A stretch of DNA of 45,311 nucleotides. Source: Acidimicrobiia bacterium (lineage in GTDB: Bacteria > Actinomycetota > Acidimicrobiia > Acidimicrobiales > Ilumatobacteraceae). The DNA lies in contig JAYTVF010000423.1 of the NCBI GenBank assembly GCA_043744155.1, positions 1 to 45,311 of the forward strand, in the 5' to 3' direction. The notes under the pieces were generated by a model, which saw only the letters and a list, made by a program, of their open reading frames with translations, had not been told where the DNA came from and ran no database searches. Below are positions 1 through 45,311 of this stretch, one piece after another. The position numbers and the translations under genes were made by a program. The stretch's first letter is position 1. Each line of letters opens with the position of its first letter.

Positions 1-29
1 GTTCGGCGGAATCTGAATGCCTGAATTTC

Positions 30-1238
30 TTGGCGGAGTGTAACGACACAAACCCCTGTGCATCAGTGACATCGAGGCACACCATGACCATCTCACTCAC
101 ACCCAGCCCCCGAACCGAATCGATCTCCCGTCACCAACTTCTTGTATCAAACGGAGCGCAAACGCCTCTGTATAGGAAGCCGACTGGAGTGGATCAAGGA
201 GGAGAAGCCATTTCCGACTGGAACAGCCTTTCCGGCGAGCATGCGTCCTGGGTGGCTGACGGCCGCCCAGGAGGATTGACTCACTTCGTGACTCGAGCCG
301 TGACCAGTGGTGTCACCGGCGATTCGCCCCTGGGTCGGGCCGCCGCCGCCCTCATGGCGTTGCGTCCGCAGCGATTCCCTGCCGCCCCTCCCGCCACCTT
401 GTGGCAGCGACTGTCGGCGGAGATCGAAGCCGCCGCTACCAACCCGATTGATGTCGTCATCGCCTTTGGATGCGGATGGCGCCGAGAGGTGTTCGTCGGC
501 ACAGGCGCGGGATGGCTCGGACGGTGGAACCCGGCCATCACCGAATTGGTAGCCATCGTGCGAGCCGCTACCGAGAGCGCCCGGCATCTGCTTTCCACCG
601 TTGTGCCCGAGCTGGAAATAGATCGAGACGACATCGTGGAATTGCCATCGCTGATGGCCGTCGGTTTGATGGGTAGTTGCGACTGCGAGCACCACGTGCG
701 CGGCTGCCGGTCAGGAGATCGCTGCACCCGGCGATGCTGTTTTCCCGATCACGATCTGGCTGACTGGGATCCGGCTCACGTGGCGTTTCGGGCCTTTGTC
801 GACCAAGCCGTTCGCGGCGAAGCCATCGCCACCCTGCGCGGCGGAGCGTTCGCCGAATCGATGCTGTATCGCCTATTGGAATCCGACGGCCGAGTTCTGG
901 TGCGCAAGGTGGAGGTGGCCCGGTGCCGCCAGTGCCGCACCGACTTCGAGGGCCCACGCTGCCCCGCCCCCGACTGTGGCGCCTGGGCCGACGAGGCCAC
1001 CCCACGGCGGGCCCGTTCGAACTGGCTGATCGTGCCCGAAGTAGTGGGTGGCCCGTACAGCGAGGTCAGCCGACTGGTTTGCGGTGACCAAGGCTGCGCT
1101 CGGCTATTCCCCAAACGACGGGACCCCCGCTGTCCCACCTGTGGTTGGGAACCCCCGCCCGATACCCACCCGAAGTCGGCGTCGGTGTGGCTGCGTCTCG
1201 CCCGGTCCAGCGTGGCAGGAGGCAGCTATGTCGACTGA
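30..1238 (+). CDS. Hypothetical Cys-rich protein with two zinc-ribbon-like modules; first gene of a 4-gene overlapping cassette
   Basis: ORF track 30..1238. The frame is open to the left window edge and the first start is TTG at 30, so the true start is uncertain (in-frame ATG 84; GTG 189 preceded by AGGAAG). Motifs read in the translation: CDCEHHVRGCRSGDRCTRRCC, CRQCRTDFEGPRCPAPDC and CGDQGC...CPTCGW. The stop overlaps the next gene's ATG by 11 nt. Confidence 0.55.
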   Translation: MAECNDTNPCASVTSRHTMTISLTPSPRTESISRHQLLVSNGAQTPLYRKPTGVDQGGEAISDWNSLSGEHASWVADGRPGGLTHFVTRAVTSGVTGDSPLGRAAAALMALRPQRFPAAPPATLWQRLSAEIEAAATNPIDVVIAFGCGWRREVFVGTGAGWLGRWNPAITELVAIVRAATESARHLLSTVVPELEIDRDDIVELPSLMAVGLMGSCDCEHHVRGCRSGDRCTRRCCFPDHDLADWDPAHVAFRAFVDQAVRGEAIATLRGGAFAESMLYRLLESDGRVLVRKVEVARCRQCRTDFEGPRCPAPDCGAWADEATPRRARSNWLIVPEVVGGPYSEVSRLVCGDQGCARLFPKRRDPRCPTCGWEPPPDTHPKSASVWLRLARSSVAGGSYVD

Positions 1239-2019
1239 AGTCATCCAACGCCTCGAAGCGCTTGGTCCCTGGGCGCCAGAGGAAGACACGCGCCTCATCG
1301 AGACCGAATCGGCCATGGCCATCATCGAGCGAATCCCCAACGGTGACGGCACCGTTATCGTGCTGCTCTCGGTTCGTGGTGCCGATACCCCGGGTCCCGA
1401 TGAGGTCGTGCTCACCGACGCATCGGGCCAGCGCCACGTCGGTACCCGCACCCGTCGCGGCCAATTGCGCTTCGACGATATTGCCGCCGACGGGTTCACC
1501 TTTGCCGTGCCATTGGCCACCGTCACCTCGCTGGCGACCTTTGTGCGAATCGATCGAGTGCTGGCCCACGCAGCGGCATCGGGCAGCCGAGTGATCGCCG
1601 GTTCGTTCCAGAGCCGGGACAACTCCATCGTCACTCGTATCGAAGAGAACGAGGAGGGTCGGCTCATCGTCGACCTCAGCGCTCCGACGGGATGGCACGC
1701 CGATCAATTGGTAGAGCTGCGATGGTCGGCCATCACCGTGGATGGCGTGGCCATGGTACGCACGTTGCTCTCGCCCCTGGCCGCGTCGATGGGTAAGGGT
1801 TTCACGGCCCGCTACGACTTGGGCAGCGTGCTTGGCGCCGACGCCATCGAGGTGCAACCCGCCGAACCAGCCCCCTCCGAAGCCCTGACGGTGGCAGCCG
1901 TTCGGGAAGCATTCTCGCTCTTGCTGTTCGGCTCAGCCGTTCGCGCCTGGGAGCGGCTGGCCGCCGCGGTTAGCGACGCCGAGGTGCGAGCGGCGATCAC
2001 GAAAGGTCTGAACCAGTGA
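1228..2019 (+). CDS. Hypothetical protein (about 263 aa), no family recognised
   Basis: Internal ATG at 1228 of ORF 1048..2019 (MSTEVIQRLEALGPW...), preceded by GGCAGGAGG. It overlaps the upstream stop by 11 nt, and its TGA overlaps the GTG of the next gene (GTGA at 2016-2019). Confidence 0.6.
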   Translation: MSTEVIQRLEALGPWAPEEDTRLIETESAMAIIERIPNGDGTVIVLLSVRGADTPGPDEVVLTDASGQRHVGTRTRRGQLRFDDIAADGFTFAVPLATVTSLATFVRIDRVLAHAAASGSRVIAGSFQSRDNSIVTRIEENEEGRLIVDLSAPTGWHADQLVELRWSAITVDGVAMVRTLLSPLAASMGKGFTARYDLGSVLGADAIEVQPAEPAPSEALTVAAVREAFSLLLFGSAVRAWERLAAAVSDAEVRAAITKGLNQ

Positions 2020-3740
2020 GCACGTCACTGGACGCCAACGCCCGATTGGGGGCCATGCTGTCGGGCCGACTGGACGAACGGCGAGATTTTGCCTGGTTAG
2101 CGTCACCCCATGGGCTGGCGTGGGTCTGTCGGTCGGTCTTGCAGGGCGGCCCCGCCGAGGTTCTGACCGACCCGAATCTGGATGAACTGCTGGCCCTGCT
2201 GGATGACTATCTGCCCCACCTGGCCGGCCACTCCGGGTCGGATCGTGCGCGGGCGCTGGTATCCATCGCCAGTGGCCGGCCCGATCTGGCCCGCCGCGAG
2301 TTCGGCTCCATGGAAGCCGTCGAGGTCGTTACCCAACTGTTGACCGGCCGCTCACCCGAACCGTTGGGTCAGGCCACCGCGGCGGCCCTGACCAGTCGCC
2401 ACGCCGACGGCCAGGTGATCGACCTGGCGCTGACCTTGCTGCCCGGACCCCCGGTCATCGTGCCTGATGTGCGCGCCGCCCCGCTGATGCGCTGCGATGA
2501 CGTCTTTGCCCAAGCCCTCCGCGACGCGGTGGAGGTGGCCGGCAGGCAGAGCACCGGGACCGTCGTATGGGCCGCGTTTTCGCAGCGCACGCGGGCGCCG
2601 CTCGATGTCATCGTCGGCCCGTCCGTCGGCCTCGCGGCTGCCCTGGCCGCACGCCGGCTGACATTGCGAAATGCGGCGCCGCTCGACCCGAGCTGGGTGT
2701 TCACTGGCGCCATCGACCGGCAGGGCCGCACCGTCAGCTTGCTGGATGCCGACGCCGATACCACCTCGTACCTGGCCAAGGTGACGGCGGCCGGTGATCG
2801 ATCCGTCATCGTGCCGGCCGTAGACGCCGGTGCGGTCAGCGAGATGGCAATGCGCAACAGTCTGCCGGCCAAGGTGGTGGGCGCGGCCACGGTGGATGAG
2901 GCCGAACTGCTGTTGACCCGTCACCTGGCGGGCAAGATCGGCTGGGAGCGGGCGTTGGCCGGCCGACCGGTTGACCCGCACGCACATCGCAAGGTGGGCC
3001 TGGCCTTGCTGGCCGCCGTCGTGCCGCTCAGCCTGGTGCTTATCGCAGGGTGGTGGGCCAATCACAAGTGGCAGGACCGCCAGGCCCGCGCCCGGGCCCA
3101 CGGTGCCGTGGCCACCATTCACGCCGATGGCACCACTTTCGACATCTTCCGATTCGAGGTGTCAAACGCTCAATATCGGGCGTGCGTCGCCTCGGGTCCG
3201 TGCGAGGCCGCCCGGGTTGACGGTGTCACGGTGGACGACGGTGACCCCAGCCTCGGCCCGTATCCCGTCGTTGGTGTCACGTGGCTGCAAGCCGCCACCT
3301 TCTGCGACTGGGTCGGCGCGAGGTTGCCAACGTTCACCCAGTGGCAGCAAGCGGTTGAGGAGCGCGGTCAGAACGAGTGGCCAATGAACGTTAAGGACCC
3401 GCAACTTTTGGGCGATCGGCCAAAACCGTGGATCGAGCCGAACCCGGCAGCGCTGCCTGGACTGGACGTCGTGGCCTATCTGATCGGCAATGTGCAGGAG
3501 TGGACCAACACGGTGTGCACCAGCAGCTGCCAACCGCAACCGCCCGGAAACCGAAACGTTCTGGGGACGGTGCGGATCGTGGGCCTGGACGGCACGTCAA
3601 TCAGCAGTCCTCAGGTGTATCCACCCGGCGACGCCAGCTGGCTGGAGCTGGACCACAACCCTGACGATTTCGTCAATCCAAAACATGGCGCAGCGACCCT
3701 TGGGTTTCGCTGTGCCTCAGAGCCAGGAAAGCAGATATGA
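2016..3740 (+). CDS. Multidomain membrane protein: N-terminal helical region, Lon (S16)-like Ser/Lys protease domain, single TM helix, C-terminal FGE/SUMF1-like (formylglycine-generating-enzyme fold) domain
   Basis: ORF track 574 aa. VIVGPSVGLAAALAA resembles the Lon GPSAG catalytic-Ser motif (Ser203). FTGAIDRQGRTVSL resembles Lon TGEITLRGxV. YLAKVTAAGDRSVIVP resembles Lon GGLKEKLLAA..IKTVLIP (Lys254). Hydrophobic helix VGLALLAAVVPLSLVLIAGWW at about aa 327-347. FGE-like motifs: FRFEVSNAQYRAC, YPVVGVTWLQAATFCDWVGARLPTFTQW, GNVQEWT, LGFRC. Confidence 0.75.
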   Translation: MSTSLDANARLGAMLSGRLDERRDFAWLASPHGLAWVCRSVLQGGPAEVLTDPNLDELLALLDDYLPHLAGHSGSDRARALVSIASGRPDLARREFGSMEAVEVVTQLLTGRSPEPLGQATAAALTSRHADGQVIDLALTLLPGPPVIVPDVRAAPLMRCDDVFAQALRDAVEVAGRQSTGTVVWAAFSQRTRAPLDVIVGPSVGLAAALAARRLTLRNAAPLDPSWVFTGAIDRQGRTVSLLDADADTTSYLAKVTAAGDRSVIVPAVDAGAVSEMAMRNSLPAKVVGAATVDEAELLLTRHLAGKIGWERALAGRPVDPHAHRKVGLALLAAVVPLSLVLIAGWWANHKWQDRQARARAHGAVATIHADGTTFDIFRFEVSNAQYRACVASGPCEAARVDGVTVDDGDPSLGPYPVVGVTWLQAATFCDWVGARLPTFTQWQQAVEERGQNEWPMNVKDPQLLGDRPKPWIEPNPAALPGLDVVAYLIGNVQEWTNTVCTSSCQPQPPGNRNVLGTVRIVGLDGTSISSPQVYPPGDASWLELDHNPDDFVNPKHGAATLGFRCASEPGKQI

Positions 3741-4738
3741 CCACACCCGCACAACCCTCCAAACGCGCTCCCGCCCTCTCGGCCACGGTCAATACCGCCG
3801 GGAAACCTAGTCTTCCGAATCTCGATCTGACGGCTCCGGTGCCGTTGACCGCGGCCCCCTATTGGCGGTTGAACGACAAGGATCCCGGGCATGTGTTCGT
3901 AGAACATGATGAGGGCGAACTCACCTTCAGAGTGACCATTTCAGGATCACCCGAACGGGTCAAGGCCTACGTCATGTCGGCAAAGATCTCCGTCGGTGCG
4001 GTGCCCTCCGCCGCGGCCATGGGGGAAACACCGCCCACCTTGCCCGTGCTTCGCGGCAGCATCCAGTCGGCATTGGAGGCTTTGGGAGCCCCGCCTGATG
4101 GTGCACCCGGGCTGACCTACGTGGAGTTAGCCGACCAGGCAGGGCTCGACCCGAATGATGTTGCTCGCCAGGCCACCGCCTATGTCTATGAAAACTTCGC
4201 CCAACGGCTGCGCAACGGTGAGCTCTCGATCGAGGACCTGAAGAATGTGCGATTCACCCGAAAACTGTCGGCGGCGATGCGCACCGTCGCCTGGCCGAAC
4301 CCGCCTACGGGGCAACACCTGACCATCGAGTTCTCGCTGGTCCGGCGTCCGCAAGCGGCAGACGGGGCAGACGTCGCCGATCACGCCACAACCGTGCGAT
4401 CCCTGAGGGCGGATGCGGCGGATGCGGCGGTAGCCACGGTGTTCGCCGGTGCATCGGTGGCAGGTGTCTTGTATGGCCAGAACGATTCCGACGGCTACCT
4501 TGGCACGTTCATCAACTGGGTGGAAACGAAGATCAACGTGTCTCGCGGCAGCGTGACCGCCGCGCTCTTTCGGACCAACGGTGCTCGCAATTCTCCTCAG
4601 CCCATCAACGCCGCGGCCACACCGCCGCTCGGTCTCGGATTGAACGGGTCGGAATCGGTCACGCTAGAGGTCGTGAACGACGCCAACGGACAGTCGATCT
4701 ATTCAGGCACCGGTCGGGGCTGGAAGAAGATCTACTGA
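3737..4738 (+). CDS. Hypothetical protein (333 aa), last gene of the cassette
   Basis: ORF track. Its ATG overlaps the upstream TGA (ATGA at 3737-3740). No motif recognised. Codon usage looks typical of the high-GC host. Confidence 0.6.
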   Translation: MTTPAQPSKRAPALSATVNTAGKPSLPNLDLTAPVPLTAAPYWRLNDKDPGHVFVEHDEGELTFRVTISGSPERVKAYVMSAKISVGAVPSAAAMGETPPTLPVLRGSIQSALEALGAPPDGAPGLTYVELADQAGLDPNDVARQATAYVYENFAQRLRNGELSIEDLKNVRFTRKLSAAMRTVAWPNPPTGQHLTIEFSLVRRPQAADGADVADHATTVRSLRADAADAAVATVFAGASVAGVLYGQNDSDGYLGTFINWVETKINVSRGSVTAALFRTNGARNSPQPINAAATPPLGLGLNGSESVTLEVVNDANGQSIYSGTGRGWKKIY

Positions 4739-4898
4739 CCGCCGGTCGTCGCCGTCTGGCGTTTCCTCGGTTGGCCACTTAGCCCGGCGCATCGCTCGCC
4801 GATGACCTACGGCCTGACATCGTTGAATGGCTCCGATCACTACGGCCCAGCATTACTCTTAAACTCGGACAGCAGGTCCGTTCACCGTAGTTGGCTGA

Positions 4899-5040
4899 GT
4901 AGTCGTGGAGGCCGAGAACGCCCGGTTGAAGAAACGGGTAGCGAACCAGGCGTTCGATATTGACCCGGTCTGCACCATTGGGCCGATCCACGCCAACCCG
5001 ACGGTAGGAGGGGTTGTGCGCGCCATCACCTCGCTCTAGT
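4899..5040 (+). pseudogene. Possible IS3-family OrfA (transposase N-terminal/leucine-zipper part) remnant
   Basis: A short frame below the ORF-track cutoff reads VVVEAENARLKKRVANQAFDID..., reminiscent of the ENxxLKxxxAxxxLDxxxL coiled coil of IS3 OrfA proteins. It sits in a lower-GC spacer. Weak call. Confidence 0.25.
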
Positions 5041-5107
5041 CTGACGAAGGGGAAGGATGCTCTGGTGACGATCCGGACATCGCCAGACATGAAATGATCG
5101 GGGACAC

Positions 5108-6301
5108 ATGAACGACCTCAGCAGTGCCATCGACGAAATTCTTGATCGCGTCGTATCAGATCCGCAGCCAGTCGCAGGGGTTGCTGCGGTCGTCACCAAT
5201 CGGGCCGGAAACATCTACGAAGGGGCCCGCGGCGCGCGGCGGCTGGGGAGCGGTGATGATTTCACCACCGACACGGTGTGCGCCATCTTCTCCACCACCA
5301 AAGCCATCGGTGGTACCGCCTGTCTGCAACTGGTGGAGCAGGGACTGCTCGACCTGGACGCACCGGCTCGGGAATACGTGCCCGCGATCGCCAAACTGCA
5401 GGTGCTCGACGGATTCGACCCCGACGGTCAGCCACGGCTGCGCCCGCCGAAGCGGGACATCACCACTCGCCATTTGCTCACCCACACAGCCGGGCTGGCC
5501 TATGACTTTTTGAACTACACGTACAAGGGGTTAGCGGAGGACCACGGTCAGGCCAGCATCATCACCGGCACCAGCGCCGCCCTGCAGTCGCCGTTGCTCT
5601 TCGATCCGGGTGATGAGTGGGAATATGGGTCCAACATCGATTGGGCGGGCCAAGTGGTGGAGGGTATTACCGGACGCCGTCTGGGCGAGGTGTTGGCCGA
5701 CACCGTCTTCGGTCCGCTCGGTATGACGTCGACCGCGTTCACCATGACGCCGGATATGCGGGCACGTCTGGCCACCGTTCACGCTCGCACCCCCGACGGT
5801 CTGGTGCCGATGGATGGCTTCGAACTGCCATCGGACCCTGAGGTGCACATGGCCGGGCACGGCCTGTATGGCACGGTCGACGACTACGCCAAGTTCATCC
5901 GTATGTGGCTCAACGACGGGCGGGCCCCCGGCGGAGAGCAGGTGCTCCGGCCCGAAACGGTGGAGATGGCCGCCCAAAACCATCTACCCGTCGGCATGCA
6001 CATCAAGATGCTGCCCGGGGCCATCCCGGCGTATTCCAACGATGCCGAGTTCTTCCCCGGCATGCCCAAAACGTGGGGCCTCACGTTCATGATCAACGAG
6101 GAAGATGCCCCGACCGGCCGCCCGGCCGGGTCGCTGGCCTGGGCCGGTCTCGCCAATCTGTACTACTGGATCGACCGGAAGAACGGCATCGGAGGGTACT
6201 GGGCCACGCAACTGTTCCCCTTCGCCGATGCCACATCCGTAGGTGGCTACCTTGACATGGAAACAGCGGCCTATACCCACGCCCTTCAGCGCGCCGGGTA
6301 G
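5108..6301 (+). CDS. Serine hydrolase, beta-lactamase (class C/esterase-like) family
   Basis: ORF track 397 aa. SxxK nucleophile motif in AIFSTTKAIGG. Overall similarity to beta-lactamase-fold esterases. Paralog of 7835..9013. Confidence 0.85.
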   Translation: MNDLSSAIDEILDRVVSDPQPVAGVAAVVTNRAGNIYEGARGARRLGSGDDFTTDTVCAIFSTTKAIGGTACLQLVEQGLLDLDAPAREYVPAIAKLQVLDGFDPDGQPRLRPPKRDITTRHLLTHTAGLAYDFLNYTYKGLAEDHGQASIITGTSAALQSPLLFDPGDEWEYGSNIDWAGQVVEGITGRRLGEVLADTVFGPLGMTSTAFTMTPDMRARLATVHARTPDGLVPMDGFELPSDPEVHMAGHGLYGTVDDYAKFIRMWLNDGRAPGGEQVLRPETVEMAAQNHLPVGMHIKMLPGAIPAYSNDAEFFPGMPKTWGLTFMINEEDAPTGRPAGSLAWAGLANLYYWIDRKNGIGGYWATQLFPFADATSVGGYLDMETAAYTHALQRAG

Positions 6302-6763
6302 TCGCTGCAGCTTCCCGCCACTGCTTACCCCTCGAGGGTTCGGCGTTTGCCGATGTGCGAGGCGGACCGACGGGCCCGGTCAGCTGCGGTAGTCGGTGGT
6401 GGCCGCGAGGTCGGCCGCTTGCTGCATCGATGCCAACACGACTGGGCCGAAGGAATCGGGAATCGCGGGCGATAGTGCTCTCGCCCGTCCATCCACGCCG
6501 CCAGTCCGGGTACATCAAGCTCGATCACAGGTTCTCCGCTTCGATCTCCAGAAATTCGGCGAATTTCGCTCGGGCCGGGTCTCGACGTTTGGGCAGATGG
6601 CCGGTCGGCCACGTCTTTGCGCACCTTTAGGTTATCGTTGTGCTTGTCGATGGACCACGCGGCGTAGAGAACGAACAGGCGGAACGGGAATAGCACGAGA
6701 AGATCGACGCCATCTGAGCTCCTCATCTGCCGGGCTTGACGAGCGAGGACTCTCGAAGCCGAA

Positions 6764-7159
6764 CTACTTCCGAGGTAGCGTTGGTGGCGAGGTCCCACTG
6801 TCGCCGGGGAACGGCACGGGAACCGGGGCAACCGTGGTCGTGGTGCCAACGATTGCGTCCTTTGGGGCCCCTGATGGAGGAAGCGGCTTGGGCTCGACGT
6901 AGGGTACGGTAGAGCGAGTCAAATCAATATCAGCTGGGCTTTTGACAGTCGCTGGCAGAACTCCTGTCGATAGAATTGACAAATCGGTGGGGCTCATGTC
7001 CCAAGCCAGAACTTTCCAACTGTCGCCTTGCTTTGCCATTACCAAGTCGTACCTCCAAGCAACCCCATCATTAAAACCCTCATGTAGCGATGGCGCCCCG
7101 GCAACCCCATCCGATGCGACTTCCCTGACGAGGTTCCACGGACTCGCAACGAGGCCCAC
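6764..7159 (-). pseudogene. Hypothetical ORF, or the broken 3' part of a decayed gene, in a low-GC insert
   Basis: ORF track 131 aa with a GTG start. The same frame stays protein-like upstream with no start codon (FEFGDRHFARAEATHLSLAGGVDAVAV...) up to a stop at 7286-7288. This suggests a frameshifted continuation of the amidase-domain gene upstream. Confidence 0.3.
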
Positions 7160-7403
7160 TCGAATGTTGCCGTCAGCCCGTCGCCGACCATCGGTTACGG
7201 CAACGGCGTCGACCCCACCGGCGAGGGACAGGTGCGTGGCTTCGGCCCTGGCGAAATGACGGTCACCGAATTCGAAATCAAGAATTTATCGGTCGATCCC
7301 GGAGCTCGGGGCGAAATGATCCCGCAGATTCTTTGCCCTAGCCGCAGATTGCTTGGCAAGTGCCCCCGGGTTCGGTTTGGGGGGCTTCTTTGAACGGAAC
7401 GAC

Positions 7404-7814
7404 TCATCCAGATCGGCGGACCGAAGCCCACCGCTGGTCTCCGGTTGAGTTCCAGCCAACCTCAATAGCAGCGTGATCAATCACACCGTCGTTGGTCCAA
7501 TCAAAGAACATCAAGTCACCCACCTGTGCATCATTGTACATCGGGCGATTGGCGGGACTGCATACGGTGGAAAGGTACCCATTGGGGGCCTTAGTGAACT
7601 GCCCGTATAGCGCTGCTACACCATTCCAGGAGGCAAAATAGCTGGCACCATTGAAGTACCAGTTCAGAGCCGCCGTGTTTGATCTCAGACCGCCCTGCGC
7701 TACGGCCTGCGATGCGAAGTTCGTGCAGTCGTTGTCTCCTGCAATCGCAACGCTGGCGTAGATCGGGTTTCTTGCCTGTGCCCACCGGTCAGCGTAGTTC
7801 GCAACACAGAGCAC
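7404..7814 (-). pseudogene. Amidase-domain (Amidase_6/PF12671-like) fragment, probably N-terminally truncated
   Basis: C-terminal part of ORF 7404..8111 reads YADRWAQARNPIY...DNDCTNFASQAVAQGG...VGDLMFFDW..DGVIDHAAIEV, which matches the putative-amidase-domain signature. The rest of that ORF is only an alternate frame of the esterase gene. The first usable start is GTG at 7814. Confidence 0.45.
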
Positions 7815-7834
7815 CCGTCGCCGATCGGAAGCGG

Positions 7835-9013
7835 TCAGCGGTTGCGATAGACCGCGCTCTCGAAGTCGACGAAGCCGGGGTAGGACGATGCGTCTTGGAA
7901 CGGCAGGATTTGCGAGCCCCAGAAGCCTCCGATGCCGTTGCGACGGTCGATCCAGTAGAACAGGTTGGCGAGCCCGGCCCACATCAGCGACCCGGCGGGC
8001 CGACCCGACGGCGTCTGGTCGTCGTTGATCTGGAAGGTGTAGCCCCACGACTTGGAGAGCCCGGGGAAGAACTCGCCGGAGTTCGACAAGGACGGAATCG
8101 ATGTGGTCCACCCGCCCGACTTCAGATCACCGAGCGCGTTGGCCGACATCATGTCCACGGTTTCAGGTTTCAGGACCCGACCATTCGGGCCGTTGCCGTC
8201 GTTCAGGAACATCCGAATGAACTTCATGTACTCACCGACCGTCGAATACAGACCATGGCCGCCCATGTCCATCGCTGGTGGTTGGGGAAGGGCCAGATCT
8301 GGCAGCGGGGTGAGCTTGCCGTCTTGCGCTCTGTCGTGGATCGTCGCCCGCCGGGCCTGCATGGACTCGGTCATCGTGAAGGCGATATCGGTCATGTCGA
8401 GGGGCCCGAAAACCCGCTCGGCGAGTACGTCACCGAGTCGCTTGCCCCGAACCGCTTCGACGACTTTCCCCGCCCAATCGATGTTCGCACCGTACATCCA
8501 GCGCTCGCCCGGGTCATGAAGGAGCACGGTGCGAATCGAGTCGTAGGTGCACGAAACGACGGTCGGTATGCCCTTGGCTGTTCGGTAAGCCAGATCATCG
8601 GCACTGAAAAACTCATACCCGAAGCCCGCGGTGTGGAGGAGCAGTTGGCTCACCGTGATGTCGCTTTTGGGTGCCCTGGTGATCGGCTGGCCATCGCCGT
8701 CGAATCCGACGAGCACTTCGATCTCTGCGATGTCGGGAACATGGCTCTTCGCTGGGCCGTGAAGGTCGACGAGACCCTCTTCGACGCACTGCATCACGGC
8801 CGCGCCGACGATCGCCTTCGTGGTCGAGAAGATCGCCATCACGGTATCGGTGGTCATCGCCTCGCCGGTACCCAGGTCGCGCACGCCCGCTGCGCCCTCG
8901 TAGAAGTTCTCGTTGCGGTTCGTGGCCATGGCGACAACGCCCGGCGCGCCGCCTGCGCGACCGACGGTGTAGTCAAGGATGTCGTCCATTGCGGTGGTCA
9001 CTGATGCTGACAT
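7835..9013 (-). CDS. Serine hydrolase, beta-lactamase (class C/esterase-like) family (paralog of 5108..6301)
   Basis: ORF track 392 aa. SxxK motif in AIFSTTKAIVG. By eye, about half of the residues are identical to the 5108..6301 product along its length. AAGGA lies upstream of the ATG at 9013. Confidence 0.85.
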   Translation of the reverse strand: MSASVTTAMDDILDYTVGRAGGAPGVVAMATNRNENFYEGAAGVRDLGTGEAMTTDTVMAIFSTTKAIVGAAVMQCVEEGLVDLHGPAKSHVPDIAEIEVLVGFDGDGQPITRAPKSDITVSQLLLHTAGFGYEFFSADDLAYRTAKGIPTVVSCTYDSIRTVLLHDPGERWMYGANIDWAGKVVEAVRGKRLGDVLAERVFGPLDMTDIAFTMTESMQARRATIHDRAQDGKLTPLPDLALPQPPAMDMGGHGLYSTVGEYMKFIRMFLNDGNGPNGRVLKPETVDMMSANALGDLKSGGWTTSIPSLSNSGEFFPGLSKSWGYTFQINDDQTPSGRPAGSLMWAGLANLFYWIDRRNGIGGFWGSQILPFQDASSYPGFVDFESAVYRNR

Positions 9014-9075
9014 AGTGGTTTCCTTCGTTTCGGGTGCGTGCGAATAGAGATCGAGTGATATGGGCTTCGGTGGAT

Positions 9076-9504
9076 TCAGTTCGCTGCGGCGTTGGCGAGT
9101 TTCGCCAGAACACCGTCAATTACATGGGCAATCGCGTTCACGCCCGGGTTGTCGAAGCGAGCGAGTGCTGGGCCAAGTTGGTCGTACGCCACGTGGGTCA
9201 CGTCGTCGGCGTCGGCATACAGGTAGATGCGAGTGGGAAGATAGAGCCCGACTTCGGGTCCGCCAGCTTCGAGCAGTTTGCGGGCGGTCAAGGGGTTGCC
9301 GATGATGAAGTGTTGGGCCTTCATTTCGATCGGTACCCGCGACATCACCTTGCCCCAGTTGAGGAATCCCACTTGGATCAGGTTGCTCCGCCCGGCCAGA
9401 GGTTCGATTTCTTCGGCGTACTCGGCGAAGGTCTTGGAGGCGCTGAGTTTGTCCATCAACACCTCGGTGCTGGCCTTGCCCAGTTCCGCTTGCAGGTCTT
9501 TCAC
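9076..9504 (-). CDS. DUF302 domain protein
   Basis: ORF track 142 aa (GTG start). FIIGNPLTARKLLEAGGPEVGLYLPTRIYLYAD..THVAYD fits the DUF302 fold signature. The N-terminus probably extends to about 9570 (see finding). Confidence 0.7.
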   Translation of the reverse strand: MKDLQAELGKASTEVLMDKLSASKTFAEYAEEIEPLAGRSNLIQVGFLNWGKVMSRVPIEMKAQHFIIGNPLTARKLLEAGGPEVGLYLPTRIYLYADADDVTHVAYDQLGPALARFDNPGVNAIAHVIDGVLAKLANAAAN

Positions 9505-10159
9505 CGCCTGGGCAAACGGCTTCGCCGAGGCAATATCTACGTGGATGTTCTCGAATGAAGTGTCAGTAATGACGAGGCTCCTTGGGTCGGCCGCATGCAG
9601 TTCAGCGGCAATGATGTTCTGATAGTCCGTGTAGCGGCACAGCTGCCAACGCTCGGCTGATGCGACGATGATCCTTCATGCCGAACCCACATGTTATAGG
9701 AGCGCCGACCTGGCGCACACAGTCGCTACTCCCTGGTAGATACCCCAAAATCGTACCCACGATCATCTTATCGACTTCTGGCCAAATGATTAACGTTTGA
9801 TATCCAATTCAGCCGGGCTTTTTGCTCCGGCGCTTCGGCCAGGGTCGAATTCCTCGACAGTTGGGTCAAGCGCACCGGGGTCGGTCTCAGCTACGTGCAT
9901 AATACCTTGGCCGACAAGCTGCGCGGCGATTCGGCGAGATCGAAGGCTGTCTCGACGTCGAACTTCGTGACGAACACCAGCGCAACCTCATTGGGCGACG
10001 CACGGACCCACGTCGCAGACCGGACGGTCAAGCGACTCAGCGAAACGGGCATCGCGCCGGAAGTTCTGGCATGCTCGGCCGTTCTGGGCGTGGGCGAAGT
10101 AGCGCTCCCAATGACTGCTGGTAAGGACGAATCTGTCTGCGCAGGTGTGCGCTAGAAGG

Positions 10160-11083
10160 TCACTTCCGTGGCGTCGGTGTCGAGGCCATGTCGATGAGTC
10201 CGGTTCGCGCCGATGGGAACCGAGGGGTCCATGCAGAGGCCGCCCGGATGGCACCGTTACTGACCCGGAGTGAGCGTGACAGGCCGGTCGATGGCATCGC
10301 CGGTCGAAGAAGTGTGAGTCGCCCTGGCCCTCGAACCCACGAGGTGGTGCTCGTGGCTATGGCGAGAGCGTCAGCAAAGCCCCGTTTCGTAAGTGGCTCA
10401 TCGTCAACGATGTTGTAGCAGCCGGGCGGAGTCCGCAGCGCTGCAACGATCGCCGATCCGGCGTCGGCGAGATGGATCGACGAGACGTAGCCATCGGCCT
10501 TCCCGAAGACGGGGGCGATGTGGCGGTGGGCCAGCCTGAGGAGAAGTTCGCTATGACGGGCACCGTGGCCGTAGAACCATCCGAAGCGAAGTACGACCCC
10601 TTCGCCACCCGCTGCTGTGAACCGCTCGGCGCTCGCTTCAGCGGCGATGTTGCCCTCGGCGGCAGGGTACGGGTCGAGCGCTACCGCCTCGTCGATCAAC
10701 GCATCTCCGGAGTCGGGATAGATCATGGCGATCGACTCTTGAATCACCCTGCTCACCCGAGCACGAAGCGCAGCCTCCACGACGCTGCGCGACCCTTCGG
10801 TCCGAACACGGTGACATTGCTTCCAAGCCCGATTGCTATTGAACCGCAGCGTTGACGGTAACGCCGAGGCGAGGTTTGCGACGGCGTCGTGCCCCTCGAA
10901 CACCTCAGCGAGCGCTTCGGGATCGAAGAGCGACGCGCTGACCGGCGTTGCGCCCGCGGCTGTGACCAGGCGGGTCTTGGCGGGGTTGTGGACGAGGGCC
11001 GTGACTTCATGGCCGGCCGCGACAAGGGCCTGCACTGCGTAGGGACCGAGTGCTCCAGTGGCACCAGTAACGAACACCCTCAT
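10160..11083 (-). CDS. NAD(P)-dependent epimerase/dehydratase-type SDR oxidoreductase
   Basis: Internal ATG of ORF 10160..11410 gives MRVFVTGATGALGPYAVQALVAAGHEV (a Rossmann GxxGxxG motif at the N-terminus). Alternative ATG at 11095. The upstream 100 aa of the ORF look non-coding. Confidence 0.8.
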   Translation of the reverse strand: MRVFVTGATGALGPYAVQALVAAGHEVTALVHNPAKTRLVTAAGATPVSASLFDPEALAEVFEGHDAVANLASALPSTLRFNSNRAWKQCHRVRTEGSRSVVEAALRARVSRVIQESIAMIYPDSGDALIDEAVALDPYPAAEGNIAAEASAERFTAAGGEGVVLRFGWFYGHGARHSELLLRLAHRHIAPVFGKADGYVSSIHLADAGSAIVAALRTPPGCYNIVDDEPLTKRGFADALAIATSTTSWVRGPGRLTLLRPAMPSTGLSRSLRVSNGAIRAASAWTPRFPSARTGLIDMASTPTPRK

Positions 11084-11506
11084 CGCGCTGTCCATCGGTC
11101 GGTCACTATGTACAAACGATAGTCGTCGGCAAGACGATCTCCTCTGGACTCGCTTCTCGGCGCTCGGCTGGGCGCACCGACTTCCCCATTTGTTGAGGTC
11201 GTCGCGTAAACAAAGTAGTAGCGCAGTAGCAATCTCTGTGGAGAGCCTACGAATTGACGGTGAGGGTAAAGAGGTTGCGGTTGATGGTATGGCTTTCCAG
11301 GTCGAACGTGCCTGCGTTCGTGGCCACGAATGTGGAGGCTGCTGCTGCACCCACTGAGGCTTTCGCAGTGAGGTTGTAACCATGGAGTTGCGCTCGCGTG
11401 GCTGCTCCATCGATCTCCGGTGCTCATCCCGATTCCAGGAACGTCAAGCCTCGATCACGTCGAGTCAACCTTGAAGACCCGGAACGATGCACCTCGGGTC
11501 TTTCGT

Positions 11507-11926
11507 CTAAGGCATCCAGGGGTTGGTGATCGTGATGCCGGTGTCGGTGAAGTCGTCGATGTTGCGGGTGGCGAGCACAGCTCCATGACTTCGACATGTT
11601 GCTGCGATCTGAGCGTCGGCCATGGTGATGGGACGGCCTGCGCGTTCGCGGCGAACCACGATGTCGGCGTAGTGGATGGCGGCCGTCTCGTCGAAGGGGA
11701 CCACGCGGTGGTCGAAGTCGTCGTTCAGCATGGCTTCGATGTGTTCGGCAAGATCGGTCTTTCGGGCGCCGTCTGCGAGTCGGGCGACGCCGTAGAGCAA
11801 CTCGGCGACGGTGATGGCGGTGAGGTGGACCTCGGCCGCTGGCTGCCGATCGACCCAGTCGATCACGGACTCGGCTGGTGCAGCGCGCATGAGTTCCGAC
11901 ACGACGTTGGTGTCGAGAACGATCAT
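11507..11926 (-). CDS. vapC: Type II toxin, PIN-domain ribonuclease VapC (FitB-like)
   Basis: ORF track 139 aa. MIVLDTNVVSEL..., a conserved acidic PIN residue in context (LDTNV) and a DDF motif near the C-terminus (ATRNIDDF). 4-nt overlap with the upstream antitoxin gene. Confidence 0.9.
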   Translation of the reverse strand: MIVLDTNVVSELMRAAPAESVIDWVDRQPAAEVHLTAITVAELLYGVARLADGARKTDLAEHIEAMLNDDFDHRVVPFDETAAIHYADIVVRRERAGRPITMADAQIAATCRSHGAVLATRNIDDFTDTGITITNPWMP

Positions 11927-12165
11927 GACAACGCGGCTGGTCTGGGGTGGCCGTTTCGTGCTGGCAGGTCGAGTTCTGCGCCACCGATCGTGGCGAACCG
12001 TTGCTGGATTCGGCGGCCGAGCCGATCGGCGGCCACCGGTTGGGTCAAGGTGTTACGGAGGATCTCGCGGACTTCGGCTTCCATCGACCGTCCATGTCGA
12101 GCAGCTCGGACGCGGAGACTTGCACGTAGCTCCTCATCAAGATCTCGAATTGTGAGCGTTGCCAC
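11923..12165 (-). CDS. vapB: Type II antitoxin VapB (FitA/Arc-type ribbon-helix-helix)
   Basis: ORF track 80 aa. MATLTIRDLDEELRASLRVRAARHGRSMEAEVREIL is a typical RHH antitoxin N-terminus. Lies immediately upstream of vapC and overlaps it. Confidence 0.85.
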   Translation of the reverse strand: MATLTIRDLDEELRASLRVRAARHGRSMEAEVREILRNTLTQPVAADRLGRRIQQRFATIGGAELDLPARNGHPRPAALS

Positions 12166-12199
12166 TGTGTCTCCCTACCGCATAGCCTTCAATGAAGTC

Positions 12200-12211
12200 A
12201 ATGCTAGCATT
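12200..12211. promoter_or_regulatory. Perfect 12-bp palindrome AATGCTAGCATT upstream of vapB (candidate VapB operator)
   Basis: Read directly from the sequence. Lies 35-46 nt upstream of the vapB start in a low-GC spacer. Confidence 0.4.
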
Positions 12212-12501
12212 AATCGCGTATTCTACGCAGTGCCCGAGAGTTGTTTCTCCATGTCTCGCAAATCACCCGTACACGACCCCGATGTTGGCGATCCTGGCTG
12301 GCATTCTGGCCGACGCGATCGCCTCTACCACGGCGAATAGCCCAAAGGCATCGGTTGGCTGATCGAGAGCACTGGTACGAGCACGTCGACCACTGGCCGG
12401 GGCTCGTGTCGAGGCCCCCGTTTCGTTTGATGCACTGCTCGGCATCTATCGCGATCGATGCCATCGTCGCTCTCTTGCCATCACGTTGCAACGCTTTCGA
12501 T

Positions 12502-12597
12502 GTCCGTCTCGCCGAGTTGCGGCACCTCGTGTTGCGTTTGAACGACCAGAACTCGACATGGGTATACCGGCGAATCCACGGTGAACTCGCGTTGCTC
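12502..12597 (+). pseudogene. Remnant of an IS481/IS3-type integrase-family transposase (N-terminal HTH region only)
   Basis: Within ORF 12241..12852 the stretch DVRLAELRHLVLRLNDQNSTWVYRRIHGELALL matches the common LRLARENPxWGYRRIHGEL signature. No catalytic rve region follows, because the anti-sigma gene on the other strand starts occupying the DNA at 12610. Confidence 0.4.
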
Positions 12598-12609
12598 CGG
12601 CTTGCGGGT

Positions 12610-13266
12610 TCACGCAAGCGACGCGCGCAGGAGAGTGTGTCCGGTTGTATCGCTCACGCCGAGGGCGATTGCCTGGCCTTTGTGAGCGGCCGTCGCAAGC
12701 GTGACGGTGAGTCGTTTGTCGCCGACGGCCATGAAGGTCCCGGCTGGCGTGCGAGTCCCGCCGGCGTCTTCCAACCATACGACGTGGATTCCGTCGGGGC
12801 GAAGACCGGCGACTTCGAGAGTGATTTGTGTTCCCCACGGCTTGTCTTCTAGACGGGCTGTTGCTTCGATCCCGGGAGCTCCGGATAGTGCTACCTGTTC
12901 GCCTCTTGCAGGTACTGACCCCCGGGACTGTGTACCGACACCGGCCACGACAACGAGTAGCGCCGCAACGGCGAGAAGGACCCGAACACGGGACCGGACT
13001 GCCTTGCGGTGGCGTTCGGCCTGAACTTGGTTGAAGAGGGCGGCCTCAAGGTGTCGCGGAGCAGAAAGGCGAGGTGCACCGACTCGAGAAGGGTCGGCCG
13101 ATGCCAGTAGCCCTGCTGTCTGCCTCAACTGCGTGAGTTCATGTCGGCAGCTCGGGCAGCCGTCGAGGTGGGCGATGACGGCAGGCGTCTCACGGTCGGA
13201 GAGTTGGCTGAGGGCAAACGTCGCGAGAAGGCCTTGCCATTCGCGGCATGCGTCAGAGGTTGTCAT
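12610..13266 (-). CDS. Anti-sigma factor: zf-HC2 (ZAS) N-terminus, one TM helix, RskA-like extracytoplasmic domain
   Basis: Internal ATG 13266 of ORF 12610..13434 (MTTSDACREW...). HLDGCPSCRHEL is an HxxxCxxC motif. TM helix VRVLLAVAALLVVVAGVG. C-terminal LEVAGLRPDGIHVVWLEDAGGTRTPAGTF resembles anti-sigma-K RskA. The start overlaps the sigma gene's 3' end by 14 nt. Confidence 0.8.
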   Translation of the reverse strand: MTTSDACREWQGLLATFALSQLSDRETPAVIAHLDGCPSCRHELTQLRQTAGLLASADPSRVGAPRLSAPRHLEAALFNQVQAERHRKAVRSRVRVLLAVAALLVVVAGVGTQSRGSVPARGEQVALSGAPGIEATARLEDKPWGTQITLEVAGLRPDGIHVVWLEDAGGTRTPAGTFMAVGDKRLTVTLATAAHKGQAIALGVSDTTGHTLLRASLA

Positions 13267-13867
13267 GCCAGCCCATTTCATCAAGAGTAAGTCGGAGTGC
13301 CTTGAGCCCGTAGAACAACCGACTACGAATCGTACCTTCGGGAACTCCGTGGCGTACGCCGATCTCAACGGCGGAGCGTCCCTCGAAGTAGGACTCGACG
13401 AGCGCGTTTCTGTGATCCTTAGTGAGTCGTCCAAGTGCTTCTTCCACCAGCCAGCCTTGCAGCGCTGTGTCGATCATTGCGTCACCGTTTTCGACCGGTT
13501 CAGTGCCAGACACAGCCACCGGAAACCGAACGGAACGGGTCCTGGCGACGTCGATAATGATGTTGCGGCAAATCGCGAAGAGCCAGCCTCGTAGCGACCC
13601 GAGGTTCTCATCAAAACGTTCGGCCGAACGCCAAGCTCGCATGAAGGTTTCTTGTACGGCTTCTTCAGCGAGGCCGTCGTCGTCAAGCGCGCGGCGGGCG
13701 TAGCCGTAGAGTTCACCGCTGTGGGCGGCGTAGGCGCGCCGGAGGAAACGTTCGTCGGCCAGGACCGGTTCTCCGCCGGTGAGTAGTCGAAGCCGGGGAA
13801 TCACGCCTTGTATACGGGCACGATGATCGGATCGTTCACTGGGTCGACGGAAACTCATGGGCACCAC
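13253..13867 (-). CDS. ECF (group 4) RNA polymerase sigma-70 factor
   Basis: ORF track 204 aa. Region 2 (LAEEAVQETFMRAWRSAERFD...LRGWLFAICRNIIID) and region 4 (SAVEIGVRHGVPEGTIRSRLFYGLKALR). Start is GTG 13867 or ATG 13858. Confidence 0.9.
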   Translation of the reverse strand: MVPMSFRRPSERSDHRARIQGVIPRLRLLTGGEPVLADERFLRRAYAAHSGELYGYARRALDDDGLAEEAVQETFMRAWRSAERFDENLGSLRGWLFAICRNIIIDVARTRSVRFPVAVSGTEPVENGDAMIDTALQGWLVEEALGRLTKDHRNALVESYFEGRSAVEIGVRHGVPEGTIRSRLFYGLKALRLTLDEMGWHDNL

Positions 13868-13996
13868 GACAGAAGGCGGTCAGTACATCGTGCGGCCAAG
13901 CGCACTCCAGCAATGAGCGACGTCAAAGTACTCCAAGTCTGCCCCATTACTTCGGGTCGGAGTCGCGACATCGCCGGGAAATCTTTGGGTGCCGTT

Positions 13997-14023
13997 TGAA
14001 CGTTTGGTGAGCTGCGCTCGTAA
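13997..14023 (+). promoter_or_regulatory. Candidate ECF-type promoter (TGAAC-N17-CGTAA) in front of the secreted-protein gene
   Basis: Read from the sequence in the divergent spacer. About 50 nt upstream of ATG 14074. Resembles the generic ECF GAAC...CGT architecture. Not validated. Confidence 0.3.
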
Positions 14024-14073
14024 CCGCATGTGACGAGTTGGGCTCCCGTCCACCGTCACGAAAGGACTCGGAC

Positions 14074-15246
14074 ATGAACAAGATACTGGTAGGACTCACT
14101 TGCCTTCTAAGCGTCGTTGTCACCGCCCCGGCAACAGCCGGAGCGTCCGCGGAACACGAGTCGGCGGGCCCGACCGTACATATCACCTCGCCCAGTCGGG
14201 CCTCGATCGCACCCGGGGAAGGGATACCGGGATACGGAAGTTTCAACGGGTCAGGGTTTGCGCTCAGTATCGAAGCCGAAACCCACGACACCGTGGGGGT
14301 AAGGGTCAAAGAAGCGCTCAACATCCGGCACACGGCCGCTCTCGGTCAAGCCAACCCGGACTTCCCCGGGCTGAACGTCACGATCGACAATGACCTAACA
14401 AAACCCGATGGTGGAATCATCCCCGCCGGAACCAACCTGGCGTCGCTCTTCAACATCGCAGGGACCGACGACACTCCCGGACCCGGCGTCACGGTCTGGG
14501 CCGGCTGGCACGTCCTGGAATCCGTCGCGCCCGGAACCAAACACATCACCATCAACGTCGCCGTCACTGACGAGGCAGGCCGCACCGGTAGCACCCAGCA
14601 ACGTTTCAAGGTCAGCGACCGAGCAGGGATTTCCGGTCAAGCACTCACCCCGACACCGGGCACTGTCAGCACCACAAATCTGGAGGACACAAACGGGCCG
14701 GGCGTTTCGATAAAGGCGCCCGAGGCACCGACCAGTATCGCGCTCGGAACTCTCCCTCAACCAACCTTGGCCAATGGGACGTTGTTCTTCCTACAGGTCA
14801 ACGCCACCGACAACGCCAACCACGGCATAGGCGTGAGTGAGAACGGGACTGGCAACGGGCTGATCGTTGACCCCACCCAAATCGGGGCGCACGGACCCAA
14901 CCGCAACTACCCCGGACTCAACGTCACGTTCGACGTCGGTCTGCGCCAACCCAACGGCAACCTCATCCCTGCCGGCCAAAACCTTGCACCGTTGTTCAAC
15001 ATCGCCGGCAGCGAACTTGTCCGCGGCGATCGGGGTAAACGCGAGAACGATGACCGACACGGCCACACCGTGGTGCGGACCGTTGCCGACTGGGTCATCG
15101 GTGGATCCCTTGTGCTCGCACCAGGCCAAACCGAGATCACAATCAATGCCACGGTCACCGACAACGCTGGATACACCGGCACCAAGTCCATCACCGTTGG
15201 CGTCAGCCCCAGCATCAGTGGACAAAACCTAACGCCGAACCCCTGA
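14074..15246 (+). CDS. Secreted protein made of two tandem copies of an unrecognised domain of about 170-180 aa
   Basis: ATG 14074 (AAAGGA upstream) gives the signal peptide MNKILVGLTCLLSVVVTAPATAGASA. Two internal repeats share GP.V.I..P, PGLNVT[IF]D, IPAG.NLA.LFNIAG, I.TINA.VTD.AG.TG and ISGQ.LTP. Confidence 0.75.
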   Translation: MNKILVGLTCLLSVVVTAPATAGASAEHESAGPTVHITSPSRASIAPGEGIPGYGSFNGSGFALSIEAETHDTVGVRVKEALNIRHTAALGQANPDFPGLNVTIDNDLTKPDGGIIPAGTNLASLFNIAGTDDTPGPGVTVWAGWHVLESVAPGTKHITINVAVTDEAGRTGSTQQRFKVSDRAGISGQALTPTPGTVSTTNLEDTNGPGVSIKAPEAPTSIALGTLPQPTLANGTLFFLQVNATDNANHGIGVSENGTGNGLIVDPTQIGAHGPNRNYPGLNVTFDVGLRQPNGNLIPAGQNLAPLFNIAGSELVRGDRGKRENDDRHGHTVVRTVADWVIGGSLVLAPGQTEITINATVTDNAGYTGTKSITVGVSPSISGQNLTPNP

Positions 15247-15253
15247 CAATCAC

Positions 15254-15300
15254 GCAACGCGCCGACACTCGCCATTTGGCGGGTGTCGGCGCCTCGTTGC
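15254..15300 (+). terminator. Strong GC-rich hairpin immediately after the 14074..15246 stop
   Basis: GCAACGCGCCGACACTCGCC-ATTT-GGCGGGTGTCGGCGCCTCGTTGC: about 15 bp of stem, a bulge, then 5 more bp. There is no U-tract. Confidence 0.55.
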
Positions 15301-15387
15301 GTTCGCAAATGAGAAATCCACTGTGGTAACCCATCCCAATAGAGGGCCGCCGCTCGACAATCAGTCCCAGTCGGGCCACCCACAGTT

Positions 15388-15672
15388 GTGAATCAGGATG
15401 ACTTCGTTCGAACGCTGCGCGCTGCATGTGAACGGTCGAACGGCTCGTGGGTTCGCGCGATCGGGTATCACGAATCGGTTGCTGGTCCGCTGGATGCAGC
15501 ATTGCACGATCGTCTTGTTTCGGGCTCGAACCCCTCGATCCCCCGACGAGTTCGGGTGGGGGAGCGCACAGACCTGGTCGTCCTCGGGTGCTCGTTGGCA
15601 GCGGCCCTGGCCGATCTGTCGTCTCAAGCGGTGCGACTGACAATTGTGCGTGCAGGTGTTTCGTACAGGTGA
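15388..15672 (+). pseudogene. Possible remnant of an amidohydrolase-family gene (internal deletion)
   Basis: The ORF track 94-aa product has WVRAIGYHESVAGPLDAALHDRLV...VRV and then ADL-VL...VRLTIVRAGVSY. These look like the mid and C-terminal ends of metal-dependent amidohydrolases joined directly. Too short to be functional. Confidence 0.3.
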
Positions 15673-15851
15673 TCTGAGCCGTAACGAATCGTTGTCATCG
15701 GTCCACTCGACGACATCGTTGTTGTGGCGCTCGCGCTGCGTTACGCGGCGCGACGTATTCCACCCGAAGCGCTCATTGAAGCGCGGCCCGCCGACTGGCG
15801 TCGGGGGCCAGGCACAACGGTTGGCCGGGATCCCCCTGGTAGACAGTTGGC

Positions 15852-16772
15852 ATGGTGATGACTGCGTACCTGGCCGCCGAAGGTTTCGAGGCCCAACTGG
15901 AACAGGAACTCGCGGAGGCGGGAGTGCCGGTTCGGCTCCGGCATGGGCGGCTCTTGCTCACCGACACCGACCCCATCCGCAGCGCCTGGGCGGCCAACAC
16001 CTGGTACGACGTGGTGGAACGCACCATCGATTCCATAGGGAACGCCGCGACGGTGCTGAAGGGAATGCAGCGCAACTGGGCCGCCTATGCCCCGACCCAC
16101 AGCGGTCGACTCCGCCTGATTGCCGAAAAACTTCCCCACGTCTCGGCGAAACCCTTGGCGCTCGGCAGCCTCGGCCCGACCGCCCCATTGGGGTCGTTCA
16201 CGTTGTTGACTCCCACCGTCTTGCTGGCCGCGGCCCACTGTTCAAGCGCGTTCGCCAACGGAGAGGTGGTCTTCGACGAGGATCGCACTGGCCCTCCGAG
16301 TCGGGCCTACCTCAAGCTCGTCGAAGCGTTCGTCCGCCTCGGTCGGATGCCGGCCGCCGGTGATCGCTGCCTCGATTTGGGCGCCAGTCCAGGAGGGTGG
16401 ACGTGGTACCTGCAGCGGCTCGGCGCCCATGTCTTGGCCATCGACAAGGCCCCGCTTGATCCGAAGGTCGCCCGATTGGCCCGGGTGCAATGGCGAGGCG
16501 AAAGCGCCTTTGGTCTTGACCCACGTACGGTCGAACCGGTGGAGTGGTTGTGCAGTGACATCGTGGCCTACCCCGAGCGACTGTTGCGCTTGGTGCACAC
16601 CTGGGTGGAAAGTAGCCGCGCTCGCAACATCATCTGCACCGTCAAATTCCAGGGGGTCGTGGACCCGGCCGTCGTGGCTGAATTGTCCGCCGTCGCCCAC
16701 GGGCAGCTCTTTCATCTGCATCACAACAAACATGAGCTGACCTTCGCCCGACTTTTGCCGACCGAAAACTGA
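15852..16772 (+). CDS. rlmM: RlmM-like SAM-dependent rRNA 2'-O-methyltransferase (FtsJ fold)
   Basis: ORF track 306 aa. PSRAYLKLVEAF, CLDLGASPGGWTWYL (SAM-binding loop) and WLCSDIVAYPERLLRLV align by eye with E. coli RlmM APSRSTLKLEEAF, AVDLGACPGGWTYQL and WMVCDMVEKPAKVAAL. Confidence 0.75.
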   Translation: MVMTAYLAAEGFEAQLEQELAEAGVPVRLRHGRLLLTDTDPIRSAWAANTWYDVVERTIDSIGNAATVLKGMQRNWAAYAPTHSGRLRLIAEKLPHVSAKPLALGSLGPTAPLGSFTLLTPTVLLAAAHCSSAFANGEVVFDEDRTGPPSRAYLKLVEAFVRLGRMPAAGDRCLDLGASPGGWTWYLQRLGAHVLAIDKAPLDPKVARLARVQWRGESAFGLDPRTVEPVEWLCSDIVAYPERLLRLVHTWVESSRARNIICTVKFQGVVDPAVVAELSAVAHGQLFHLHHNKHELTFARLLPTEN

Positions 16773-16794
16773 CCGACCGGCGACCGACCACGAC

Positions 16795-18555
16795 CTAGCT
16801 GAGGCCACCGTGGCGCTCGGGGCGGACCATGTCGCGCAGCCGCCGTCGCTGGAGCGCCAGTTCGGCCTGGCGCAGCAGCACGTCACCTCGGGAGGTGTCG
16901 CCGTCTGCCACTGCACTGCCGACATGGGCGGTCACCGACACTGGGTGGGCCACGCCTTCGAGGCGATAGGGCCGGGCTACTTGGCGCTGTACCCGTTCGG
17001 CAAGGGCCAACACGGTATGAGGGTCGGTCACTTCGGGGATGACCAGGGCGAAGGTGGCCAACCCATAGCGCCCGACCACATCGTGATCCCGCATCAGTGT
17101 CTGCAAACGCCGAGCGACGCAACGCAACAACTCATCGCCACCGGCCAATCCGTACAGGTCGGTGATGGCCTCGAATCCGGCGATGCCGACCATGACCACG
17201 CCACTCGAGGGTGTCGGCACAGAAGTGGCGAGCTGGCGATCGAGATGCACCGTGAGGGCAAAGCGGCTGCTTTGCAAGGTGACAGGGTCGGTCATGGCCA
17301 ACGCCTTCAGGTTGGCGCCTTCGGCTACCACCTCGTCGTAGGCGGCGGCTACGTCGTTGCCTCGCAGCACCATCCCGGCATGCTTGGACAACGAATCCAG
17401 CAATCGCACATCGTCGTCATCGAGGGGGATGACCGATGGCGCCTTGGCCACCTCCAGGACACCCATCGGGTGCGACGCGTCGCCCAGCCTGGTCACGATG
17501 AGTGACGCCGCGCCGAACTCTTCCAAAACCTCGCACAACAGTCGGTGGTGAGCGTGGATGAGCGCGCCGCCTTTGCCCGCGGCGGCGGCACCGAGCAATG
17601 CGGCGCTGCGCTCGGGATGCACGGTGCTCCAGGTGGCGCCCGTTTCGGGCCGCACGGTGACCGCTCGCGGCCACGAGCCCTCGGCCGACCCAAAGAGGAC
17701 GACCTGTGCGACCTGAACATCGAGAGCCACTACGCAGCGGCGCGCAAGTTCCTCCACTCGGAAGGGCAAGCTCTGCTGACCGCTCATCGATTCGACAATG
17801 GAATGCAGCAGTTCGAGGCGATCGAGCTGTGACCGCAGGCGACGAAAGGCTCTGTGTCCAAAGAGCACGGCACCGCCGATGGGTAGCGCCAGCCACAAGC
17901 GCCCAGCGCTCGGCTCAGTACCGGAAACGGCCAGTAGGCCCAGGCTGGTGCAGACGAACGACACGCCAAGCGAAGTCACCAGTGACCGCCGTACCGTGAG
18001 GGCGAGGGCGGTGCCATCGGCCAGATGTATCGCGCCGGCTATCAGCCAAAGCGTCAACTGCCCCAAGCCGAGGGTCAGCGCCGTCATCAACAGCCACCCT
18101 CGTACGCTGCTGAGTTGCACCGCGGGCAAAGCACGGGCCAAGAGTGACGCGGCGCCGGCCCAACACAGGTACTGGAACAGGTTGAATACCACTTTGATCG
18201 GGGCCAACCGTTGCACGACGGCCATGACGAGTAGTGGTCCGACCAAGACGCCCAAAAGAAGTTCCGAAGGCGCCACCGTCAGCAGCCCAATGACCAATAC
18301 CGCCTCATGGAACGTGACCGAGAAACCGCTTCGGCCGAGAGGGACATGCACGACTGCGATTTCACTGCAGGCAAATCCCAATGTCATCAACACCCACCCC
18401 ATGCCACGTGGGCGTGCGCCGGCCGAGGCGGCAAGGGCACCGATCACCACGCCCGCCACTGCTACCAGCACGATGTAGGCGTGCAGATGGTTCATGCGAG
18501 CCGAGTATGCCGGTCGTGGCTCGCGTGACGGCGGGGCCGCTGCGGTCATTGCCAT
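16795..18555 (-). CDS. Membrane sensor with multi-TM N-terminus, GAF-like middle region and a degenerate GGDEF domain (GLATF) that retains an RxxD I-site
   Basis: Real start is ATG 18555 or 18549 inside ORF 16795..19023 (MAMTAAAPP...); the S8 stop TGA overlaps the ATG at 18549. About six hydrophobic helices. The GGDEF fold is recognisable (GIAGFEAITDLYGLAGGDELL...), but the signature reads RDHDVVGRYGLATFALVI. Confidence 0.8.
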   Translation of the reverse strand: MAMTAAAPPSREPRPAYSARMNHLHAYIVLVAVAGVVIGALAASAGARPRGMGWVLMTLGFACSEIAVVHVPLGRSGFSVTFHEAVLVIGLLTVAPSELLLGVLVGPLLVMAVVQRLAPIKVVFNLFQYLCWAGAASLLARALPAVQLSSVRGWLLMTALTLGLGQLTLWLIAGAIHLADGTALALTVRRSLVTSLGVSFVCTSLGLLAVSGTEPSAGRLWLALPIGGAVLFGHRAFRRLRSQLDRLELLHSIVESMSGQQSLPFRVEELARRCVVALDVQVAQVVLFGSAEGSWPRAVTVRPETGATWSTVHPERSAALLGAAAAGKGGALIHAHHRLLCEVLEEFGAASLIVTRLGDASHPMGVLEVAKAPSVIPLDDDDVRLLDSLSKHAGMVLRGNDVAAAYDEVVAEGANLKALAMTDPVTLQSSRFALTVHLDRQLATSVPTPSSGVVMVGIAGFEAITDLYGLAGGDELLRCVARRLQTLMRDHDVVGRYGLATFALVIPEVTDPHTVLALAERVQRQVARPYRLEGVAHPVSVTAHVGSAVADGDTSRGDVLLRQAELALQRRRLRDMVRPERHGGLS

Positions 18556-19727
18556 GCGGATCCTGACCAGCGGTTCCCCGACCACCGATTTCCTGACCAC
18601 CGATTGCCCGACCAGATGGAGCCGTTCCAACTGGCACCGGTAATCAGGCCGGGCAGCAGCGGGGTGGAGAGCGTCATCGGCGGGAGCCCGGCATTGATCA
18701 GCGCCGCCCAGAAAGCCAGCGGTACGGACTGAGTGAGCGTGCGAGATGACTGCAACCCGGCCGCACCAGGACAGCCCGCCGAAAACCCTGACATCCAGGT
18801 GGTGGCGGCCTTCAGGATGGCCTTCATTTGATCGGGGTTGAGGAACGAGCGGTGAGAAGCCAGGACGGCCAAGGTCCCCGACACCACGGCCGCCGCCTGG
18901 CTGGTGCCCGAGCCGCGAAAACCGTCTTGGCCCACCCGGGCGGCAGGAAAGGTGACGTCGAGGTAGGAGCCTGGAACCCTGGCACCGATGATACCGACCC
19001 CGGGAGCCAGTACGTCTGGACAACGTCCGAACGGTGCGCTGGTCGCGGCGGCCGCTATCACACCGGTGGTCGTCACCTCGGAGGCCCCGACGGCCACGAT
19101 CTTTGGATCGTCGGCGGGGGATTGCACGCCACTGGTACCGATGTCATTTCCGGCTGAGACCACCACCACGATGCCCGCGGCCCAAGCGCCCCGCATGGCA
19201 CGGGAGAGCTGTCCACCATCGGTGCCCGGTGCCACATTGAAGGAGAGGTTGAGGACACGGACGTTCCGGCCGCCAACATGCGCGTTGGCCGTGACCCAGT
19301 CGATCCCGCCCACCAGTCGGTCCAACGAGGTAGACCCGTCGGCCGCCGCGGCTTTGACCGAAACAATTCGGGCATCGGGAGCGACGCAAGAAATGATAGA
19401 GGCCACGTTGGTGCCGTGACCGAAGGCATCCAAATTGGCCAAAGCCGGGTTGGCGGCATCGGACGACAAGTCAGGGCCGTAGGAGACCCGAGCGGCCGGA
19501 AGTGACGACACCGGCACCACCCCGGTGTCTACCAGAGCCACATCTACTCCCGCGCCGGTCCCCAGAACCGGGGCGGCGATGGCCGTGCGTACTGCGGCAC
19601 AGCTCTCGGCGATGCTGGTCCCCAGCGCCGCGGCAGGCTGACTGTGCGACATTTGCCCGACGCCGACCGCCAGCAACGAGCCCATGAGCAACAGGGCTCC
19701 AGGTATGCCAAGGGCCCGGTGGTTCAT
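18546..19727 (-). CDS. Secreted S8 (subtilisin-family) serine peptidase with a C-terminal W-rich pentapeptide repeat
   Basis: Internal ATG 19727 gives the signal peptide MNHRALGIPGALLLMGSLLAVGVG. Catalytic triad contexts: VALVDTGV (Asp), FGHGTNVAS (His), GTSQAAAVVSG (Ser). C-terminal tail WSGNRWSGNRWSGNRWSGSAWQ. Confidence 0.85.
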   Translation of the reverse strand: MNHRALGIPGALLLMGSLLAVGVGQMSHSQPAAALGTSIAESCAAVRTAIAAPVLGTGAGVDVALVDTGVVPVSSLPAARVSYGPDLSSDAANPALANLDAFGHGTNVASIISCVAPDARIVSVKAAAADGSTSLDRLVGGIDWVTANAHVGGRNVRVLNLSFNVAPGTDGGQLSRAMRGAWAAGIVVVVSAGNDIGTSGVQSPADDPKIVAVGASEVTTTGVIAAAATSAPFGRCPDVLAPGVGIIGARVPGSYLDVTFPAARVGQDGFRGSGTSQAAAVVSGTLAVLASHRSFLNPDQMKAILKAATTWMSGFSAGCPGAAGLQSSRTLTQSVPLAFWAALINAGLPPMTLSTPLLPGLITGASWNGSIWSGNRWSGNRWSGNRWSGSAWQ

Positions 19728-19812
19728 GAACGGACGAACGTGCTGTGTCAAGGAATCCTCAGTCTCACTTCGAGCGTCTCGAGAGACGTGGTGAACAATT
19801 CTGCTCATGCCT

Positions 19813-19826
19813 ATAACGAACGTTAT
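19813..19826. promoter_or_regulatory. Inverted repeat ATAACG-AA-CGTTAT in the divergent TetR / S8 peptidase spacer (candidate TetR operator)
   Basis: Read from the sequence. Lies between the S8 start (19727) and the TetR start (19844), in AT-richer DNA. Confidence 0.4.
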
Positions 19827-19843
19827 TTCAGCTGTAGCATCGG

Positions 19844-20449
19844 ATGCATGAAAGTGAGGGAACCTTGACAACAAGAAGCAGTGACCGAAACACCGTCCGC
19901 GAGCAGGCCCGCCAACTTTCGCTCGACGCCGCCGAACGACTCGCCGGTATCGACGGCATCGGCGGGGTAGGACTCAAGCAACTGGCCGAGGAAGCAGGCC
20001 TGTCCACCATGGGCATCTACTCGCACTTCGGCGACCGTTTCGGGCTCGAAGAGGCATTTCTGGCTTTGGCGGCGTCTTCACTGCAGGCTCGATTGGCCGA
20101 GATGACCGCGCCCACTGCAGCGGCTCTGCTCGACCTGGCTGACGCCTTTCGCCTGTGGGCACACCAACATCCGGCCCGCTTTTCGGTGTTATTCCTCACC
20201 AGCAACCAACTGGACGCCGGGTTGCACGCCACCGCCCGTGACCACCTGCTCGATGTTGCCCGCACGGTAGCCCGGCTGCTCGGCTGGAAGGTCCAACGAG
20301 CCAAGTCAGCCCTATCGTTGTTGGCCGCCCTCTCCGGCTTCGTCGCATTCGAACTGCGCGGTCTGCTCGGCACCACGGCCGCCACCGAGTACCGATCGCT
20401 GGTCATTTCCCTGGCCCAGGCCAATCAGCCAGCCGTCGCCGCACCCTAG
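19844..20449 (+). CDS. TetR/AcrR-family transcriptional regulator
   Basis: ORF track 201 aa. N-terminal HTH GLKQLAEEAGLSTMGIYSHFGDRFGL. Confidence 0.85.
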   Translation: MHESEGTLTTRSSDRNTVREQARQLSLDAAERLAGIDGIGGVGLKQLAEEAGLSTMGIYSHFGDRFGLEEAFLALAASSLQARLAEMTAPTAAALLDLADAFRLWAHQHPARFSVLFLTSNQLDAGLHATARDHLLDVARTVARLLGWKVQRAKSALSLLAALSGFVAFELRGLLGTTAATEYRSLVISLAQANQPAVAAP

Positions 20450-20728
20450 GAAGCGGGTGCGAATCGGGTGACCTCACCAGCATCACCCGTGGAATAGTGG
20501 CGCGGCCGATCCACGTTGACCGCGCGACCGCTGAGAACGACCTGCCCGGTCGTGCTCCCCGGGGTGTCGGGTGTCGCTAACTGAACCGGGTGATGTAACC
20601 GCGACTTCGCGATGCCGGCCAGCTTGCGTTGTCCCGATGCCAGCCACAGCCTGCACGCTGCCAAACCGTTTCGTCAGGCCCAAGGCTTCGAGTGATGGAC
20701 GCACGTCTCTAGTCTGTCGCGCCATCAT
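20450..20728 (-). pseudogene. Frameshifted, truncated ABC-transporter ATP-binding gene remnant
   Basis: ORF 20483..20728 begins SLEALGLTKRFGSVQAV (a typical ABC ATPase N-terminus). The continuation is in another frame (ORF 20446..20664: KLAGIAKS...TGQVVLSGRAV), with a degenerate Walker A and no signature or Walker B region. Confidence 0.4.
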
Positions 20729-20779
20729 TGCCGCGTGTCGATCGAATACCCGTGGGAGCCCGTGGCGGGTGCACCGACT

Positions 20780-22165
20780 TTAATGCTGGATGGCGTGACC
20801 CGCTGCCGCATTGACCGCAGCACGCTTGGTCGACATGGTGTAGGCCGTCCATGCACCGACGGTGGCAATGAGGATGAGCCCGAGGTGGCGACCCCATAGG
20901 GCATCACCGGTCGGGGCGGTGCCGCTGATGAATTGGGCGAGGATTCCGCCGGAGGCGGTGATCAGCCCAATGATGCCAGCGACGACTGACTTTGGGTCCT
21001 TCGACAGCGTCTTGAGGCCGCCGAGGCACAGCAGTACATAGGTGACGCAGATCAGCATGCCGCCTACTACGGCGAGTATGAGGAACATGGTGAAGGCGTC
21101 GGGCATTCCTTCGGTGTCGCCCGTGCCGTACTTGAGCAGCGTGATCACGATGACGGCGAGCATGGCGACGAACACCGCGGCGGCGGCCACGATAGGCACA
21201 TCTCGCCGACTCACCCTGGTAAGCGATGCGGGCAGCAGCCCGTCTCGCGCGACGGTGAAGAACCCCCGTGATGCCGCGGCGGTGATGCCGACGCCAACGG
21301 CGAGGATGTCGAGAATGATGGCCAACTCGATCAGAACGGAAAGCCAGTTTCCGACGAGTTTGCCAGCGATGGGTGAGAAGTCACCGCCACCGACGATCAC
21401 CGTGTATTGCGTGATGATGTAGAAGACGGCGCAGATAGCGATCGTTGCCATCACGGCCCGTGGGATGGAGTGCTTCGGATTTTCCGTCTCCTCTCCGAGT
21501 GACGCCGACCACTCGAATCCGATGAACATCAAGATGGCGAACAGCACGCCCTTGAACACCGAGCCATCGGCGGCGACGTTGCCGGGGTTGAGCGATGAGA
21601 GCGAGTTGCCGCCAGGTCCCCCATCGACGACGACCTTCACGAACAAGATGAGGAAGGGGATGGCCGAGGCGATGATGATGGCCAACTGTGTCTTCACCGA
21701 AACCTGCACGCCGAGCACGTTGAACCCGAACATCAGCGCAGCCATGACCAGTGCCGCGAGCCACCAGGGCGGGTTGAACCCGAGATGTGCTGCGCAGAAT
21801 AGCTTCAAGAAGACGCCTCCGATCACGGGGAGCGCGGCTACCAAGGTGGTGATCGCCAAGTGGTAGAGCATGGCGGCGAACACCCCGGCGGGCTTGCCGA
21901 GCGTGTGGGCGATGGCCTCATAGACGGTGCCCGAGCCGCTATACCGCTTGGCCAGCTCGCTTACGATCCAACCGATACCGAGAATGCCGATGGTTGTGAT
22001 GACGATAACGAACAAGCTGACACCGCCGGAAAGACCCGCCAAGATGGCGCCAAGCGCGCCAGCGGAAAAGATCGGCCCGACAGCCAACGACTGGGCCACG
22101 CAGTCGATCGTGCTGAGCTTCTTGTTACTCAGCCGCTGCGTGACTTTTACCTGTGTTACTTCCAC
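20780..22165 (-). CDS. APC-superfamily amino acid/polyamine permease
   Basis: GTG 22165 preceded by GAGGGGGAG inside ORF 20780..22372. About 12 hydrophobic helices. N-terminal LSTIDCVAQSLAVGPIFSAG is typical of APC permeases. Confidence 0.85.
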   Translation of the reverse strand: MEVTQVKVTQRLSNKKLSTIDCVAQSLAVGPIFSAGALGAILAGLSGGVSLFVIVITTIGILGIGWIVSELAKRYSGSGTVYEAIAHTLGKPAGVFAAMLYHLAITTLVAALPVIGGVFLKLFCAAHLGFNPPWWLAALVMAALMFGFNVLGVQVSVKTQLAIIIASAIPFLILFVKVVVDGGPGGNSLSSLNPGNVAADGSVFKGVLFAILMFIGFEWSASLGEETENPKHSIPRAVMATIAICAVFYIITQYTVIVGGGDFSPIAGKLVGNWLSVLIELAIILDILAVGVGITAAASRGFFTVARDGLLPASLTRVSRRDVPIVAAAAVFVAMLAVIVITLLKYGTGDTEGMPDAFTMFLILAVVGGMLICVTYVLLCLGGLKTLSKDPKSVVAGIIGLITASGGILAQFISGTAPTGDALWGRHLGLILIATVGAWTAYTMSTKRAAVNAAAGHAIQH

Positions 22166-22237
22166 GGTCTCCCCCTCGGACGACGATGATTGATAGGTAC
22201 CATATTCGCTTTGTGTGGCGGGTGTCACAATCGTCGA

Positions 22238-22849
22238 ATGACGCAGGGGCCGGGCAGCTGGGAACCGGGAGGGCGTGGGCGGTGTAGAAGTGAGGGAGTG
22301 CTCGATGACGAACTGGTCCGTGCTGCTGCGAGCGGCGATAGGGCGGCCTTTGGCGCGCTCGTTGATCGGCACCGCACGGCGGCCTTGCGAATTGCCTATG
22401 CCATCGCCGATGGGGAAGCGGAGGATGTCGCCCAGGACGCAACCGCGAAAGCGTTCGGGCAGTTCGACCGCTTTGATACGACCCGGCCGTTTCGACCCTG
22501 GTACCTGGCCATCGTCTCGAACGAGGCTCGCAATCGTCGCCGATCATTCCGTCGCCGATCAGCTCTGGTACTGCGGGTGGCGGCAGAGTCATCCACGGCC
22601 AGTGCGGATGATGCGGACGCTGGCGATGCTGCCGAAGCAATTGCACGTACCGAGCGCCGCCAGTACGTGCTGGATGCCATTGCCCGGCTGAACGCCGCCG
22701 ATCGCCAGGTCATCGCGATGCGCTACTTCGCCGAGCTTTCCGAGTCGGAAATGGCAGCGGCCTTGCAGATCGCGCCCGGAACGGTGAAGTCACGACTCTC
22801 ACGAGCGATGGCCCGCTTACGTGCGGCACTGGCGGGTGGGCTGCAATGA
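22238..22849 (+). CDS. ECF RNA polymerase sigma-70 factor
   Basis: ORF track 22190..22849. DDELVRAAASGDRAAFGALVDRH, DVAQDATAKAF, and region 4 VIAMRYFAELSESEMAAALQIAPGTVKSRLSRAMARLR. Start uncertain: TTG 22190, ATG 22238 or GTG 22298. Confidence 0.85.
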   Translation: MTQGPGSWEPGGRGRCRSEGVLDDELVRAAASGDRAAFGALVDRHRTAALRIAYAIADGEAEDVAQDATAKAFGQFDRFDTTRPFRPWYLAIVSNEARNRRRSFRRRSALVLRVAAESSTASADDADAGDAAEAIARTERRQYVLDAIARLNAADRQVIAMRYFAELSESEMAAALQIAPGTVKSRLSRAMARLRAALAGGLQ

Positions 22850-23787
22850 ACCCATTTGACTCGCTCGAAGCCGAACTGATCGACCTCGGTCAGCACTTGG
22901 CCATCGGCCAGCCCGTGGCCATCGGCCAGCCCGTGGAGGTCGGCCAGCCCGTGGGGGTCGGCCAGCACTTGGCCATCGGCCAGCCCGTGGGGGTCGGCCA
23001 GCAGGCAAACTTCGTGACGAGGGCGCCATGGCGTGCCCGACGCCTTCTGCAACTTGCGGCGGCGGTGCTTGTCATCCTGGCAGCGCTGTTGACATTCGGC
23101 CCGACGAGACGGGCCATCGCCAGATTTTTGGGGATCGGCGCCGTCCAAATCCAGTCGGTGCGCACGACCCTGCCAACCTCACCACCAACCACCCGATCCA
23201 GTGCGGCGCGCCCGTCAATCCCGACCGCCGGGTCAACGACCGCCGGGTCAACGACCGCCGGGCCGAGTGTCGTCGGCTCAACGACCGCCGGCTCAACGAC
23301 CGCACAGGGAACGGGGTCCACGGGTTCGGCAATTGGCACTCTGGCGTCTTCGAGCATTCCGGGCTCGGGCGCGAACAGTTCGCCTCAAACGATCAAGATC
23401 ACACCACCATTTCGGGCGCGCATGGCGCCGGATCGACTCATCCGTCAAGAACTCGACCACAGCGTCGGCGCAGGCATGCTGATTCTTAGCTATGAGAAAT
23501 ACACCTTGTTCGAGGTGGCATCGAAGAACTCGACCGTGTTCTTGATGGGAAAATTGCTGCCGCCGAACACCGTGGTGACCTTTACCAAGGTGCGAGGCGT
23601 AGATGCGGTATGGATCAGCGGCGAGCCGCACCAGGTCGTCATGTTCGATGACGACGGCACCTACCGAAGAGACACGGTCCGTACCGTAGGCAACGTGCTG
23701 GTTTGGTACGAGGACGGCGTTACGTTCCGCATCGAGGGCGTCAACAAACTCTCCGATGCGCAAGCAATCGCCGAGTCGCTGCAATAG
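22846..23787 (+). CDS. Single-pass membrane protein in the anti-sigma position, with a DUF4367-like C-terminal domain and two internal tandem repeats
   Basis: Its ATG overlaps the sigma stop (ATGA). TM helix LLQLAAAVLVILAALLTF. The C-terminus VWYEDGVTFRIEGVNKLSDAQAIAESL resembles DUF4367 ends seen in anti-sigma factors. The cytoplasmic N-terminus is mostly GQPV(A/G)(I/V) repeats. Confidence 0.7.
   Translation: MNPFDSLEAELIDLGQHLAIGQPVAIGQPVEVGQPVGVGQHLAIGQPVGVGQQANFVTRAPWRARRLLQLAAAVLVILAALLTFGPTRRAIARFLGIGAVQIQSVRTTLPTSPPTTRSSAARPSIPTAGSTTAGSTTAGPSVVGSTTAGSTTAQGTGSTGSAIGTLASSSIPGSGANSSPQTIKITPPFRARMAPDRLIRQELDHSVGAGMLILSYEKYTLFEVASKNSTVFLMGKLLPPNTVVTFTKVRGVDAVWISGEPHQVVMFDDDGTYRRDTVRTVGNVLVWYEDGVTFRIEGVNKLSDAQAIAESLQ
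22888..23001 (+). repeat. Imperfect 18-nt (hexapeptide GQPVxI/V) tandem repeat, about 6 units, inside a CDS
   Basis: DNA reads ggccagcccgtggccatc / ggccagcccgtggaggtc / ggccagcccgtgggggtc / ggccagcacttggccatc and so on. Peptide: GQHLAIGQPVAIGQPVEVGQPVGVGQHLAIGQPVGVGQQ. Confidence 0.85.
23224..23325 (+). repeat. 15-nt (pentapeptide GSTTA) tandem repeat tract inside a CDS
   Basis: gggtcaacgaccgcc and ggctcaacgaccgcc units. Peptide: AGSTTAGSTTAGPSVVGSTTAGSTTAQGTGSTGS. Confidence 0.8.
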
Positions 23788-23821
23788 GGAACCAGAACGG
23801 ACGGTGCGGTGTAGAGCAGGT

Positions 23822-25015
23822 ATGCGAATATCCGCCGGAATTGCCTGTGCCTTCGTCACCGTTGTCGTGGTCGGCTGCAGTTCGTCCGGGACGACAACCC
23901 GATCCACCACCACGAGCGCTGCCCCCCAAATCTCTCCGTCTACATCGATCGCGCCGCCCGCTGAGGCAGGCGGCGCGCCCTCGTCGGCACCGTCGGCCAG
24001 TCCTTCTCCATCCATCACCGCCTTGCTGGCGGCGACGGCCGACGCAGCGCTCCCCGACGAGCTTTCACCGGCCCTCGGGACATTTGCGGTCGTGCGGGTC
24101 GGTGAGGAGCTACGCGGCGTCGTTCCGGGCCAGCCACCGTTGTGGATTCTCGCCCGCGCAACGGTGGCATTGGATGGATCGGCCGTCGCCGCCACATCGA
24201 TGACCGCCGATGGGTTGTCAGTTGCCGTGTTCGACACTCGCAGCGGCTCTCGACTGGGTGCCTGGGCGTTCGCGCCCGATGCCGAGCTACGTGTCGTGTC
24301 GCCGGCGGGACGGTGGCTGGCTCTCACTCGCCAGGTCGGTTCCCAGACCGAGGTGATGGTGGTCGACTCGCTGCAGGGCACCAAAACGTCGCTGCAGTTC
24401 GAGGGTCGACTGGAGCCGGAGGCCTTCGCTCTCGACGGTAGGTCGGTCGTGGCGCTGGGCTATTTGGCCGACGGGCGTTATCGCGTCCAGACGATCGACC
24501 TCGCCAGCGGGGAGCGCTGGAGCACCAATGACCGCTGGAAGGCGGCCGAGAAGGAGGACATGTCGGGAATACCGGTTCGGGCGGTGATGAACGGGGACCT
24601 GCTGTCCACGCTGTACCGGGATCCCACAAGCACCGCGCATCCGGCCTTCGTGCACACGTTGAACCTGAGCAGCGGGTGGTCACATTGCGCGGATCTTCCG
24701 GCCCCATTCGGCACCGGGCCGGTCGGCTCCGATGCTGTGGTCAATTCAGTCGACGGCAACAAGCTGTACGTGGCCAGTGGCGGTTCGTTCGCCACCATCG
24801 ACGTGGATGCGGTGCGACAGCCGGCTCGCGATGAACACGATGTTGTCGCCATCAGCATCTCGCCGACGCCGCCGATCGACCGTGTGGCGTTTTCCACCCA
24901 CGGCGCGACATGGACGACGAGCGGGCTCGTTTCGCTGCACGATGGAGCGGTCGTTGCCGGGTTGAAATCGACGATCGTCGGGCCAGATGCGCAGCTGATA
25001 GCGGCTCGGGGATAG
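23822..25015 (+). CDS. Lipoprotein, beta-rich (possibly beta-propeller-like), third gene of the ECF module
   Basis: Internal ATG 23822 gives MRISAGIACAFVTVVVVGCSSSG (lipobox VVGC), followed by an S/T/A/P linker and then repetitive beta-strand-like segments. Confidence 0.7.
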   Translation: MRISAGIACAFVTVVVVGCSSSGTTTRSTTTSAAPQISPSTSIAPPAEAGGAPSSAPSASPSPSITALLAATADAALPDELSPALGTFAVVRVGEELRGVVPGQPPLWILARATVALDGSAVAATSMTADGLSVAVFDTRSGSRLGAWAFAPDAELRVVSPAGRWLALTRQVGSQTEVMVVDSLQGTKTSLQFEGRLEPEAFALDGRSVVALGYLADGRYRVQTIDLASGERWSTNDRWKAAEKEDMSGIPVRAVMNGDLLSTLYRDPTSTAHPAFVHTLNLSSGWSHCADLPAPFGTGPVGSDAVVNSVDGNKLYVASGGSFATIDVDAVRQPARDEHDVVAISISPTPPIDRVAFSTHGATWTTSGLVSLHDGAVVAGLKSTIVGPDAQLIAARG

Positions 25016-25082
25016 CTAGCTCGCCACCGACGGTTACCCTCGTCCGGTCGCACCAGCCGTAACGGGTCGTTCGGCCACTGTG

Positions 25083-28000
25083 TCAGCGGATCTGAGCCAC
25101 CGACGGATCGAGAGGCCGTGCGGTCAACTTGGCGCAGGGATCCACGGGAGTGCCGCCGAACTGATCGGCCCACTCCGAGGCAGTGAATCCACGGGCGACA
25201 GCCTGGCAGGCCCGCATGATCCAGGCGGTTCCGCCGACGGTCCACGACACGGTGGTGTCGCCCTGAATGGCGACCAGTTGGCCGTTGGTCAGGGTTAGGT
25301 CCGTGATCTGATCGGCCGAGCCAGAGATAAGCGCACCACTCAAGGCCGCGCCGCGCCGGGCGCTCCAGAGGCGCAGGTCGGCATCCTGGCCACCGGTGGC
25401 GATCACATCGTTGTCGAGCCAGGCAATGGCCGAGATCAAATCAGTGTGACCCCGCAGCGTGAACGTCTCCTGCCCGGACGTGACGTTCCAGATCTTTACC
25501 GTTCGATCATCGCTGCCGCTGGCCAACAGCCGACCGTCGGGACTGAATTGCAATGCATCCACAAACAGGTGATGGCCAGCCAGGTCACTTGACCGCCCGC
25601 TGGCGAGATCGAAGAGCTTGATGGGGGAGGCTCGGCCCGGGTGGCCCGGGTCGAGCGCTGCCGTGGCAACCAGCCGGCCATCGGGGCTGATCGCTAAGGC
25701 ACGTATCTGCCCGCCGGCATCATGCAACAGCACTTGCGAGCCGGAGCGCTTCACTAGCACGTCACCATTGTCGAGGCCGAGGGCCACGGTCCCCTCGGCT
25801 GAGGCGGCCAGATCGGTGCCGTTCGTCCCGGTTGGCACAGCCAACAACACGACGTTCGACGCTGAGATCAGGCCTCGCCTCGGATCGAGTCGCACCGGGC
25901 CCGAGGGTGTGGTGATTCGACGTTGTCTACCCCCGGAGGCCCCAATGTCCGAAGGTATGACGCTGGCCAGCGGGGACTGATTGGGAGGCGGCCATGCAAT
26001 GGCGACGCCGTCCTCATCGAGCGTGAGCACCGACCCCTCGGCCGTCGCCTGAATGCTTCGGACCAAGGCATGGTGCGCACGGCGTGGTGAACCCACGACT
26101 GCGCCCGACGGCACGGCGATCTCGACGACATCACCCGAGCGCAGCCCCCCGACGAGTACCTCGGCATTGCGCCAGGCGACGCTGGTCAACAGGATGGGCA
26201 CAATCACCGGTTCGGATCGTCCATCCCAAATGGTCACCGATCCGGTGCCTACTGCGGCGATACGACGTTGTCCCGATATTGTTGCGAGTGCAACCACTGG
26301 GTTGGGGCTTATCGACAGTGGGCCAGCCGTCAGGGCACTGGTCGACGGCGTCCAAAACGCTAGGTCACCCGTATCGGAGCCGAGCGCGACGGTGTCATCA
26401 TCGACCGCAGCGAGAGCGGAGATCGGAACGGCGCCGAACGGTCGCGAGCTTGTCGGCGAGGCGGTAGGGGTCGCCAGCGACCATTGCAGCAGCGTGCCGT
26501 CGGTGGCTGTGGCGAGCAACCAAGACCCGACGACGGCGATGGCCTGCAGGCGAGCCGCGCCGGCCGCGGCAAAGGGCACCCAACCCGGCCCGGCGATGTC
26601 GGCGATGACCAGCTCACCACCTCGGGATCCGCTGATGAGCCGCCCCGATGCCGCATCGACCACCGCCAACTCGTTCACTGCCACGCCGGTGCTGATCGGC
26701 GACGAGGCAGGAGCACCGGTAACGGCGTCGAGCACCTTTACCGTCGGGCTGCCGTCGGCCACGAACACCGTCCGCCGCCCGCCACCGGTGGCCGGGGCGA
26801 TTGCTGCGACGGGTCCCTGCAGGCCAGCCCGTAGATATGTCGAAGGTCCGGGAGCACCGAGAGCGTCCACCAGCGCCGACCAGCTATCGGTGGTGCTCGA
26901 CCGGCGCACACCTTCCAGGGTCAGCAGTAGGGAGAGATCGCGATTCTGCGACGAGGTGGCGCGACCGGCGGCGGCCAGCCGCAAGGTTTGGGCGACCTTG
27001 CGCAGGCTGCGTTCACGGGAACTTTGGCGAACCGCCACCAAGGCCACTGCACCCAGAGCCAGCGTCACGACCAAGAGCGCGGCGAGGCCGCGGCGGATCT
27101 GCTGCAACCGTCGGCTGCGCTCGGCCGTGCTGCGATGCCGATCCATTGATTGGGCCACGAATGCGGTCTCGTCCTCGGTGAGTTGCAGGGTTCGGCGCGT
27201 CACGGCATCGTGTGCCGACTCGACCTGGGTTCCGGACCGCAATGCCTCTGGTGATCGCCCCGATACCACCCACTCGGCGGTGGCTTGGGATATCCACCCT
27301 TGTAACCGTCGGGCCTCGGCGCCCGAACCTTGCAACCAATCAACCGACAGCCGCGGCCATGATCTCAGCAGCGCCTCGTGCACGATCTCGACGGTGGTGT
27401 CGGGATCATCTTTGGCGTGGGTGACGGTGAACAGCCGATAGCCCCGGAAGGTGTCGACGAACCGGGCTGCGCTTGCGAAGGAGGACGACGACAGCTCGGC
27501 CATGGTGGCTCGCCGTCGGGTCGGTTCGAGCCCGATGCCTTGGGTGGTGAGCCGCATCGAAAAGGCCCATTCCGCCAGCTGCCTGTCGCTGTCGTCGAGG
27601 TCGCCGTAGGCCCGCTCAGCCAGACGCTCGAGCGCCTTTTCGACGCCACCCGAGGCGCGATATCCCGCGATCTCCAGTCGGCCCCGATACCGGGCCTCCC
27701 AGGTAGAACGCAGCGCGACGGCCAGCAGCGGTAGGGCACCCGGGGTCGGCGGAATGTCCAGTTGGATCTCCTCGACCAGACCGTTCTCGAGCGTGAGCGA
27801 GGCGGCGCGTGCCGGTCCTTCGATGATTTCTCGCCAATCGGCACGGTCGAGCGGTTGCACTCGAACGAGGTTCGTGTCGATCAGTCGTTGCAGATCCGGG
27901 GCGACGTCAAACGCTGCGCTGACATCGGATCGGAACGACACGATGATGTGGACGAAGCGCTGAGAAGCCACCGCTTCGACAATGGCTGCGGTGACCTCCG

Positions 28001-28433
28001 CGGTCGGTACTCCGGGCAGGAAGATCTGTTCGGCCTGATCGATCCAGACCACCCGGTGTTCGCCGCCGGTGGCCAGCCCGGCCGGTACATCAGCGCGCGG
28101 ATCGAGCTCGATGATGACGCTTCCGGACTCTCGCAGCTCGGGCAGCAAACCGGCTCGGATGAGCGAACTCTTCCCGACTCCGGATGCTCCGACCACGGCG
28201 GTGAAGGGTGTGGTACCGACGCGACGGACGAGTTCCGCGATCTCGTCATCGCGGCCGAAGAGAAAGGCGCGATCTGACTCTCGGAATGGACTCAAGCCGG
28301 GGTAGGGACACGGATCGTTGGGGGTGCGGGTCGGGTCTTCGCGCCCGTACACCACGTCTCGCCCGGCCACCACTGACCCGGTGATGTGAGCCCCGTCTCC
28401 GAAGACTACCGATGAACCGCCGGGCTCAGTCAC
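25083..28433 (-). CDS. NLR-like STAND P-loop NTPase (nSTAND/NACHT-type) with an N-terminal 21-aa coupling motif, a central hydrophobic helix and a C-terminal WD40 beta-propeller region
   Basis: ORF track 1116 aa (GTG start). CPYPGLSPFRESDRAFLFGRDDEI followed by Walker A VVGASGVGKSSL (nt 28167-28190) and Walker B-like VVWIDQAEQ. Hydrophobic helix GLAALLVVTLALGAVALVAV (nt 27030-27089). Clear WD repeats, e.g. LASGSDDRTVKIWNV and GHTDLISAIAW...GGQDADLRLWS. Confidence 0.9.
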   Translation of the reverse strand: MTEPGGSSVVFGDGAHITGSVVAGRDVVYGREDPTRTPNDPCPYPGLSPFRESDRAFLFGRDDEIAELVRRVGTTPFTAVVGASGVGKSSLIRAGLLPELRESGSVIIELDPRADVPAGLATGGEHRVVWIDQAEQIFLPGVPTAEVTAAIVEAVASQRFVHIIVSFRSDVSAAFDVAPDLQRLIDTNLVRVQPLDRADWREIIEGPARAASLTLENGLVEEIQLDIPPTPGALPLLAVALRSTWEARYRGRLEIAGYRASGGVEKALERLAERAYGDLDDSDRQLAEWAFSMRLTTQGIGLEPTRRRATMAELSSSSFASAARFVDTFRGYRLFTVTHAKDDPDTTVEIVHEALLRSWPRLSVDWLQGSGAEARRLQGWISQATAEWVVSGRSPEALRSGTQVESAHDAVTRRTLQLTEDETAFVAQSMDRHRSTAERSRRLQQIRRGLAALLVVTLALGAVALVAVRQSSRERSLRKVAQTLRLAAAGRATSSQNRDLSLLLTLEGVRRSSTTDSWSALVDALGAPGPSTYLRAGLQGPVAAIAPATGGGRRTVFVADGSPTVKVLDAVTGAPASSPISTGVAVNELAVVDAASGRLISGSRGGELVIADIAGPGWVPFAAAGAARLQAIAVVGSWLLATATDGTLLQWSLATPTASPTSSRPFGAVPISALAAVDDDTVALGSDTGDLAFWTPSTSALTAGPLSISPNPVVALATISGQRRIAAVGTGSVTIWDGRSEPVIVPILLTSVAWRNAEVLVGGLRSGDVVEIAVPSGAVVGSPRRAHHALVRSIQATAEGSVLTLDEDGVAIAWPPPNQSPLASVIPSDIGASGGRQRRITTPSGPVRLDPRRGLISASNVVLLAVPTGTNGTDLAASAEGTVALGLDNGDVLVKRSGSQVLLHDAGGQIRALAISPDGRLVATAALDPGHPGRASPIKLFDLASGRSSDLAGHHLFVDALQFSPDGRLLASGSDDRTVKIWNVTSGQETFTLRGHTDLISAIAWLDNDVIATGGQDADLRLWSARRGAALSGALISGSADQITDLTLTNGQLVAIQGDTTVSWTVGGTAWIMRACQAVARGFTASEWADQFGGTPVDPCAKLTARPLDPSVAQIR

Positions 28434-28450
28434 GCCAACTCAACGGATCG

Positions 28451-29317
28451 TCATGTGGCGACGCGCAGCGTATCGGCCAGCGCGAATGCATCCACGTCAT
28501 ACTGCACAGGAGTACCACGGATCGTGCAGGTGGTGCCGTGTCTCAGTACCGTCACGGTAAGGGTGGTCGTGCTCGACAAGCTGGTGTCGCCGCTGCACAC
28601 GTCGTTGTAGACCAGCTCGATAGTGCGATCCTCGTTCACGGTGATGGTGGCGTTGAAGGTGTTGCCGACGACCTTGGCTTTAGGGGCATCGGTCCAAACA
28701 CCACGGGTGATGCGGGCCACCCACGTCACGTCGGTGCCCTGGTCGGGAGCGGCAAGCCAGCCCGTCGGTGGGGCGACGCTCGCTCTGATCCGACAGGTAT
28801 AGCTCGGGTAGGCAATTGCGGTCACGTTGCTCTCGACCGAGGTGCCCTGCAGCGTGCACCCACCCCTTTCGACCTTGATGGTCACCTTGGCGCCACTGAG
28901 GGCCGTGGCGGAGACGACCCCTTTGGCCGACGGGCTCGAGCCGGGCTGGGTGCGCAAAAGGGTAATGGCATCCTGTTTCGCGGCCCCTGCCGTGGTGGCG
29001 ACCGCGGTCGTGCTCGCCTCGATCGTGGTCACTGGGGCTGCGGTCGTGGTTGTCGCCAGCGCGGTGGCAGGCTCTGTCGCGGCGGACGATGTGGCTGACG
29101 GTGCCGTGATTGGCGCCACCGTCTCTGCCAACACCGTCGCCGTCGCGGCCGTCGCAGCGACGGTCGTGCCATCCTCGGGCGAGGTTGTGGCTGGCTTGTC
29201 GACAGAGAATGGTGGGGCATTGCTGCTCGATGATGGTGGGGTCGACGCGCTCGTCGAGCAGCCCGTCGCGCCGAGCGCCAGCGCTCCCAGCATCATCAGC
29301 GATAGGTGCGGCCGCAT
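28451..29317 (-). CDS. Lipoprotein with a T/A/P-rich linker and a six-Cys beta-rich C-terminal domain, encoded between the TIR and STAND genes
   Basis: ORF track 288 aa. MRPHLSLMMLGALALGATGCSTS (lipobox LGATGC). The start shares one nucleotide with the TIR stop (TGATG). The stop is 17 nt before the STAND GTG. Confidence 0.75.
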   Translation of the reverse strand: MRPHLSLMMLGALALGATGCSTSASTPPSSSSNAPPFSVDKPATTSPEDGTTVAATAATATVLAETVAPITAPSATSSAATEPATALATTTTAAPVTTIEASTTAVATTAGAAKQDAITLLRTQPGSSPSAKGVVSATALSGAKVTIKVERGGCTLQGTSVESNVTAIAYPSYTCRIRASVAPPTGWLAAPDQGTDVTWVARITRGVWTDAPKAKVVGNTFNATITVNEDRTIELVYNDVCSGDTSLSSTTTLTVTVLRHGTTCTIRGTPVQYDVDAFALADTLRVAT

Positions 29318-29883
29318 CAGCTTGACCTTCCGACGTCTCGGCCGGCGATAGTCGACCCGCTGATGACGGCACCGTTGCCGATCACGACCGAGGAGTCGAC
29401 GCTCGACGGTGTCGTAACCGGATCTGGCACAGGCGGCGGAGCGACCCGCGCGGCGACCGGCGGCACCGAGGTGGTTGGCCCGCCACCTGCGCCGGAGCCG
29501 GAGAGAGCCAGTCGCGCCTGTACCTGGCTGAGTACATGTCCGAGGGCGTTGTCGGCAAACCAGTTGATGGCGTGCAGGCTGCGGAATCCGAGGGGCAGTT
29601 CGGCGTCGGGGGTCAACAGAATGGAGAGCAGTTTGTTTGATCGTCTGGCAAAGTCGGCCTCGTCGAGCACCCAGTCCGAGTGGGGGCCCTCACCCCAACA
29701 CACGATGATGACGGTGGCCGCCTCCAGACGCTCCTGTATCTCTGCACCGAACCGATCCCCGCCGACCAAGGCCTGATCCCACCACACATGGTGACCAGCG
29801 GCTTGGAGAACCTCGACCAGTACGCGGACTCGCGGTCGGGTTGGCGTGTGATAGCTGACGAAGATGACCGGCGACTCGAGCAT
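29317..29883 (-). CDS. TIR-domain (TIR_2-like) protein with a Pro-rich linker and a C-terminal 21-aa motif shared with the STAND N-terminus
   Basis: ATG 29883 (GTG 29892 also possible; GGGGG upstream). VIFVSYHTPTR...VWWDQALVGGDRFGAEIQERLEAATVIIVCWGEGPHSDWVLDEADFA fits the TIR_2 pattern, including the W-V-x-x-E glutamate. The tail is SSVVIGNGAVISGSTIAGRDVGRSS. Confidence 0.85.
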   Translation of the reverse strand: MLESPVIFVSYHTPTRPRVRVLVEVLQAAGHHVWWDQALVGGDRFGAEIQERLEAATVIIVCWGEGPHSDWVLDEADFARRSNKLLSILLTPDAELPLGFRSLHAINWFADNALGHVLSQVQARLALSGSGAGGGPTTSVPPVAARVAPPPVPDPVTTPSSVDSSVVIGNGAVISGSTIAGRDVGRSS

Positions 29884-30041
29884 GGCGCTCACCCCCAGGT
29901 ACCGCTGTCGTATCGAACCCCACCGACCCTATACGGCCCGGCCTTGGTCAGCATGGCCGCGATGCAGCGCATCGTCAAGGACCGAAACGGTTCGTGTCGA
30001 TACAAGGTGCAGAACGAGAATCCACCAGTAGCCTCACGGGA

Positions 30042-30959
30042 ATGGTGCGACCTTTTCGGTTTGGTGTGCAAGCTTTGAAACTCCACCAAGCCGCAGCCAT
30101 CGTGTCGGCGGCCAAGCAGGCCGAAGACCTTGGCTATGACGAGCTTTTCTCCTACGACCACTTCGGAGCCGAGGATCCTTTCATCCCGCTGATGCTGGCC
30201 GCAGGCGCCACGTCACGGCTCCGGCTTGGTCCGCTGGTGTTGAACAATGAGTTCCACCAGCCCGCCCTTCTGGCCCGCACTGCGGCGACCGTCGATCGGC
30301 TCACGGGCGGTCGATTGGTGCTGGGTTTCGGGACCGGATACGACCAGACCGAGCACGACGCCATCGGCGTGCTGCTCCGAGATCCGCCTGACCGGGTGCG
30401 CCGATTGGAAGAATCAGTCCTCGCTGTGCGGGCATTGCTCGACTCGGGCGTTTCGAATATGGCGGGCGACTACCACACTTTGGCGGTCTCAGAGCTTGGC
30501 ATTCGGCCGGTCCAGAACCGCGTCCCATTCCTGATCGGCGGGAACGGGAAGCGGTTAGTCGAGGTCGCCGCCCGGCATGCCGACATCTTTCAGTTCACCG
30601 GGCTGAGCCACGGGGTGAACGGGGCACCGGGCATCGAGGGGTTCCGATTCGAGTCAGTGGTGCTGCGGAACAACTGGTTCATGCGGGCGGCTGGGCATCG
30701 TCTGAGCACCGTCGAGCGATCGGTGCTGGTGCAGGTCTGCCATATCGGGCACGGCGCCCATGAACAGAACGAAGCGCTGGTGAAACGGTGGAATTTCGAT
30801 CTGCATACGGTGCAACGCACTCCGTTCGCGCTGGTAGGCTCGATCCGCCAAGTCGTCGACAAACTGCAGTGGTTACGCGACGAGTTGGGTGTGAATCATG
30901 TGGTGGTGCGCAATGCCGAAGGCTTCGCGCCGATCGTGGCAGCCCTCGCCGGACACTGA
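30042..30959 (+). CDS. Luciferase-like (LLM class) F420-dependent oxidoreductase
   Basis: Internal ATG 30042 (MVRPFRFGVQ...). DELFSYDHFG, RLRLGPLVLNNEFHQPALLARTAATVDRLTGGRLVLGFGTGY are typical of LLM/F420 enzymes. Confidence 0.85.
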   Translation: MVRPFRFGVQALKLHQAAAIVSAAKQAEDLGYDELFSYDHFGAEDPFIPLMLAAGATSRLRLGPLVLNNEFHQPALLARTAATVDRLTGGRLVLGFGTGYDQTEHDAIGVLLRDPPDRVRRLEESVLAVRALLDSGVSNMAGDYHTLAVSELGIRPVQNRVPFLIGGNGKRLVEVAARHADIFQFTGLSHGVNGAPGIEGFRFESVVLRNNWFMRAAGHRLSTVERSVLVQVCHIGHGAHEQNEALVKRWNFDLHTVQRTPFALVGSIRQVVDKLQWLRDELGVNHVVVRNAEGFAPIVAALAGH

Positions 30960-30974
30960 CCCTAGGATGCCTCA

Positions 30975-31949
30975 ATGCAGCACAGCATGCTTGGCTCCAC
31001 AGATATCGCGGTATCGCGAATCATTCTGGGCTGCGGCAATTTCGGCGGCATCGGCTCGTCCCCGGCCTTCTTTGGTCAAGGCACCGCGCAGGCCGACGCG
31101 TTTGCGCTGATGGATGCCGCGTGGGAGGCAGGCATCACTACCTTCGATACGGCCGACGCCTACGGGGGCGGACGCAGCGAATCGTTCATCGGCGCATGGC
31201 TGGCGTCCAAGCCCTCATCGGTTCGGGATGCGCTTGTTCTCGCGACAAAGACCTACAACCCGATGTTCGAAGGAGCCGACGCCGGTCTTGGTGGTGTTCG
31301 GATACGTCGTCAGATCGACAGCAGCCTTGGTCGGCTCGGCGTGGATCGCGTACCGCTCTACCTTGCTCACGAGTGTGACCCAATGGTGCCGGTGGAAGAA
31401 ACGTTGGCGGCCTTCGATGCGCTCATACACGACGGCAAGGTGGGGGCCGTCGGCGCATCAAACTTCACGACGGATCAACTCGCGGCCTCGTTGGAGGTAT
31501 CGGCGGCCGGCGGTGGCGCCAGGTACGGATGGGTACAGAACTCGTTTTCGCTGCTCGAGCGCGGCGACGAGCGGGGCGTGCTGCCGTTGTGTACGGCCAC
31601 GGGGCTCGGCTACACACCGTTCAGTCCGCTGGCGGGTGGATGGCTCACCGGCAAGTATCGCCGTGATTTCGCACTGCCAGCTGGCTCCCGCATGACCACG
31701 CGACCAGAGCCCTACGAGGCGTACCGCACCGACCAGGTGTACGGAGCGTTGGAAACGTTGCGAGCTCTCGCGGCCGGTGCCGGCTGCAGCATGGCGGCGC
31801 TCTCGCTGGCGTGGGCGCTGGCCCAACCTGGCATCACCGCCATCGTGATCGGCCCCAACCGCGTCGACCAGCTCTCCCCGGCGCTCGAAGCCGTCGACCG
31901 AGCCGTTTCGCCGGACCTGCTCGCCCAGCTTTCGGAGGTGTTTGTATGA
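30975..31949 (+). CDS. Aldo/keto reductase
   Basis: ORF track 324 aa. LGCGNFGG, GITTFDTADAYGGGRSE, and VLATK, GASNF motifs. Confidence 0.9.
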   Translation: MQHSMLGSTDIAVSRIILGCGNFGGIGSSPAFFGQGTAQADAFALMDAAWEAGITTFDTADAYGGGRSESFIGAWLASKPSSVRDALVLATKTYNPMFEGADAGLGGVRIRRQIDSSLGRLGVDRVPLYLAHECDPMVPVEETLAAFDALIHDGKVGAVGASNFTTDQLAASLEVSAAGGGARYGWVQNSFSLLERGDERGVLPLCTATGLGYTPFSPLAGGWLTGKYRRDFALPAGSRMTTRPEPYEAYRTDQVYGALETLRALAAGAGCSMAALSLAWALAQPGITAIVIGPNRVDQLSPALEAVDRAVSPDLLAQLSEVFV

Positions 31950-32911
31950 CCGTTCTCATCCTGTCGGACCGCGACGTGCGCGATCTGCTCGACATGCCGT
32001 CGTGCATCAGCGCGATGGAGGAGGTGTTGGCCGAGCTGGAACGCGGTCTACTTTTCAACCCCTTACGGTTCGTGACCCGACCGCCAGCGGATACCTTCAT
32101 GGGGTTTATGCCGGCCTATCGCGCCGGTGCCGAACCGTTGTATTCACTAAAGGAAGTGGTGATCGCTACGGCGAACCACAACCGCGGCCTCGATTCGCAT
32201 CAGGGAGCGGTGCTGGTGCACGACGGTGTCACCGGCGTGCTGCGCTCCGTGGTGAATGCATCGGCAATCACCGAGATTCGCACCGCAGCCGTGTCTGCGG
32301 TAGCCACGAAGTTGCTGGCCCGATCCGGGGCTGCTTCGGTGGCCATCGTCGGTGCTGGGGTCCAGGCCCGGTCGCATGTGGCGGCCATGCAGGCCTGCTT
32401 TGCGTCCGCGCGAATCACGGTGTGGAGTCGCACCCGAGCCCACGCCGAGGCCCTCGCGGCTGATTCGGGCTGCGAGGTGGCCGACTCGCTCGACGCTGCG
32501 CTACGCGGGGCCGATGTGGTTTGCACCACAACGTCATCTCGCGAGCCCATCATCACCCGCGCCATGCTGTCGCCTGGCACGCACTACAACGCAGTGGGTT
32601 CGTCCATCGCTGCGGCCCGCGAGTTCGACGCCGAGGCGATGGCGGCCGTTTCATTGTTTGTCGATCGGCGCGAATCGACGCTGAACGAATCGGGCGATTA
32701 CCTCGATGCGGCGCGTGAGGTCGGCATCGGCCCCTCGCACATCCGAGCCGAGTTGGGCGAGTTACTGATCGGCGCTCATCCCGGTCGCGTCGATGATCAG
32801 GAGATGACGCTGTTCAAATCTCTCGGCATCGCAGTGGAAGATCTGGCCGCCGCTGAATTGTGCATCCGGCGTGCCCGCGAGCGTGGCGTCGGCACGGAGG
32901 CCGCGTGGTGA
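31946..32911 (+). CDS. Ornithine cyclodeaminase/mu-crystallin family NAD-dependent enzyme
   Basis: ATG 31946 overlaps the AKR stop (ATGA). MTVLILSDRDVRDLLDM..., ITEIRTAAVSAVATKLLAR, VAIVGAGVQARSH (Rossmann). Confidence 0.9.
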   Translation: MTVLILSDRDVRDLLDMPSCISAMEEVLAELERGLLFNPLRFVTRPPADTFMGFMPAYRAGAEPLYSLKEVVIATANHNRGLDSHQGAVLVHDGVTGVLRSVVNASAITEIRTAAVSAVATKLLARSGAASVAIVGAGVQARSHVAAMQACFASARITVWSRTRAHAEALAADSGCEVADSLDAALRGADVVCTTTSSREPIITRAMLSPGTHYNAVGSSIAAAREFDAEAMAAVSLFVDRRESTLNESGDYLDAAREVGIGPSHIRAELGELLIGAHPGRVDDQEMTLFKSLGIAVEDLAAAELCIRRARERGVGTEAAW

Positions 32912-33858
32912 TCCCGCTCGAAGAAATCGAAGCGGCTCGACTGCGGATCGCTGACGTCGCGGTACGCACCCCGCTGATCCGACTGTATGCCCCGGAATCG
33001 CCTGCCGAGATCTGGCTCAAACTTGAATGCCTGCAGCCCATCGGCGCATTCAAGATACGGGGGGCGGCCAACGCCATGCGTACAGCACCAGAGGCGGCGT
33101 TGTCTCACGGGGCGTGGACGACCAGCGCCGGCAACATGGCCCAGGGTGTGGCCTGGATGGCGCGCGAGATGGGCATTCCCTCCGCCGTAGTCGTGCCTGA
33201 TCACGCGCCGTCGGGAAAATTGGACGCCATCGAGCGGCTGGGCGGTCGGGTCATCAAGGTGCCGTTCGACCGCTGGTGGCAAGCCATGGTGGAAGGTGAG
33301 TATCCCGGTGTAGAAGGGCATTTCGTCCACCCGGTGCAAGACGATGCAGTGATGGCCGGGAACGGCACCATTGGGCTTGAACTGGCCGAAGACCTCGATG
33401 ACATCGATGGCGTGCTCGTGCCGTGGGGCGGCGGTGGTTTGGCCACTGGTATCGCCAGCGCGCTTCACGCCCGTAGCCCGCACACCAAGGTGTACTCATG
33501 CGAACCGGCCAGCGGTGCACCGATGCATGCGTCATGGGCGGCGGGTACGCCCGTCGGCGTCGACTTTGCCCCTTCCTTCGTGGACGGTTCGGGCAGTAAG
33601 AGCCTGCTGCCCGCCATGTGGGAACGGGCGCGGCCGCTGCTGTCGGGCACCTTCGCCCCGTCGTTGGATGACACCGCGGCCGCCGTTCGGGTGCTGGCCA
33701 CGCGCGCTCGCGTCGTGGCCGAAGGCGCCGGCGCATTGTCCGTCGCCGCAGCGTTGTCCGGCGGCGCAGGCTCAGGCCGCCTCGTGTGCATCGTGTCCGG
33801 CGGCAACATCGACGCCGCCAAACTCGCCACCATCCTACAAGGCGGCACTCCCGGCTGA
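32908..33858 (+). CDS. PLP-dependent threonine/serine dehydratase-family enzyme (fold type II)
   Basis: GTG 32908 overlaps the OCD stop (GTGA). LQPIGAFKIRGAANAM carries the PLP-lysine context. GGGGL loop. C-terminal IVSGGNID. Confidence 0.9.
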   Translation: MIPLEEIEAARLRIADVAVRTPLIRLYAPESPAEIWLKLECLQPIGAFKIRGAANAMRTAPEAALSHGAWTTSAGNMAQGVAWMAREMGIPSAVVVPDHAPSGKLDAIERLGGRVIKVPFDRWWQAMVEGEYPGVEGHFVHPVQDDAVMAGNGTIGLELAEDLDDIDGVLVPWGGGGLATGIASALHARSPHTKVYSCEPASGAPMHASWAAGTPVGVDFAPSFVDGSGSKSLLPAMWERARPLLSGTFAPSLDDTAAAVRVLATRARVVAEGAGALSVAAALSGGAGSGRLVCIVSGGNIDAAKLATILQGGTPG

Positions 33859-33860
33859 TT

Positions 33861-33929
33861 CCGCCTTGCCTCGCTCGCCCGCCTCGCCTCGCCCGCCTCG
33901 CCTCGCCTCGCCCGCGTGACCGCCTCGCC
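33861..33929. repeat. C-rich short tandem repeat (CGCCTCG / CCCGCCTCGCCTCG units) in a convergent intergenic spacer
   Basis: ccgccttgcctcgctcgcccgcctcgcctcgcccgcctcgcctcgcctcgcccgcgtgaccgcctcgcc, read directly after the dehydratase stop. Confidence 0.7.
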
Positions 33930-34020
33930 AGCGTGCTGCCCGAGTGGTCTCAGACGATCCAGGCCATGGTGATGCCTGAACGGGAATTCGGCCGGGCGAT
34001 CGACGGCGAGAAGGCGCGTT

Positions 34021-34737
34021 TCAACGGCCGAGGTAGGCGCGCCGCAATTCGTCGTCGGCGGCGAGATCGGTGGCGTGGCCAGACAGCACGACCCGGCCGG
34101 TCTGCAGCACATACCCCCGTGATGCAATGGCGAGGGCTTGGTTGGCGTTCTGCTCCACCACGAGCATCGCGACGCCCGAGCGGTTGACCTGCGCAATGAT
34201 GTCGAAGCTGCGCTCAACCAGCACCGGGGCCAATCCCATCGATGGTTCATCCATCAAAATCAGTTTCGGTCGGCTCATGAGGGCACGTCCCATAGCCAAC
34301 ATCTGCTGCTCACCGCCCGACAGGGTGCCCGCAAGTTGCTGACGCCGGTCGTACAGCAACGGGAACAGGTCATAGACCCGGGCGAAATCCTCGGTCAGGT
34401 CGTCCGAGCGAAGGTAGGCACCCAACTCCAAATTCTCCAGCACCGTCATTGGAGCAAAGACCCGGCGGTTCTCCGGTACCACGGCCATACCGGCGGCGAT
34501 GCGGCGGGGCGTACCGAGCGACGTGACATCGCGGCCGCCAAACTCAACCGTCCCGGTCGTTGGTGCAACCAGCCCCAGAATCGTCTTGAGCGTGGTCGAC
34601 TTCCCGCAGGCGTTCCCACCCAGCAGGCACACGAGCTCACCGGCGCCCACCTCAAGATCCACATCCTGCAGGATGAGGATCGGGCCGTAGTAGGTGTTGA
34701 TGCCACGGAGGCGAAGCAGCGGCTCAGACGAGGTCAT
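34021..34737 (-). CDS. livF: Branched-chain amino acid ABC transporter ATP-binding protein (LivF type)
   Basis: ORF track 238 aa. Walker A GGNACGKST, signature LSGGEQQML, Walker B LILMDEPS. ATGA overlap with livG. Confidence 0.9.
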   Translation of the reverse strand: MTSSEPLLRLRGINTYYGPILILQDVDLEVGAGELVCLLGGNACGKSTTLKTILGLVAPTTGTVEFGGRDVTSLGTPRRIAAGMAVVPENRRVFAPMTVLENLELGAYLRSDDLTEDFARVYDLFPLLYDRRQQLAGTLSGGEQQMLAMGRALMSRPKLILMDEPSMGLAPVLVERSFDIIAQVNRSGVAMLVVEQNANQALAIASRGYVLQTGRVVLSGHATDLAADDELRRAYLGR

Positions 34738-35522
34738 TTCGTGGTGCCAGCGCCCTTACCCAAGTAGGCCTCGATGACCGATGGTGAGGTGGCGACCTCG
34801 TCGAAGGACCCCTCGGCGATCTTGGTGCCGTAATCGAGCGCAACGACCCGGTCGCTCACGCCTTCCACCACATGCATATCGTGCTCGATTACCAAGATAG
34901 TGAGTCCCAGTTCAGTGCGCAGCCGACCGATCAACTCGGTCATCTCATGGGTTTCCGACGGGTTCATGCCGGCGGCGGGCTCATCTACTAGCAAGAGTCG
35001 AGGCTGTGTCGCCAGGGCCCGTGCGATTTCGAGACGGCGTCGGTTGGCGTATGACAACGAGTAGGCCGGCTGATCGAACCGGTACCCCTGCAACCGGGTG
35101 CCGAAGAACGCCAACAACTCCTCGGCCCGGGCGTGCATGGCCCGCTCCTCGCGCCGGGCGCGAGGTAAACCAAGTGCCCCAGCCACGAAGCCAGCTCGGT
35201 TGCGGCCGTACATCGTGGCCAGCACGTTTTCCTTCACCGTCATATTCAGGAACAGCCGCAGATTCTGAAAGGTGCGGGCGATGCCGAGGTCGTTGATGCG
35301 GTTTGGATCAGTGCCGACAATGCTGGTGCCCCCAAACCGAATGTCGCCAAGATCGGGCTGATAGACGCCGGTGATCACATTGAACAGGGTGGTCTTGCCG
35401 GCACCGTTGGGCCCGATGACCGCTACGATCTCGCCTTCCGCGATCGACAGGTCGAGGCCTTTGATCACCGTGAGCCCGCCGAATGCGAGCTGCACGTTGT
35501 CGAGTTCGAGCAGTGGTGTCAT
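34734..35522 (-). CDS. livG: Branched-chain amino acid ABC transporter ATP-binding protein (LivG type)
   Basis: Real start is ATG 35522 (MTPLLELDNVQLAFGG...), inside the read-through ORF 34734..36809. Walker A GPNGAGKTT, LSYANRRRLEIARAL, LLLVDEPAAG. Confidence 0.9.
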   Translation of the reverse strand: MTPLLELDNVQLAFGGLTVIKGLDLSIAEGEIVAVIGPNGAGKTTLFNVITGVYQPDLGDIRFGGTSIVGTDPNRINDLGIARTFQNLRLFLNMTVKENVLATMYGRNRAGFVAGALGLPRARREERAMHARAEELLAFFGTRLQGYRFDQPAYSLSYANRRRLEIARALATQPRLLLVDEPAAGMNPSETHEMTELIGRLRTELGLTILVIEHDMHVVEGVSDRVVALDYGTKIAEGSFDEVATSPSVIEAYLGKGAGTTK

Positions 35523-37003
35523 AGCACTTCCACCCGTCGAGTCCCGAAGATTCCCTGCGGTCGACTGGCCATGATGGCCACCAGCACCGCCCCGACCAGC
35601 AGTTGGCGGCTGATAGAACCCTGTTCGGCCAATCGATTTTCCCACGCCAACATGGCGACATAGGCCACACCGCCAGCCAGGGCCGGCCGCCACTTTGCCG
35701 CAACAACGGTGATGGCGAGGCCAATAGCGATAGTGGCGAGGAAGGCCACATTGCCGAACGACACACTGCGCTGCAGATGGGGCACCACGGCACCGGTGAG
35801 GCCGCTGAGGCCCGACGTGCGCGGCCGCAGATGGGTGCCGAAAACGGTGAGCCCGCCTCGTACCACCAGCGCGACGAGCACGAAGGCCGCCACGAACTGG
35901 CTGAACCGTGGGCGAGAGCGCAGCCGTAGCAACGCGAACAGCAGCATGGCTCCGTACACGAGGACGCGGCCGGTCGATGGGGTGCGCAGCAGTTCGGGAA
36001 GCACAGCCACCAAGAAGGCACCGACCACCCCGCCGCCGATGTTGCCGAGGCCCCCCAGAATGGCGGCTGCGTACAGCAACACCATGAAGGGCAGATCGAA
36101 GTTGCTCCCGAACACCGAGAGCTGCACGGAGGCAAAGATCGTGCCGGCCAGGCCTGCAATTCCGGCGCCGATGGCGAACGCCACCAACCGCAACCGGCGG
36201 ACCGGTACCGACAGAATTTCGGCCGCCAGCGGATCCTCCCGCATGGCCCGTAACGCCAAACCTGAGCGGGCGTTGCGCAGGCGATAGAGCAAGAGCATCA
36301 GCACCGTGACCGCAACCACCGTCAGCACGTAGTAGCCGGTGATGGTGCGGACTTTGCTCCCGAAGGCCGAAAACGGATCGATGCCGGTGACCCCGTTGGG
36401 ACCTCCGGTGAGATTGAAGGGTTTGGCGGGCGCATTCTTTCCGGCCAAATTCAGCTGCAACCGGTCGCCGTTGTTGGCGATACTCACGAAGATCTGGCCA
36501 AAAAACAGCGTGACGATAGCCAGGTAATCCCCGCTCAAACGACGCGATGGTAACCCGAGGACGAGCCCGAGGGCCGCAGCGACGGCAACCACGAGTGGCA
36601 CGGCGACCAAGGTGGGCAGATGCACATTGAACTTGGGTGACGACACCAGGGCATAGGCGTAGGCGCCGAATCCGAAGAAGGCGGCGTAGCCCAAGTCGAG
36701 CAATCCCGACCATCCCACGACCACGTTCAGACCGGTGGCCAACAGGGTGTAGAGCGCTACGGTGAACGCCACCCGAGTGGTGTAGTCGGTGGGGGAGATC
36801 AGCGCCCACAGCAGGGCGACACCACCCGCGCCGAGCACCCGATATTGCACCGGTATCGCGCCGAGTCGCCGACGCAGCCGTTCAGCCGGACTACCGGCCA
36901 GGCGTTGCGAAGACTGCTCGACCCACTGATCGGTACCGATCCCGCGGCCTGAAGCGGGCGCAGCGGCGGGCGCCGGATCGATGGGGGTGGAATCGGCCGC
37001 CAT
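35519..37003 (-). CDS. livM: Branched-chain amino acid ABC transporter permease (LivM type) with an extended N-terminus
   Basis: ORF track 494 aa, polytopic. ATGA overlap with livG and a 1-nt overlap with livH. The start could be internal. Confidence 0.85.
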   Translation of the reverse strand: MAADSTPIDPAPAAAPASGRGIGTDQWVEQSSQRLAGSPAERLRRRLGAIPVQYRVLGAGGVALLWALISPTDYTTRVAFTVALYTLLATGLNVVVGWSGLLDLGYAAFFGFGAYAYALVSSPKFNVHLPTLVAVPLVVAVAAALGLVLGLPSRRLSGDYLAIVTLFFGQIFVSIANNGDRLQLNLAGKNAPAKPFNLTGGPNGVTGIDPFSAFGSKVRTITGYYVLTVVAVTVLMLLLYRLRNARSGLALRAMREDPLAAEILSVPVRRLRLVAFAIGAGIAGLAGTIFASVQLSVFGSNFDLPFMVLLYAAAILGGLGNIGGGVVGAFLVAVLPELLRTPSTGRVLVYGAMLLFALLRLRSRPRFSQFVAAFVLVALVVRGGLTVFGTHLRPRTSGLSGLTGAVVPHLQRSVSFGNVAFLATIAIGLAITVVAAKWRPALAGGVAYVAMLAWENRLAEQGSISRQLLVGAVLVAIMASRPQGIFGTRRVEVL

Positions 37004-37923
37004 CAGACCTTCTTCAATTCGGCCACACCAAAAAGGCCTCTCGGCCGCACGAGCAGGAACCCGATGAGCACCAGAAAGACGACCACGTCGTAGAAGGTGG
37101 TGGAGACATAACCCTGTGAATAGCTCTCTGCGAAGCCGATGATGAGCCCGCCAGCCATGGCCCCGTGGATCGAACCGATGCCGCCGACGACCGACGCGGT
37201 GAAGCCCTTGAGCCCGGCGACGAAGCCCATGGTGTGAAAGACCCGGTTGTACACCAGACCGCTCATAACGCCCGCGACGCCCGCCAGCGCCGAGCCGAGG
37301 AAGAACGCCACCATCACGACACGGTTGACGTCCATGCCCATCATTTGTGCGGCCTCAGGGTCATATGAGGTGGCCCGCATGGCCTTACCCAGCTTGCTTC
37401 GTCGCATGAAGGTGTTCAGGCCGACCATGACTGCGGCGCTGACGCCGATCACCAAGAGTCGCATCACGCTAACGTTCAGTAGGCCAACGTGAATGCCGGT
37501 GCCGACATCGACCAGCTTCTCGCTCTGGTAGCGAACAATGCGGGCGCCGACCACCAGCAACATGGTGGCCTGCAAGAAAAACGAGGTGCCGAGCGCCGAC
37601 ACAAGAGGAGCGATACGCGCCGAGTTTCGCAGCGGACGATACGCGAATCGCTCGACCGCAACGCCGACCAACCCAGCCCCCAACGCGGCGATGATCATCA
37701 GCAAAGGGATGAGCACCGCCACGGGGAGCGACGGATGAGCTGCGCCGCCGAACACCTGCAACACGCCGTAGCCGATGAACGAACCGATCATGTAGACCTC
37801 GCCGTGGGCGAAGTTCAGCAGCTTGAGAACGCCGTAGACCAGCGAATAGCCCAGGGCGATCAGGGCATACAGACTGCCGAGCGTCAGACCGTTGACGGTC
37901 AGTTGGATGAACTGGCCCATCAA
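37003..37923 (-). CDS. livH: Branched-chain amino acid ABC transporter permease (LivH type)
   Basis: ORF track 306 aa. QLTVNGLTLGSLYALIALGYSLVYGVLKLLNFAHGE is the canonical LivH N-terminus. Confidence 0.9.
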   Translation of the reverse strand: MMGQFIQLTVNGLTLGSLYALIALGYSLVYGVLKLLNFAHGEVYMIGSFIGYGVLQVFGGAAHPSLPVAVLIPLLMIIAALGAGLVGVAVERFAYRPLRNSARIAPLVSALGTSFFLQATMLLVVGARIVRYQSEKLVDVGTGIHVGLLNVSVMRLLVIGVSAAVMVGLNTFMRRSKLGKAMRATSYDPEAAQMMGMDVNRVVMVAFFLGSALAGVAGVMSGLVYNRVFHTMGFVAGLKGFTASVVGGIGSIHGAMAGGLIIGFAESYSQGYVSTTFYDVVVFLVLIGFLLVRPRGLFGVAELKKV

Positions 37924-37971
37924 CGGTCAGACGAATGCGCATCAGACCGGGATGATTGAATCGAGGCCGGA

Positions 37972-39180
37972 TCAGCCAGCAACGAGCGTGTACTTCCCGC
38001 CCGCGATCTTCGACATGTAGAACTTGGCGCCCACGACATCGCCGTTGGCGTCAAGGGCCAGTGGGCCACCCAAGATGGTGCTGTCGAGCTTGGTTGACTT
38101 CACGGCCTTGACGATGTCGGCACGGGCACCGGCCTTGCCGTCCTTGCAGGTGGCCTTCACGCCAGCGGCGATCAGTTGAGCCGCAACATAGACGGGGGGA
38201 CCAAAGGTGCCGAACTTGTCATCGACGGCCTTCTGGTAGGCAGCAACCACCGGAGCAGCCGCGGCGACACCGCGCACGTCGGGGGCGAACGAGGCGACGT
38301 AGGCACCTTCGAGCGAGAAGTCCTTGGGCGAGTACACGCCGTCGCTACCGACGACGGCCGCCTTCTTGTTCTGCTCCTTCATCTGCGTGCCGAGTTGCTG
38401 GGCGTTGGCCGCGATCTGCCACGGCAGGAACACCGCGCCAGTGTCATCGGTGACCTTTCCGACCAGGGTGGAGAAGTCGACGGACTTCTGCGGGGTTGAC
38501 TCGCGCACCACGGTGACGTTCAGTGTTTTGAGCGCCGCCGTGGCTGAATCGGCCAGACCAGTGGAGTACGAGGTCTGGTCATCGATGATCAACACCTTCT
38601 TGGCGCCGATGGTCTTGGCCATGAAGTTGGCAATGGTGGGGCCTTGCGCGTCGTCGTTGGGTACGACGCGAGCAAAGGTCGGGATCTTGCCAGCGGTGAG
38701 GCTGGTGCGGGTGGCCGACGGCGACACGTACAGCAGATTTGCCGTGGTCATGGCCGGAGCGATGGCTTCTACTTCTTGCGAGCCCGCCGGTCCGAGAACG
38801 GCCACAATGCTGGTGTCGGAGACCAGTTTCTGCGAGGCAGTGGTGGCTTCGGCCGGGTCGAGCTTGGTGTCGGTCTCGACCAAGGAGAAGTTGGTGCCAT
38901 TGGCCTTGTTGTAGTCGTCCATGCCGAGCTTGCCCCAGTTGAGCTGCTCTTGGCCGATGGAGGCGGCGTCACCGGTGAAAGGCCCCATGAAACCGATCTT
39001 GGCTGCGCATGGCCCGCCCGCGGGGGTCGCAGCTTTGGCTGCGGTCGTGGCCACGGGTGCCGCGGTCGTGGCCGCGGGTGCCGCGGTCGTGGCCGGAGCG
39101 GCTGCCTTGCTGCTGCCGCAGGCCGCGGCCGTCAGCGTCAACGCCGTGATGACCACGGTCATTGTTCCTTTATGCATCAT
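37972..39180 (-). CDS. ABC transporter substrate-binding lipoprotein (LivJ/K-like, periplasmic binding protein type I)
   Basis: Internal start (ATG 39180/39177, or 39162 after AAAGGA) gives MTVVITALTLTAAACGSS (lipobox). It is followed by an A/T-rich linker and a Leu/Ile/Val-binding-type fold (KIGFMGPFTGDAASIG). Confidence 0.85.
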   Translation of the reverse strand: MMHKGTMTVVITALTLTAAACGSSKAAAPATTAAPAATTAAPVATTAAKAATPAGGPCAAKIGFMGPFTGDAASIGQEQLNWGKLGMDDYNKANGTNFSLVETDTKLDPAEATTASQKLVSDTSIVAVLGPAGSQEVEAIAPAMTTANLLYVSPSATRTSLTAGKIPTFARVVPNDDAQGPTIANFMAKTIGAKKVLIIDDQTSYSTGLADSATAALKTLNVTVVRESTPQKSVDFSTLVGKVTDDTGAVFLPWQIAANAQQLGTQMKEQNKKAAVVGSDGVYSPKDFSLEGAYVASFAPDVRGVAAAAPVVAAYQKAVDDKFGTFGPPVYVAAQLIAAGVKATCKDGKAGARADIVKAVKSTKLDSTILGGPLALDANGDVVGAKFYMSKIAGGKYTLVAG

Positions 39181-39236
39181 TCCCCCTACGTAGACGAAGG
39201 ATCGGAACGATACCAGCCCAGAAACATCCGATGAAG

Positions 39237-40379
39237 CTACCGCAGAAGGTGACGACGTTGGCGCAAGGCCGTGAGGCACGCGTCGATGTCATCGACGGAG
39301 TTGTAGAGGTGCATCGACACCCGTAGGTTGCCATCTCGGCAGGAGGCACCGATTCCGACGGCATCCAACTCCGCGACCAACCGCTGCTCATCGGTGGATG
39401 CCACTGCTACCATCGCACCGCGCTGCTCTCGTGCGCGCGGCGACGAGATAGTGGCCCCCATCTCGTCTAATCCGGCACGCAGGCGATCCACTAGGTCCTG
39501 TACCTGCGACTCGACGGCGGCCACGCCGACGCTGCGCACCAGATCGATCCCGGCCAGTCCGGCGAACAGATTCGGCACCGGCGGGGTGCCGGATTCGAAG
39601 CGGCGAGCGGTCGGTGAGGGCGCGTATCGACGGTGATCCATGGCGAAAATGTCCGAGTCGGCAAACCAGCCGGTGGCGGTCGGCGCGTGATCGGTTATGA
39701 GGCCGGGTCGCACGTACAAGAACCCGAGACCGGCTGAGCCGAGCAGGTACTTCAATGCCCCGCAGGCCAGCACATCGACGTCGAGATCGATCACGTCGAT
39801 GGGCAACGATCCGACCGCCTGGTAGGAGTCGACGGCGATGAGCGCACCATTGGCATGGGCGATCTTGGCGACCGCCTTCGGGTCGAGGCGGCTGCCATTG
39901 CGGTAGCAGACGTGGGTCATCAGCACGAGCGCAGTGCGTTCATCTACGGCCGCGGCGATGTCTTCCAGCATCACCGTGCCGTTGCGCGCCGGTACGATCA
40001 CGATCTCAGCGCCCCGCACTGCTTGGGCGTGGGCGATCTGACCGGCCGTCGGAAATTCGAAGTCCGTGATGACGATGCGGTTGCGGGGCCCGGTGAATTT
40101 CAGGCTCGAGAAAAGGGCCGACAGGCCGGCCGATACCGATGTCGTGACGGCCACGGCGTCGGTCGGCGCGTGGACCAGATCGGCCCAGGCGGCACGGACC
40201 AATTCGTTGCGCTCGACCCAAGCCCCCCATTGGGCGCCTTCGGTTTCCCAACCGCCCAAAAACTCCAGGTAGGCGTCGCGAACCTGCACCGACAGTGCCC
40301 CCTGCGAGCACGAATTCAGATAGATACGACGTTCGAAGATGGGAAACGACGACCGAAACTGCTGGGCAACAGTGGGCAC
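39237..40379 (-). CDS. Aminotransferase class V-fold PLP-dependent enzyme
   Basis: ORF track 380 aa. FPIFERRIYLNSCSQGAL..., consistent with the class V (cysteine desulfurase/epimerase-like) family. Confidence 0.8.
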   Translation of the reverse strand: MPTVAQQFRSSFPIFERRIYLNSCSQGALSVQVRDAYLEFLGGWETEGAQWGAWVERNELVRAAWADLVHAPTDAVAVTTSVSAGLSALFSSLKFTGPRNRIVITDFEFPTAGQIAHAQAVRGAEIVIVPARNGTVMLEDIAAAVDERTALVLMTHVCYRNGSRLDPKAVAKIAHANGALIAVDSYQAVGSLPIDVIDLDVDVLACGALKYLLGSAGLGFLYVRPGLITDHAPTATGWFADSDIFAMDHRRYAPSPTARRFESGTPPVPNLFAGLAGIDLVRSVGVAAVESQVQDLVDRLRAGLDEMGATISSPRAREQRGAMVAVASTDEQRLVAELDAVGIGASCRDGNLRVSMHLYNSVDDIDACLTALRQRRHLLR

Positions 40380-40457
40380 GACGGGCTCCTTCTGGCAATG
40401 ACGGCGGGCACCGGCAGCACCCGGATCGGCAGGCTACCGGGCTGATAGCTTCGCCAC

Positions 40458-41549
40458 ATGAACGCAGCCACCAGCGTTTCGGCGGTGGGCACCGCCGAAG
40501 TCATGATCGAATGCCACGACATCGCGGCGGCACTGGCCTTCTATGTCGAACGGCTGGAATTTCGGGTCGACGCCATCTTCCCGGCCGAGTCTCCCTCGGT
40601 CGCGGTGCTGCGCGGCCATGGCATCCGACTTCGACTCGATCCGTCGGCGCGCTCCGCCGGGCTGGCGATTCGCCTGTCTGCGCAGGATCCCTCGGTGTTC
40701 GGCGGGGCAGGTCAACTCACCGCTCCCGATGGCACGGTTGTGCACATCATCGATGCCAACCCACCGCTGGTGTTGCCTACCGTGGCCCAGTCATTCGTCT
40801 TGGAGCGAGCCAGCGATGAGGCGGCTTGGACAGTCGGTCGGGCCGGGATGCGCTACCGAGACCTCATCCCCGGGCGCCAGGGTGGGCGGTTCGTGGCCTC
40901 ACATATCCACGTGCCCACGGCCGGCCCCGTGCCCGACTACGTGCATTTCCACAAGGTGCGGTTCCAGATGATCTACTGCTACCGGGGCTGGACCCGCCTG
41001 GTCTATGAGGATCAGGGCGAACCGTTCATCATGGCGGCCGGCGATTGTGTGCTGCAGCCGCCGCAGATCCGCCACCGAGTGCTGGAGAGTTCCGCCGACC
41101 TGCACGTCATCGAGATCGGCTGCCCGGCGCTGCACGAAACCATGGCCGACCCCGACCTGTCGTTGCCGAACGGTCGTGGCGATCCGGACCGTCTCTTTGG
41201 TGGACAGCGCTTCGCCTTCCATTCCGCCGCCGCGGGGGAATGGGTGCCGTCGGTTGATGGCTTCGATCGGCGCCGATTTGGGTTTACTGAAGCAACGTTT
41301 GGTCTCGCCGAGGCCGCGGTCTTGCGGCCGTCACCGGGTGTCGCCGTGTGGCCGGAGTCGATGCATGAAGGAGAATTTTTGTTCTTCGTCGTGGTGGCGG
41401 GGTCGGTGACACTGGGGCGTGACGATGGCGACGTGGTGCTCGAAGACGGCGATAGCGTCGTGCTGCCCGCCCATCAGCGCTACGGCTGGGCGCACCCGTC
41501 GCCCGATCTGCAGTTGCTCGAAGTCGCCCTCCCCGCTGACGTCCGCTAA
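40458..41549 (+). CDS. VOC/glyoxalase-like N-terminal domain fused to a (bi)cupin domain protein
   Basis: ORF track 363 aa. VMIECHDIAAALAFYVERLEFRV (VOC-like). YVHFHKVRFQMIYCYRGWTRLVYEDQGEPFIMAAGDCVLQPPQIRHRV (cupin). A second cupin-like segment near the C-terminus. Confidence 0.7.
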   Translation: MNAATSVSAVGTAEVMIECHDIAAALAFYVERLEFRVDAIFPAESPSVAVLRGHGIRLRLDPSARSAGLAIRLSAQDPSVFGGAGQLTAPDGTVVHIIDANPPLVLPTVAQSFVLERASDEAAWTVGRAGMRYRDLIPGRQGGRFVASHIHVPTAGPVPDYVHFHKVRFQMIYCYRGWTRLVYEDQGEPFIMAAGDCVLQPPQIRHRVLESSADLHVIEIGCPALHETMADPDLSLPNGRGDPDRLFGGQRFAFHSAAAGEWVPSVDGFDRRRFGFTEATFGLAEAAVLRPSPGVAVWPESMHEGEFLFFVVVAGSVTLGRDDGDVVLEDGDSVVLPAHQRYGWAHPSPDLQLLEVALPADVR

Positions 41550-41550
41550 G

Positions 41551-41670
41551 CGTCTGACCGGGTTCGACTGCGTGCGACCGCGTGCGACTGCGTGCGACCG
41601 GGTCCGACCGGGTTCGACTGCGTGCGACCGCGTCCGACCGGGTTCGACCGGGTTCGACCGGGTTCGACCG
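41551..41670. repeat. Intergenic tandem array: 12 contiguous units of a 10-nt repeat (consensus about SGTNCGACYG)
   Basis: cgtctgaccg ggttcgactg cgtgcgaccg cgtgcgactg cgtgcgaccg ggtccgaccg ggttcgactg cgtgcgaccg cgtccgaccg ggttcgaccg ggttcgaccg ggttcgaccg. A 20-nt super-unit, ggttcgactgcgtgcgaccg, occurs twice. Confidence 0.85.
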
Positions 41671-41729
41671 CGCCCGCTGGTGAGTCATCCCGCCGACACG
41701 CTGTCGGCTGGGGCGGGTACCATCCAGCC

Positions 41730-41990
41730 ATGATCACGTCGTTTGTTTTCGTGAAGAGTGAACCTCGGGCCACGGTGATGCTCAGCCAGGCAATCGCTGA
41801 TCTGCAGGGTGTCCGCGAGGTGTATTCCACCATGGGGGACTCCGACCTCATCGCCATCTTGTGGGTGCCGAGCCATGAGGACATCGCCACCATCGTGACG
41901 GAGAAGATCGCCGCGCTTTCAGGTGTCTTGTCGACTAAGACGTCGATTGCGTATCGGGCCTATAGCTCGCAGGATAAAGACCTGGTCTGA
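41730..41990 (+). CDS. Stand-alone Lrp/AsnC-type ligand-binding (RAM) domain protein
   Basis: Internal ATG 41730 of ORF 41592..41990. MITSFVFVKSEPRATVMLSQAIADLQGVREVYSTMGDSDLIAILWV fits the AsnC_trans_reg/RAM fold. No HTH domain. Confidence 0.7.
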   Translation: MITSFVFVKSEPRATVMLSQAIADLQGVREVYSTMGDSDLIAILWVPSHEDIATIVTEKIAALSGVLSTKTSIAYRAYSSQDKDLV

Positions 41991-41994
41991 CCGC

Positions 41995-43560
41995 TCAGCA
42001 CACCAGGGCTTGGCCGTCAGCCCGCGATTCGCTGGCGGCCACCAGGGTGTCGCCGATCTTCCAGATGATCTGTCCACGCCCGAATGCCGACAACTCCGGC
42101 TCGACACGCACCTCGTGCCCGCGGGCTCGTAGGGCGTCGACTACTTCGGTCGCGGTACGGGGCTCGACGATGATCGATCGGCCCTCATCCCACCGCCACC
42201 GTGGCGCATCGAGCGTGGCTTGGGGATGCAGTAACTGATCGATGGTACGCACCACTACTTGCACGTGACCCTGGGGTTGCATGAATCCGCCCATCACCCC
42301 GAAGGGGCCAACCGGCTGGCCGTCACGAGTGAGGAAGCCGGGAATGATGGTGTGATACGGGCGTTTGCCGGGTGCCAGTTCGTTCGGATGCCCCGCATCG
42401 AGCGAGAAGTTCGCCCCCCGGTTCTGCAAAACGATGCCGGTGCCGGGCACGGTGATCGCTGAGCCGAATCCCTTATAGTCACTTTGGATGAAGCTCACCA
42501 TGTTGCCTTCGCCGTCGGCTGCACACAGGTACACGGTGCCGCTGCGAGGAGGATTGCCGGGTGGTGGGGTGCCAGCGGTGTCGGTGATAAGGGCACGGCG
42601 AGCCGCGGCGTAGCCCTTGTCGAGCATGCCTCGGGTGGGTACCTCCACCATCGTCGGGTCGGCGACGTAGGCCGCGGCATCGGCAAAGGCCAACTTGATG
42701 GCCTCGATCTGCAGATGCCACGACTCGACGCCCTCAGGCGGTAGGGCGGCGAGATCGAATCCCTCCAGGACGTTGAGTGCCATCAGCGCCGTGATGCCTT
42801 GCCCATTGGGAGGTATTTCCCACACGTCGAAGCCCCGATAGCTGGTGCCGATCGGGTCCACCCAGTCGCAGTGGTGAGCGGCGAAGTCTTCGGCTCGCAA
42901 CCAGCCACCGGTAGCCTGGGAGAACGCGTCGATGACTTGGGCGATCTCGCCCTGGTAGAACGACTCACCGTGTGATTTGGCAATCGCCCGTAGCGTTTCG
43001 GCCTGATCGGGCAGCCGCACGATCTCGCCGGGGCGGGGTCCTCCTTCGGGGGCGAAGGTGGTGAACCACGGCTCGAATTCGGGTCCGATGAGAGTGCGGC
43101 GGAAGTCGCGAGAGGCCGCCCGCCAGAAGCGAGAGACGATCGGACTCACCGGATACCCCGTATCGGCAAGGCTGATCGCCGGTGCGAAAAGTTTGGCGAA
43201 CGGCAGGCGACCGAACCGGTCATGCACGGCCACCCAGGCCGACACCGCCCCCGGCACCGTCACCGCCGGCCAGCCGCGGTCGGGCATCTCGGCGTGCCCT
43301 GCGGCGCGCATGGCCTGTGCGGTCAGTCGCCTTGGCGCGCGGCCCGACGCATTCAGCCCGTGCAATGCGCCCTCGGCCCAGATCAGCGCGAACGCATCGG
43401 AGCCGATGCCGTTCGACGTCGGTTCCACCACCGTCAACGCTATGGCCGTAGCCAGCGCGGCGTCGATGGCGTTGCCACCCTGCTGCAACATGGACATGCC
43501 CGCCTGAGCCGCCAAAGGCTGAGACGCACACACCGCCCCGTTGCGCCCCATCATCGACAT
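41995..43560 (-). CDS. ggt: Gamma-glutamyltransferase family protein
   Basis: Internal ATG 43560 (MSMMGRNGAVCASQPLAAQAGMSMLQQGGNAIDAALA...). Autoprocessing Thr context SGTVYLCAAD. GGFMQPQG near the C-terminus. Confidence 0.9.
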   Translation of the reverse strand: MSMMGRNGAVCASQPLAAQAGMSMLQQGGNAIDAALATAIALTVVEPTSNGIGSDAFALIWAEGALHGLNASGRAPRRLTAQAMRAAGHAEMPDRGWPAVTVPGAVSAWVAVHDRFGRLPFAKLFAPAISLADTGYPVSPIVSRFWRAASRDFRRTLIGPEFEPWFTTFAPEGGPRPGEIVRLPDQAETLRAIAKSHGESFYQGEIAQVIDAFSQATGGWLRAEDFAAHHCDWVDPIGTSYRGFDVWEIPPNGQGITALMALNVLEGFDLAALPPEGVESWHLQIEAIKLAFADAAAYVADPTMVEVPTRGMLDKGYAAARRALITDTAGTPPPGNPPRSGTVYLCAADGEGNMVSFIQSDYKGFGSAITVPGTGIVLQNRGANFSLDAGHPNELAPGKRPYHTIIPGFLTRDGQPVGPFGVMGGFMQPQGHVQVVVRTIDQLLHPQATLDAPRWRWDEGRSIIVEPRTATEVVDALRARGHEVRVEPELSAFGRGQIIWKIGDTLVAASESRADGQALVC

Positions 43561-43725
43561 ACGGCTCAGCGGCGTCGGTTGGGAGATGTAGTCAGAGAGC
43601 CTCACCCACGGGGACTGTAGCCCGGCACGTTCACATGGCGTCGGTCGTTCGATTTCCTCGATGACTGCCCTCACCTGATCGGCAGCACAGAAACCGTGAC
43701 ACACCCCTGCCGTAGAGTCCGAGGC

Positions 43726-45311
43726 ATGTTGACCACCGCGGATGAGGCTGACCGTCACCTGAGCGCAGTGTTGGCCGCTTTGGCTGGGTCCGGGGCTGTT
43801 GCGCGGGCCGATCAGTCCGAGGCGGTACGGGCACTGGTGGTCGATAGGGCACGGGTACTGGTCGTGCAGGCCACCGGCTGGGGGAAATCGGCCGTGTACT
43901 GGGCTGCCACCTCGGCCCTGCGGGCGTCAGGGTTGGGTCTCACGCTGGTCGTCTCACCCTTACTGGCGCTGATGCGTGATCAGATCAGTGCGGCTCAGCG
44001 GGCAGGGTTGCGGGCCGCAACGGTCAATTCGACCAACATCGACGAGTGGGATGAGGTCTTGGCGTCGGTCGATAGCGGTGCGCTCGATGTGCTGCTGGTG
44101 TCACCCGAGCGGTTGGCCAATCCTCGCTTTGCCGCTCGCCTTCCCAAGTTGCTCGCCGGTACTGGCATGGTCGTCATCGATGAGGCCCATTGCATCTCTG
44201 ATTGGGGCTTCGATTTCCGCCCCGATTATCAGCGTCTGGCTCGACATCTGCTCACGCTGGCTCCCGGTACGCCCGTGTTGGCCACGACAGCGACCGCGAA
44301 TACGCGAGTCGTCGAAGACGTCGCCGGTCAACTCGGCGATGGCACCGTCACCTTTCGCGGCAGTCTGGCCCGCACCTCACTACAGCTTTCGGTGGTCGGC
44401 GGTCTCGGTTCGCTACAACGCTGGGCGTGGGTAGCCGACGCGCTCGGTCAGACCGATGGTTCGGGCATCGTGTATGCCCTAACGGTGGCCGAAACCGAGC
44501 GACTGGCGGCATTCCTGGCTTCGATGGGGCACCGGGTGATGGCCTACTCGGGGCGCCTGGAACCCTCAGCGCGCATCCAAGTAGAAGATCAGTTGCGGGC
44601 AAATGAGTTGAAAGCGGTGGTGGCAACATCTGCCTTGGGGATGGGCTACGACAAGCCTGACCTGGCCTTTTGCATCCACGTCGGCTCACCGGCGTCGCCT
44701 GTTGCCTATTACCAGCAGATCGGTCGAGCGGGCCGTGCCCTCTACAACGCGCTCGGGGTGCTGTTGCCATCGGAGAGCGACGAAGCCATTTGGGAGTACT
44801 TCGCCACCGCGTCCATCCCCGACCCGGCCCATGTCGAGCGTGTGCTCGGTGTGCTGACCAACGGCCCCGCCTCGCTCGCCGGCTTGGAGCACGCCACCGG
44901 TGTGCGTCGTACCCGGCTGGATGCCTTGCTCCGTCTGCTGGCCGCCGATGAGGTTGTCGAAAAGCAGGGCACCGAATGGGCTGCGACCGGGCGACCCTAC
45001 CGACACGACACTGCGAAATGGTCGGCGCTTCGCACGATGCGGAATACCGAAGCCAACGTGATGCGCAGCTACGCCGCCGGGTCGGGTTGCCTCATGCAGT
45101 TCCTGCAGATTGCTCTCGATGACCCGGATCCGACGCCATGTGGACGTTGCTCGTTCTGCACCGGCCACCTGCCGGCACCCGGACGACAGCCTGCAGCCGA
45201 GACGGTACTGGCCGCGCAACGCTTCGCCCGGGGCTCGACGGTCGTGCTGGAACCCCGCAAGCTCTGGCCTTCGGGTATCTCTGGGCGAAAGGGTCGCATC
45301 ATTGGTTGCGA
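43726..45311 (+). CDS. RecQ-family ATP-dependent DNA helicase (3' end beyond the window)
   Basis: Not in the ORF track because there is no stop in the window. Manual translation from ATG 43726: MLTTADEADRHL...VVQATGWGKSAVYW (motif I), LLVSPERL, VVIDEAHCISDWGFDFRPDY (DEAH), LATTATAN, ATSALGMGYDKPD, YYQQIGRAGR (motif VI), CGRCSFC. Confidence 0.85.
   Translation, partial: MLTTADEADRHLSAVLAALAGSGAVARADQSEAVRALVVDRARVLVVQATGWGKSAVYWAATSALRASGLGLTLVVSPLLALMRDQISAAQRAGLRAATVNSTNIDEWDEVLASVDSGALDVLLVSPERLANPRFAARLPKLLAGTGMVVIDEAHCISDWGFDFRPDYQRLARHLLTLAPGTPVLATTATANTRVVEDVAGQLGDGTVTFRGSLARTSLQLSVVGGLGSLQRWAWVADALGQTDGSGIVYALTVAETERLAAFLASMGHRVMAYSGRLEPSARIQVEDQLRANELKAVVATSALGMGYDKPDLAFCIHVGSPASPVAYYQQIGRAGRALYNALGVLLPSESDEAIWEYFATASIPDPAHVERVLGVLTNGPASLAGLEHATGVRRTRLDALLRLLAADEVVEKQGTEWAATGRPYRHDTAKWSALRTMRNTEANVMRSYAAGSGCLMQFLQIALDDPDPTPCGRCSFCTGHLPAPGRQPAAETVLAAQRFARGSTVVLEPRKLWPSGISGRKGRIIGC

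Follow-up and report, generated by a model that had tools for sequence, protein, structure and literature searches.

A Lon-like receptor-protease operon of Acidimicrobiia as a possible protease-gated sigma/regulator switch

Four consecutive genes at the start of a 45,311-nt stretch of DNA from an Acidimicrobiia bacterium (the window) are chained by overlapping starts and stops around a protein that joins a Lon-like protease domain, a membrane helix and an FGE-like domain. What might such a chain do, and does it correspond to any described system?

Organization and recurrence of the gene chain

The junctions predicted for the chain, g1 to g4 (Table 1), are all present. The g2 ATG at 1228 lies 11 nt inside g1 (ATGTCGACTGA; g1 stop at 1236-1238), and GTGA at 2016 and ATGA at 3737 form 4-nt overlaps between g2 and g3 and between g3 and g4, respectively. 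A purine-rich Shine-Dalgarno-like stretch is found 6-10 nt before each of the four starts. The start of g1 was moved from TTG 30 and is most likely ATG 84, because the orthologue in contig L001 begins at the equivalent Met (MTILLNP versus MTISLTP) and GAGG lies 6 nt upstream. The same gene order with similar overlaps recurs in two independent metagenomic contigs, L001 and L002, which argues that the chain is more than a chance arrangement. Protein identities between the window and L001/L002 are 80/81% for g1, 82/70% for g2, 65/59% for g3 and 41/33% for g4 (the L001 copy of g4 is partial), and the flanks of the cassette differ among the three. Both the co-occurrence of the four genes elsewhere and their co-expression as an operon, the latter from overlapping starts and stops conserved in three loci, are thus supported. 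The cassette is very rare, with 3 close loci (window, L001 and L002) among 5.8 billion protein clusters; all loci compared, these and 5 distant ones, are metagenomic.

The original prediction suggested that the cassette, with a low-GC left border, is accessory DNA. That border proved to be the 3′ end of a conserved upstream gene followed by a 59-nt spacer, and the GC content of the cassette (65.6%) is not distinct from that of the window (64.0%). The L001 counterpart of the upstream gene encodes a ~150-aa secreted protein and lies directly upstream of g1; paralogues with 39-58% identity are found at L001:994-1449 and, downstream of g4, at L002:4204-4659. All carry an N-terminal hydrophobic signal-like segment, and none has a Pfam or PHROGs match. 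This gene is a fifth one associated with the cassette. The proposed IS3 OrfA remnant in the spacer beyond g4 is weakly supported at the sequence level: a tblastn search against plasmids, for which two alternative reading-frame translations of this stretch were joined end to end as the query, gave 11 matching records (best E 0.01), and the 8 listed of these 11 are all annotated as (IS3-family) transposases, whereas Pfam gave no match for the stretch.

Table 1. Coordinates of the cassette and of its features in the window.
Feature	Position	Strand	Description
Upstream-gene 3′ end	1-24	+	VRRNLNA*; matches C-terminus ...VRRNLNI* of L001:1615-2067
g1	84-1238	+	384 aa
g1 invariant Cys/His cluster	678-758	+	residues 199-225; CDCEHHVRGCRSGDRCTRRCCFPDHDL
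g1 zinc-ribbon-like motifs	924-1142	+	CxxC...CxxxxC (residues 281-298), CxxxxC...CxxC (residues 333-353)
g2	1228-2019	+	two-domain ORF
g2 N-domain	1228-1539	+	residues 1-104; from alignment of g2 homologues
g2 conserved alanine-rich linker motif	1540-1587	+	residues 105-120; FVRIDRVLAHAAASGS
g2 C-domain	1540-2019	+	residues 105-263; constant partner of Lon-like protease
g3	2016-3740	+	Lon-like / TM / FGE-like fusion ORF
g3 N-terminal helical bundle	2016-2351	+	residues 1-112; AF2 helices 7-110, pLDDT >90
g3 Lon-fold Ser-Lys protease domain	2352-2981	+	residues 113-322
g3 Ser203 codon	2622-2624	+	
g3 Lys255 codon	2778-2780	+	
g3 single TM helix	2985-3062	+	residues 324-349; hydropathy peak 2.53
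g3 FGE-sulfatase / C-type-lectin-like ectodomain	3099-3740	+	residues 362-574
g4	3737-4738	+	333-aa ORF
Possible IS3-family OrfA fragment	4899-5036	+	in g4/beta-lactamase-fold spacer; frame-2 peptide VVVEAENARLKKRVANQAFDI...

Architecture of the g3 protein and its family

The fusion predicted for g3 was confirmed by Pfam, hydropathy, AF2 and Foldseek. With the AF2 model (pLDDT 85.7) as query against the PDB, the best 50 Foldseek matches are all Lon P-domains (E about 1e-9 to 1e-8, probability 1.0); the match to the E. coli Lon P-domain 3wu6_F has a TM score of 0.77 and an rmsd of 3.0 over 197 columns, and that to 1rr9_A a TM score of 0.73. Ser203 is invariant among 48 relatives and the position of Lys255 is a Lys in every one of the 48 that covers the column, so the predicted Ser/Lys pair is conserved. 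Profile alignment places the invariant Ser on the catalytic Ser582 of MtaLonC, in a weak match (E 0.15). Canonical Lon proteases are marked by the motifs GPSAG and K...LLAA...VLIP, which GPSVG and K-x-x-A-A...V-I-V-P of g3 resemble, and g3 shares the proteolytic-domain fold and the Ser-Lys pair with LonA, LonB and LonC (MEROPS S16). It differs from them in a sequence too divergent for detection by Pfam Lon_C, in the lack of an AAA+ module, in the ~110-residue helical bundle before the protease domain, in its fusion to a TM helix and sensor domain, and in a predicted role in specific signalling rather than bulk protein turnover. The bundle is conserved across the family (W27, P31, G33, C38, L62-D63-D64 and R77-A78) and, by analogy with the N-domain of CalpL (bioRxiv 10.1101/2024.05.08.593097), is possibly a partner-docking domain.

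The protease family comprises ~46 clusters, and all named members are from Acidimicrobiia. The module is always N-terminal and is followed either by a TM helix and an ectodomain (FGE, NHL/beta-propeller or laminin-G) or by a STAND NTPase (AAA_16 in 11 members, nSTAND1 in 6 and nSTAND6 in 2) with WD40, TPR or NHL repeats. The TM helix comes directly after the protease domain in about 28 of 48 family members, and one Acidimicrobiales MAG holds at least three paralogues with differing sensor types. This variety of C-terminal partners is what an output domain linked to different sensors would show.

Beyond the protease domain, AF2 models a long helix at residues 323-361. The ectodomain that follows matches Pfam FGE-sulfatase (PF03781, residues 366-531, E 8e-15) and, among PDB sequences, FGE, CalU17 and PorK/GldK. 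It contains six conserved Cys (390, 396, 430, 501, 505 and 566). The stretch from C505 to C566, which corresponds to the site of the catalytic Cys pair in FGE, is otherwise free of Cys, and the domain is predicted from sequence to be non-catalytic. A single TM helix is present in g3, which lacks a signal peptide, and neither feature was found in g1, g2 or g4; given this pattern and the six conserved Cys, the Lon-like protease would be cytoplasmic along with its partners and the FGE-like domain would lie outside. Relative to the L001/L002 orthologues, the ectodomain is 48/43% identical and the protease domain 83/73%; overall, the cytoplasmic signalling parts are 63-90% identical versus 33-48% for the ectodomain and g4. 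Conserved cytoplasmic parts with a diverging ectodomain and g4 are what would be expected of a constant relay with a varying sensing surface.

Soluble partners, linked sigma factors and neighbourhoods

The g1 protein has a helical N-half and two C-terminal zinc-ribbon-like motifs. The latter and the CDCEHH...CC cluster, both noted in the original prediction, are real and invariant across 8 homologues: C281, C284, C293, C333, C338, C350 and C353 in the ribbons, and C199, D200, C201, H203, H204, C208, C214, C218, C219, D222, H223, D224 and L225 in the cluster (pattern C199-D-C-x-H-H...C208...C214...C218-C219...D222-H-D-L). The family consists of these 8 aligned proteins and 5 further homologues found in loci. 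The AF2 model of g1 is poor (pLDDT 60.9) and gave no significant fold match, its profile found only weak, local zinc-ribbon-like matches among PDB sequences (Spt4 and RNA polymerase zinc ribbons), and no similarity to known anti-sigma domains was detected. We regard g1 as a candidate regulator or anti-sigma-like partner.

The two domains of g2 follow different partners. Homologues of the C-domain (37-45% identity) are encoded immediately before the protease gene in L018, L019, L024 and L025, overlapping it by 4 nt in the first three and separated from it by 15 nt in L025; together with the window, L001 and L002, these make 7 of the 8 TM-type loci with visible upstream DNA. The contig of P0016, an FGE-type relative, has no g2-like gene upstream. 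The N-domain is restricted to loci with g1 upstream (window, L001, L002 and L025) and is absent from L018 and from the sigma-type loci L019 and L024. In the latter two, where the upstream gene encodes an ECF sigma factor, g2 has a short N-part unlike the N-domain, and L018 has neither type. In L013, a stand-alone N-domain follows the g1 homologue P0010, as a 98-aa protein matched by the N-domain profile with 28.6 bits and E 3e-9 (a small-database value). Within the linker, R107, R110, L112, A115 and A116 are invariant in 7/7 g2 homologues, and by analogy this segment is a candidate cleavage site. Searches with g2 returned no match in Pfam, NCBIfam, PADLOC, PHROGs or PDB sequences (for the C-domain alone, none in Pfam or PDB sequences) and no detectable similarity to CalpT or any anti-sigma factor. 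g2 is an adaptor-like protein in two parts, the C-domain being the one that accompanies the protease.

The g4 protein is soluble and the fastest-evolving member of the operon; no homologue emerged from a word-based search and no match from Pfam, NCBIfam, PADLOC, PHROGs or the PDB. In 7/7 FGE-type loci the protease gene is immediately followed by a gene for 239-333 aa (one of them truncated by a contig end), although homology of these genes across subfamilies is not demonstrable (hhalign E 0.11). g4 could be an accessory protein tied to FGE-type receptors, as a second substrate or an effector. As in the original prediction, g2 and g4 resist assignment to a family. The broader statement that all partners of the fusion are unknown can be refined for g2, which is adaptor-like, and for g1, whose family is linked to an ECF sigma subfamily.

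The ECF sigma factors of L019, L024, L016 and L013 belong to this one subfamily (28-47% identity) and share a C-terminal IGSIGPTRQR motif. Two members adjoin g2/g3 homologues in the sister operons L019 and L024, which are ordered sigma, g2-like, protease, the sigma gene occupying the slot of g1; another overlaps a g1 homologue, and one lies 7 kb from another g1 homologue. The g1-sigma link is seen in two independent loci, L013 and L016/L017, the last being one locus in two samples. Neither the 45-kb window nor what is visible of L001 and L002 contains a sigma factor of this subfamily. The only ECF sigma factor of the window (13253-13867, - strand) is unrelated to it and has its own ZAS/RskA anti-sigma factor.

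The suggested conflict or defence context was not found: no recognisable defence genes lie beside the loci examined, where neighbours are metabolic, transport or envelope genes, PADLOC has no match for any of the four proteins, and phages, plasmids and viral contigs gave no matches. Nor was the housekeeping setting of sulfatase maturation, named at the outset as the competing context, encountered, with no sulfatase gene among the window ORFs examined or at related loci. A class-A beta-lactamase-like gene beside the L001 cassette is 50% identical to the Beta-lactamase2 gene of L016/L017, a gene that comes after those for sigma, the g1 homologue and a Peptidase_M23 protein. The cassette is bordered by pairs of PF00144 beta-lactamase-fold genes in the window as well as in L018; at 27% identity these copies are not orthologous neighbours. 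PF00144 genes are abundant in actinobacteria.

A candidate signalling switch and competing readings

No description of the four-gene system was found in PADLOC or in the literature searched, in line with the original prediction. Both BrxL and CalpL-type proteases had been named there; the closer analogue is a protease-gated sigma switch of the CalpL/T/S type. CalpL combines an N-domain, a Lon protease and a sensor domain; it cleaves the anti-sigma factor CalpT within an alanine-rich LAAA motif, and the ECF sigma factor CalpS is thereby freed (bioRxiv 10.1101/2024.05.08.593097). Like CalpL, g3 has an ATPase-less Lon-fold Ser-Lys protease behind a separate N-domain and fused to a sensor domain; like CalpT, g2 is a dedicated soluble partner that would connect the protease to an ECF-type sigma factor, its invariant RVLAxAAAxG linker recalling LAAA; and the gene order of the sister operons adds to the resemblance. 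In contrast, CalpL senses cA4 through a cytoplasmic SAVED domain and g3 carries an extracytoplasmic FGE/lectin-like domain behind a TM helix; the Calp system is type III CRISPR-associated and no cas gene occurs here among annotated window ORFs and locus neighbours; CalpT is composed of MazF and DUF2080, to which g2 has no sequence similarity; the zinc-ribbon protein g1, which fills the sigma slot in the window, has no Calp counterpart; and g4 is extra. CalpL was not recovered by sequence searches with g3.

The reading we favour, at slightly less than even odds (about 0.45), is that the operon is a transmembrane protease-gated sigma/regulator switch, CalpL-CalpT-CalpS-like but CRISPR-independent. 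g3 would be a single-pass receptor-protease whose outer, non-catalytic FGE/C-type-lectin-like domain binds a ligand, plausibly a glycan or envelope component, and ligand-driven clustering would switch on the cytoplasmic Ser203/Lys255 protease. g2 would act as a dedicated adaptor in the cytoplasm and is probably the substrate; its C-domain goes with the protease and its N-domain with g1, and cleavage would likely fall in the alanine-rich linker between them (RVLAHAAASG). Cleavage would alter the state of the Cys/His-rich g1, which may bind a sigma factor. The output is most likely transcriptional, an ECF sigma factor whose gene lies elsewhere in the genome being released or captured, because the g1 family pairs with one ECF subfamily and sigma replaces g1 in the sister operons.

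It is possible, though we think it doubtful, that the operon instead acts in anti-phage or other conflict in an abortive-infection-like manner, the FGE/lectin-like domain recognising an invader molecule and the protease activating a toxic effector (g4, in the way of gasdermin or protease-activated toxins, or g1), with cell death or dormancy as the outcome. Attachment of the same module, in its paralogues, to the N-terminus of STAND NTPases with WD40, TPR or NHL sensors is a conflict-protein architecture and fits such systems as well as it fits a sigma switch. STAND NTPase-FGS proteins of conflict systems (Kaur et al. 2020, PMC7159879; Kaur et al. 2021, PMC8195603) likewise combine an N-terminal peptidase effector with a C-terminal FGS sensor (FGE-sulfatase, C-type-lectin fold), for which recognition of invaders has been proposed, and some of the caspase systems described have a link to ECF sigma factors as well. 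The N-terminal peptidases described there are caspase and trypsin; the word 'Lon' is absent from PMC7159879 and from the 2026 STAND survey PMC13581612, and of two 'lon' prefix matches in PMC8195603 the one displayed is 'long', not Lon protease. In g3 a TM helix takes the place of the STAND NTPase, with the predicted result that the FGS domain faces outward; such an orientation would be unusual for phage sensing. No DGR-type repeat or reverse transcriptase accompanies the domain. The fast evolution of the ectodomain and g4, the diversification of paralogous sensors in one MAG, typical of immunity genes, and the rare, patchy cassette with its differing flanks would suit a conflict role. The surroundings and the PADLOC and PHROGs searches do not, the latter having given for the four proteins one weak match, to the FGE-like region of g3 only (E 0.008); g1, g2 and g4 showed no toxin-like domain, and the repeated association with ECF sigma factors favours an output through transcription. 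A defence role would nevertheless be compatible with a sigma output, since CalpL/T/S combines both.

The neighbouring genes bear on a further reading, a special case of the sigma/regulator switch with a housekeeping or stress role. BlaR1 and MecR1 are membrane receptors that bind their ligand outside the cytoplasm and carry a protease domain inside it; once they are activated, a cytoplasmic transcription regulator of the BlaI/MecI type is cleaved. The ectodomain of g3 might similarly sense peptidoglycan or envelope glycans and its protease inactivate a regulator, inducing the nearby beta-lactamase-like, M23 peptidase and small secreted protein genes. The layout of outer sensor and cytoplasmic protease, the beta-lactamase-like genes near several cassette-related loci, the secreted proteins adjacent in the window, L001 and L002, and the profile match to the envelope lipoproteins PorK/GldK agree with this. 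We nonetheless consider it improbable: the class-A-like link is confined to two loci, the PF00144 pairs are not orthologous, and a housekeeping system should be far commoner. BlaR1 is moreover a zinc-metalloprotease with several TM helices and a penicillin-binding sensor, as against the Lon fold with its Ser-Lys pair, single TM helix and lectin-like sensor of g3, and no BlaI-type repressor is present here. Most improbable by far is that g3 is an FGE-type enzyme for sulfatase maturation or EgtB/OvoA-like thio-histidine synthesis beside unrelated neighbours. NCBI labels its relatives 'SUMF1/EgtB/PvdO family nonheme iron enzyme' or 'formylglycine-generating enzyme family protein', in keeping with the Pfam match, but the NCBIfam EgtB/SenA matches are weak (31.7 bits against a cut-off of 360), a DinB/EgtB N-domain, the catalytic Cys pair and a sulfatase gene are all missing from the regions examined, the FGE-like domain is the least conserved part of g3, and the gene overlaps and conserved partners speak against unrelated neighbours. 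The operon is probably an undescribed route by which a signal from outside the cell is turned into a change in gene expression.

Domain architecture and family of g3

The third of the four cassette genes, g3, carries a single Pfam domain, FGE-sulfatase, at residues 366–531 (PF03781, E 7.9e-15; score 55.6 bits, cut-off 23.3). Pfam Lon_C (PF05362) is not matched at E ≤ 1, and in profile searches of the PDB the Lon chains match at E 0.02–0.2 at best. An AF2 model built from a 48-sequence alignment (pLDDT 85.7) is composed of a helical bundle (7–110), an alpha/beta domain (118–314), one long helix (323–361), and a C-terminal domain. The top 50 Foldseek matches of this model in the PDB are all Lon P-domains (E ~1e-9 to 1e-8, probability 1.0), the best being that of E. 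coli Lon (3wu6_F, TM 0.77, rmsd 3.0 over 197 columns), with 1rr9_A (TM 0.73), 5e7s, and 4fwd among the others. By model and Foldseek, the region that the original prediction had called protease-like thus has the Lon proteolytic-domain fold. The proposed Ser/Lys dyad is conserved among homologues, with Ser203 present in 48 of 48 sequences and Lys255 in all 46 that cover its column, the other two relatives being truncated; these residues constitute the predicted catalytic dyad. G201, G205, G231, D151, and D270 are nearly invariant, and in a weak profile match (E 0.15) the invariant Ser aligns with catalytic Ser582 of MtaLonC. Neither the AAA+ module of LonA/LonB nor its degenerate LonC form was found in g3, which has no AAA domain and whose residues 1–112 form the helical bundle, itself without a Pfam match.

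A single transmembrane (TM) helix separates the Lon-fold domain from the FGE-sulfatase domain, in agreement with the layout first proposed. Since this is the only TM segment in the four proteins and none of them has a signal peptide, the predicted topology puts the protease in the cytoplasm and the FGE-like domain on the outer side of the membrane. The latter matches FGE and SUMF1 sequences in the PDB, with its GFRC strand aligned to that of human SUMF1, and contains six conserved cysteines. The catalytic Cys pair of FGE, which we take to be C336/C341 of the human enzyme, lies upstream of the C-terminal GFRC strand; in the equivalent region of g3, between C505 and C566, there is no Cys in any of the three orthologues. 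Neither the window ORFs that were scanned nor the genes called in the two closest cassettes (L001, L002) and in four loci of distant g3 relatives (L018, L019, L024, L025) include a sulfatase gene. From the missing Cys pair and the lack of a nearby sulfatase gene we conclude that the FGE-like domain is probably a non-catalytic, lectin-like binding domain. The same observations, together with NCBIfam scores far below cut-off, effectively exclude g3 as an FGE-type enzyme and led us to discard a role in sulfatase maturation or as an EgtB-like enzyme. Diversification of the domain by a diversity-generating retroelement (DGR) was likewise rejected, as the window holds no template/variable repeat pair in which the 3′ end of g3 takes part.

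An exhaustive HMMER search with residues 1–335 of g3 yielded 46 representative clusters. The Lon-like module is N-terminal in every one of the 48 family members aligned and is directly followed by a TM helix in about 28 of them. Pfam domains in the family are FGE-sulfatase (16), AAA_16 (11), nSTAND1 (6), and nSTAND6 (2), and WD40, TPR, NHL, and laminin-G modules are also fused to it. All five organism-named members come from Acidimicrobiia or Acidimicrobiales MAGs, one of which (Acidimicrobiales, GCA_046153015.1) carries the module in at least three paralogous proteins, two of TM-FGE and one of STAND type (P0015, P0020, P0044). These three are named ‘hypothetical protein’, ‘SUMF1/EgtB/PvdO family nonheme iron enzyme’, and ‘ATP-binding protein’ at NCBI; as no name mentions a protease, the domain has been missed in annotation. 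Relatives appear in databases as ‘FGE family protein’, ‘SUMF1/EgtB/PvdO nonheme iron enzyme’, or ‘AAA family ATPase’. Elsewhere in the window, 20 kb from the cassette, a 1116-aa nSTAND1 NTPase (PF20703, E 1e-80) with WD40 beta-propeller repeats lacks a Lon-like module and is a typical bacterial STAND pattern-recognition/conflict protein.

Layout, conservation, and composition of the cassette

The start/stop overlaps said to chain the four genes are present as ATGTCGACTGA (11-nt overlap, g1/g2), GTGA, and ATGA, and every start has a purine-rich stretch 6–10 nt on its 5′ side. The most likely start of g1 is ATG 84, in view of the equivalent first Met of the L001 orthologue and of the 384-aa length of the database protein. 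Among 5.8 billion protein clusters searched, just two are full-length homologues of g3 (65% and 59% identity). Each is encoded in an identically ordered four-gene chain whose genes overlap in the same way, on metagenomic contigs L001 and L002, so that the four genes do co-occur elsewhere. Identities to the window (L001/L002) are 80%/81% for g1, 82%/70% for g2, 41%/33% for g4, and, within g3, 77%/67% for the helical N-domain, 83%/73% for the Lon-like domain, and 48%/43% for the FGE-like domain; the flanks of the three cassettes are not alike. The cassette genes are real, co-inherited, and very rare, as judged from few loci, all of them metagenomic. A search of genome contigs with g3 returned only FGE-domain relatives, and a search of metagenomes with the g3 alignment returned no match. 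A phage or plasmid origin was rejected: with tblastn, neither phages nor plasmids matched the protease region of g3 and no plasmid matched g1, viral contigs contain no relatives, and PHROGs match none of g1, g2, and g4 and only weakly the FGE-like region of g3 (phrog_18508, E 0.008). The cassette has no Rfam match and holds two terminator-like sites, against 3.1 expected by chance, and the idea that it contains structured RNA or internal terminators was dropped.

The left edge of the window had been taken as a lower-GC border of the cassette. Bases 1–24 translate to VRRNLNA*, which corresponds to the C-terminal end of a secreted protein of ~150 aa encoded directly upstream of g1 in L001, so the edge is the 3′ end of another conserved gene and marks no border. 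With a GC content of 65.6% against 64.0% for the window, the cassette is not a compositional island either, and the argument from GC for accessory DNA falls away. The ~150-aa secreted proteins are paralogues with two cysteines and no family match. Their genes precede the cassette in the window and in L001 and follow g4 in L002; the proteins could serve as target or ligand or be co-regulated with the cassette. As to the IS3 OrfA remnant reported in the spacer after g4, the peptide EAENARLKKRVANQAFDI is similar to the C-terminal portion of an IS3-family OrfA, and a joined two-frame tblastn query matched 11 plasmid records (best E 0.01), of which the eight listed are annotated (IS3-family) transposases; Pfam is negative, and at most a weak OrfA fragment probably remains.

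Two tandem arrays lie elsewhere in the window. One, located between ORF 40458–41549 and a gamma-glutamyltranspeptidase gene, is made of ~15 repeats of a 10-nt unit (GTBCGACYGS-like), and the other, ~8 copies of an 18-nt unit, encodes a repeated hexapeptide in an ORF without a Pfam match.

Coordinates of the cassette genes and of other features in the window and related loci
Feature	Locus	Coordinates	Strand	Remark
g1	window	84–1238	+	ORF; TTG 30 = alternative start
g2	window	1228–2019	+	ORF
g3	window	2016–3740	+	ORF
g4	window	3737–4738	+	ORF
~150-aa secreted protein	window	1–24		3′ end of gene
~150-aa secreted proteins	L001	994–1449; 1615–2067
~150-aa secreted protein	L002	4204–4659
Possible IS3 OrfA fragment	window	4899–5036	+	spacer after g4
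PF00144 beta-lactamase-fold gene	window	5108–6301	+
PF00144 beta-lactamase-fold gene	window	7835–9013	-
Inverted repeat	window	6023–6274 / 7847–8098		across the PF00144 genes
Class-A beta-lactamase-like gene (PF13354)	L001	1–792	-
Class-A beta-lactamase-like gene (PF13354)	L016	5415–6254	+
Anti-sigma factor, ZAS type	window	12610–13434	-
ECF sigma factor	window	13253–13867	-
18-nt tandem repeat	window	22868–23011		in ORF 22846–23787
nSTAND1-WD40 protein	window	25083–28433	-
10-nt tandem repeat	window	41542–41691		between ORF 40458–41549 and gene 41995–43758 (-)
Second g1-branch cluster	L014	5398–13394
Second g1-branch cluster	L015	2235–6941

Partner proteins and the sigma-factor link

The distant relatives of g3 have modular neighbourhoods. 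L018 comprises genes for a g2-like protein (173 aa), the protease, and a 272-aa protein. In L019 and L024, where genes overlap or abut, an ECF sigma gene (206 and 196 aa) precedes those for a g2-like protein (201 and 219 aa), the protease, and a protein of 239 and 287 aa. L025 has a g1-like (46% identity) and a g2-like gene (290 aa) before a protease whose ectodomain is an NHL/beta-propeller rather than FGE. This modularity identifies the g2 C-domain (residues 105–263) as the constant companion of the protease, which it accompanies in seven of eight TM-type loci, the P0016 contig being the exception; no g2-like sequence occurs in the 296 nt visible upstream of the STAND-type relative P0021. 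The N-terminal part of g2 is a ~100-aa domain in loci with g1, short and unrelated to the g1-type domain in loci with a sigma factor, and absent from L018, where there is also no upstream partner gene. It stands alone after a g1 homologue in L013, a locus without the protease (28.6 bits). An invariant alanine-rich motif, R-x-D-R-V-L-A-x-A-A-A-x-G, joins the two parts. A profile of seven g2 sequences has no Pfam match and only chance-level matches in the PDB, and neither g1 nor g2 matches an anti-sigma domain (ASD / zf-HC2) in Pfam or NCBIfam.

The AF2 model of g1 is poor (pLDDT 60.9) and gave no Foldseek match at E ≤ 0.001; a weak profile match to the WXG100 protein EsxH (E 0.07) was given no weight. 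A second branch of the g1 family, seen in L014 and L015 and in the same arrangement in L020, L022, and L023, always adjoins a gene of ~260 aa in divergent orientation and a tandem of three paralogues (~710–810 aa) without a Pfam match; this neighbourhood amounts to a separate conserved gene cluster, so far uncharacterised. For g4, word-based searches returned no homologue beyond the three close loci, and its profile has no match in the PDB. Its alignment with the same-position genes of L018, L019, and L024 (hhalign E 0.11, the same short motif being aligned) leaves homology not demonstrable. Nevertheless, a gene of 239–333 aa (one cut by a contig end) lies 3′ of the protease gene in all seven FGE-type loci and not in the NHL-type L025, which ties g4 to the FGE-type receptor and not to g1 or the sigma factor. 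A gasdermin-like role for g4 was considered as a putative function.

The link to sigma factors comes from four loci. In L016/L017 (one locus seen in two samples), an ECF sigma gene and a g1 homologue overlap at the stop codon of the former, and a sigma factor lies 7 kb from the g1 homologue of L013. These sigma factors and those of L019 and L024 belong to one subfamily (28–47% identity) with the common C-terminal motif IGSIGPTRQR; the latter two score 42.5 and 39.6 bits against TIGR02937 (cut-off 42.9; E 5e-11 and 4e-10). As the same subfamily is found with g1 homologues and with the g2/protease pair, it appears to be tied to both, with g1 and the sigma factor sharing one slot. Gene neighbourhood is also the basis on which we propose a putative binding of g1 or g2 to the sigma factor. 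The ECF sigma gene of the sister operons L019 and L024 is absent from the window, L001, and L002 cassettes, and no sigma factor of this subfamily is encoded within the 45-kb window. The window's own ECF sigma factor is of the conventional kind (Sigma70_r2/r4) and has no meaningful similarity to the subfamily (best BLAST E 0.019); its gene is followed by that of a ZAS-type anti-sigma factor (zf-HC2 + RskA_C).

A proposed protease-gated signalling model and its rivals

We consider it slightly less than an even chance (roughly 45%) that the cassette carries out transmembrane, protease-gated sigma/regulator signalling, of which we infer every step beyond the domain architecture. Ligand binding by the ectodomain would cluster g3, whose protease would then cut g2 at the alanine-rich linker; the cleavage would alter the action of g1 on a sigma factor encoded elsewhere, and in the sister operons the same cut would act directly on the sigma factor. 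The closest worked-out system appears to be CalpL-CalpT-CalpS, the type III CRISPR-associated SAVED-Lon protease, anti-sigma factor, and ECF sigma factor, in which ligand binding to the sensor of CalpL, a Lon-fold protease with an N-domain, leads to oligomerisation and to cleavage of CalpT in an alanine-rich LAAA motif, releasing the sigma factor (bioRxiv 10.1101/2024.05.08.593097). The cassette differs from it in that g3 has no SAVED (cA4-binding) domain and instead a TM helix and an FGE-sulfatase domain. CalpT consists of MazF and DUF2080, whereas g2 and its seven-sequence profile match neither Pfam nor the CalpT chains in the PDB. Nor does type III CRISPR-Cas accompany g3 or its homologues: no cas gene occurs among ~24 large window ORFs searched with Pfam or the called genes of related loci, and repeat and Rfam scans found no CRISPR array. 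A second analogue is BlaR1/BlaI, whose receptor-protease likewise spans the membrane. A broader proposal, which we hold a little more tentatively than the signalling model itself, is that g3 and its ~46 relatives are unrecognised, Acidimicrobiia-named Lon-fold receptor-proteases with either a sensor outside, linked by one TM helix, or a cytoplasmic STAND sensor. These would cut the two-domain adaptor g2 and free or re-target an ECF sigma factor or g1, taken as a novel zinc-ribbon regulator, as a CRISPR-independent, transmembrane counterpart of CalpL-CalpT-CalpS, with g1, g2, and g4 as new families.

That the cassette is instead a conflict or defence system is unlikely in our estimation, even though the g3 protease module is also found on STAND NTPases, has diversified into paralogues, and is accompanied by a fast-evolving ectodomain and g4, features that fit the STAND-FGS conflict systems described in PMC8195603 and PMC7159879. 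Those systems have a central STAND NTPase between an N-terminal effector and the FGS domain, in place of which g3 has a TM helix and no NTPase domain, and a frequent, not obligatory, DGR, of which g3 has none; in addition, no defence neighbours were seen and the g3 sensor is predicted to face outward. PADLOC is negative for all four proteins at E ≤ 1, and membership in BREX (BrxL) or in any catalogued defence system was rejected. Less probable still is a version of the signalling model devoted to envelope stress. Class-A beta-lactamase-like genes, 50% identical to each other, adjoin the L001 cassette and, in L016/L017, the sigma factor, g1 homologue, and an M23 gene, which hints at a possible cell-wall-related regulon. 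The PF00144 beta-lactamase-fold genes beside the window and L018 cassettes, however, are not orthologous: at just 27% identity their synteny was rejected as conserved and is not counted as evidence. The two window copies are 53% identical paralogues in inverted orientation, across which runs an inverted repeat (71% complementary).

Neither full-text literature searches nor the two Aravind-group surveys (PMC8195603, PMC7159879) and the 2026 STAND survey (PMC13581612) yielded an account of STAND NTPases or TM-FGS proteins that carry a Lon-type module. Sensor-coupled proteases that act on a sigma-linked adaptor follow a known logic; what is new is the membrane-spanning layout, the sensor of lectin-like type outside the cell, and the families of g1, g2, and g4. 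Should the conflict reading prove true, bacterial immunity would gain a Lon-type effector and an outward-facing FGS sensor. If the signalling model is true, protease-gated sigma switches, known so far from CRISPR-associated CalpL and from TPR-CHAT, would be a more general signalling design that can be connected to outside sensors or to STAND receptors, and a protease of this kind, ligand-gated, sequence-specific, and with its substrate linker defined, might serve as a synthetic-biology switch. It would also correct the database names of relatives in which the protease module is now unrecognised, define three protein families that are now without annotation, and establish single-pass proteins that combine a lectin-like sensor outside the cell with a Lon-fold protease within it as a new class of bacterial receptor.

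Follow-up and report, generated by a model that had tools for sequence, protein, structure and literature searches.

A predicted receptor-type, ATPase-less Lon-like protease with a non-catalytic FGE-like domain in Acidimicrobiia

In the classical DegS/RseP-RseA and PrsW-RsiW cascades, signal-dependent cleavage of an anti-sigma factor releases the response, and the proteases involved are of the S1, M50 or PrsW types. A Lon-type protease can also be tethered to the membrane, as in DdcP (YlbL) of Bacillus subtilis, a membrane-anchored ATP-independent protease that combines PDZ and Lon domains and is reported to act outside the cell. In type III CRISPR systems, CalpL is a SAVED-Lon protease without an ATPase that is activated by ligand-induced oligomerisation into a filament and cuts a co-encoded anti-sigma factor, CalpT, which binds the ECF-like sigma factor CalpS. 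In classical Lon proteases (MEROPS S16; LonA, LonB and LonC) the proteolytic domain follows, C-terminally, an unfoldase part with an AAA+ module; in LonC (MtaLonC / TTC1975) this module is a degenerate AAA-like region, and unfolding is not powered by ATP (PMC3391209, PMC13069640). FGE-sulfatase (FGS) domains have been proposed to act in STAND systems as lectin-like modules that sense invaders or ligands (PMC8195603, PMC13581612), and the STAND NTPase-FGS systems (Kaur et al. 2020, 2021) place a C-terminal FGS domain, the proposed sensor, and an N-terminal protease effector, such as trypsin or caspase, on either side of a central NTPase. The FGE fold without its catalytic cysteine pair is also found outside the cytoplasm in PorK/GldK (a T9SS ring lipoprotein), pFGE/SUMF2 and TvpA (a DGR variable protein).

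The locus described here lies in a stretch of DNA of 45,311 nucleotides, referred to as the window, and its features are collected in Table 1. The central gene, C, encodes in order a helical N-terminal domain, a Lon-like protease domain, a transmembrane helix and an FGE-like domain, and full-length homologues were found with 65% (P0002) and 59% (P0003) identity. The preliminary description had reported an unusual domain fusion at 2553-3719; the fusion is real, but this interval covers only part of the ORF. In comparison with classical Lon, the Lon domain of gene C lies N-terminally in a predicted receptor rather than C-terminally in an unfoldase, and it is preceded neither by an AAA+ module nor by a degenerate AAA-like one but by the helical domain. 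The protein shares with the STAND NTPase-FGS systems the C-terminal FGS-type sensor and the N-terminal protease effector, but it has no NTPase, and a transmembrane helix stands between effector and sensor. In PorK/GldK, SUMF2 and TvpA, unlike in gene C, the domain is joined neither to a protease nor to a membrane-anchored cytoplasmic module.

Table 1. Coordinates of the genes, domains and residues discussed in the text, in window positions
Feature	Positions	Strand	Length or residues	Remarks
Gene A	84..1238	+	384 aa	ATG at 84; mechanical ORF from TTG 30
Gene B	1228..2019	+	263 aa	Soluble; GGAGG a few bases 5' of the ATG
Gene C	2016..3740	+	574 aa	GTG start; single ORF
Predicted all-helical N-terminal region of C	2016..2372	+	aa 1-119	Motifs in the family alignment
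Lon (S16-like) proteolytic domain of C, without AAA+	2373..2957	+	aa 120-314	AF2, Foldseek and profile
Codon of predicted nucleophile (GPSVG)	2622..2624	+	Ser203	Aligns with E. coli Lon S679
Codon of predicted general base (YLAKVTAAG)	2778..2780	+	Lys255	Aligns with E. coli Lon K722
Transmembrane helix of C	2994..3056	+	aa 327-347	Hydropathy and family position
FGE-sulfatase / C-type-lectin-like domain of C	3081..3737	+	aa 356-574	Predicted extracytoplasmic, non-catalytic
Gene D	3737..4738	+	333 aa	Soluble, fast-evolving; first codon and stop of C share ATGA

A full-length AF2 model built with three homologues was uninformative (pLDDT 34.9), and a domain model from 28 sequences was used instead, which for residues 120-320 reached a pLDDT of 94.4 and a pTM of 0.90. 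Comparison of this model with the PDB by Foldseek returned only Lon proteolytic domains among the top 50 matches, with E values from 4.6e-11 to 1.3e-9, about 190 aligned columns, TM-scores up to 0.76 and 13-19% identity to the gene C domain. A family profile of the same region was searched against the PDB sequences, and its 46 best matches were all Lon, with LonC as the best (E 1.4e-4) and LonA and LonB also among them, whereas CalpL was absent. The likeness to Lon is far stronger than chance would give. The Lon relationship is seen only through this profile and through structure: searches with the single sequence (Pfam, NCBIfam, and the PDB by phmmer) gave no Lon match for the N-terminal half, Pfam Lon_C did not match the gene C protein at E <= 1, and in a scan of 48 family members Lon_C was absent among the 25 families listed, ranked by the members matched. 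The curated HMM that had been suggested as a check was thus silent, but the structural comparison gives the Lon fold. An S16-like fold had been placed at residues 180-300; the placement is borne out by the AF2 model, Foldseek, the family profile and a Ser-Lys pair at homologous positions, but the fold extends further, over residues ~120-314. The absence of an AAA+ module was also correctly seen, since no AAA+ or other ATPase family matched the 574-residue protein in the Pfam and NCBIfam scans.

The residues of the predicted active site are maintained throughout the family. Ser203, which lies exactly where it had been claimed, is invariant across 48 of 48 aligned members, and the profile alignment to the PDB sets it against the serine position that is alanine in the S679A crystal construct 1rr9. 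The lysine partner had been named as Lys254 (nt 2775-2777), but this residue is an alanine and the lysine of YLAKVTAAG is Lys255. Both Lys255 and Asp270 (VPAVD) are kept by every member whose sequence reaches the respective column, Thr230 (FTGAID) is present in 44 of the 48, and Gly201 and Gly205 are nearly invariant. The active-site residues are kept although the representatives are only 20-37% identical overall, which indicates selection on the active site. This conservation bears on a further explanation, namely that the domain is a catalytically dead Lon scaffold, as in RadA/Sms and ComM, and the whole protein a membrane-anchored binding or structural protein of the PorK/GldK kind; the silence of Pfam Lon_C, the low identity to real Lon domains and the structural proteins that are the best matches of the FGE-like domain would fit such a scaffold, but with Ser203 invariant and the other three residues so widely kept we consider it quite improbable. 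Alignment and model show that gene C has the whole of the Lon proteolytic fold, with a Ser203/Lys255 pair that does not vary in the family, and no ATPase, and we infer that it encodes an ATP-independent Lon-like protease.

The C-terminal part of the protein was recognised directly. Pfam PF03781 matched residues 366-531 with an E value of 7.9e-15 and 55.6 bits (cut-off 23.3), and a family profile of the domain matched PorK/GldK (E 3.5e-16), human FGE (1.8e-10), pFGE/SUMF2 (1.7e-9) and TvpA (1.5e-8) in the PDB, in agreement with the FGE-like domain described before. Six conserved cysteines (390, 396, 430, 501, 505 and 566) are found, all of them in this domain, and the invariant C430 (FCDW) and C566 (GFRC) appear by alignment to be the counterpart of the human C218-C365 disulfide; in all, three disulfides (390-396, 430-566 and 501-505) are predicted. 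The state of the catalytic cysteine pair had been left as a check, and the pair is lost: aligned to 2aft (GGSYMsHRSYCYRYRC), the family profile shows other residues at the positions of the copper-binding human C336/C341, cysteine is absent from the window protein between residues 505 and 566, and the family alignment has no conserved cysteine in those columns. The loss indicates that the domain is a binding module and not an enzyme, and on the alignment evidence we assign it a non-catalytic FGE/C-type-lectin fold. An active C-terminal domain, either an FGE maturing sulfatases or an EgtB/OvoA-like sulfoxide synthase, would give the protein a part in the maturation or quality control of exported proteins. 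The PF03781 match, weak NCBIfam matches to EgtB and SenA, and the names given to homologues in the databases ('SUMF1/EgtB/PvdO family nonheme iron enzyme', 'formylglycine-generating enzyme') speak in its favour, but we hold it to be very improbable in view of the missing pair, NCBIfam scores of 27-32 bits against cut-offs of 350-420, the absence of a DinB domain and the absence of a sulfatase gene among the neighbouring ORFs examined.

Between the two domains lies the single transmembrane helix that had been proposed, with a Kyte-Doolittle 19-mer mean of 2.53, the highest of the protein, and its position directly after the Lon module is conserved in 26 family members. The order of helical N-terminal domain, Lon, transmembrane segment and FGE recurs in 17 independent clusters at 50% identity from different metagenomes and MAGs, in which the segment has hydropathy values of 2.0-3.0 and is flanked by an Arg-rich stretch. 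An artefact, whether a frameshift or assembly join of two genes or a hydrophobic segment that is in fact buried, has nothing specific in its favour beyond the uninformative full-length AF2 model, and is effectively refuted by this family comparison, so that its probability is practically negligible.

We propose that the membrane topology is N-in/C-out, with the helical N-terminal domain and the protease in the cytoplasm and the disulfide-rich FGE-like domain outside, as predicted from four features of the sequences. Gene C has no signal peptide; lysine and arginine around the helix of the 26 members number 119 on the N side versus 68 on the C side, a positive-inside bias of the family as a whole, the charge in the window protein alone being neutral (4 versus 4); the six invariant cysteines are confined to the C-terminal domain; and the same protease module occurs in cytoplasmic STAND-fused paralogues. 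The sensor-protease arrangement put forward in the preliminary description, with the protease inside and the FGE-like domain outside, fits these four observations, and signalling across the membrane would be its presumed function. Gene C shares with DdcP the tethering of a Lon-type protease without ATPase to the membrane, but DdcP has no lectin-like sensor.

The family defined by the N-terminal module is rare and so far unannotated, with 46 representatives among 1.84 billion. Its named members come from Acidimicrobiia/Acidimicrobiales MAGs and are annotated as hypothetical, SUMF1-family or AAA ATPase. After the module, the members carry either a transmembrane segment and an outside domain (FGE or NHL propeller) or STAND NTPases with WD40/TPR repeats; in the scan of 48 members, FGE-sulfatase was the most frequent family, in 16, with AAA_16 in 12 and nSTAND1 in 6, and nSTAND5/6 and WD40/TPR also occur. 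The N-terminal domain of ~119 residues, which adds to the architecture described previously, contains the conserved motifs W[LF]xxPxGLLxxCR, LDD and PSxRAxAL and is helical according to the low-confidence full-length AF2 model, the only basis for this secondary structure. Its search against the PDB gave zero matches. As a separate matter, we considered whether the domain could be an EAD/Death-like adaptor common to A or B, and this was rejected with hhalign probabilities below 0.1% and no match in the PDB.

Gene C is the third of four tightly packed genes, with start/stop overlaps of 11 nt between A and B, 4 nt between B and C (GTGA) and 4 nt between C and D (ATGA). Related loci were found from a 7-sequence alignment; of 10 loci, profile searches showed 9 to have gene B as the immediate upstream neighbour of the Lon-like gene, whatever the C-terminal sensor, the exception being a STAND-type locus (L006) without B directly upstream. 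In three loci (L004, L010 and L011) the gene immediately before B encodes an ECF sigma factor, recognised by TIGR02937 with E values of 5e-11, 3.8e-10 and 1.2e-21, respectively. The operon in the window has no sigma factor, and gene A occupies the place upstream of B; the same holds for A homologues upstream of B in five loci in all (the window, L001, L002, L005 and L012). The C-terminal ~160 residues of B are conserved, whereas its N-terminal part differs between the A-linked and the sigma-linked proteins: the B profile matches the A-linked proteins from positions 3-43 and the sigma-linked ones only from positions ~50-143. Gene B had no match to Pfam, PADLOC, NCBIfam including the anti-sigma families, CalpT or the PDB, apart from a marginal match of its profile to thymidylate kinase in the PDB (E 0.003), which was treated as noise. 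We regard B as a candidate substrate or anti-factor.

Gene A encodes a soluble, Cys-rich protein with the motifs C-x-C-x-HH...CC-x-DHD and FVDQAVRG...GGAFAESMLYR and, at its C-terminus, two zinc-ribbon-like CxxC pairs; no match was found in Pfam, NCBIfam, PADLOC or the PDB. Homologues of A without B or C are present in three further loci (L007-L009); a sigma factor beside the L009 homologue was not counted, being the C-terminal portion of a housekeeping RpoD/SigA located where the contig ends. Gene D, for which Pfam, PADLOC and NCBIfam gave no match, has 29-30% identity to its counterpart in L001, 37% to a partial counterpart in L002 (contig end), and only a weak N-terminal match to that in L003 (E 0.005). 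The D-like genes in L003, L004 and L010 are at most marginally similar, and D is therefore not claimed as a conserved component. Across the window, Rfam showed no RNA family. A further, separate protein with nSTAND1 and WD40 is encoded in the window.

The presence of partner gene B and of frequently adjoining ECF sigma factors suggests that the gene C protein turns an outside signal into the cleavage of a regulator. The reading towards which we incline, and which we consider somewhat probable, is that gene C encodes a receptor-type, ATP-independent Lon-fold protease, and that an outside signal leads to cleavage of B and release of a sigma factor or of A. The outside domain would bind a ligand, which could be a glycan or a component of the envelope or of an invader, and binding would cause clustering or a conformational change of the receptor. 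The Lon-like heads would then assemble or become activated, classical Lon heads being known to need oligomeric contacts, and the activated protease would cut the co-translated cytoplasmic protein B. B would act as an anti-factor, a role in keeping with its position between ECF sigma and protease in three related loci, while in the window and four other loci A would replace the sigma factor as its upstream partner, so that sigma or A would be set free once B is cut, and the response switched on. In the STAND versions (nSTAND1/AAA_16 with WD40/TPR), NTP-driven oligomerisation may take the place of ligand-induced clustering.

By analogy, the gene C system would be a functional counterpart of CalpL-CalpT-CalpS. 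Both join a ligand-sensing domain to a Ser-Lys protease of the Lon fold that has no ATPase, and the gene order of ECF sigma, B and Lon-like gene in three family loci is alike. There are also clear differences: the sensor of CalpL is a cytoplasmic SAVED domain that binds cA4, whereas that of gene C is an extracytoplasmic FGE/lectin-like domain behind a transmembrane helix, with a STAND NTPase with repeats as the alternative in the family; neither SAVED nor CARF was detected in the gene C protein by Pfam or NCBIfam, the locus has no CRISPR context, and cas genes were absent among the neighbouring ORFs examined; CalpT and B have no detectable sequence similarity; and CalpL acts with a sigma factor, whereas the window has A in that place. 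The classical anti-sigma cascades place the anti-sigma factor in the membrane, whereas in the gene C system it is the protease that would form the membrane receptor, with B as a soluble protein.

More broadly, and only tentatively, the Lon-like head and B could form a signalling cassette of Acidimicrobiia that is portable and has so far gone unnoticed. Any oligomerising receptor might drive it by bringing the protease heads together, be it a single-pass membrane receptor with a lectin-like FGE or NHL-propeller domain outside or a STAND NTPase with WD40/TPR in the cytoplasm, and the heads would cleave B to release an ECF sigma factor or A. If this is true, A would belong to a novel type of transcription regulator or effector, the cassette would do with Lon heads what apoptosome-like platforms do in activating caspases, and the transmembrane protein would represent a protease receptor type not described in bacteria. 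The gene C family would extend the ligand-gated ATPase-less Lon switch, recently exemplified by CalpL, to transmembrane sensing, and also to STAND/NLR-like receptors, whose described protease heads are trypsin- and caspase-like; the word 'Lon' does not occur in the STAND-FGS papers of Kaur et al. or in two later surveys (nor, in one of these texts, do 'LonC' and 'S16'). A three-part system of sensor-protease, B, and ECF sigma or A would thereby be added to a poorly studied and mostly uncultured actinobacterial class. The database names 'SUMF1/EgtB/PvdO...', "AAA family ATPase" and "hypothetical protein" miss the protease, which is now corrected, and the A and B protein families could be approached through their link to the Lon-like gene.

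The STAND-fused members of the family also bring into consideration a role in conflict or abortive infection, in which a toxic Lon-like head, triggered by the FGE-like or STAND sensor, would degrade essential host or invader proteins broadly once an invader is detected, with B (and D) as inhibitor or immunity partner or as adaptor. The module stands in the N-terminal effector slot that trypsin, caspase and TIR occupy in STAND-FGS systems (PMC8195603), the nSTAND1, AAA_16, nSTAND5/6 and WD40/TPR domains of family members are of the corresponding kind, the fast evolution of D is as expected at a conflict interface, and the separate nSTAND1-WD40 protein of the window would be in line with such a role. 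We nevertheless regard a conflict function as rather unlikely: A, B, C and D had no match in PADLOC-DB 2.0 at E <= 1, searches of plasmid DNA and phage proteins gave no relatives, and the neighbourhood consists of ordinary metabolic and transport genes, with no defence island. Moreover, STAND NTPase-FGS systems are frequently linked to DGRs, whereas no template/variable repeat of the C-terminal coding region of gene C was found within window positions 1-12000, and the ECF sigma factors that repeatedly adjoin B point to a transcriptional output. The conflict and signalling readings are, however, compatible with each other, as CalpL is both. Among the weak relatives of the FGE-like domain of gene C are proteins that combine nSTAND1 and FGE with either Trypsin_2 or EAD1.

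Gene C is the third of four genes (A to D) in a tightly packed operon, in which the start of each later gene overlaps the stop of the one before it: by 11 nt for A and B, in a GTGA for B and C and in an ATGA for C and D. A preliminary description had proposed that its product joins a Lon S16-like protease domain to an FGE/SUMF1-like domain through a TM helix, and both this observation and its interpretation proved sound, save for a one-residue slip in the lysine and Lon boundaries that were too narrow. We regard the protein as a new architecture built from known folds rather than as new biochemistry, with a function that we infer.

Genes of the A-B-C-D operon
Gene	Positions	Strand	Remark
A	84..1238	+	first gene of operon
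B	1228..2019	+	second gene of operon
C	2016..3740	+	one ORF, 574 aa, GTG start
D	3737..4738	+	fourth gene of operon

Single-sequence searches with the N-terminal half of the protein (Pfam, NCBIfam, phmmer against the PDB) matched nothing, and an exhaustive phmmer search of 1.84 billion representatives with residues 1-318 recovered only 46 relatives. In the alignment of the family, whose members are only 20-37% identical overall, Ser203 is invariant, Lys255 and Asp270 are kept in every member reaching those columns, and Thr230 (44 of 48 aligned members), Gly201 and Gly205 are nearly invariant. Ser203 of the GPSVG motif lies at nt 2622-2624, as originally placed, and the catalytic lysine of YLAKVTAAG is Lys255 (nt 2778-2780) rather than the Lys254 first named. 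When a profile of residues 120-320 was searched against all PDB sequences, the 46 best matches were Lon protease domains, with E-values of 1.4e-4 for LonC TTC1975, 2.8e-4 for the E. coli Lon P-domain and 1.4e-3 for archaeal LonB, and the alignment brought S203 and K255 to the positions of S679 and K722 of E. coli Lon. An AF2 model of the domain, built with a 28-sequence alignment, reached a pLDDT of 94.4 and a pTM of 0.90, and a Foldseek comparison of it with the PDB gave nothing but Lon proteolytic domains among the top 50 matches, with alignments of ~190 columns, E-values from 4.6e-11 to 1.3e-9 and TM scores of at most 0.76. By the model and its structural matches, the profile matches and the conservation of the dyad, the whole Lon proteolytic fold is present at residues ~120-314, and its Ser-Lys dyad is intact and under selection; the fold had thus been recognised correctly, but the range of 180-300 assigned to it was too narrow. 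A catalytically dead scaffold is unlikely, given that the active-site residues are conserved in the family, and the domain would act as a protease. Judged by its sequence, the protein is not a canonical Lon: Pfam and NCBIfam scans find no AAA+ module, in line with the preliminary description, the curated Pfam Lon_C model, suggested there for alignment, gives no match, and the Foldseek alignments show 13-19% identity with Lon domains of solved structure. Residues 1-119, which with the Lon fold make up the Lon-like module, are conserved across the family and predicted to be helical by a low-confidence full-length model; a PDB search with their family alignment gave no match.

The module is followed by a single TM helix, the hydrophobic segment seen earlier at nt 2994-3056, which corresponds to residues 327-347 and has the highest Kyte-Doolittle score of the protein (2.53). 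Behind it, the expected FGE fold was recovered by the curated Pfam FGE-sulfatase model (PF03781) at residues 366-531, with an E-value of 7.9e-15 and a score of 55.6 bits, well above the cut-off of 23.3. In a PDB search with a profile built from 14 family members, the best match was PorK/GldK, a non-enzymatic T9SS ring protein (E 3.5e-16), ranking ahead of human FGE (E 1.8e-10) and its inactive paralogue SUMF2 (E 1.7e-9); TvpA, a DGR variable protein, was also among the best matches. The catalytic cysteine pair, whose fate had been left as a question, is lost: the columns of the catalytic cysteines of human FGE, C336 and C341, are without Cys in the family, and the gene C protein has no Cys between residues 505 and 566. 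Six other cysteines are conserved (390, 396, 430, 501, 505 and 566), and C430 and C566 align with the structural C218-C365 disulfide of ER-luminal human FGE. With the catalytic pair missing, an enzymatically active FGE is unlikely, and from this loss and the six conserved cysteines we conclude that the domain adopts an FGE/C-type-lectin fold, is non-catalytic and would suit an oxidising environment outside the cytoplasm.

The 326-residue part ahead of the helix carries no signal peptide. In the 15 residues flanking the helix, Lys and Arg number 119 on the N side versus 68 on the C side over the 26 family members in which a TM helix directly follows the Lon module, and 4 versus 4 in the gene C protein alone. 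Together with the cysteine pattern and the occurrence of this module in STAND NTPase proteins that have no TM helix, the missing signal peptide and the charge bias of the family suggest that the protease is cytoplasmic and the FGE-like domain outside.

Among the 48 aligned members, the module continues into either a TM helix with an outside domain behind it or a STAND-type NTPase with repeats. An FGE-like domain is found in 18, directly behind the TM helix in 17; one member (P0014, locus L012) has an NHL-type beta-propeller after the helix; AAA_16 is present in 12 and nSTAND1 in 6, some with WD40 or TPR repeats. The architecture of the gene C protein recurs in 17 independent clusters, which rules out an assembly artefact. 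The module itself is covered by none of the Pfam families; the one that matched most members was FGE-sulfatase (16/48). The named homologues, all from Acidimicrobiales/Acidimicrobiia MAGs, are called "hypothetical protein", "SUMF1/EgtB/PvdO family nonheme iron enzyme" or "AAA family ATPase"; the protease is absent from these names, and current annotation therefore misses it. One Acidimicrobiales MAG, F1F2.bin.335, holds at least three different family genes on separate contigs (L003, L005, L006). The window itself also encodes, at 25083-28433 (-), a 1116-aa nSTAND1 NTPase (PF20703, E 1.4e-80) with C-terminal WD40 beta-propellers, of the receptor class to which paralogues of the module are fused; only ~42 aa precede its NTPase, so it has no fused effector, and the B profile matches the window only at 1228-2016, so no B-like ORF lies beside it.

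We compared ten Lon-like loci: the window, two close metagenomic relatives, four Acidimicrobiales MAG loci and three other contigs, of which one belongs to an NCBI genome assembly. In nine, the gene just upstream of the Lon-like one is a B homologue, alike for the TM-FGE, TM-NHL propeller (L012) and nSTAND1-WD40 (L011) forms. Gene C is the founding member of a small Lon-like family that is unannotated and has a conserved partner gene. In L006 (6260-10369 and 12832-14441, +), a Lon-AAA_16-TPR gene lacks an upstream B, and a separate A-B pair, truncated by the end of the contig, begins 2.5 kb downstream. Upstream of B stands the Cys-rich A in the window, L001, L002, L005 and L012, and an ECF-type sigma factor in L004 (TIGR02937, E 5e-11), L010 (E 3.8e-10) and L011 (E 1.2e-21; Pfam regions 2 and 4). 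The C-terminal ~160 residues of B are conserved, whereas its N-terminal part varies with this neighbour: A-linked B proteins match the B profile from positions 3-43 onwards, sigma-linked ones only from about 50-143, with an FDDxxLxxL..FDDI-like start of their own. None of A, B and D has a TM segment or matches a curated family, and the A and B profiles found no solved structure in the PDB; D is conserved only among close relatives. Gene A defines an uncharacterised Cys-rich family, with no Pfam, NCBIfam or PDB match, invariant motifs (G-x-C-x-C-x-HH...C...CC-x-DHDL-x-x-W, then F-x-DQAV-x-G-x-A and GAF-x-x-S...R-x-L) and two CxxC zinc-ribbon-like pairs, and it occurs elsewhere without B or C (L007 4351-5394, L008 8001-9083, L009 1238-2206). 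Downstream of the A homologue in L007, four consecutive large genes (6231-13394; 796, 711, 791 and 875+ aa) with no Pfam match on record may be a paralogous array. In L002, the closest relative, paralogous 151- and 163-aa proteins with hydrophobic N-termini, signal-peptide-like by eye, are encoded just upstream of A-B-C-D (994-1449 and 1576-2067, +), at positions that the window begins too late to cover. In L004, the gene next upstream of the sigma-B-Lon-like cassette (3385-5391, +) encodes a 668-aa protein with weak zinc-metalloprotease matches (Peptidase_M10 E 2.8e-6, Astacin E 6.3e-6).

The sigma-B-protease order (L004, L010, L011) is that of CalpS-CalpT-CalpL, in which CalpL, a Lon protease that lacks an ATPase, is fused to a SAVED sensor and is activated by ligand-driven filament formation, cleaves the anti-sigma factor CalpT. 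B has no detectable homology to CalpT, nor the gene C sensor to SAVED, so the cassette would work like the CalpL system without being a member of it. By this analogy, and from the receptor-like and STAND-like architectures, we propose that the Lon-like heads would be gathered by a ligand bound on the outside or, in the STAND forms, by NTP-dependent assembly, that the activated protease would cleave B, and that B's partner would be freed, an ECF sigma factor in some loci and protein A in the window. Such CalpL-like logic is plausible, of note for regulated proteolysis and bacterial immune signalling, and directly testable.

The cassette may also, or instead of being a transcriptional switch, be a conflict or abortive-infection effector, since the module sits in the effector position and D evolves fast. 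Weak FGE-domain relatives outside the family combine Trypsin_2 or EAD1 with nSTAND1 and FGE, sharing the effector-NTPase-FGS syntax that Kaur et al. describe for conflict systems, where FGS is proposed as a lectin-like invader sensor (PMC8195603, PMC7159879). Lon as a whole word is absent from Kaur et al. 2021 (PMC8195603), a 2026 STAND survey and a 2024 DGR paper, as are "LonC" and "S16" from Kaur et al. 2020 (PMC7159879). Against a purely defensive role, PADLOC gives no match, the sigma factor recurs beside B, and the genes around the operon are housekeeping ones (beta-lactamase-family hydrolases, an epimerase, a GGDEF protein, transporters, GGT). Two of these, at 5108-6301 (+) and 7835-9013 (-), are divergent, convergently oriented paralogous PF00144 serine hydrolases, seen as a 252-nt inverted repeat of 71% complementarity (6023-6274 versus 7847-8098). 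The window also encodes an unrelated classical anti-sigma factor (zf-HC2 and RskA_C) at 12610-13434 (-), and the ORF directly upstream of and overlapping it (13253-13867, -) is possibly its cognate sigma factor.

What the first reader, a model, noticed from the sequence alone, without database searches (positions are those of the whole stretch)
25083..29892. Three-gene operon: TIR effector, lipoprotein, STAND NTPase-WD40 (NLR-like) protein
Three genes lie tightly packed on the minus strand: a TIR protein (29883-29317), a lipoprotein (29317-28451, one-nucleotide TGATG overlap), and a 1116-aa STAND P-loop NTPase with WD40 repeats (28433-25083, 17-nt gap). The TIR keeps the W-V-x-x-E glutamate context needed for NAD+ cleavage in bacterial and plant TIRs. 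STAND/NLR-like ATPases with repeat sensors, and TIR NADases, are both established antiphage and cell-death components. Here the effector and the NTPase are separate polypeptides with a secreted protein between them. I do not recognise that layout as one of the named defence systems (Thoeris, Avs, bNACHT or CBASS-type TIR).
Basis: partly seen in the sequence, partly recalled or inferred. Interest (0 to 1): 0.85.

Follow-up and report, generated by a model that had tools for sequence, protein, structure and literature searches.

The report
TIR, lipoprotein, membrane STAND operon
This is a rare but conserved three-gene bacterial cassette: a membrane-spanning NLR-like ATPase whose propeller probably faces outward, a partner lipoprotein, and a separate NAD-cleaving TIR enzyme that shares a 21-residue motif with the ATPase, making it a new variant of the known "amyloid-signalling" immune gene pairs.

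Summary
The three minus-strand genes are real and tightly packed, and the same gene order recurs in four divergent metagenomic lineages.

- **Shared motif.** The last 25 residues of the TIR protein and residues 7-27 of the STAND protein carry the same 21-residue motif (SSVxIxGxAxVxxSxIAGRDV; 15/21 identical here). The motif recurs at both termini in every related cassette. This holds even where the TIR_2 head is replaced by DUF4062, a TIR-like NADase.
- **Transmembrane helix.** The STAND protein (Pfam nSTAND1) has one strong hydrophobic helix (residues 449-468) between the NTPase and the propeller region. This would place the propellers outside the cell, in the same compartment as the lipoprotein. 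The lipoprotein has a lipobox, a Ser/Thr/Pro/Ala linker and a four-cysteine all-beta domain.

Best reading (inferred):
- The propeller and lipoprotein sense something outside the cell.
- The cytoplasmic NTPase oligomerises.
- The clustered N-terminal motifs template or recruit the TIR tails, as in BASS/HET-s-type amyloid signalling.
- NAD+ is depleted.

Effector/NLR pairs coupled by such motifs, including TIR ones, are already described. The intercalated lipoprotein, the membrane-spanning STAND protein and this particular motif were not found in the literature searched. PADLOC recognises no named system here.

Verdict: a new variant of a known kind.

The parts
29317..29883 (-). Effector gene: TIR protein, 188 aa (ATG start; the GTG ORF extends to 29892)
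   Evidence: ORF. Pfam TIR_2 E=3.8e-15. Orthologues P0002 and P0003 are 76-77% identical, and the L007 TIR is 48% identical.
29551..29865 (-). TIR_2 domain, containing the putative catalytic Glu75 (codon 29659-29661, motif SDWVLDE)
   Evidence: Pfam match. E75 is invariant in alignment A3. It aligns to the Glu of WVHKE in SARM1 and to the equivalents in AbTIR, PdTIR and Cat1. Coordinates.
29332..29394 (-). C-terminal 21-aa coupling motif of the TIR protein (SSVVIGNGAVISGSTIAGRDV), after a Pro/Gly-rich linker that diverges between orthologues
   Evidence: 15/21 identical to STAND residues 7-27, BLASTP E=4e-5. Kept in P0002 and P0003 while the linker diverges. Present in the effectors of L005, L006 and L007.
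28451..29317 (-). Lipoprotein gene, 288 aa: signal peptide plus lipobox Cys20 (29258-29317), Ser/Thr/Pro/Ala linker (28943-29257), four-Cys all-beta C-terminal domain (28454-28942)
   Evidence: ORF and TGATG overlap with the TIR stop. An exhaustive HMMER search finds a small family, P0084/85/89/90, with the same architecture. Four cysteines are invariant. The AF2 model is all-beta and Ig-like with no specific PDB match.
25083..28433 (-). STAND gene, 1116 aa: N-terminal motif, nSTAND1 NTPase, TM helix, beta-propeller region
   Evidence: ORF. Pfam nSTAND1 E=1.4e-80 plus WD40-type propeller models. 50% identical over its full length to the L007 STAND protein.
28353..28415 (-). N-terminal 21-aa coupling motif of the STAND protein (SSVVFGDGAHITGSVVAGRDV, residues 7-27)
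   Evidence: these are the only two occurrences in six-frame translations of the window. The equivalent motif sits at the STAND N-termini in L005, L006 and L007.
27249..28307 (-). nSTAND1 NTPase module (residues 43-395), with Walker A GASGVGKSS (28164-28190) and Walker B VVWIDQAE (28029-28052)
   Evidence: Pfam PF20703. Coordinates.
27030..27089 (-). Predicted transmembrane helix (residues 449-468, GLAALLVVTLALGAVALVAV)
   Evidence: Kyte-Doolittle mean of 2.82 over 19 residues, and the only such segment in the protein. Conserved in position in L007 and in most nSTAND1 homologues. At family level the N-flank carries more K/R than the C-flank in 34 of 43 proteins, with the reverse in 3.
25086..27029 (-). 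Post-TM region (residues 469-1116): helical linker, beta-propeller repeats (canonical WD40 near 876-1068) and a C-terminal tail with a conserved Cys pair (C1076/C1100, 25134-25208). Predicted to be extracytoplasmic
   Evidence: Pfam propeller and WD40 matches. Cys positions. Conservation. The topology is inferred. The AF2 single-sequence model was unusable.

Best explanation
This is a self-contained three-gene signalling and cell-suicide cassette of the motif-coupled effector/NLR kind.

1. **Sensor.** The STAND protein is a single-pass membrane protein. Its N-terminal 21-residue motif and nSTAND1 NTPase lie in the cytoplasm. Its beta-propellers lie outside the membrane.
2. **Partner.** The lipoprotein is tethered to the outer face of the membrane by a long Ser/Thr/Pro/Ala linker and carries a disulfide-type Ig-like domain. 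It is the extracytoplasmic partner of the propellers, acting as co-sensor, presenter or restraining ligand.
3. **Activation.** An outside event changes the propeller/lipoprotein state and drives NTP-dependent oligomerisation of the cytoplasmic NTPase. The event may be envelope attack, phage contact or a foreign cell.
4. **Coupling.** Oligomerisation brings the N-terminal motifs together into a beta-rich seed. The seed templates or recruits the identical motif at the C-terminus of the free TIR (or DUF4062) protein.
5. **Output.** The clustered TIR domains become active NADases and deplete NAD+, causing growth arrest or death.

**Shown:**
- gene structure and domain identities;
- the shared motif;
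- co-conservation of the triad and the swap of effector heads;
- the hydrophobic helix.

**Inferred:**
- the topology;
- a propeller-lipoprotein interaction;
- the amyloid-like nature of the coupling;
- NADase output;
- a defence or conflict role.
For: **Co-conservation**
- The same order (effector, lipoprotein, nSTAND1 protein) appears with overlapping or 8-17-nt-spaced reading frames in the window, L001-L003 (orthologues; contigs end in the lipoprotein gene), L005 and L006 (partial) and L007-L011 (complete).
- Flanking genes differ between loci, so the three genes are the conserved unit.

**Motif**
- The window pair is 15/21 identical, E=4e-5. The L007 pair is 13/23 identical, E=6e-4.
- A consensus regex finds the motif only at effector C-termini and STAND N-termini in about 144 kb of six-frame translation.
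- V3, A9, S14 and A17 are invariant.
- The linker before the motif diverges while the motif is kept.

**Effector swap**
- The L005 effector is DUF4062 (Pfam E=1.7e-7) and carries the same motif.
- DUF4062 is reported to be a TIR-like NADase used in antiphage defence.
- The TIR Glu aligns with the Glu of catalytic TIR NADases.

**nSTAND1 proteins use such pairs**
- In L014 a HetE-N/Bell-type protein ends in ...GGVVQGVAGAENVQIGSMTFG.
- The adjacent nSTAND1 protein begins ...GGQIQGVAGAGTVHIENFTIYN.
- This is the architecture described by Dyrka 2020, who also list TIR2 effectors.
- An amyloid motif pair has been shown to mediate antiphage defence in E. coli (Bab/Agp).

**Composition**
- The motif is rich in S, V, G, I and A and has no P or K. 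This broadly matches the bias reported for BASS motifs.

**Topology**
- There is a single 20-residue uncharged segment, conserved across the family, with a positive-inside bias at family level.
- The lipoprotein domain has four invariant cysteines, and the post-TM tail has a conserved Cys pair.
- Fused TIR-nSTAND1-TM-WD40 proteins exist (P0077).
- Periplasmic sensor domains in STAND conflict systems have been proposed before.
Against: **Topology**
- No experiment bears on any step.
- In this subfamily the charge bias around the helix is weak: 6 versus 5 K/R in the window and 4 versus 5 in L007.
- Canonical GH-WD repeats are typical of cytosolic proteins.

**Motif**
- The motif has almost no N or Q. 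It shares only an SGS..I..AGRD similarity with BASS1, and that comparison was made by eye.
- Its core strings IAGRD and VAGRD are absent from the published BASS table.
- It lacks the residues named as conserved in BASS11.
- Amyloid formation is therefore an analogy.
- Motif similarity within a pair is not consistently higher than between loci.

**Lipoprotein**
- The closest lipoprotein homologue outside the orthologues (P0084 on L004, a 1.2-kb contig) seems to stand alone.

**Sampling and context**
- Only four lineages are known, all metagenomic, and two are on truncated contigs.
- The window's neighbourhood is ordinary metabolism and transport, with no defence island or mobile element.
- PADLOC gives no system-level hit.
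- Scans with STAND-derived peptide patterns found no relative in the GTDB representative genomes or the viral contigs. The lipoprotein domain has no match in the plasmid collection.
Confidence: 0.55

Rival explanations
1. The wiring is the same but the physics differ. The shared 21-residue segment is an ordinary homotypic docking peptide, following the effector-associated-domain (EAD) principle of Kaur et al. It recruits the TIR protein stoichiometrically to the oligomerised STAND protein by beta-strand pairing, without self-propagating amyloid templating.
For: - The EAD principle is described for nSTAND1-containing conflict systems: the same small module sits on the effector and on the core NTPase.
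- The motif lacks the N/Q content common in BASS motifs.
- It is not in the BASS1-10 table.
- TIR activation only needs enforced proximity (review statement).
Against: - No Pfam EAD model matches either protein, and no Pfam family matches the isolated motif peptides.
- Twenty-one residues are too short for an autonomous globular adaptor.
- The length, terminal positions, Gly-punctuated hydrophobic pattern and gene arrangement are those of amyloid signalling motifs.
- An nSTAND1 protein with a Bell-type partner shows the classical arrangement.
Confidence: 0.25
2. The cassette is not antiviral immunity. It is an envelope-surveillance, developmental or kin/non-self recognition module. The polymorphic surface lipoprotein is the ligand read by the extracellular propeller, in self versus non-self fashion as in the fungal HET-E/HET-C or HET-S/NWD2 incompatibility systems. 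NAD+ depletion then enforces growth arrest or death of mismatched cells.
For: - The lipoprotein diverges faster than its partners: 31% identity against 48-50% between the window and L007.
- The sensor and the lipoprotein are both predicted to be outside the cell.
- nSTAND1 relatives are concentrated in filamentous or multicellular Actinobacteria and Cyanobacteria, as the literature notes for these systems.
- The chromosomal context shows no defence island.
Against: - No population data show allelic polymorphism.
- Only one or two sequences exist per lineage.
- TIR and DUF4062 NADases are so far documented mainly in antiphage abortive infection.
- Nothing here distinguishes a phage trigger from a cellular one.
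Confidence: 0.12
3. The STAND protein is a cytosolic or peripherally membrane-associated NLR-like sensor, and the lipoprotein gene is a functionally unrelated passenger that happens to sit between the two partners.
For: - Published motif-coupled pairs are normally directly adjacent: 57% lie within 10 bp.
- A lipoprotein homologue occurs alone on L004.
- The charge bias at the helix is weak in this subfamily.
Against: - The lipoprotein gene is in the same position, on the same strand and translationally coupled in all four lineages, despite 30% sequence identity and different flanks.
- The hydrophobic segment scores 2.3-2.8 on the Kyte-Doolittle scale over 19 residues and is conserved across the family.
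- A passenger gene would not survive that much divergence in place.
Confidence: 0.06

Closest known systems
Bacterial NLR-associated amyloid signalling gene pairs (Bell/BASS1-10; Dyrka et al. 2020, bioRxiv 10.1101/2020.01.06.895854)
   Same: - A motif of about 21-25 residues is shared by the C-terminus of a small effector and the extreme N-terminus of a STAND/NLR protein with WD or TPR repeats.
- The two are encoded by collinear, closely linked genes.
- TIR2 is listed among the non-Bell effectors.
- 'All-in-one' fused counterparts exist.

   Different: - The NTPase here is nSTAND1. Their screen used NACHT and NB-ARC.
- The motif core (IAGRD/VAGRD) is absent from their Table S2.
- A lipoprotein gene lies between the partners.
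- The STAND protein carries a TM helix between the NTPase and the repeats.
Fungal HET-S/NWD2 and E. coli Bab/Agp (BASS11) amyloid-controlled cell-death systems
   Same: The logic is the same: a receptor's N-terminal motif templates the effector's C-terminal motif after activation. Bab/Agp shows that this works as antiphage abortive infection, and BASS11 is also found next to TIR, CHAT, NACHT and NB-ARC.
   Different: - The effectors there are pore-forming HeLo or Bell-like domains, not NADases.
- Agp is not a STAND protein.
- The residues named as conserved in BASS11 (Q92, D99, N100 of Bab) have no counterpart in this motif.
- Neither system has a lipoprotein or a membrane-spanning receptor.
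nSTAND1 / EAD-coupled conflict systems (Kaur, Burroughs, Iyer, Aravind 2020, 2021)
   Same: - The NTPase clade is the same (Pfam PF20703, E=1.4e-80).
- The principle is the same: variable effectors (TIR, caspase, kinase and others) are recruited to a constant STAND core through a shared small module.
   Different: - No Pfam EAD domain is present.
- The shared element is a 21-residue peptide.
- The lipoprotein triad is not mentioned in the texts searched.
Fused TIR-nSTAND1-TM-WD40 proteins (e.g. P0077, Acidobacteria MAG; also P0022, P0071, P0074, P0082)
   Same: These have the same domains in the same order on one polypeptide, including the hydrophobic helix after the NTPase.
   Different: The effector is covalently attached, so no coupling motif is needed. 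No lipoprotein of this family is adjacent.
DUF4062 NADase defence systems (Swarozyc, Evangelion; 2026 preprints)
   Same: The alternative effector head in L005 and L006 is DUF4062. This domain is reported to be a TIR-like NADase that is activated by assembly and causes abortive infection.
   Different: Those systems are single proteins with their own sensor regions. Here the DUF4062 head is a small free protein bearing the coupling motif, in a triad with a lipoprotein and an nSTAND1 protein.
Named TIR or STAND defence systems (Thoeris, Avs/AVAST, bNACHT, CBASS-TIR)
   Same: They use a TIR NADase and/or a STAND NTPase with a repeat sensor for abortive infection.
   Different: - There is no ThsA, no cyclase and no NACHT domain.
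- No Avs-type model matches in PADLOC.
- The effector is a separate polypeptide.
- The sensor is predicted to be extracytoplasmic.
Lipoprotein accessories of actinobacterial membrane sensors (e.g. LpqB with the MtrB kinase; recalled from memory, not tested here)
   Same: A lipoprotein is encoded in the same operon as a membrane sensor and acts on the sensor's extracytoplasmic domain.
   Different: The sensor (a histidine kinase) and the output (a response regulator) are different. There is no sequence relationship.

Membership tests
Motif-coupled (amyloid-signalling type) effector/NLR gene pair | A short (~20-25 aa) motif shared between the effector C-terminus and the NLR N-terminus | tested here: met
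   15/21 identical, E=4e-5. Repeated in L005, L006 and L007.
Motif-coupled (amyloid-signalling type) effector/NLR gene pair | Collinear, closely linked genes (within 5 kb, usually adjacent) | tested here: met
   Same strand, with 0.9 kb between the two partners. Unusually, that 0.9 kb is filled by a third, conserved gene.
Motif-coupled (amyloid-signalling type) effector/NLR gene pair | The receptor has a NOD/STAND NTPase plus superstructure-forming repeats | tested here: met
   nSTAND1 plus WD40-type propellers. The clade differs from the NACHT and NB-ARC used in the original screen.
Motif-coupled (amyloid-signalling type) effector/NLR gene pair | The motif forms a cross-beta or prion-like fold and templates its partner | not testable with these tools
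   Only composition and pattern are available: rich in S, V, G, I and A, no P or K, Gly-punctuated hydrophobic runs. There is a sub-threshold hit to a beta-solenoid repeat model, E=0.044.
BASS1-BASS11 motif families | Sequence match to a published BASS family | tested here: inconclusive
   - The core strings IAGRD and VAGRD are absent from Dyrka Table S2.
- BASS1 (SGSARIYQAGRDQHI) shares SGS..I..AGRD, but only with an indel. This comparison was made by eye.
- The conserved BASS11 residues are not matched.
- The family profile HMMs were not available.
nSTAND1 NTPases (Pfam PF20703) | Full-length match above the gathering threshold, with Walker A and B | tested here: met
   272 bits against a cut-off of 27.1, covering profile positions 1-378 of 379. 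GASGVGKSS and VVWIDQAE are present.
Catalytic TIR NADases | TIR fold with the conserved catalytic glutamate | tested here: met
   TIR_2 at 56.9 bits. E75 is invariant. It aligns to the Glu in SARM1, AbTIR, PdTIR and Cat1.
Catalytic TIR NADases | NAD+ cleavage activity | not testable with these tools
   This needs an enzyme assay.
Thoeris | ThsB TIR protein together with ThsA (SIR2 or Macro plus SLOG) | tested here: not met
   No ThsA-like gene is in the cassette or its flanks, and PADLOC gives no Thoeris hit.
Avs / AVAST | Avs-type STAND NTPase with a fused N-terminal effector and a cytosolic sensor | tested here: not met
   No Avs model in PADLOC-DB matches. Only weak P-loop hits to mad3 and mad8 were found.
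bNACHT | NACHT (PF05729) NTPase module | tested here: not met
   NACHT is not among the 25 best Pfam matches shown for this protein (39 families matched in all). nSTAND1 covers the NTPase region at 272 bits.
EAD-coupled systems (Kaur et al. 2020) | A recognised EAD1-11 or Death-like adaptor domain on both partners | tested here: not met
   No EAD Pfam family matches the TIR protein (only TIR_2 matched), and none is among the best 25 matches shown for the STAND protein. No Pfam family matches the isolated motif peptides from either terminus. The principle is the same but the module is different.
Bacterial lipoproteins (SPase II substrates) | N-terminal signal peptide ending in a lipobox with an invariant Cys | tested here: met
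   The signal peptide reads MRPHLSLMMLGALALGATG|C. Lipoboxes are also present in L001, L002, L004, L005, L006 and L007. No dedicated predictor (SignalP or LipoP) was available.

The most novel reading that the evidence does not exclude
This is a bacterial 'outside-in' innate-immune or allorecognition receptor complex.

- An extracytoplasmic beta-propeller and a tethered Ig-like lipoprotein co-receptor detect a surface event.
- A membrane-spanning STAND NTPase carries the signal across the membrane.
- Prion-like templating of a 21-residue motif switches on a free cytosolic NADase (TIR or DUF4062).

In logic this is a Toll-like-receptor-plus-co-receptor arrangement, built from NLR and amyloid-signalling parts. 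It would be a STAND/NLR system that senses outside the cell, with a new amyloid-signalling motif family.
Probability: 0.3. Interest if true: 0.85.

Novelty: new variant of a known kind. Interest (0 to 1): 0.62.

Why it matters
**Sensing outside the cell.** The characterised bacterial STAND/NLR defence systems compared here (Avs, bNACHT) are described as sensing inside the cytoplasm. A conserved cassette pairing a membrane-spanning STAND protein with a dedicated lipoprotein would point to surveillance of the cell surface. That could mean detection before or at phage entry, or recognition of other cells, coupled to an NADase suicide effector.

**Scope of motif coupling.** The cassette also extends the amyloid-type motif coupling in three ways:
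- to the nSTAND1 clade;
- to TIR and DUF4062 NADases as interchangeable heads;
- to what looks like a motif family not in the published BASS table.

**Testability.** The cassette is small (4.8 kb, three genes) with clear mutational handles:
- TIR E75;
- the Walker A lysine;
- proline substitutions in either motif;
- the lipobox Cys;
- deletion of the lipoprotein gene.

The model can therefore be tested directly.

Tried and rejected
**Protein and locus searches**
- The k-mer-prefiltered search with the whole lipoprotein returned only the query itself. The low-complexity linker probably swamped the candidate list. The exhaustive HMMER search with the C-terminal domain alone worked.
- With the STAND alignment it found nothing in the GTDB representative genomes.
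- It found one non-triad relative in metagenome contigs, L013, a solo nSTAND1-TM-WD40 protein with a different N-terminal motif.
- It found nothing in viral contigs.
- A hand-made degenerate pattern for the subfamily-specific EPTRRRATMAEL also found nothing in genome contigs.

**Structure**
- AF2 of the post-TM region failed. The mixed alignment A5 was visibly misaligned and was not used. The single-sequence run gave pLDDT 37.6. The number of propellers is therefore not established.
- The lipoprotein model (pLDDT 70; the second half about 90) gave only generic Ig-like matches, none with E at or below 0.001.

**Family libraries**
- NCBIfam and PHROGs gave nothing for the TIR protein or the lipoprotein.
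- PADLOC gave no system.

**Operon signals**
- The promoter and terminator scans were uninformative in this GC-rich DNA.

**Ideas dropped**
- The adjacent ECF sigma, anti-sigma and 419-aa lipoprotein genes are not part of the system. They are not conserved next to the L007 cassette.
- The motif does not show clear pair-specific co-variation.
- The motif is not a Pfam hexapeptide or EAD domain.

Full report
**1. The observation**

The three minus-strand ORFs exist as described.

*TIR gene.*
- The most likely start is the ATG at 29883. The orthologues begin MLESP, and a purine-rich stretch lies just upstream. The protein is then 188 aa.
- It matches Pfam TIR_2 at E=3.8e-15.
- Its stop codon overlaps the ATG of the next gene (TGATG).

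*Lipoprotein gene.*
- The next gene encodes a 288-aa protein with the signal peptide MRPHLSLMMLGALALGATG|C.
- This is followed by a linker of about 105 residues rich in Ser, Thr, Pro and Ala, and then a C-terminal domain of about 165 residues.

*STAND gene.*
- It starts 17 nt after the lipoprotein stop and encodes 1116 aa.
- It gives a full-length match to Pfam nSTAND1 (PF20703, 272 bits, residues 43-395).
- WD40-type beta-propeller models match between about residues 624 and 1068.

Third-position G+C is 0.74-0.80 in these frames, and all three proteins have homologues elsewhere. These are real genes.

**2.

*(a) A shared terminal motif.*
- The TIR protein ends with SSVVIGNGAVISGSTIAGRDVGRSS. 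The STAND protein begins MTEPGG-SSVVFGDGAHITGSVVAGRDV.
- They are 15/21 identical, E=4e-5 in a two-sequence BLASTP.
- These are the only two occurrences in six-frame translations of the window.

*(b) A transmembrane helix.*
- Residues 449-468 of the STAND protein (GLAALLVVTLALGAVALVAV) form the only strongly hydrophobic segment, with a Kyte-Doolittle mean of 2.82 over 19 residues.
- The segment lies between the NTPase and the repeat region.

**3. Co-conservation**

Homologues are few:
- The TIR protein has only two close homologues among 5.8 billion clustered proteins. Both keep the motif while the Pro/Gly linker diverges.
- Their contigs (L001-L003) show the same left-hand synteny and the start of the lipoprotein gene before the contigs end.
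- An exhaustive HMMER search with the lipoprotein C-domain found a small family: P0084, P0085, P0089 and P0090. Members have the same lipobox-linker-domain build and four invariant cysteines.

Genomic contexts of that family:

| Locus | Effector | Lipoprotein | STAND |
|---|---|---|---|
| L007-L011 | TIR_2, 48% identical to the window | 31% identical | nSTAND1-TM-WD40, 50% identical over full length |
| L005 | DUF4062, Pfam E=1.7e-7 | present | gene starts ...SRVTIDGSATIASSYIAGRDL...CPYPGL; contig ends |
| L006 | C-terminal fragment like L005's | present | N-terminal fragment |
| L004 (1.2 kb) | none seen | present, apparently alone | none seen |

- In L007-L011 the genes are in the same order and their reading frames overlap. 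In L005 and L006 the effector and lipoprotein frames overlap and an 8-9-nt gap precedes the STAND gene.
- In every triad the effector C-terminus and the STAND N-terminus carry the motif. The consensus is S-S-V-[VT]-I-G-G-x-A-x-[IV]-x-x-S-x-[IV]-A-G-R-D-[VI], with V3, A9, S14 and A17 invariant.
- Flanking genes differ between lineages, so the three genes are the unit.

**4. Identity of the parts**

*Effector.*
- E75 in SDWVLDE is invariant.
- It aligns with the Glu in the corresponding motif of SARM1, AbTIR, PdTIR and Cat1. From general knowledge this is the catalytic residue (SARM1 E642).
- The alternative head, DUF4062, is reported in two 2026 preprints to be a TIR-like NADase acting in abortive infection.
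- The conserved property of gene 1 is therefore 'NADase head plus motif tail'.

*Lipoprotein.*
- AF2 predicts an all-beta domain (pLDDT 70; the second half about 90). It has only generic Ig-like structural neighbours.
- Four invariant cysteines and the lipobox indicate an extracytoplasmic, membrane-tethered protein.

*STAND protein.*
- Homologues of the NTPase module carry very varied N-terminal modules: SARP or HTH DNA-binding domains, kinases, TIR, FGE, EADs and caspase.
- Most have a single hydrophobic helix just after the NTPase.
- Across 43 such proteins the N-flank carries more K/R than the C-flank in 34 cases, with the reverse in 3 (means 5.2 and 2.8).
- The NTPase needs ATP, and the TIR partner has no signal peptide. 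The N-terminus must therefore be cytoplasmic, and a single TM helix would put the propeller region outside.
- A conserved Cys pair in the C-terminal tail fits this but does not prove it.
- In this subfamily the charge bias is weak (6 versus 5, and 4 versus 5).

**5. Mechanism**

The anatomy matches the effector/NLR gene pairs in which a short motif at the NLR N-terminus templates the same motif at the effector C-terminus:
- fungal HET-S/NWD2;
- bacterial Bell/BASS pairs, where TIR2 effectors and 'all-in-one' fusions were noted;
- the experimentally shown Bab/Agp antiphage system.

Two observations show that nSTAND1 proteins take part in such pairs:
- On L014 a HetE-N/Bell-type protein and the adjacent nSTAND1-WD40 protein share ...GG[VI]QGVAGA..V.I... 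at their C- and N-termini.
- A fused TIR-nSTAND1-TM-WD40 counterpart exists (P0077).

I therefore propose the following chain, all of it inferred:
1. The propellers and the lipoprotein sense an extracytoplasmic event.
2. The cytoplasmic nSTAND1 module oligomerises.
3. The N-terminal motifs cluster.
4. They template or recruit the TIR or DUF4062 tails.
5. The NADase heads oligomerise and become active.
6. NAD+ is depleted.

Whether the coupling is truly amyloid-like or simple homotypic docking (the EAD principle) cannot be decided here:
- The motif is rich in S, V, G, I and A, has no P or K, and has almost no N or Q.
- Pfam does not model it.

**6. Comparison with known systems**

- The locus is not Thoeris, Avs, bNACHT or a CBASS effector (and the domain content).
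- It is a member of the nSTAND1 family and of the TIR_2 family.
- It has the defining architecture of motif-coupled effector/NLR pairs.

It differs from published examples in four ways:
- a conserved lipoprotein gene lies between the partners;
- the STAND protein has a TM helix;
- the NTPase belongs to the nSTAND1 clade;
- the motif's core strings are absent from the published BASS1-10 table, and the motif does not show the conserved BASS11 residues. A partial resemblance to BASS1 (SGS..I..AGRD) is noted by eye.

Full-text searches found no description of this triad. Periplasmic sensor domains in STAND conflict systems have been suggested before.

**7. Limits**

- All evidence is from sequence.
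- Only four lineages are known. All are metagenomic, and two are on truncated contigs.
- The trigger is unknown.
- The neighbourhood in the window is ordinary chromosomal metabolism and transport, with no defence island.
G+C of about 64%, F420/LLM-type and mycothiol-related neighbours, and the lipoprotein linker style suggest Actinomycetota. This is an inference.

**8. Verdict**

The finding is best filed as a new variant of the known motif-coupled (amyloid-signalling type) effector/STAND systems. Its interesting addition is a probable extracytoplasmic sensing arm, made of the propellers and a dedicated lipoprotein.

Noticed in passing
L009 (the same cassette as L007), at L007 positions 1045 and 2554-2617: One sample carries the otherwise >99.8% identical cassette with two lesions. 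A C>A change creates a stop codon in the TIR gene immediately before the C-terminal motif. A 64-bp frameshifting deletion lies inside the nSTAND1 NTPase. This is either a natural loss-of-function variant, hinting at cost or toxicity, or an assembly artefact.
   Followed up: partly
L001 7734-7850 (C-terminus of P0002): In this orthologue the TIR motif is followed by a tandem expansion, GRDVGRDVGRDLGRDVGRDLGQSS. This looks like slippage on the GRDV end of the motif.
   Followed up: no
window 22190-25015 (+ strand): Three genes lie here. The first is an ECF sigma factor (Pfam Sigma70_r2/r4). The second is a 313-aa protein with an N-terminal run of GQPV-type hexapeptide repeats and a TM helix, possibly an anti-sigma factor. 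The third is a 419-aa lipoprotein-like protein (lipobox VVVGC) that converges on the 3' end of the STAND gene. The group is not conserved next to the L007 cassette, so it is probably a separate module.
   Followed up: partly
L014 4569-7355: This is a classical Bell-type pair. A 135-aa HetE-N protein ends ...MSGGVVQGVAGAENVQIGSMTFG, and the adjacent nSTAND1-TM-WD40 protein (P0027) begins ...VTGGQIQGVAGAGTVHIENFTIYN. Integrases and a resolvase flank the pair. Several other nSTAND1 homologues (P0028, P0030, P0033, P0037, P0041, P0042, P0051) begin with similar Gly-rich motifs.
   Followed up: partly
L015 4001-10637, compared with window 31811-33858: The fused TIR-nSTAND1-TM-WD40 gene of an Acidobacteria MAG (P0077) lies a few kb from a PALP plus ornithine-cyclodeaminase gene pair. 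The same two enzyme families flank the window's cassette. Gene order differs, so this may be coincidence.
   Followed up: no
L001 769-2928: About 4-6 kb from the orthologous cassette lie a DDE transposase fragment and an AAA_15/AAA_21 ATPase plus DUF4276 gene pair. These are absent from the corresponding side of the window.
   Followed up: no
nSTAND1 homologues P0007-P0012, P0018, P0031, P0036, P0039 and P0048: Many relatives combine an N-terminal DNA-binding domain (SARP/BTAD or XRE HTH) with nSTAND1 and a single TM helix. This suggests membrane-tethered transcription regulators within the same family.
   Followed up: no
window 25083-28433 (STAND residues 181-460): The NTPase region matches PHROG family phrog_923 (unknown function) at E=3.1e-33. 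Phage-encoded relatives of this NTPase therefore exist.
   Followed up: no

What the first reader, a model, noticed from the sequence alone, without database searches (positions are those of the whole stretch)
28353..29394. 21-residue motif shared by the TIR C-terminal tail and the STAND N-terminus (candidate homotypic/amyloid-type signalling pair)
The TIR tail (nt 29332-29394) reads SSVVIGNGAVISGSTIAGRDV. STAND residues 7-27 (nt 28353-28415) read SSVVFGDGAHITGSVVAGRDV. That is 15 of 21 identical residues, with conservative changes elsewhere. At DNA level most shared codons differ at synonymous positions (tcc tcg gtc gtg atc ggc... versus tca tcg gta gtc ttc gga...). The similarity is therefore maintained by selection on the peptide and is not a recent duplication. 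In the TIR protein the motif follows a Pro-rich flexible linker. In the STAND protein it is the extreme N-terminus, immediately before the NTPase. This matches the architecture of the fungal NWD2/HET-S paradigm and of the bacterial NLR-associated amyloid signalling motifs reported in filamentous Actinobacteria and Cyanobacteria. In those systems an activated NLR templates the short motif of a neighbouring effector. The G/hydrophobic alternation (G.GA.I.GS..AG) is compatible with a beta-arch fold. A TIR effector recruited this way would be a notable variant.
Basis: partly seen in the sequence, partly recalled or inferred. Interest (0 to 1): 0.85.

Follow-up and report, generated by a model that had tools for sequence, protein, structure and literature searches.

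The report
Shared signalling motif linking TIR and STAND
A 21-residue peptide at the end of a TIR enzyme is repeated at the start of a nearby STAND ATPase and kept by selection, so it most likely lets the activated sensor recruit and switch on the enzyme, a bacterial design already described but not in this exact form.

Summary
On the minus strand, the TIR C-tail (nt 29332-29394) and the STAND N-terminus (nt 28353-28415) share 15 of 21 residues, and 9 of the 15 shared residues use different codons. No other six-frame 21-mer in the window exceeds 8/21.

A motif profile searched against 1.84 billion proteins gave six hits. Three are TIR_2 C-tails, two of them 18/21 identical in motif on TIR domains only 50% and 27% identical overall. 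One is an nSTAND1 N-terminus. Two are membrane proteins with tandem copies.

The best reading is a homotypic beta-motif pair of the NLR-associated amyloid-signalling (BASS) type. An oligomerised nSTAND1 would template the TIR tail and cluster an NADase-competent TIR. Fibril formation is untested.

- The two genes are not adjacent. A conserved lipoprotein gene sits between them.
- The STAND has a predicted membrane helix between the NTPase and the WD40 region.
- TIR-BASS pairs are already published (Dyrka 2020, Ibarlosa 2024).

The motif fits none of BASS1-10 convincingly; BASS2 is weakly the nearest. The NTPase is nSTAND1, not NACHT or NB-ARC. Verdict: a new variant of a known kind, of moderate interest.

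The parts
29317..29892 (-). TIR effector gene. 191 aa from GTG 29892, or 188 aa from the likely ATG at 29883. Stop codon at 29319-29317.
   Evidence: Pfam TIR_2 3.8e-15, aa 10-114. A family profile hits bacterial TIR NADases in the PDB: 7uxr, AbTir 7uwg/8g83, Cat1, SARM1. Glu75 in SDWVLDE is invariant and aligns with the W..E Glu of those chains.
29551..29865 (-). TIR_2 domain (aa 10-114 of the 191-aa ORF).
29395..29535 (-). Gly/Pro-rich flexible linker between the TIR domain and the motif.
   Evidence: Read directly from the sequence. It diverges strongly and carries indels among orthologs while the motif is conserved.
29332..29394 (-). Effector-side motif SSVVIGNGAVISGSTIAGRDV, followed by GRSS and the stop codon.
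28451..29317 (-). Intervening gene: 288-aa predicted lipoprotein. It has a signal peptide with lipobox LGATG|C, a Ser/Thr/Ala/Pro-rich linker, and a ~170-aa C-terminal domain with conserved Cys. Its start overlaps the TIR stop (TGATG).
   Evidence: The homologous gene follows the TIR gene in L001, L002, L006 and L007-L009 and precedes the STAND in L010. It has no Pfam, NCBIfam or PADLOC hit.
25083..28433 (-). STAND gene, 1116 aa: N-terminal motif, nSTAND1 NTPase, one predicted TM helix, WD40/beta-propeller region.
   Evidence: Pfam nSTAND1 1.4e-80 (aa 43-395) and WD40 families at aa ~876-1068. TM helix.
28353..28415 (-). Receptor-side motif SSVVFGDGAHITGSVVAGRDV (aa 7-27), 15 residues before the nSTAND1 domain.
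   Evidence: The ortholog fragment P0074 carries SSVVFGDGAQITGSVVAGRDV at the same place.
27249..28307 (-). nSTAND1 NTPase module (aa 43-395), with Walker A GASGVGKSS.
   Evidence: sequence
27030..27086 (-). Predicted transmembrane helix LAALLVVTLALGAVALVAV (aa 450-468).
   Evidence: Kyte-Doolittle 19-residue mean of 2.82. A hydrophobic helix of this kind, beyond the NTPase where I inspected it, occurs in 24 of 68 nSTAND1 homologs, many of the rest being truncated.
25230..25808 (-). Recognisable WD40 repeats (aa ~876-1068) within the ~640-aa C-terminal region.

Best explanation
This is a three-gene operon: TIR-motif, lipoprotein, motif-nSTAND1-TM-WD40. The 21-residue Gly/Val/Ile/Ser-rich peptide is a homotypic beta-strand assembly motif of the NLR-associated amyloid-signalling (BASS/HET-s-like) type, and it replaces a covalent TIR-STAND fusion.

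Proposed sequence of events:
1. A trigger is sensed by the WD40 side.
2. The nSTAND1 NTPase oligomerises and brings several N-terminal motifs together.
3. Those motifs fold cooperatively into a stacked beta-arch or solenoid nucleus. One 21-residue unit is one rung, with three short strands (VVI, AxI, SxI) separated by the Gly positions.
4. The nucleus templates the identical-register motif at the end of the TIR protein.
5. Polymerisation through the ~45-residue Pro-rich tether concentrates TIR domains.
6. The TIR domains self-associate and become active NAD+ hydrolases, and the cell dies or arrests.

Shown here: the motif pair, purifying selection on it, its near-exclusive occurrence on TIR tails and an nSTAND1 N-terminus, the domain identities, and the catalytic Glu.

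Inferred: oligomerisation-driven templating, fibril formation, and NADase activation by clustering.
For: - The motif pair is real and far beyond chance.
- Selection acts on the peptide. TIR orthologs P0002 and P0003 keep the motif (0-2 non-synonymous against 5-10 synonymous codon changes), while the linker diverges with indels.
- P0075 and P0076 carry the motif at 18/21 identity on TIR domains only 50% and 27% identical overall.
- The side-specific residues are kept in a second lineage: IGNGAV on the TIR side (P0002) and FGDGA[HQ] on the STAND side (P0074). This argues against homogenisation by gene conversion.
- An unbiased profile search of 1.84 billion proteins returned only 6 hits at E<=1e-3: three TIR_2 C-tails, one nSTAND1 N-terminus, and two membrane proteins with 2-3 tandem copies.
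- nSTAND1 homologs exist as covalent TIR_2-nSTAND1 fusions (P0006, P0059, P0060, P0067, P0068, P0072). Others carry cyclase, caspase, kinase or trypsin-like heads. This is the 'all-in-one versus split' pattern that accompanies known amyloid-signalling pairs.
- The same NTPase clade forms a canonical pair elsewhere. In L013, a HetE-N 135-aa protein has the tail NMSGGVVQGVAGAENVQIGSMTFG, and the adjacent nSTAND1 N-terminus reads TVTGGQIQGVAGAGTVHIENFTIY. In L012, a second pair shares GDIVGRDK.
- The motif has no Pro, Lys or Leu and is Gly/Val/Ile/Ser-rich. It shares the G-R-D signature seen in the BASS1, BASS2 and BASS8 sequence sets.
- The TIR is NADase-type with the catalytic Glu conserved, and its PDB relatives include filament-activated TIRs (AbTir, Cat1).
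- Published precedent: BASS motifs with TIR2 effectors, and BASS11 proven to signal by amyloid conversion in E. coli antiphage defence and also found with TIR.
Against: - No experiment or structure shows that this peptide forms fibrils.
- It does not match BASS1-10 profiles. The best is BASS2 at 5-6 bits, reached by about 1.5% of shuffles.
- It lacks the Gln of the BASS2 core, and has Asn at only one position on one side.
- The BASS6 resemblance is compositional only.
- AF2 on a protein with three tandem copies (P0078) predicts disorder, not a solenoid. That was a single-sequence run and is weak evidence.
- The complete pair is seen in only one physically linked locus (the window), plus one unlinked pair of fragments from a single sample (L001 and L010).
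- The STAND partners of P0075 and P0076 are cut off by contig ends.
- The genes are not adjacent. A lipoprotein gene of unknown role intervenes.
Confidence: 0.55

Rival explanations
1. Static, non-amyloid tether. The two copies form a stoichiometric beta-strand heterodimer that keeps the soluble TIR permanently docked on the membrane-anchored STAND. This would be a short functional equivalent of the helical effector-associated domains (EADs) described for nSTAND1 systems. Activation would come only from STAND oligomerisation, with no templated polymerisation.
For: nSTAND1 systems are described as coupling effectors through homotypic adaptor domains. The STAND is predicted to be membrane-anchored while the TIR has no membrane segment, so a docking tag makes sense. 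The motif lacks the N/Q ladders typical of many BASS families and fails their profiles. All comparative evidence for selection fits this reading equally well.
Against: A 21-residue Gly-punctuated all-beta peptide after a disordered linker is the format of the proven templating motifs (HET-s/NWD2, BASS11), not of known stable dimerisation domains. Tandem copies of the same motif in P0077 and P0078 suggest stacking of repeated units rather than a 1:1 interface.
Confidence: 0.27
2. Independent localisation or polymer tag. The motif is a bactofilin-like beta-helical or membrane-associating segment that sends both proteins separately to the same place or partner, without direct motif-motif contact.
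For: Two unrelated membrane proteins carry 2-3 tandem copies right after a TM segment, and one gives a weak Bactofilin hit (18.8 bits, below the 27.9 cut-off).
Against: Neither window protein hits Bactofilin at E<=0.01. The motif sits precisely at the effector C-terminus and the STAND N-terminus, as in templating pairs. The STAND already has its own membrane helix.
Confidence: 0.1
3. Meaningless similarity: compositional chance in a GC-rich genome, or a recent duplication or gene-conversion remnant.
For: Gly/Val/Ala/Ser-rich peptides are common in 64% GC genomes. Shuffled versions of the peptide reach BASS6-like scores easily.
Against: The next best six-frame match is 8/21 against 15/21. 9 of 15 shared residues use different codons. 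The motif is conserved across TIR domains only 27-50% identical overall, and there are only six hits in 1.84 billion proteins.
Confidence: 0.02

Closest known systems
Bacterial amyloid signalling sequences (BASS1-10) in Bell/NLR gene pairs (Dyrka et al. 2020, bioRxiv 10.1101/2020.01.06.895854), including the reported non-Bell effectors (TIR2, CHAT, alpha/beta-hydrolase, guanylate cyclase)
   Same: A short (~21-25 aa) beta-prone motif sits at the effector C-terminus after a flexible linker and at the extreme N-terminus of a STAND ATPase with WD40 repeats. The genes are collinear, overlapping or tightly spaced. All-in-one fusions of the same effector exist. The G-R-D signature is shared with BASS1, BASS2 and BASS8. 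The identity between the two sides (15/21) is in the published range.
   Different: The NTPase is nSTAND1, not NACHT or NB-ARC. The motif does not pass profiles of BASS1-10 (weakly BASS2-like, no core Gln). A conserved lipoprotein gene separates the two genes. The STAND has a predicted membrane helix.
Bab/Agp BASS11 antiphage system of E. coli (Ibarlosa et al. 2024, bioRxiv 10.1101/2024.11.07.622273)
   Same: It is a split effector/sensor pair coupled by a ~24-residue Gly-punctuated motif. That motif is proven to convert to amyloid on phage infection. BASS11 is also reported next to TIR, CHAT, NACHT and NB-ARC.
   Different: The sensor there is TPR-GreA/B-C-PIN, not a STAND, and the effector is a small pore-forming Bell-like domain. 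The BASS11 sequence is not printed in the accessible text, so it could not be compared.
Fungal NWD2/HET-S (HRAM motif)
   Same: A 21-residue unit sits at the NLR N-terminus and in the effector tail. The NLR carries WD40 repeats. The logic is activation by templating after NLR oligomerisation.
   Different: HET-S carries two pseudo-repeats and a HeLo pore-forming domain. Here there is one copy on each side and an enzymatic TIR effector. No sequence similarity was tested.
nSTAND1 ternary conflict systems with EAD/Death-like adaptors (Kaur et al. 2021, PMC8195603)
   Same: The NTPase clade is the same, and so is the effector repertoire (TIR, caspase, trypsin, kinase), coupled non-covalently to the NTPase by a homotypic module.
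   Different: Coupling there is through helical adaptor domains, by my recollection on the order of 100 residues. Here only 42 residues precede the NTPase, and the shared module is a 21-residue beta motif.
Filament- or oligomer-activated bacterial TIR NADases (AbTir, Cat1, TIR-SAVED, SPARTA)
   Same: The TIR_2 fold and catalytic Glu are shared. The proposed activation is by induced higher-order assembly.
   Different: In those systems assembly is driven by a ligand, a nucleic acid or the TIR itself, not by a C-terminal peptide templated by a STAND.

Membership tests
NLR/STAND-associated amyloid signalling pair (BASS/FASS architecture) | The same short motif occurs at the effector C-terminus and at the STAND/NLR N-terminus. 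| tested here: met
   15/21 identity: TIR aa 167-187 of 191, STAND aa 7-27.
NLR/STAND-associated amyloid signalling pair (BASS/FASS architecture) | The two genes are adjacent or within 5 kb, collinear and likely co-transcribed. | tested here: met
   Same strand, with 883 bp between the TIR stop and the STAND start. One gene lies between them, joined by a 1-nt overlap and a 17-nt gap. No promoter-like site on the operon strand (the single promoter-like hit is on the opposite strand, inside the STAND gene) and no terminator-like site inside the operon. They are not strictly adjacent.
NLR/STAND-associated amyloid signalling pair (BASS/FASS architecture) | The receptor is a NACHT or NB-ARC NTPase (as the family was defined operationally by Dyrka 2020). 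| tested here: not met
   The NTPase is nSTAND1 (272 bits), with no NACHT or NB-ARC among the 25 best of 36 Pfam hits shown. However, nSTAND1 forms a canonical pair with a HetE-N protein in L013.
NLR/STAND-associated amyloid signalling pair (BASS/FASS architecture) | The motif is more conserved than the adjoining linker and the effector domain. | tested here: met
NLR/STAND-associated amyloid signalling pair (BASS/FASS architecture) | All-in-one proteins exist with the same effector fused to the same NTPase. | tested here: met
   TIR_2+nSTAND1 fusions P0006, P0059, P0060, P0067, P0068 and P0072.
NLR/STAND-associated amyloid signalling pair (BASS/FASS architecture) | Composition bias: enriched in G, V, I, N, Q and depleted in K, P, L. 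| tested here: inconclusive
   There is no K, P or L, and 4 Gly, 4-5 Val and 1-3 Ile. But there is no Gln, and one Asn on the TIR side only (sequence; criteria).
NLR/STAND-associated amyloid signalling pair (BASS/FASS architecture) | The peptides form amyloid fibrils, and the receptor side seeds the effector side. | not testable with these tools
   This needs ThT/Congo red, EM, ssNMR and in vivo reporter assays.
BASS2 | Match to the family profile or consensus (..N.[IV]SG.....GPV[IV]Q[AG]RD[IF].G). | tested here: inconclusive
   An HMM built from 53 published BASS2 sequences scores 5.8 and 5.3 bits, and about 1.5% of shuffles reach that. The best pairwise score is reached by 2/2000 shuffles on the STAND side and 122/2000 on the TIR side. 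The core Gln is replaced by Ala.
BASS6 | Match to the family profile or sequences (ASGERS[IV]A.GG.[IV].G.[IV].TGD). | tested here: not met
   The HMM scores below 1 bit. Against 58 BASS6 sequences, 108/500 (TIR) and 25/500 (STAND) shuffles reach the observed score.
BASS1, BASS3-5, BASS7-10 | Match to the family sequences or profiles. | tested here: not met
   Pairwise and HMM scores lie mostly within the shuffle range. One isolated BASS5 pairwise hit for the TIR tail (0/200 shuffles) is not supported by the STAND side. BASS10 was tested pairwise only, because a single sequence was available.
BASS11 | Match to the BASS11 consensus. | not testable with these tools
   The sequence and logo appear only in figures, and no supplement is held.
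TIR-domain NAD+ hydrolase | TIR fold plus the catalytic Glu in the W-x-x-x-E helix. | tested here: met
   TIR_2 at 56.9 bits. Glu75 is invariant in 7 relatives and aligns with the Glu of AbTir-type chains. That this Glu is catalytic rests on established knowledge. Enzyme activity itself was not testable.
nSTAND1 NTPase (Pfam PF20703) | Profile match over the full domain, plus Walker A. | tested here: met
   1.4e-80, profile positions 1-378 of 379; GASGVGKSS.
EAD/Death-like adaptor coupling (Kaur et al. 2021) | A helical adaptor domain is shared by effector and NTPase. | tested here: not met
   No Pfam domain other than TIR_2 is found in the effector. Only 42 residues precede nSTAND1.
Bactofilin (PF04519) | Profile match above the gathering score. 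| tested here: not met
   The window proteins give no hit at E<=0.01. P0078 scores 18.8 bits, below the 27.9 cut-off.

The most novel reading that the evidence does not exclude
The system is an outside-in STAND receptor. The single membrane helix would put the ~640-residue WD40 propeller outside the cytoplasm, and the conserved, Cys-containing lipoprotein encoded between the two genes would act as its co-sensor. An envelope-level event such as phage adsorption or cell-wall damage would then be relayed across the membrane to the cytoplasmic nSTAND1 NTPase. The NTPase would activate a soluble TIR NADase through prion-like templating of a new motif family (working name 'SSVVIG..GRDV'). This would be a transmembrane NLR-like immune receptor using amyloid signalling, which has not been described.
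Probability: 0.2. Interest if true: 0.8.

Novelty: new variant of a known kind. Interest (0 to 1): 0.5.

Why it matters
If the peptide works as proposed, amyloid-type signal relay in bacteria extends in three ways: to a third STAND clade (nSTAND1), to an enzymatic TIR effector, and to a motif outside the eleven named BASS families. It would also give a compact, testable pair (about 25 residues each) for asking whether fibre-templated clustering is enough to switch on a TIR NADase.

The conserved lipoprotein and the predicted membrane helix raise a further possibility. Some NLR-like bacterial receptors may sense events outside the cytoplasm, which would change how these 'intracellular' receptors are viewed. 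If the peptide is only a static docking tag, the locus is still a clean example of a minimal adaptor replacing a domain fusion.

Tried and rejected
- **Orthologous full loci.** The TIR protein search gave only two close orthologs, both on contigs cut just after the TIR gene. The genome-contig scan returned only two unrelated alphaproteobacterial TIR loci with no STAND. The lipoprotein profile found only the window's own protein. The metagenome scan with the lipoprotein alignment found nothing. A degenerate DNA pattern for the motif matches every fetched locus but has 0 matches in metagenome contigs and viral contigs. Co-variation of the two sides across diverged systems could therefore not be tested.
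- **BASS6 membership.** It looked right by eye (SGSTI, IGG.V), but composition-matched shuffles score as well, so I rejected it.
- **Structure prediction.** P0078, with three tandem motif copies, came back disordered over the repeats (pLDDT <30). The lipoprotein C-domain had pLDDT 34. Neither was usable for fold search.
- **PDB search.** A single-sequence search with the TIR gave no hit. The profile search worked.
- **Taxonomy.** Cluster look-up returned no names. The organism is probably an actinobacterium (64% GC; named nSTAND1 relatives are mostly Actinobacteria, with some Chloroflexi). This is inference only.
- **Context of P0077 and P0078.** Contigs were too short or no DNA was available.
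- **BASS11 comparison.** The sequence is not in the accessible text.


Full report
**What is there**

The finding lies in a minus-strand gene cluster of three ORFs.
- 29317..29892 encodes a 191-aa protein (188 aa from the likely ATG at 29883). It has a Pfam TIR_2 domain (aa 10-114, E 3.8e-15), a Gly/Pro-rich linker, and the tail SSVVIGNGAVISGSTIAGRDVGRSS*.
- 28451..29317 encodes a 288-aa protein. It has a signal peptide ending in a lipobox (LGATG|C), a Ser/Thr/Ala/Pro-rich linker, and a ~170-aa C-terminal domain. It matches nothing in Pfam, PADLOC or NCBIfam. Its ATG shares one base with the TIR stop codon (TGATG).
- 25083..28433 encodes a 1116-aa protein that begins MTEPGGSSVVFGDGAHITGSVVAGRDV. 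It has a full-length nSTAND1 NTPase (aa 43-395, E 1.4e-80) and WD40 repeats near the C-terminus.

GTG 28433 is the first possible start after an in-frame TGA, and it is conserved in an ortholog fragment. No terminator-like site lies inside the cluster, and the only promoter-like site is on the opposite strand inside the STAND gene.

**Check of the observation**

The two 21-mers are at the stated coordinates. They share 15/21 residues and 44/63 nucleotides. Of the 15 shared residues, 9 use different codons. Among 62,192 stop-free six-frame 21-mers of the window, the next best match to the TIR motif is 8/21, with BLOSUM62 score 31 against 73 for the real pair. A degenerate DNA pattern for the motif hits only these two sites, with 0.00 expected in shuffles. 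The one correction is that the two genes are not neighbours, because the lipoprotein gene lies between them.

**Is the motif under selection, and where else does it occur?**

Two close TIR orthologs from metagenomes (P0002 and P0003, 76-77% identical) keep the motif. Motif codons show 0-2 non-synonymous against 5-10 synonymous changes, while the preceding linker is rearranged by substitutions and indels.

A profile of the motif was searched against 1.84 billion representative proteins, with no word index. It returned six hits at E<=1e-3:
- P0003, the TIR ortholog.
- P0074, an nSTAND1 fragment whose first residues are MTDPGGSSVVFGDGAQITGSVVAGRDVVYGRQ.
- P0075 and P0076, two TIR_2 proteins whose domains are only 50% and 27% identical overall to the window protein. 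Their tails, again after a Pro-rich linker, read SSVVIGAGAVITGSTVAGRDV and SSVVIGAGAVVSGSTVAGRDV, which is 18/21 identical to the window motif.
- P0077 and P0078, two membrane-anchored proteins with 2-3 tandem copies of a related unit.

So the motif is not scattered among unrelated proteins. It is better conserved than the enzyme it is attached to. The residues that differ between the two sides are kept in a second lineage: IGNGAV on the TIR side (P0002) and FGDGA[H/Q] on the STAND side (P0074). This argues against homogenisation by gene conversion.

**The third gene and the membrane helix**

In every locus that could be read, the TIR gene is followed, with an overlapping start, by a homolog of the lipoprotein. 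This holds for L001, L002, L006 and L007-L009. In L010 the C-terminal end of that gene precedes the STAND start. The C-domains are 32% identical between the most distant pair. Three Cys are invariant in all three sequences aligned, and a fourth is shared by the two that cover that position.

The STAND has one strong hydrophobic helix (aa 450-468) between the NTPase and the ~640-residue propeller region. A comparable helix, lying after the NTPase in the sequences I read, is found in 24 of 68 nSTAND1 homologs, and many of the others are truncated. Taken together, the sensor half of the system may lie outside the cytoplasm. This is an inference from hydropathy and from a lipobox, and nothing more.

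**What the TIR and the STAND are**

A profile of the TIR family hits bacterial TIR NADases in the PDB: 7uxr, AbTir 7uwg/8g83, PdTIR 3h16, the Cat1 filament, SPARTA TIR-APAZ and SARM1. The Glu in SDWVLDE is invariant and aligns with the W..E Glu of those chains. That this Glu is the catalytic residue rests on established knowledge of TIR NADases.

nSTAND1 was defined by Kaur et al. 2021 as the central NTPase of bacterial conflict systems that deploy TIR, caspase, trypsin or kinase effectors. Among 68 homologs found here, several are covalent TIR_2-nSTAND1 fusions. Others carry cyclase, caspase, kinase, trypsin-like or HTH heads. A third group has only a short N-terminal peptide. For that group:
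- In L013, a 135-aa HetE-N protein, which I take to be Bell-like, ends in NMSGGVVQGVAGAENVQIGSMTFG. The adjacent nSTAND1 begins TVTGGQIQGVAGAGTVHIENFTIY.
- In L012, a small protein and the adjacent nSTAND1 share GDIVGRDK.

The NTPase clade of the window therefore takes part in motif-pair systems of the published kind.

**Most likely mechanism**

The best-supported reading is that the 21-mer is a homotypic beta-assembly motif standing in for a TIR-STAND fusion. On activation the NTPase oligomerises. Its N-terminal motifs come together and fold into a stacked beta-arch nucleus. That nucleus templates the TIR tails. The tethered TIR domains are concentrated enough to self-associate and hydrolyse NAD+.

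The motif has the right format for this. It is 21 residues long, the length of one HET-s rung (from my own knowledge). It has three short hydrophobic stretches separated by Gly. It contains no Pro, Lys or Leu. It carries the G-R-D signature visible in the published BASS1, BASS2 and BASS8 sets.

Precedent exists. Dyrka et al. 2020 report BASS motifs on TIR2, CHAT, hydrolase and cyclase effectors. Ibarlosa et al. 2024 prove amyloid conversion for BASS11 in an E. coli antiphage system and note BASS11 next to TIR.

The steps shown here are the motif pair, its selection, its distribution and the domain identities. Templating, fibril formation and activation by clustering are inferred. I put this reading at 0.55.

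**Rivals**

- A static, non-amyloid docking tag that keeps the soluble TIR on the membrane-anchored STAND fits all the comparative data equally well. It cannot be separated from templating by sequence analysis (0.27).
- An independent bactofilin-like localisation tag is suggested only by the tandem copies in P0077 and P0078 and a sub-threshold Bactofilin hit. The window proteins do not hit that family (0.10).
- Chance or a duplication remnant is contradicted (0.02).

**Comparison with named families**

I used the published BASS sequence sets from the supplement of PMC8086366.
- Family HMMs give at most 5.8 bits (BASS2), a score reached by about 1.5% of composition-matched shuffles.
- Pairwise, the STAND side resembles BASS2: DGAHITGSVVAGRD against DGARITGPVIQGRD, reached by 2/2000 shuffles. 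The TIR side does not clearly do so (122/2000). The core Gln of BASS2 is absent.
- The BASS6 resemblance that strikes the eye is compositional.
- BASS11 could not be compared, because its sequence appears only in figures.

The system works like a BASS pair, but it is not a demonstrable member of BASS1-10. Its NTPase is not NACHT or NB-ARC, which were the operational criteria of that study. It also does not use the helical EAD adaptors described for nSTAND1 systems.

**Limits**

The family is rare in the collections I could search. The complete pair is seen in one physically linked locus, plus two unlinked fragments from one sample. Co-variation between the two sides in diverged systems could not be tested, because the contigs carrying P0075 and P0076 end inside the lipoprotein gene. 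Structure predictions were uninformative.

**Verdict**

The homotypic signalling-pair reading is the best explanation and the selection argument is right. The amyloid nature is untested, the genes are not adjacent, and a TIR effector on a BASS-type motif is already in the literature. This is a new variant of a known kind: a new motif, the nSTAND1 clade, and an interposed lipoprotein with a possible transmembrane receptor. Interest is about 0.5.

Noticed in passing
window 28451-29317 (-): A 288-aa predicted lipoprotein gene (lipobox LGATG|C, Ser/Thr-rich linker, ~170-aa C-domain with four conserved Cys positions, three of them invariant) lies between the TIR and STAND genes. Its start overlaps the TIR stop. 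The same gene follows the TIR gene in L001, L002, L006 and L007-L009 and precedes the STAND in L010. It has no family hit, and the AF2 model was unusable (pLDDT 34).
   Followed up: partly
window 27030-27086 (-), STAND aa 450-468: There is a single strong predicted transmembrane helix between the nSTAND1 NTPase and the WD40 region. A comparable hydrophobic helix occurs in 24 of 68 nSTAND1 homologs, after the NTPase in the sequences I read. It implies a membrane-anchored STAND, possibly with an extracytoplasmic propeller.
   Followed up: partly
L001 7790-7850 (P0002 C-terminus): One TIR ortholog has the motif followed by a tandem expansion GRDVGRDVGRDLGRDVGRDLGQSS in place of GRSS. This looks like tetrapeptide-repeat slippage at the very C-terminus that is evidently tolerated.
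   Followed up: no
P0077 (aa ~80-230) and P0078 (aa ~72-160); L011 242-1189: Two lower-GC proteins have N-terminal membrane helices (two long helices in the AF2 model of P0078, aa 5-35 and 41-65) followed by 2-3 tandem copies of a related unit (SSVVINENANISGNIAGRDIG, SSVDIGKGTDVSGNVAGHDI, SSVVIGQNASVSGYVAGRDVV), then a helical C-domain. One gives a weak sub-threshold Bactofilin hit. Single-sequence AF2 predicts the repeats as disordered. No genomic context could be obtained.
   Followed up: partly
L013 312-1436: This is a canonical motif pair in the same NTPase clade. A HetE-N (probably Bell-like) 135-aa protein has the C-tail ...NMSGGVVQGVAGAENVQIGSMTFG, and 25 bp downstream an nSTAND1 begins MTDATVETTVTGGQIQGVAGAGTVHIENFTIY. 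P0022, P0023, P0024 and P0031 carry similar N-termini.
   Followed up: partly
L012 177-3042: A 132-aa protein carries the shared motif at its N-terminus (SNVSMTGGDIVGRDKV), not its C-terminus. It is next to an nSTAND1 starting ...ANVVIDRGDIVGRDKL and is followed by a gene with a faint caspase (Peptidase_C14) hit. This is an unusual orientation for a motif pair.
   Followed up: no
window 29994-33858 (+) versus L001 3219-7038 and L002 691-1608: The TIR cluster sits next to the same metabolic genes (luciferase-like monooxygenase, aldo/keto reductase, then the ornithine cyclodeaminase and PALP genes in L001, of which only PALP was scanned in the window) in the window and in its two relatives. It therefore looks stably inherited in this lineage and not part of an obvious mobile island. 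Beyond these genes, L001 carries an AAA_15/AAA_21 ATPase plus a DUF4276 protein and a DDE transposase fragment that I did not see among the window genes I scanned.
   Followed up: no
window 22846-23787 (+) and 23756-25015 (+): Two long ORFs (313 and 419 aa) converge on the 3' end of the STAND gene. Neither has a Pfam or NCBIfam hit. Whether they are real genes or belong to the system was not examined.
   Followed up: no

Follow-up and report, generated by a model that had tools for sequence, protein, structure and literature searches.

Within the window (the whole 45,311-nt stretch of DNA that was analyzed), genes for a class-V aminotransferase, a cupin protein, and a RAM-domain protein follow one another and are succeeded by a convergent gamma-glutamyltranspeptidase (GGT) gene. 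By direct reading of the sequence, the spacer between the cupin and RAM genes was found to hold an array of twelve head-to-tail 10-nt units (unit starts at 41550, 41560 ... 41660), which directly adjoins the cupin stop codon (TAA, 41547 to 41549), starting 1 nt past it, and ends 61 nt before the A of ATG 41730 (Table 1). An earlier note on this DNA had placed such an array right after the cupin stop and about 60 nt before this ATG, and the direct read agrees with that placement; its twelve contiguous 10-mers were likewise recovered, with their coordinates 1 nt off in register, the register being arbitrary.

Units 2 to 12 all matched GSGTNCGACY, and unit 1 (GCGTCTGACC) had a single core mismatch (T for C). 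Six unit types were distinguished among units 2 to 12; they varied at positions 2, 5, and 10 only, with 7 of the 10 positions, the CGAC core included, invariant over these 11 units. Seen from the minus strand, the units are GGTCG-AACCC and GGTCG-CACGC, and the plus strand of the array contains 38% G and 34% C. Tandem Repeats Finder assigned period 10 to the array, with 11.7 copies, 84% matches, and no indels (score 129), and reported higher-order periods of 20, 30, and 50, the 50-nt period reaching 90% matches and a score of 193. The GSGTNCGACY pattern had 11 contiguous exact matches in the array and 2 more in the rest of the 45-kb window, compared with 3.6 ± 1.9 matches expected for the whole window, and a count of 13 was reached in none of 100 shuffles. 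The three terminal units were identical to each other, and an exact internal duplication of 28 nt is, as we read it, the mark of a five-unit block duplication. In a Logan assembly of run SRR23617271, a contig (L067) was 100% identical to the window over 3,827 nt and carried the first 6.5 array units (65 nt, exact) before breaking within the repeat; since it reproduces the start of the array, the array is not an artifact of a single assembler.

The product of the downstream gene was identified as a RAM-only protein of the AsnC type, as had been claimed from the sequence, and it has no DNA-binding domain. Homologues of this protein, of which 5 were found among 5.8 billion proteins, were all (5/5) exactly 86 amino acids long and had the same ATG start. 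None of the open reading frames (ORFs) that cross the array matched a Pfam family; with all downstream homologues beginning at the equivalent of ATG 41730, the three crossing ORFs are artifacts, as the earlier note had suspected. In annotation they should be dropped and the RAM gene started at ATG 41730, from a transcript that is probably leaderless. As the array is situated between the stop of the cupin gene and the ATG of the RAM gene and its units are contiguous and without spacers, it is, as had also been held, neither coding nor a CRISPR array.

Table 1. Coordinates of the genes and sequence features at the cupin-RAM spacer
Feature	Window position	Strand	Remarks
Bicupin gene, 363 aa	40458..41549	+	Pfam Cupin_2, 5e-16, two matched stretches; orthologues in L068 and L076
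Array of twelve 10-nt units	41550..41669		Direct read of the sequence
28-nt exact internal duplication, copy 1	41556..41583		Longest exact direct repeat
28-nt exact internal duplication, copy 2	41606..41633		50 nt downstream of copy 1; longest exact direct repeat
Degenerate 13th unit, GCGCCCGCTG	41670..41679		Decayed 3' edge of the array
Inverted repeat GCCGAC-N5-GTCGGC	41692..41708		-38 to -22 from the ATG; overlaps the -35 region
TACCAT, -10-like TANNNT hexamer	41718..41723	+	-12 to -7 from the A of ATG 41730
Stand-alone RAM (AsnC/Lrp ligand-binding) gene, 86 aa	41730..41990	+	Pfam PF01037, 1.6e-14, residues 7-76

The spacer and the RAM promoter in related lineages

Relatives were recovered through exact-protein look-ups of members of the 90% cluster of the RAM protein. 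Two further lineages with the identical four-gene order were obtained, one represented by L068 (Logan, SRR23617273) and the other by L076, L077, L078, and L079 (ENA and Logan). DNA identity was ~80 to 85% between each of them and the window, and likewise between the two, with flanks that differed by ~18% between the three lineages; the species representatives of the genus in GTDB were all more distant from the window (72 to 74% DNA identity). In these same-genus GTDB genomes, the cupin gene was present and the RAM gene and the array were absent; lacking the RAM gene, they are uninformative on the cupin-RAM spacer. Exact-protein look-ups with the RAM protein (three alternative starts) and with GGT yielded no further contigs and hence no other assembly that covers the locus in full.

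The cupin-RAM spacer measured 180 nt in the window versus 67 nt in L068 and 27 nt in L076 to L079. No array was found in this spacer in the L068 or the L076 lineage. Compared with the 12 units in the window, each of the two syntenic relatives carried one 9-nt proto-unit just past the stop codon (GGGTCGGCC in L068 and GCGTCGACC in L076), and such a motif would be a plausible seed of the array, present in the ancestral spacer. The absence of the array from two syntenic relatives indicates that it evolves fast. The earlier note had named absence from close relatives as a finding that would speak against its reading, and at the species level (L068 and L076) this absence is what we observed. In the orthologous cupin gene of L076 (L076:3778-3855; also in L077, with L078 and L079 beginning inside it), an in-frame 15-nt tandem repeat was present in 5.2 copies with 95% matches, and the protein is 399 instead of 363 amino acids long; tandem expansion in this clade evidently affects coding DNA, too.

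Upstream of the RAM gene, the TACCAT hexamer and its 6-nt distance to the ATG were kept in the window, L068, and L076, and the 15 nt directly before the ATG (GGGTACCATCCAGCC) were the same in all three, although the spacers of the two relatives were otherwise unalignable. Since relatives without the array keep GGGTACCATCCAGCC and the ATG unchanged, the RAM promoter appears to be independent of the array. In RAM homologues at 77% identity, which have a different upstream gene (HutD family), TAC[C/G]AT stands 6 to 7 nt before the ATG. In Mycobacterium tuberculosis, the leading promoter signal is a TANNNT motif with its center 7 to 12 bp ahead of the start site, and many mRNAs are leaderless (PMC3898074); the genome studied here is likewise actinobacterial and encodes eight WhiB-family proteins. 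From the position and conservation of TACCAT, together with this mycobacterial precedent, we infer that the RAM transcript is leaderless and starts at ATG 41730. All RAM-only homologues examined had TAC[C/G]AT at 6 to 7 nt ahead of the ATG, irrespective of the gene upstream. Members of this family of small proteins seem to have leaderless mRNAs. Among the homologues examined, the upstream neighbor of the RAM-only gene always encoded a cupin-fold protein (bicupin or HutD), which suggests a conserved cupin-RAM pair.

The entire array precedes the -35 region, the inverted repeat, and the -10-like hexamer. The inverted repeat is perfect over 6 + 6 nt (7 + 7 in the window), is kept in L068 with one change in the loop, and is missing from L076; it accounts for the sole stable hairpin when the region is folded and is a candidate operator. 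Its half-site CCGAC resembles the array core. As a regulon motif the palindrome proved uninformative, with 8 sites in the genome, this one included, and similar numbers at other spacings.

Tandem arrays in the genome and in other organisms

The genome is a metagenome-assembled genome (MAG) of 3.2 Mb in 519 contigs, 79% complete and with 63% G+C, in which further array copies may be unassembled. Tandem arrays with a period other than a multiple of 3 and at least 4 copies numbered 44 in this MAG (~14 per Mb). Their periods ranged from 4 to 32 nt, with period 10 in 3 of the 44 and no preference for periods of 10 to 11 nt. A same-genus genome of equal G+C content had 0 such arrays in 800 kb versus 11 expected (Poisson, 1.7e-5), and a same-family genome had 1 array in 380 kb. 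The word CGACC/GGTCG was part of the cyclic unit in 13 of 43 independent arrays versus 2.9 expected, which made it the top of all 512 pentamers; no pentamer got to 13 in 2,000 simulations. (GGTCG)5 was absent from 39 of the 40 relatives searched. Together, these counts point to a species-specific repeat burst with a common word. Loss of the mismatch-repair protein NucS as the cause of the repeat load was rejected, NucS being present.

Among the 23 arrays for which both flanks could be assigned, 14 lay between convergent, 7 between tandem, and 2 between divergent genes, often adjoining stop codons; these placements derive from rough GC3-based gene calls, which missed the small RAM gene, and are indicative only. 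Examples of arrays in the MAG are C187:22634-22747, C236:41-112, C446:11210-11262, C447:1-48, C183:1-104 and 602-713, C335:4702-4756, C484:1613-1789, and C247:4766-4931. Contig C236 starts with an Illumina TruSeq adapter tail (C236:1-40), after which come the 13-nt flank and (CGACC)n array also found at the end of C446 (C446:11197-11262); from this common flank and array it follows that C236 and C446 meet at one locus and that the start of C236 is chimeric or adapter contaminated. The window itself holds a C-rich array with periods of 5, 14, and 19 nt after a stop codon (33862-33935), a possible Rho-utilization (rut) site whose position matches the genome-wide habit of arrays adjoining stop codons, and arrays of 15 nt (23222-23303), 18/36 nt (22886-23003), and 21 nt (39036-39095).

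A scan for four consecutive units of the GSGTNCGACY pattern returned 28 stretches in 185,579 species genomes and 20 in JGI metagenome contigs, in hosts that included Verrucomicrobiota, Streptomyces, Myxococcales, Planctomycetota, Deinococcota, Gemmatimonadota, and others. Nearly all of these arrays were near-perfect repeats of one unit, and they lay in gaps between GC3-supported ORFs in all gene orientations. No neighboring genes were common to these arrays and the window locus; one GGT gene was located 4 kb from one of the arrays. Because the pattern was imposed by the query, such matches say nothing about a family, and the arrays look like independent slippage products. In the verrucomicrobial MAG WAS_Bin_30 (L019, L024, L033, L040, and L044), GGGTCCGACY arrays of 9 to 17 units were present on at least five contigs, and a contig of metagenome Ga0206847 (L050, L052) carried a 41-unit GGGTGYGACY array. 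GGGTCCGACY is a dispersed 10-nt satellite in a verrucomicrobial lineage, in a context unrelated to that of the window array. A search of the literature on 10-bp tandem repeats in bacteria found nothing pertinent.

Origin of the array and alternative readings

We consider it likely that the array is a lineage-specific minisatellite of the VNTR type in a repeat-prone genome and that it is neutral. In the ancestral spacer, a single copy of a 9- to 10-nt motif just past the cupin stop codon would have been amplified by replication slippage or unequal recombination. Single units would have been added first and blocks of about five later, and the spacer between the cupin and RAM genes, once a few tens of nucleotides long, would thereby have grown to 180 nt. 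The site would be permissive, as it lies past a stop codon and upstream of the compact and presumably leaderless promoter of the RAM gene, which was left intact. Most likely the array is without a sequence-specific function and would do no more than add 120 nt to a read-through transcript and shift upstream DNA away from the promoter. It would be one product of a genome-wide, species-specific tendency to form short tandem arrays, many of them on CGACC/GGTCG. The exactness of the 28-nt duplication and the identity of the terminal units, set against a flank divergence of ~18%, imply that the exact stretches are much younger than the species splits, and a recent expansion of the array is most likely.

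Some observations fit this origin less well. The invariance of 7 of 10 positions across 11 units is what a binding site would also yield; the nearest relatives, at ~18% divergence, leave room for a young, species-specific function; the three lineages form a trichotomy, for which parsimony alone also permits loss of the array in the other two; and the CGACC/GGTCG word shared among the arrays would not be expected from slippage alone and is a hint of some sequence-specific factor. Selection as the reason for the invariance of the core was rejected: 4 to 5 mutational events explain the six unit types, and such events would hit 3 positions or fewer with a P of 0.19 to 0.50. As so few events suffice, finding variable bases at only 3 of the 10 positions does not argue for selection. 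With a neutral minisatellite as the preferred reading, the comparison of the three species catches the birth of such an element from a single 9-nt motif beside an untouched promoter, and the locus illustrates neatly, in a natural setting, which sites tolerate such arrays, the array by itself being an ordinary fast-evolving minisatellite.

Gain and loss of units could instead make the array a contingency (tunable) locus, at which altered spacing of the upstream DNA, or of the end of the cupin transcript, to the RAM promoter brings about heritable and reversible variation in RAM or cupin expression. Tandem repeats near promoters act in this way in other bacteria (reviewed in PMC3899988), copy-number phase variation occurs in M. 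tuberculosis (PMC12817950), and the perfectly repeated stretches of the array would be able to slip. We nonetheless regard a tunable locus as unlikely, because the array is situated upstream of the -35 region and the palindrome and not between promoter elements, because there is no conserved upstream element (in L076 the cupin coding region occupies that position), and because heterogeneous units slip at a lower rate than perfect tracts.

The excess of arrays over the congener and their shared word might reflect a process peculiar to the lineage, either mutational or driven by a protein. That a sequence-specific process seeds and expands tandem arrays throughout the genome of this species, and that some of these, the 10-nt array among them, tune their neighbors, seems improbable to us; the candidates for such a process could be a protein that recognizes GGTCG/CGACC or a quirk of replication or repair at that word.

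In the earlier note, the 10-bp period was taken to place the core on one helical face, as a platform for wrapping or cooperatively binding proteins, and to favor intrinsic curvature. In its most specific form, a protein that binds direct repeats, for example a winged-helix regulator of the OmpR/PhoB type or a full-length Lrp/AsnC partner of the RAM-only protein, would polymerize along the units and activate or repress the RAM promoter from -61. The 10-nt period, the invariant CGAC core of units 2 to 12, and the end of the array at -61 from the predicted transcription start would suit such a protein. RAM-only proteins are able to form hetero-oligomers with full-length Lrp proteins (PMC2995911), and a second RAM-containing gene, a 173-aa open frame on contig C266, could encode a full-length Lrp partner; a hetero-oligomer of the two products is possible, although the DNA lends it no support. 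Set against this, the same promoter is present in both syntenic relatives, which lack the array; the RAM-only protein has no DNA-binding domain of its own; and Lrp-type proteins recognize palindromic sites of 13 to 17 bp (PMC2995911), whereas the units here are GC-rich direct repeats. With a model helical repeat of 10.6 bp, moreover, the face drifts by ~20 degrees per unit and by more than 200 degrees across the array.

Nor did the genome offer further sites. No other array of at least two strict units was found in the 3.2-Mb assembly, and GTNCGAC pairs elsewhere in the genome numbered 0 at 10-nt spacing, compared with ~1.5 expected, and 2 at 11-nt spacing. The absence of further paired units indicates that there is no regulon. 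Assessed as a PHO-box-like operator, the array did not recur upstream of other genes and was absent from the orthologous promoters of L068 and L076. With no second two-unit site and no preference for period 10, the helical-face platform found no support, and we hold regulation from it to be decidedly unlikely. In a wedge model with Bolshoy-type parameters, the ratio of end-to-end to contour length of the array was 0.905, which ranked it in the top 0.6% of random genomic 120-mers for curvature and only at the 15th to 23rd percentile of arbitrary 10-mer arrays, far below the curvature of phased A-tracts (ratios of 0.29 to 0.40).

It is very unlikely that the array serves as a transcribed element, be it a terminator, a rut site, or a structured 3'- or 5'-untranslated RNA. 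The array does begin right at a stop codon, as do several other arrays of the genome by rough gene calls; the relatives, however, do without it, and it shows no hairpin followed by a T run and no Rfam match. Scans for Rfam families, tRNAs, intrinsic terminators, and sigma-70 consensus sequences detected nothing relevant, one sub-threshold Rfam hit lying elsewhere. Folding of the array was less stable than that of dinucleotide-preserving shuffles (z = +1.87 for RNA and +2.88 for DNA), and structured RNA or DNA was rejected on these grounds. A rut site was rejected as well, G exceeding C on the sense strand, in contrast to the C-rich, G-poor composition of such sites. A G-quadruplex was rejected by eye, as only three consecutive GGG runs with loops of 7 nt or less were present.

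That the array itself or its copy number is an assembly artifact, as might be feared for a short-read MAG in 519 contigs of which one (C236) opens with adapter sequence, and with the Logan contig ending inside the array, is extremely improbable, given that an independent assembly matched the first 65 nt exactly, that the array is flanked by intact genes within a 45-kb contig, and that its units are heterogeneous, with longest exact repeats of 28 to 30 nt that k-mers above 31 resolve.

Comparison with known repeat systems

The array is most like the intergenic VNTRs or minisatellites of bacteria (for instance the MIRU/ETR type of mycobacteria; general reviews, PMC3899988 and PMC12817950). It shares with them short head-to-tail units in a spacer, probable growth by slippage or block duplication, a presence that differs between close lineages, and the lack of a coding role. 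It differs from MIRU elements in its 10-nt unit, as opposed to ~50 to 100 nt, and in standing outside any dispersed family with shared flanks; its copy number was compared between species only.

Phase-variable promoter tracts of host-adapted bacteria consist of perfect units of 1 to 7 nt with demonstrated switching and flanking regulator sites; in Neisseria, a phase-variable tetranucleotide tract is located upstream of the nadA promoter. Like these, the array is a tandem tract upstream of a core promoter, where its length could change promoter geometry; unlike these, its units are heterogeneous and no regulator site is located upstream.

The PHO boxes of Streptomyces, which are bound by regulators of the OmpR/PhoB family, are direct repeats of 11-nt units, typically 2 to 4 in number. 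The array resembles them in having direct repeats at about one helical turn, and GTTCGACC is superficially similar to GTTCACC, but its period is 10 and not 11, its twelve units are contiguous, no other sites are present in the genome, and it is missing from the orthologous promoters. With the iterons of plasmids and phages and with CRISPR arrays, it has multiple direct repeats in common; its units are contiguous and much shorter than iterons (17 to 22 nt) or CRISPR repeats, and there are no rep or cas genes nearby. In contrast to REP, BIME, and MITE-like families, the strict pattern of at least two units is confined to this locus, with the other arrays of the genome sharing the 5-nt word alone.
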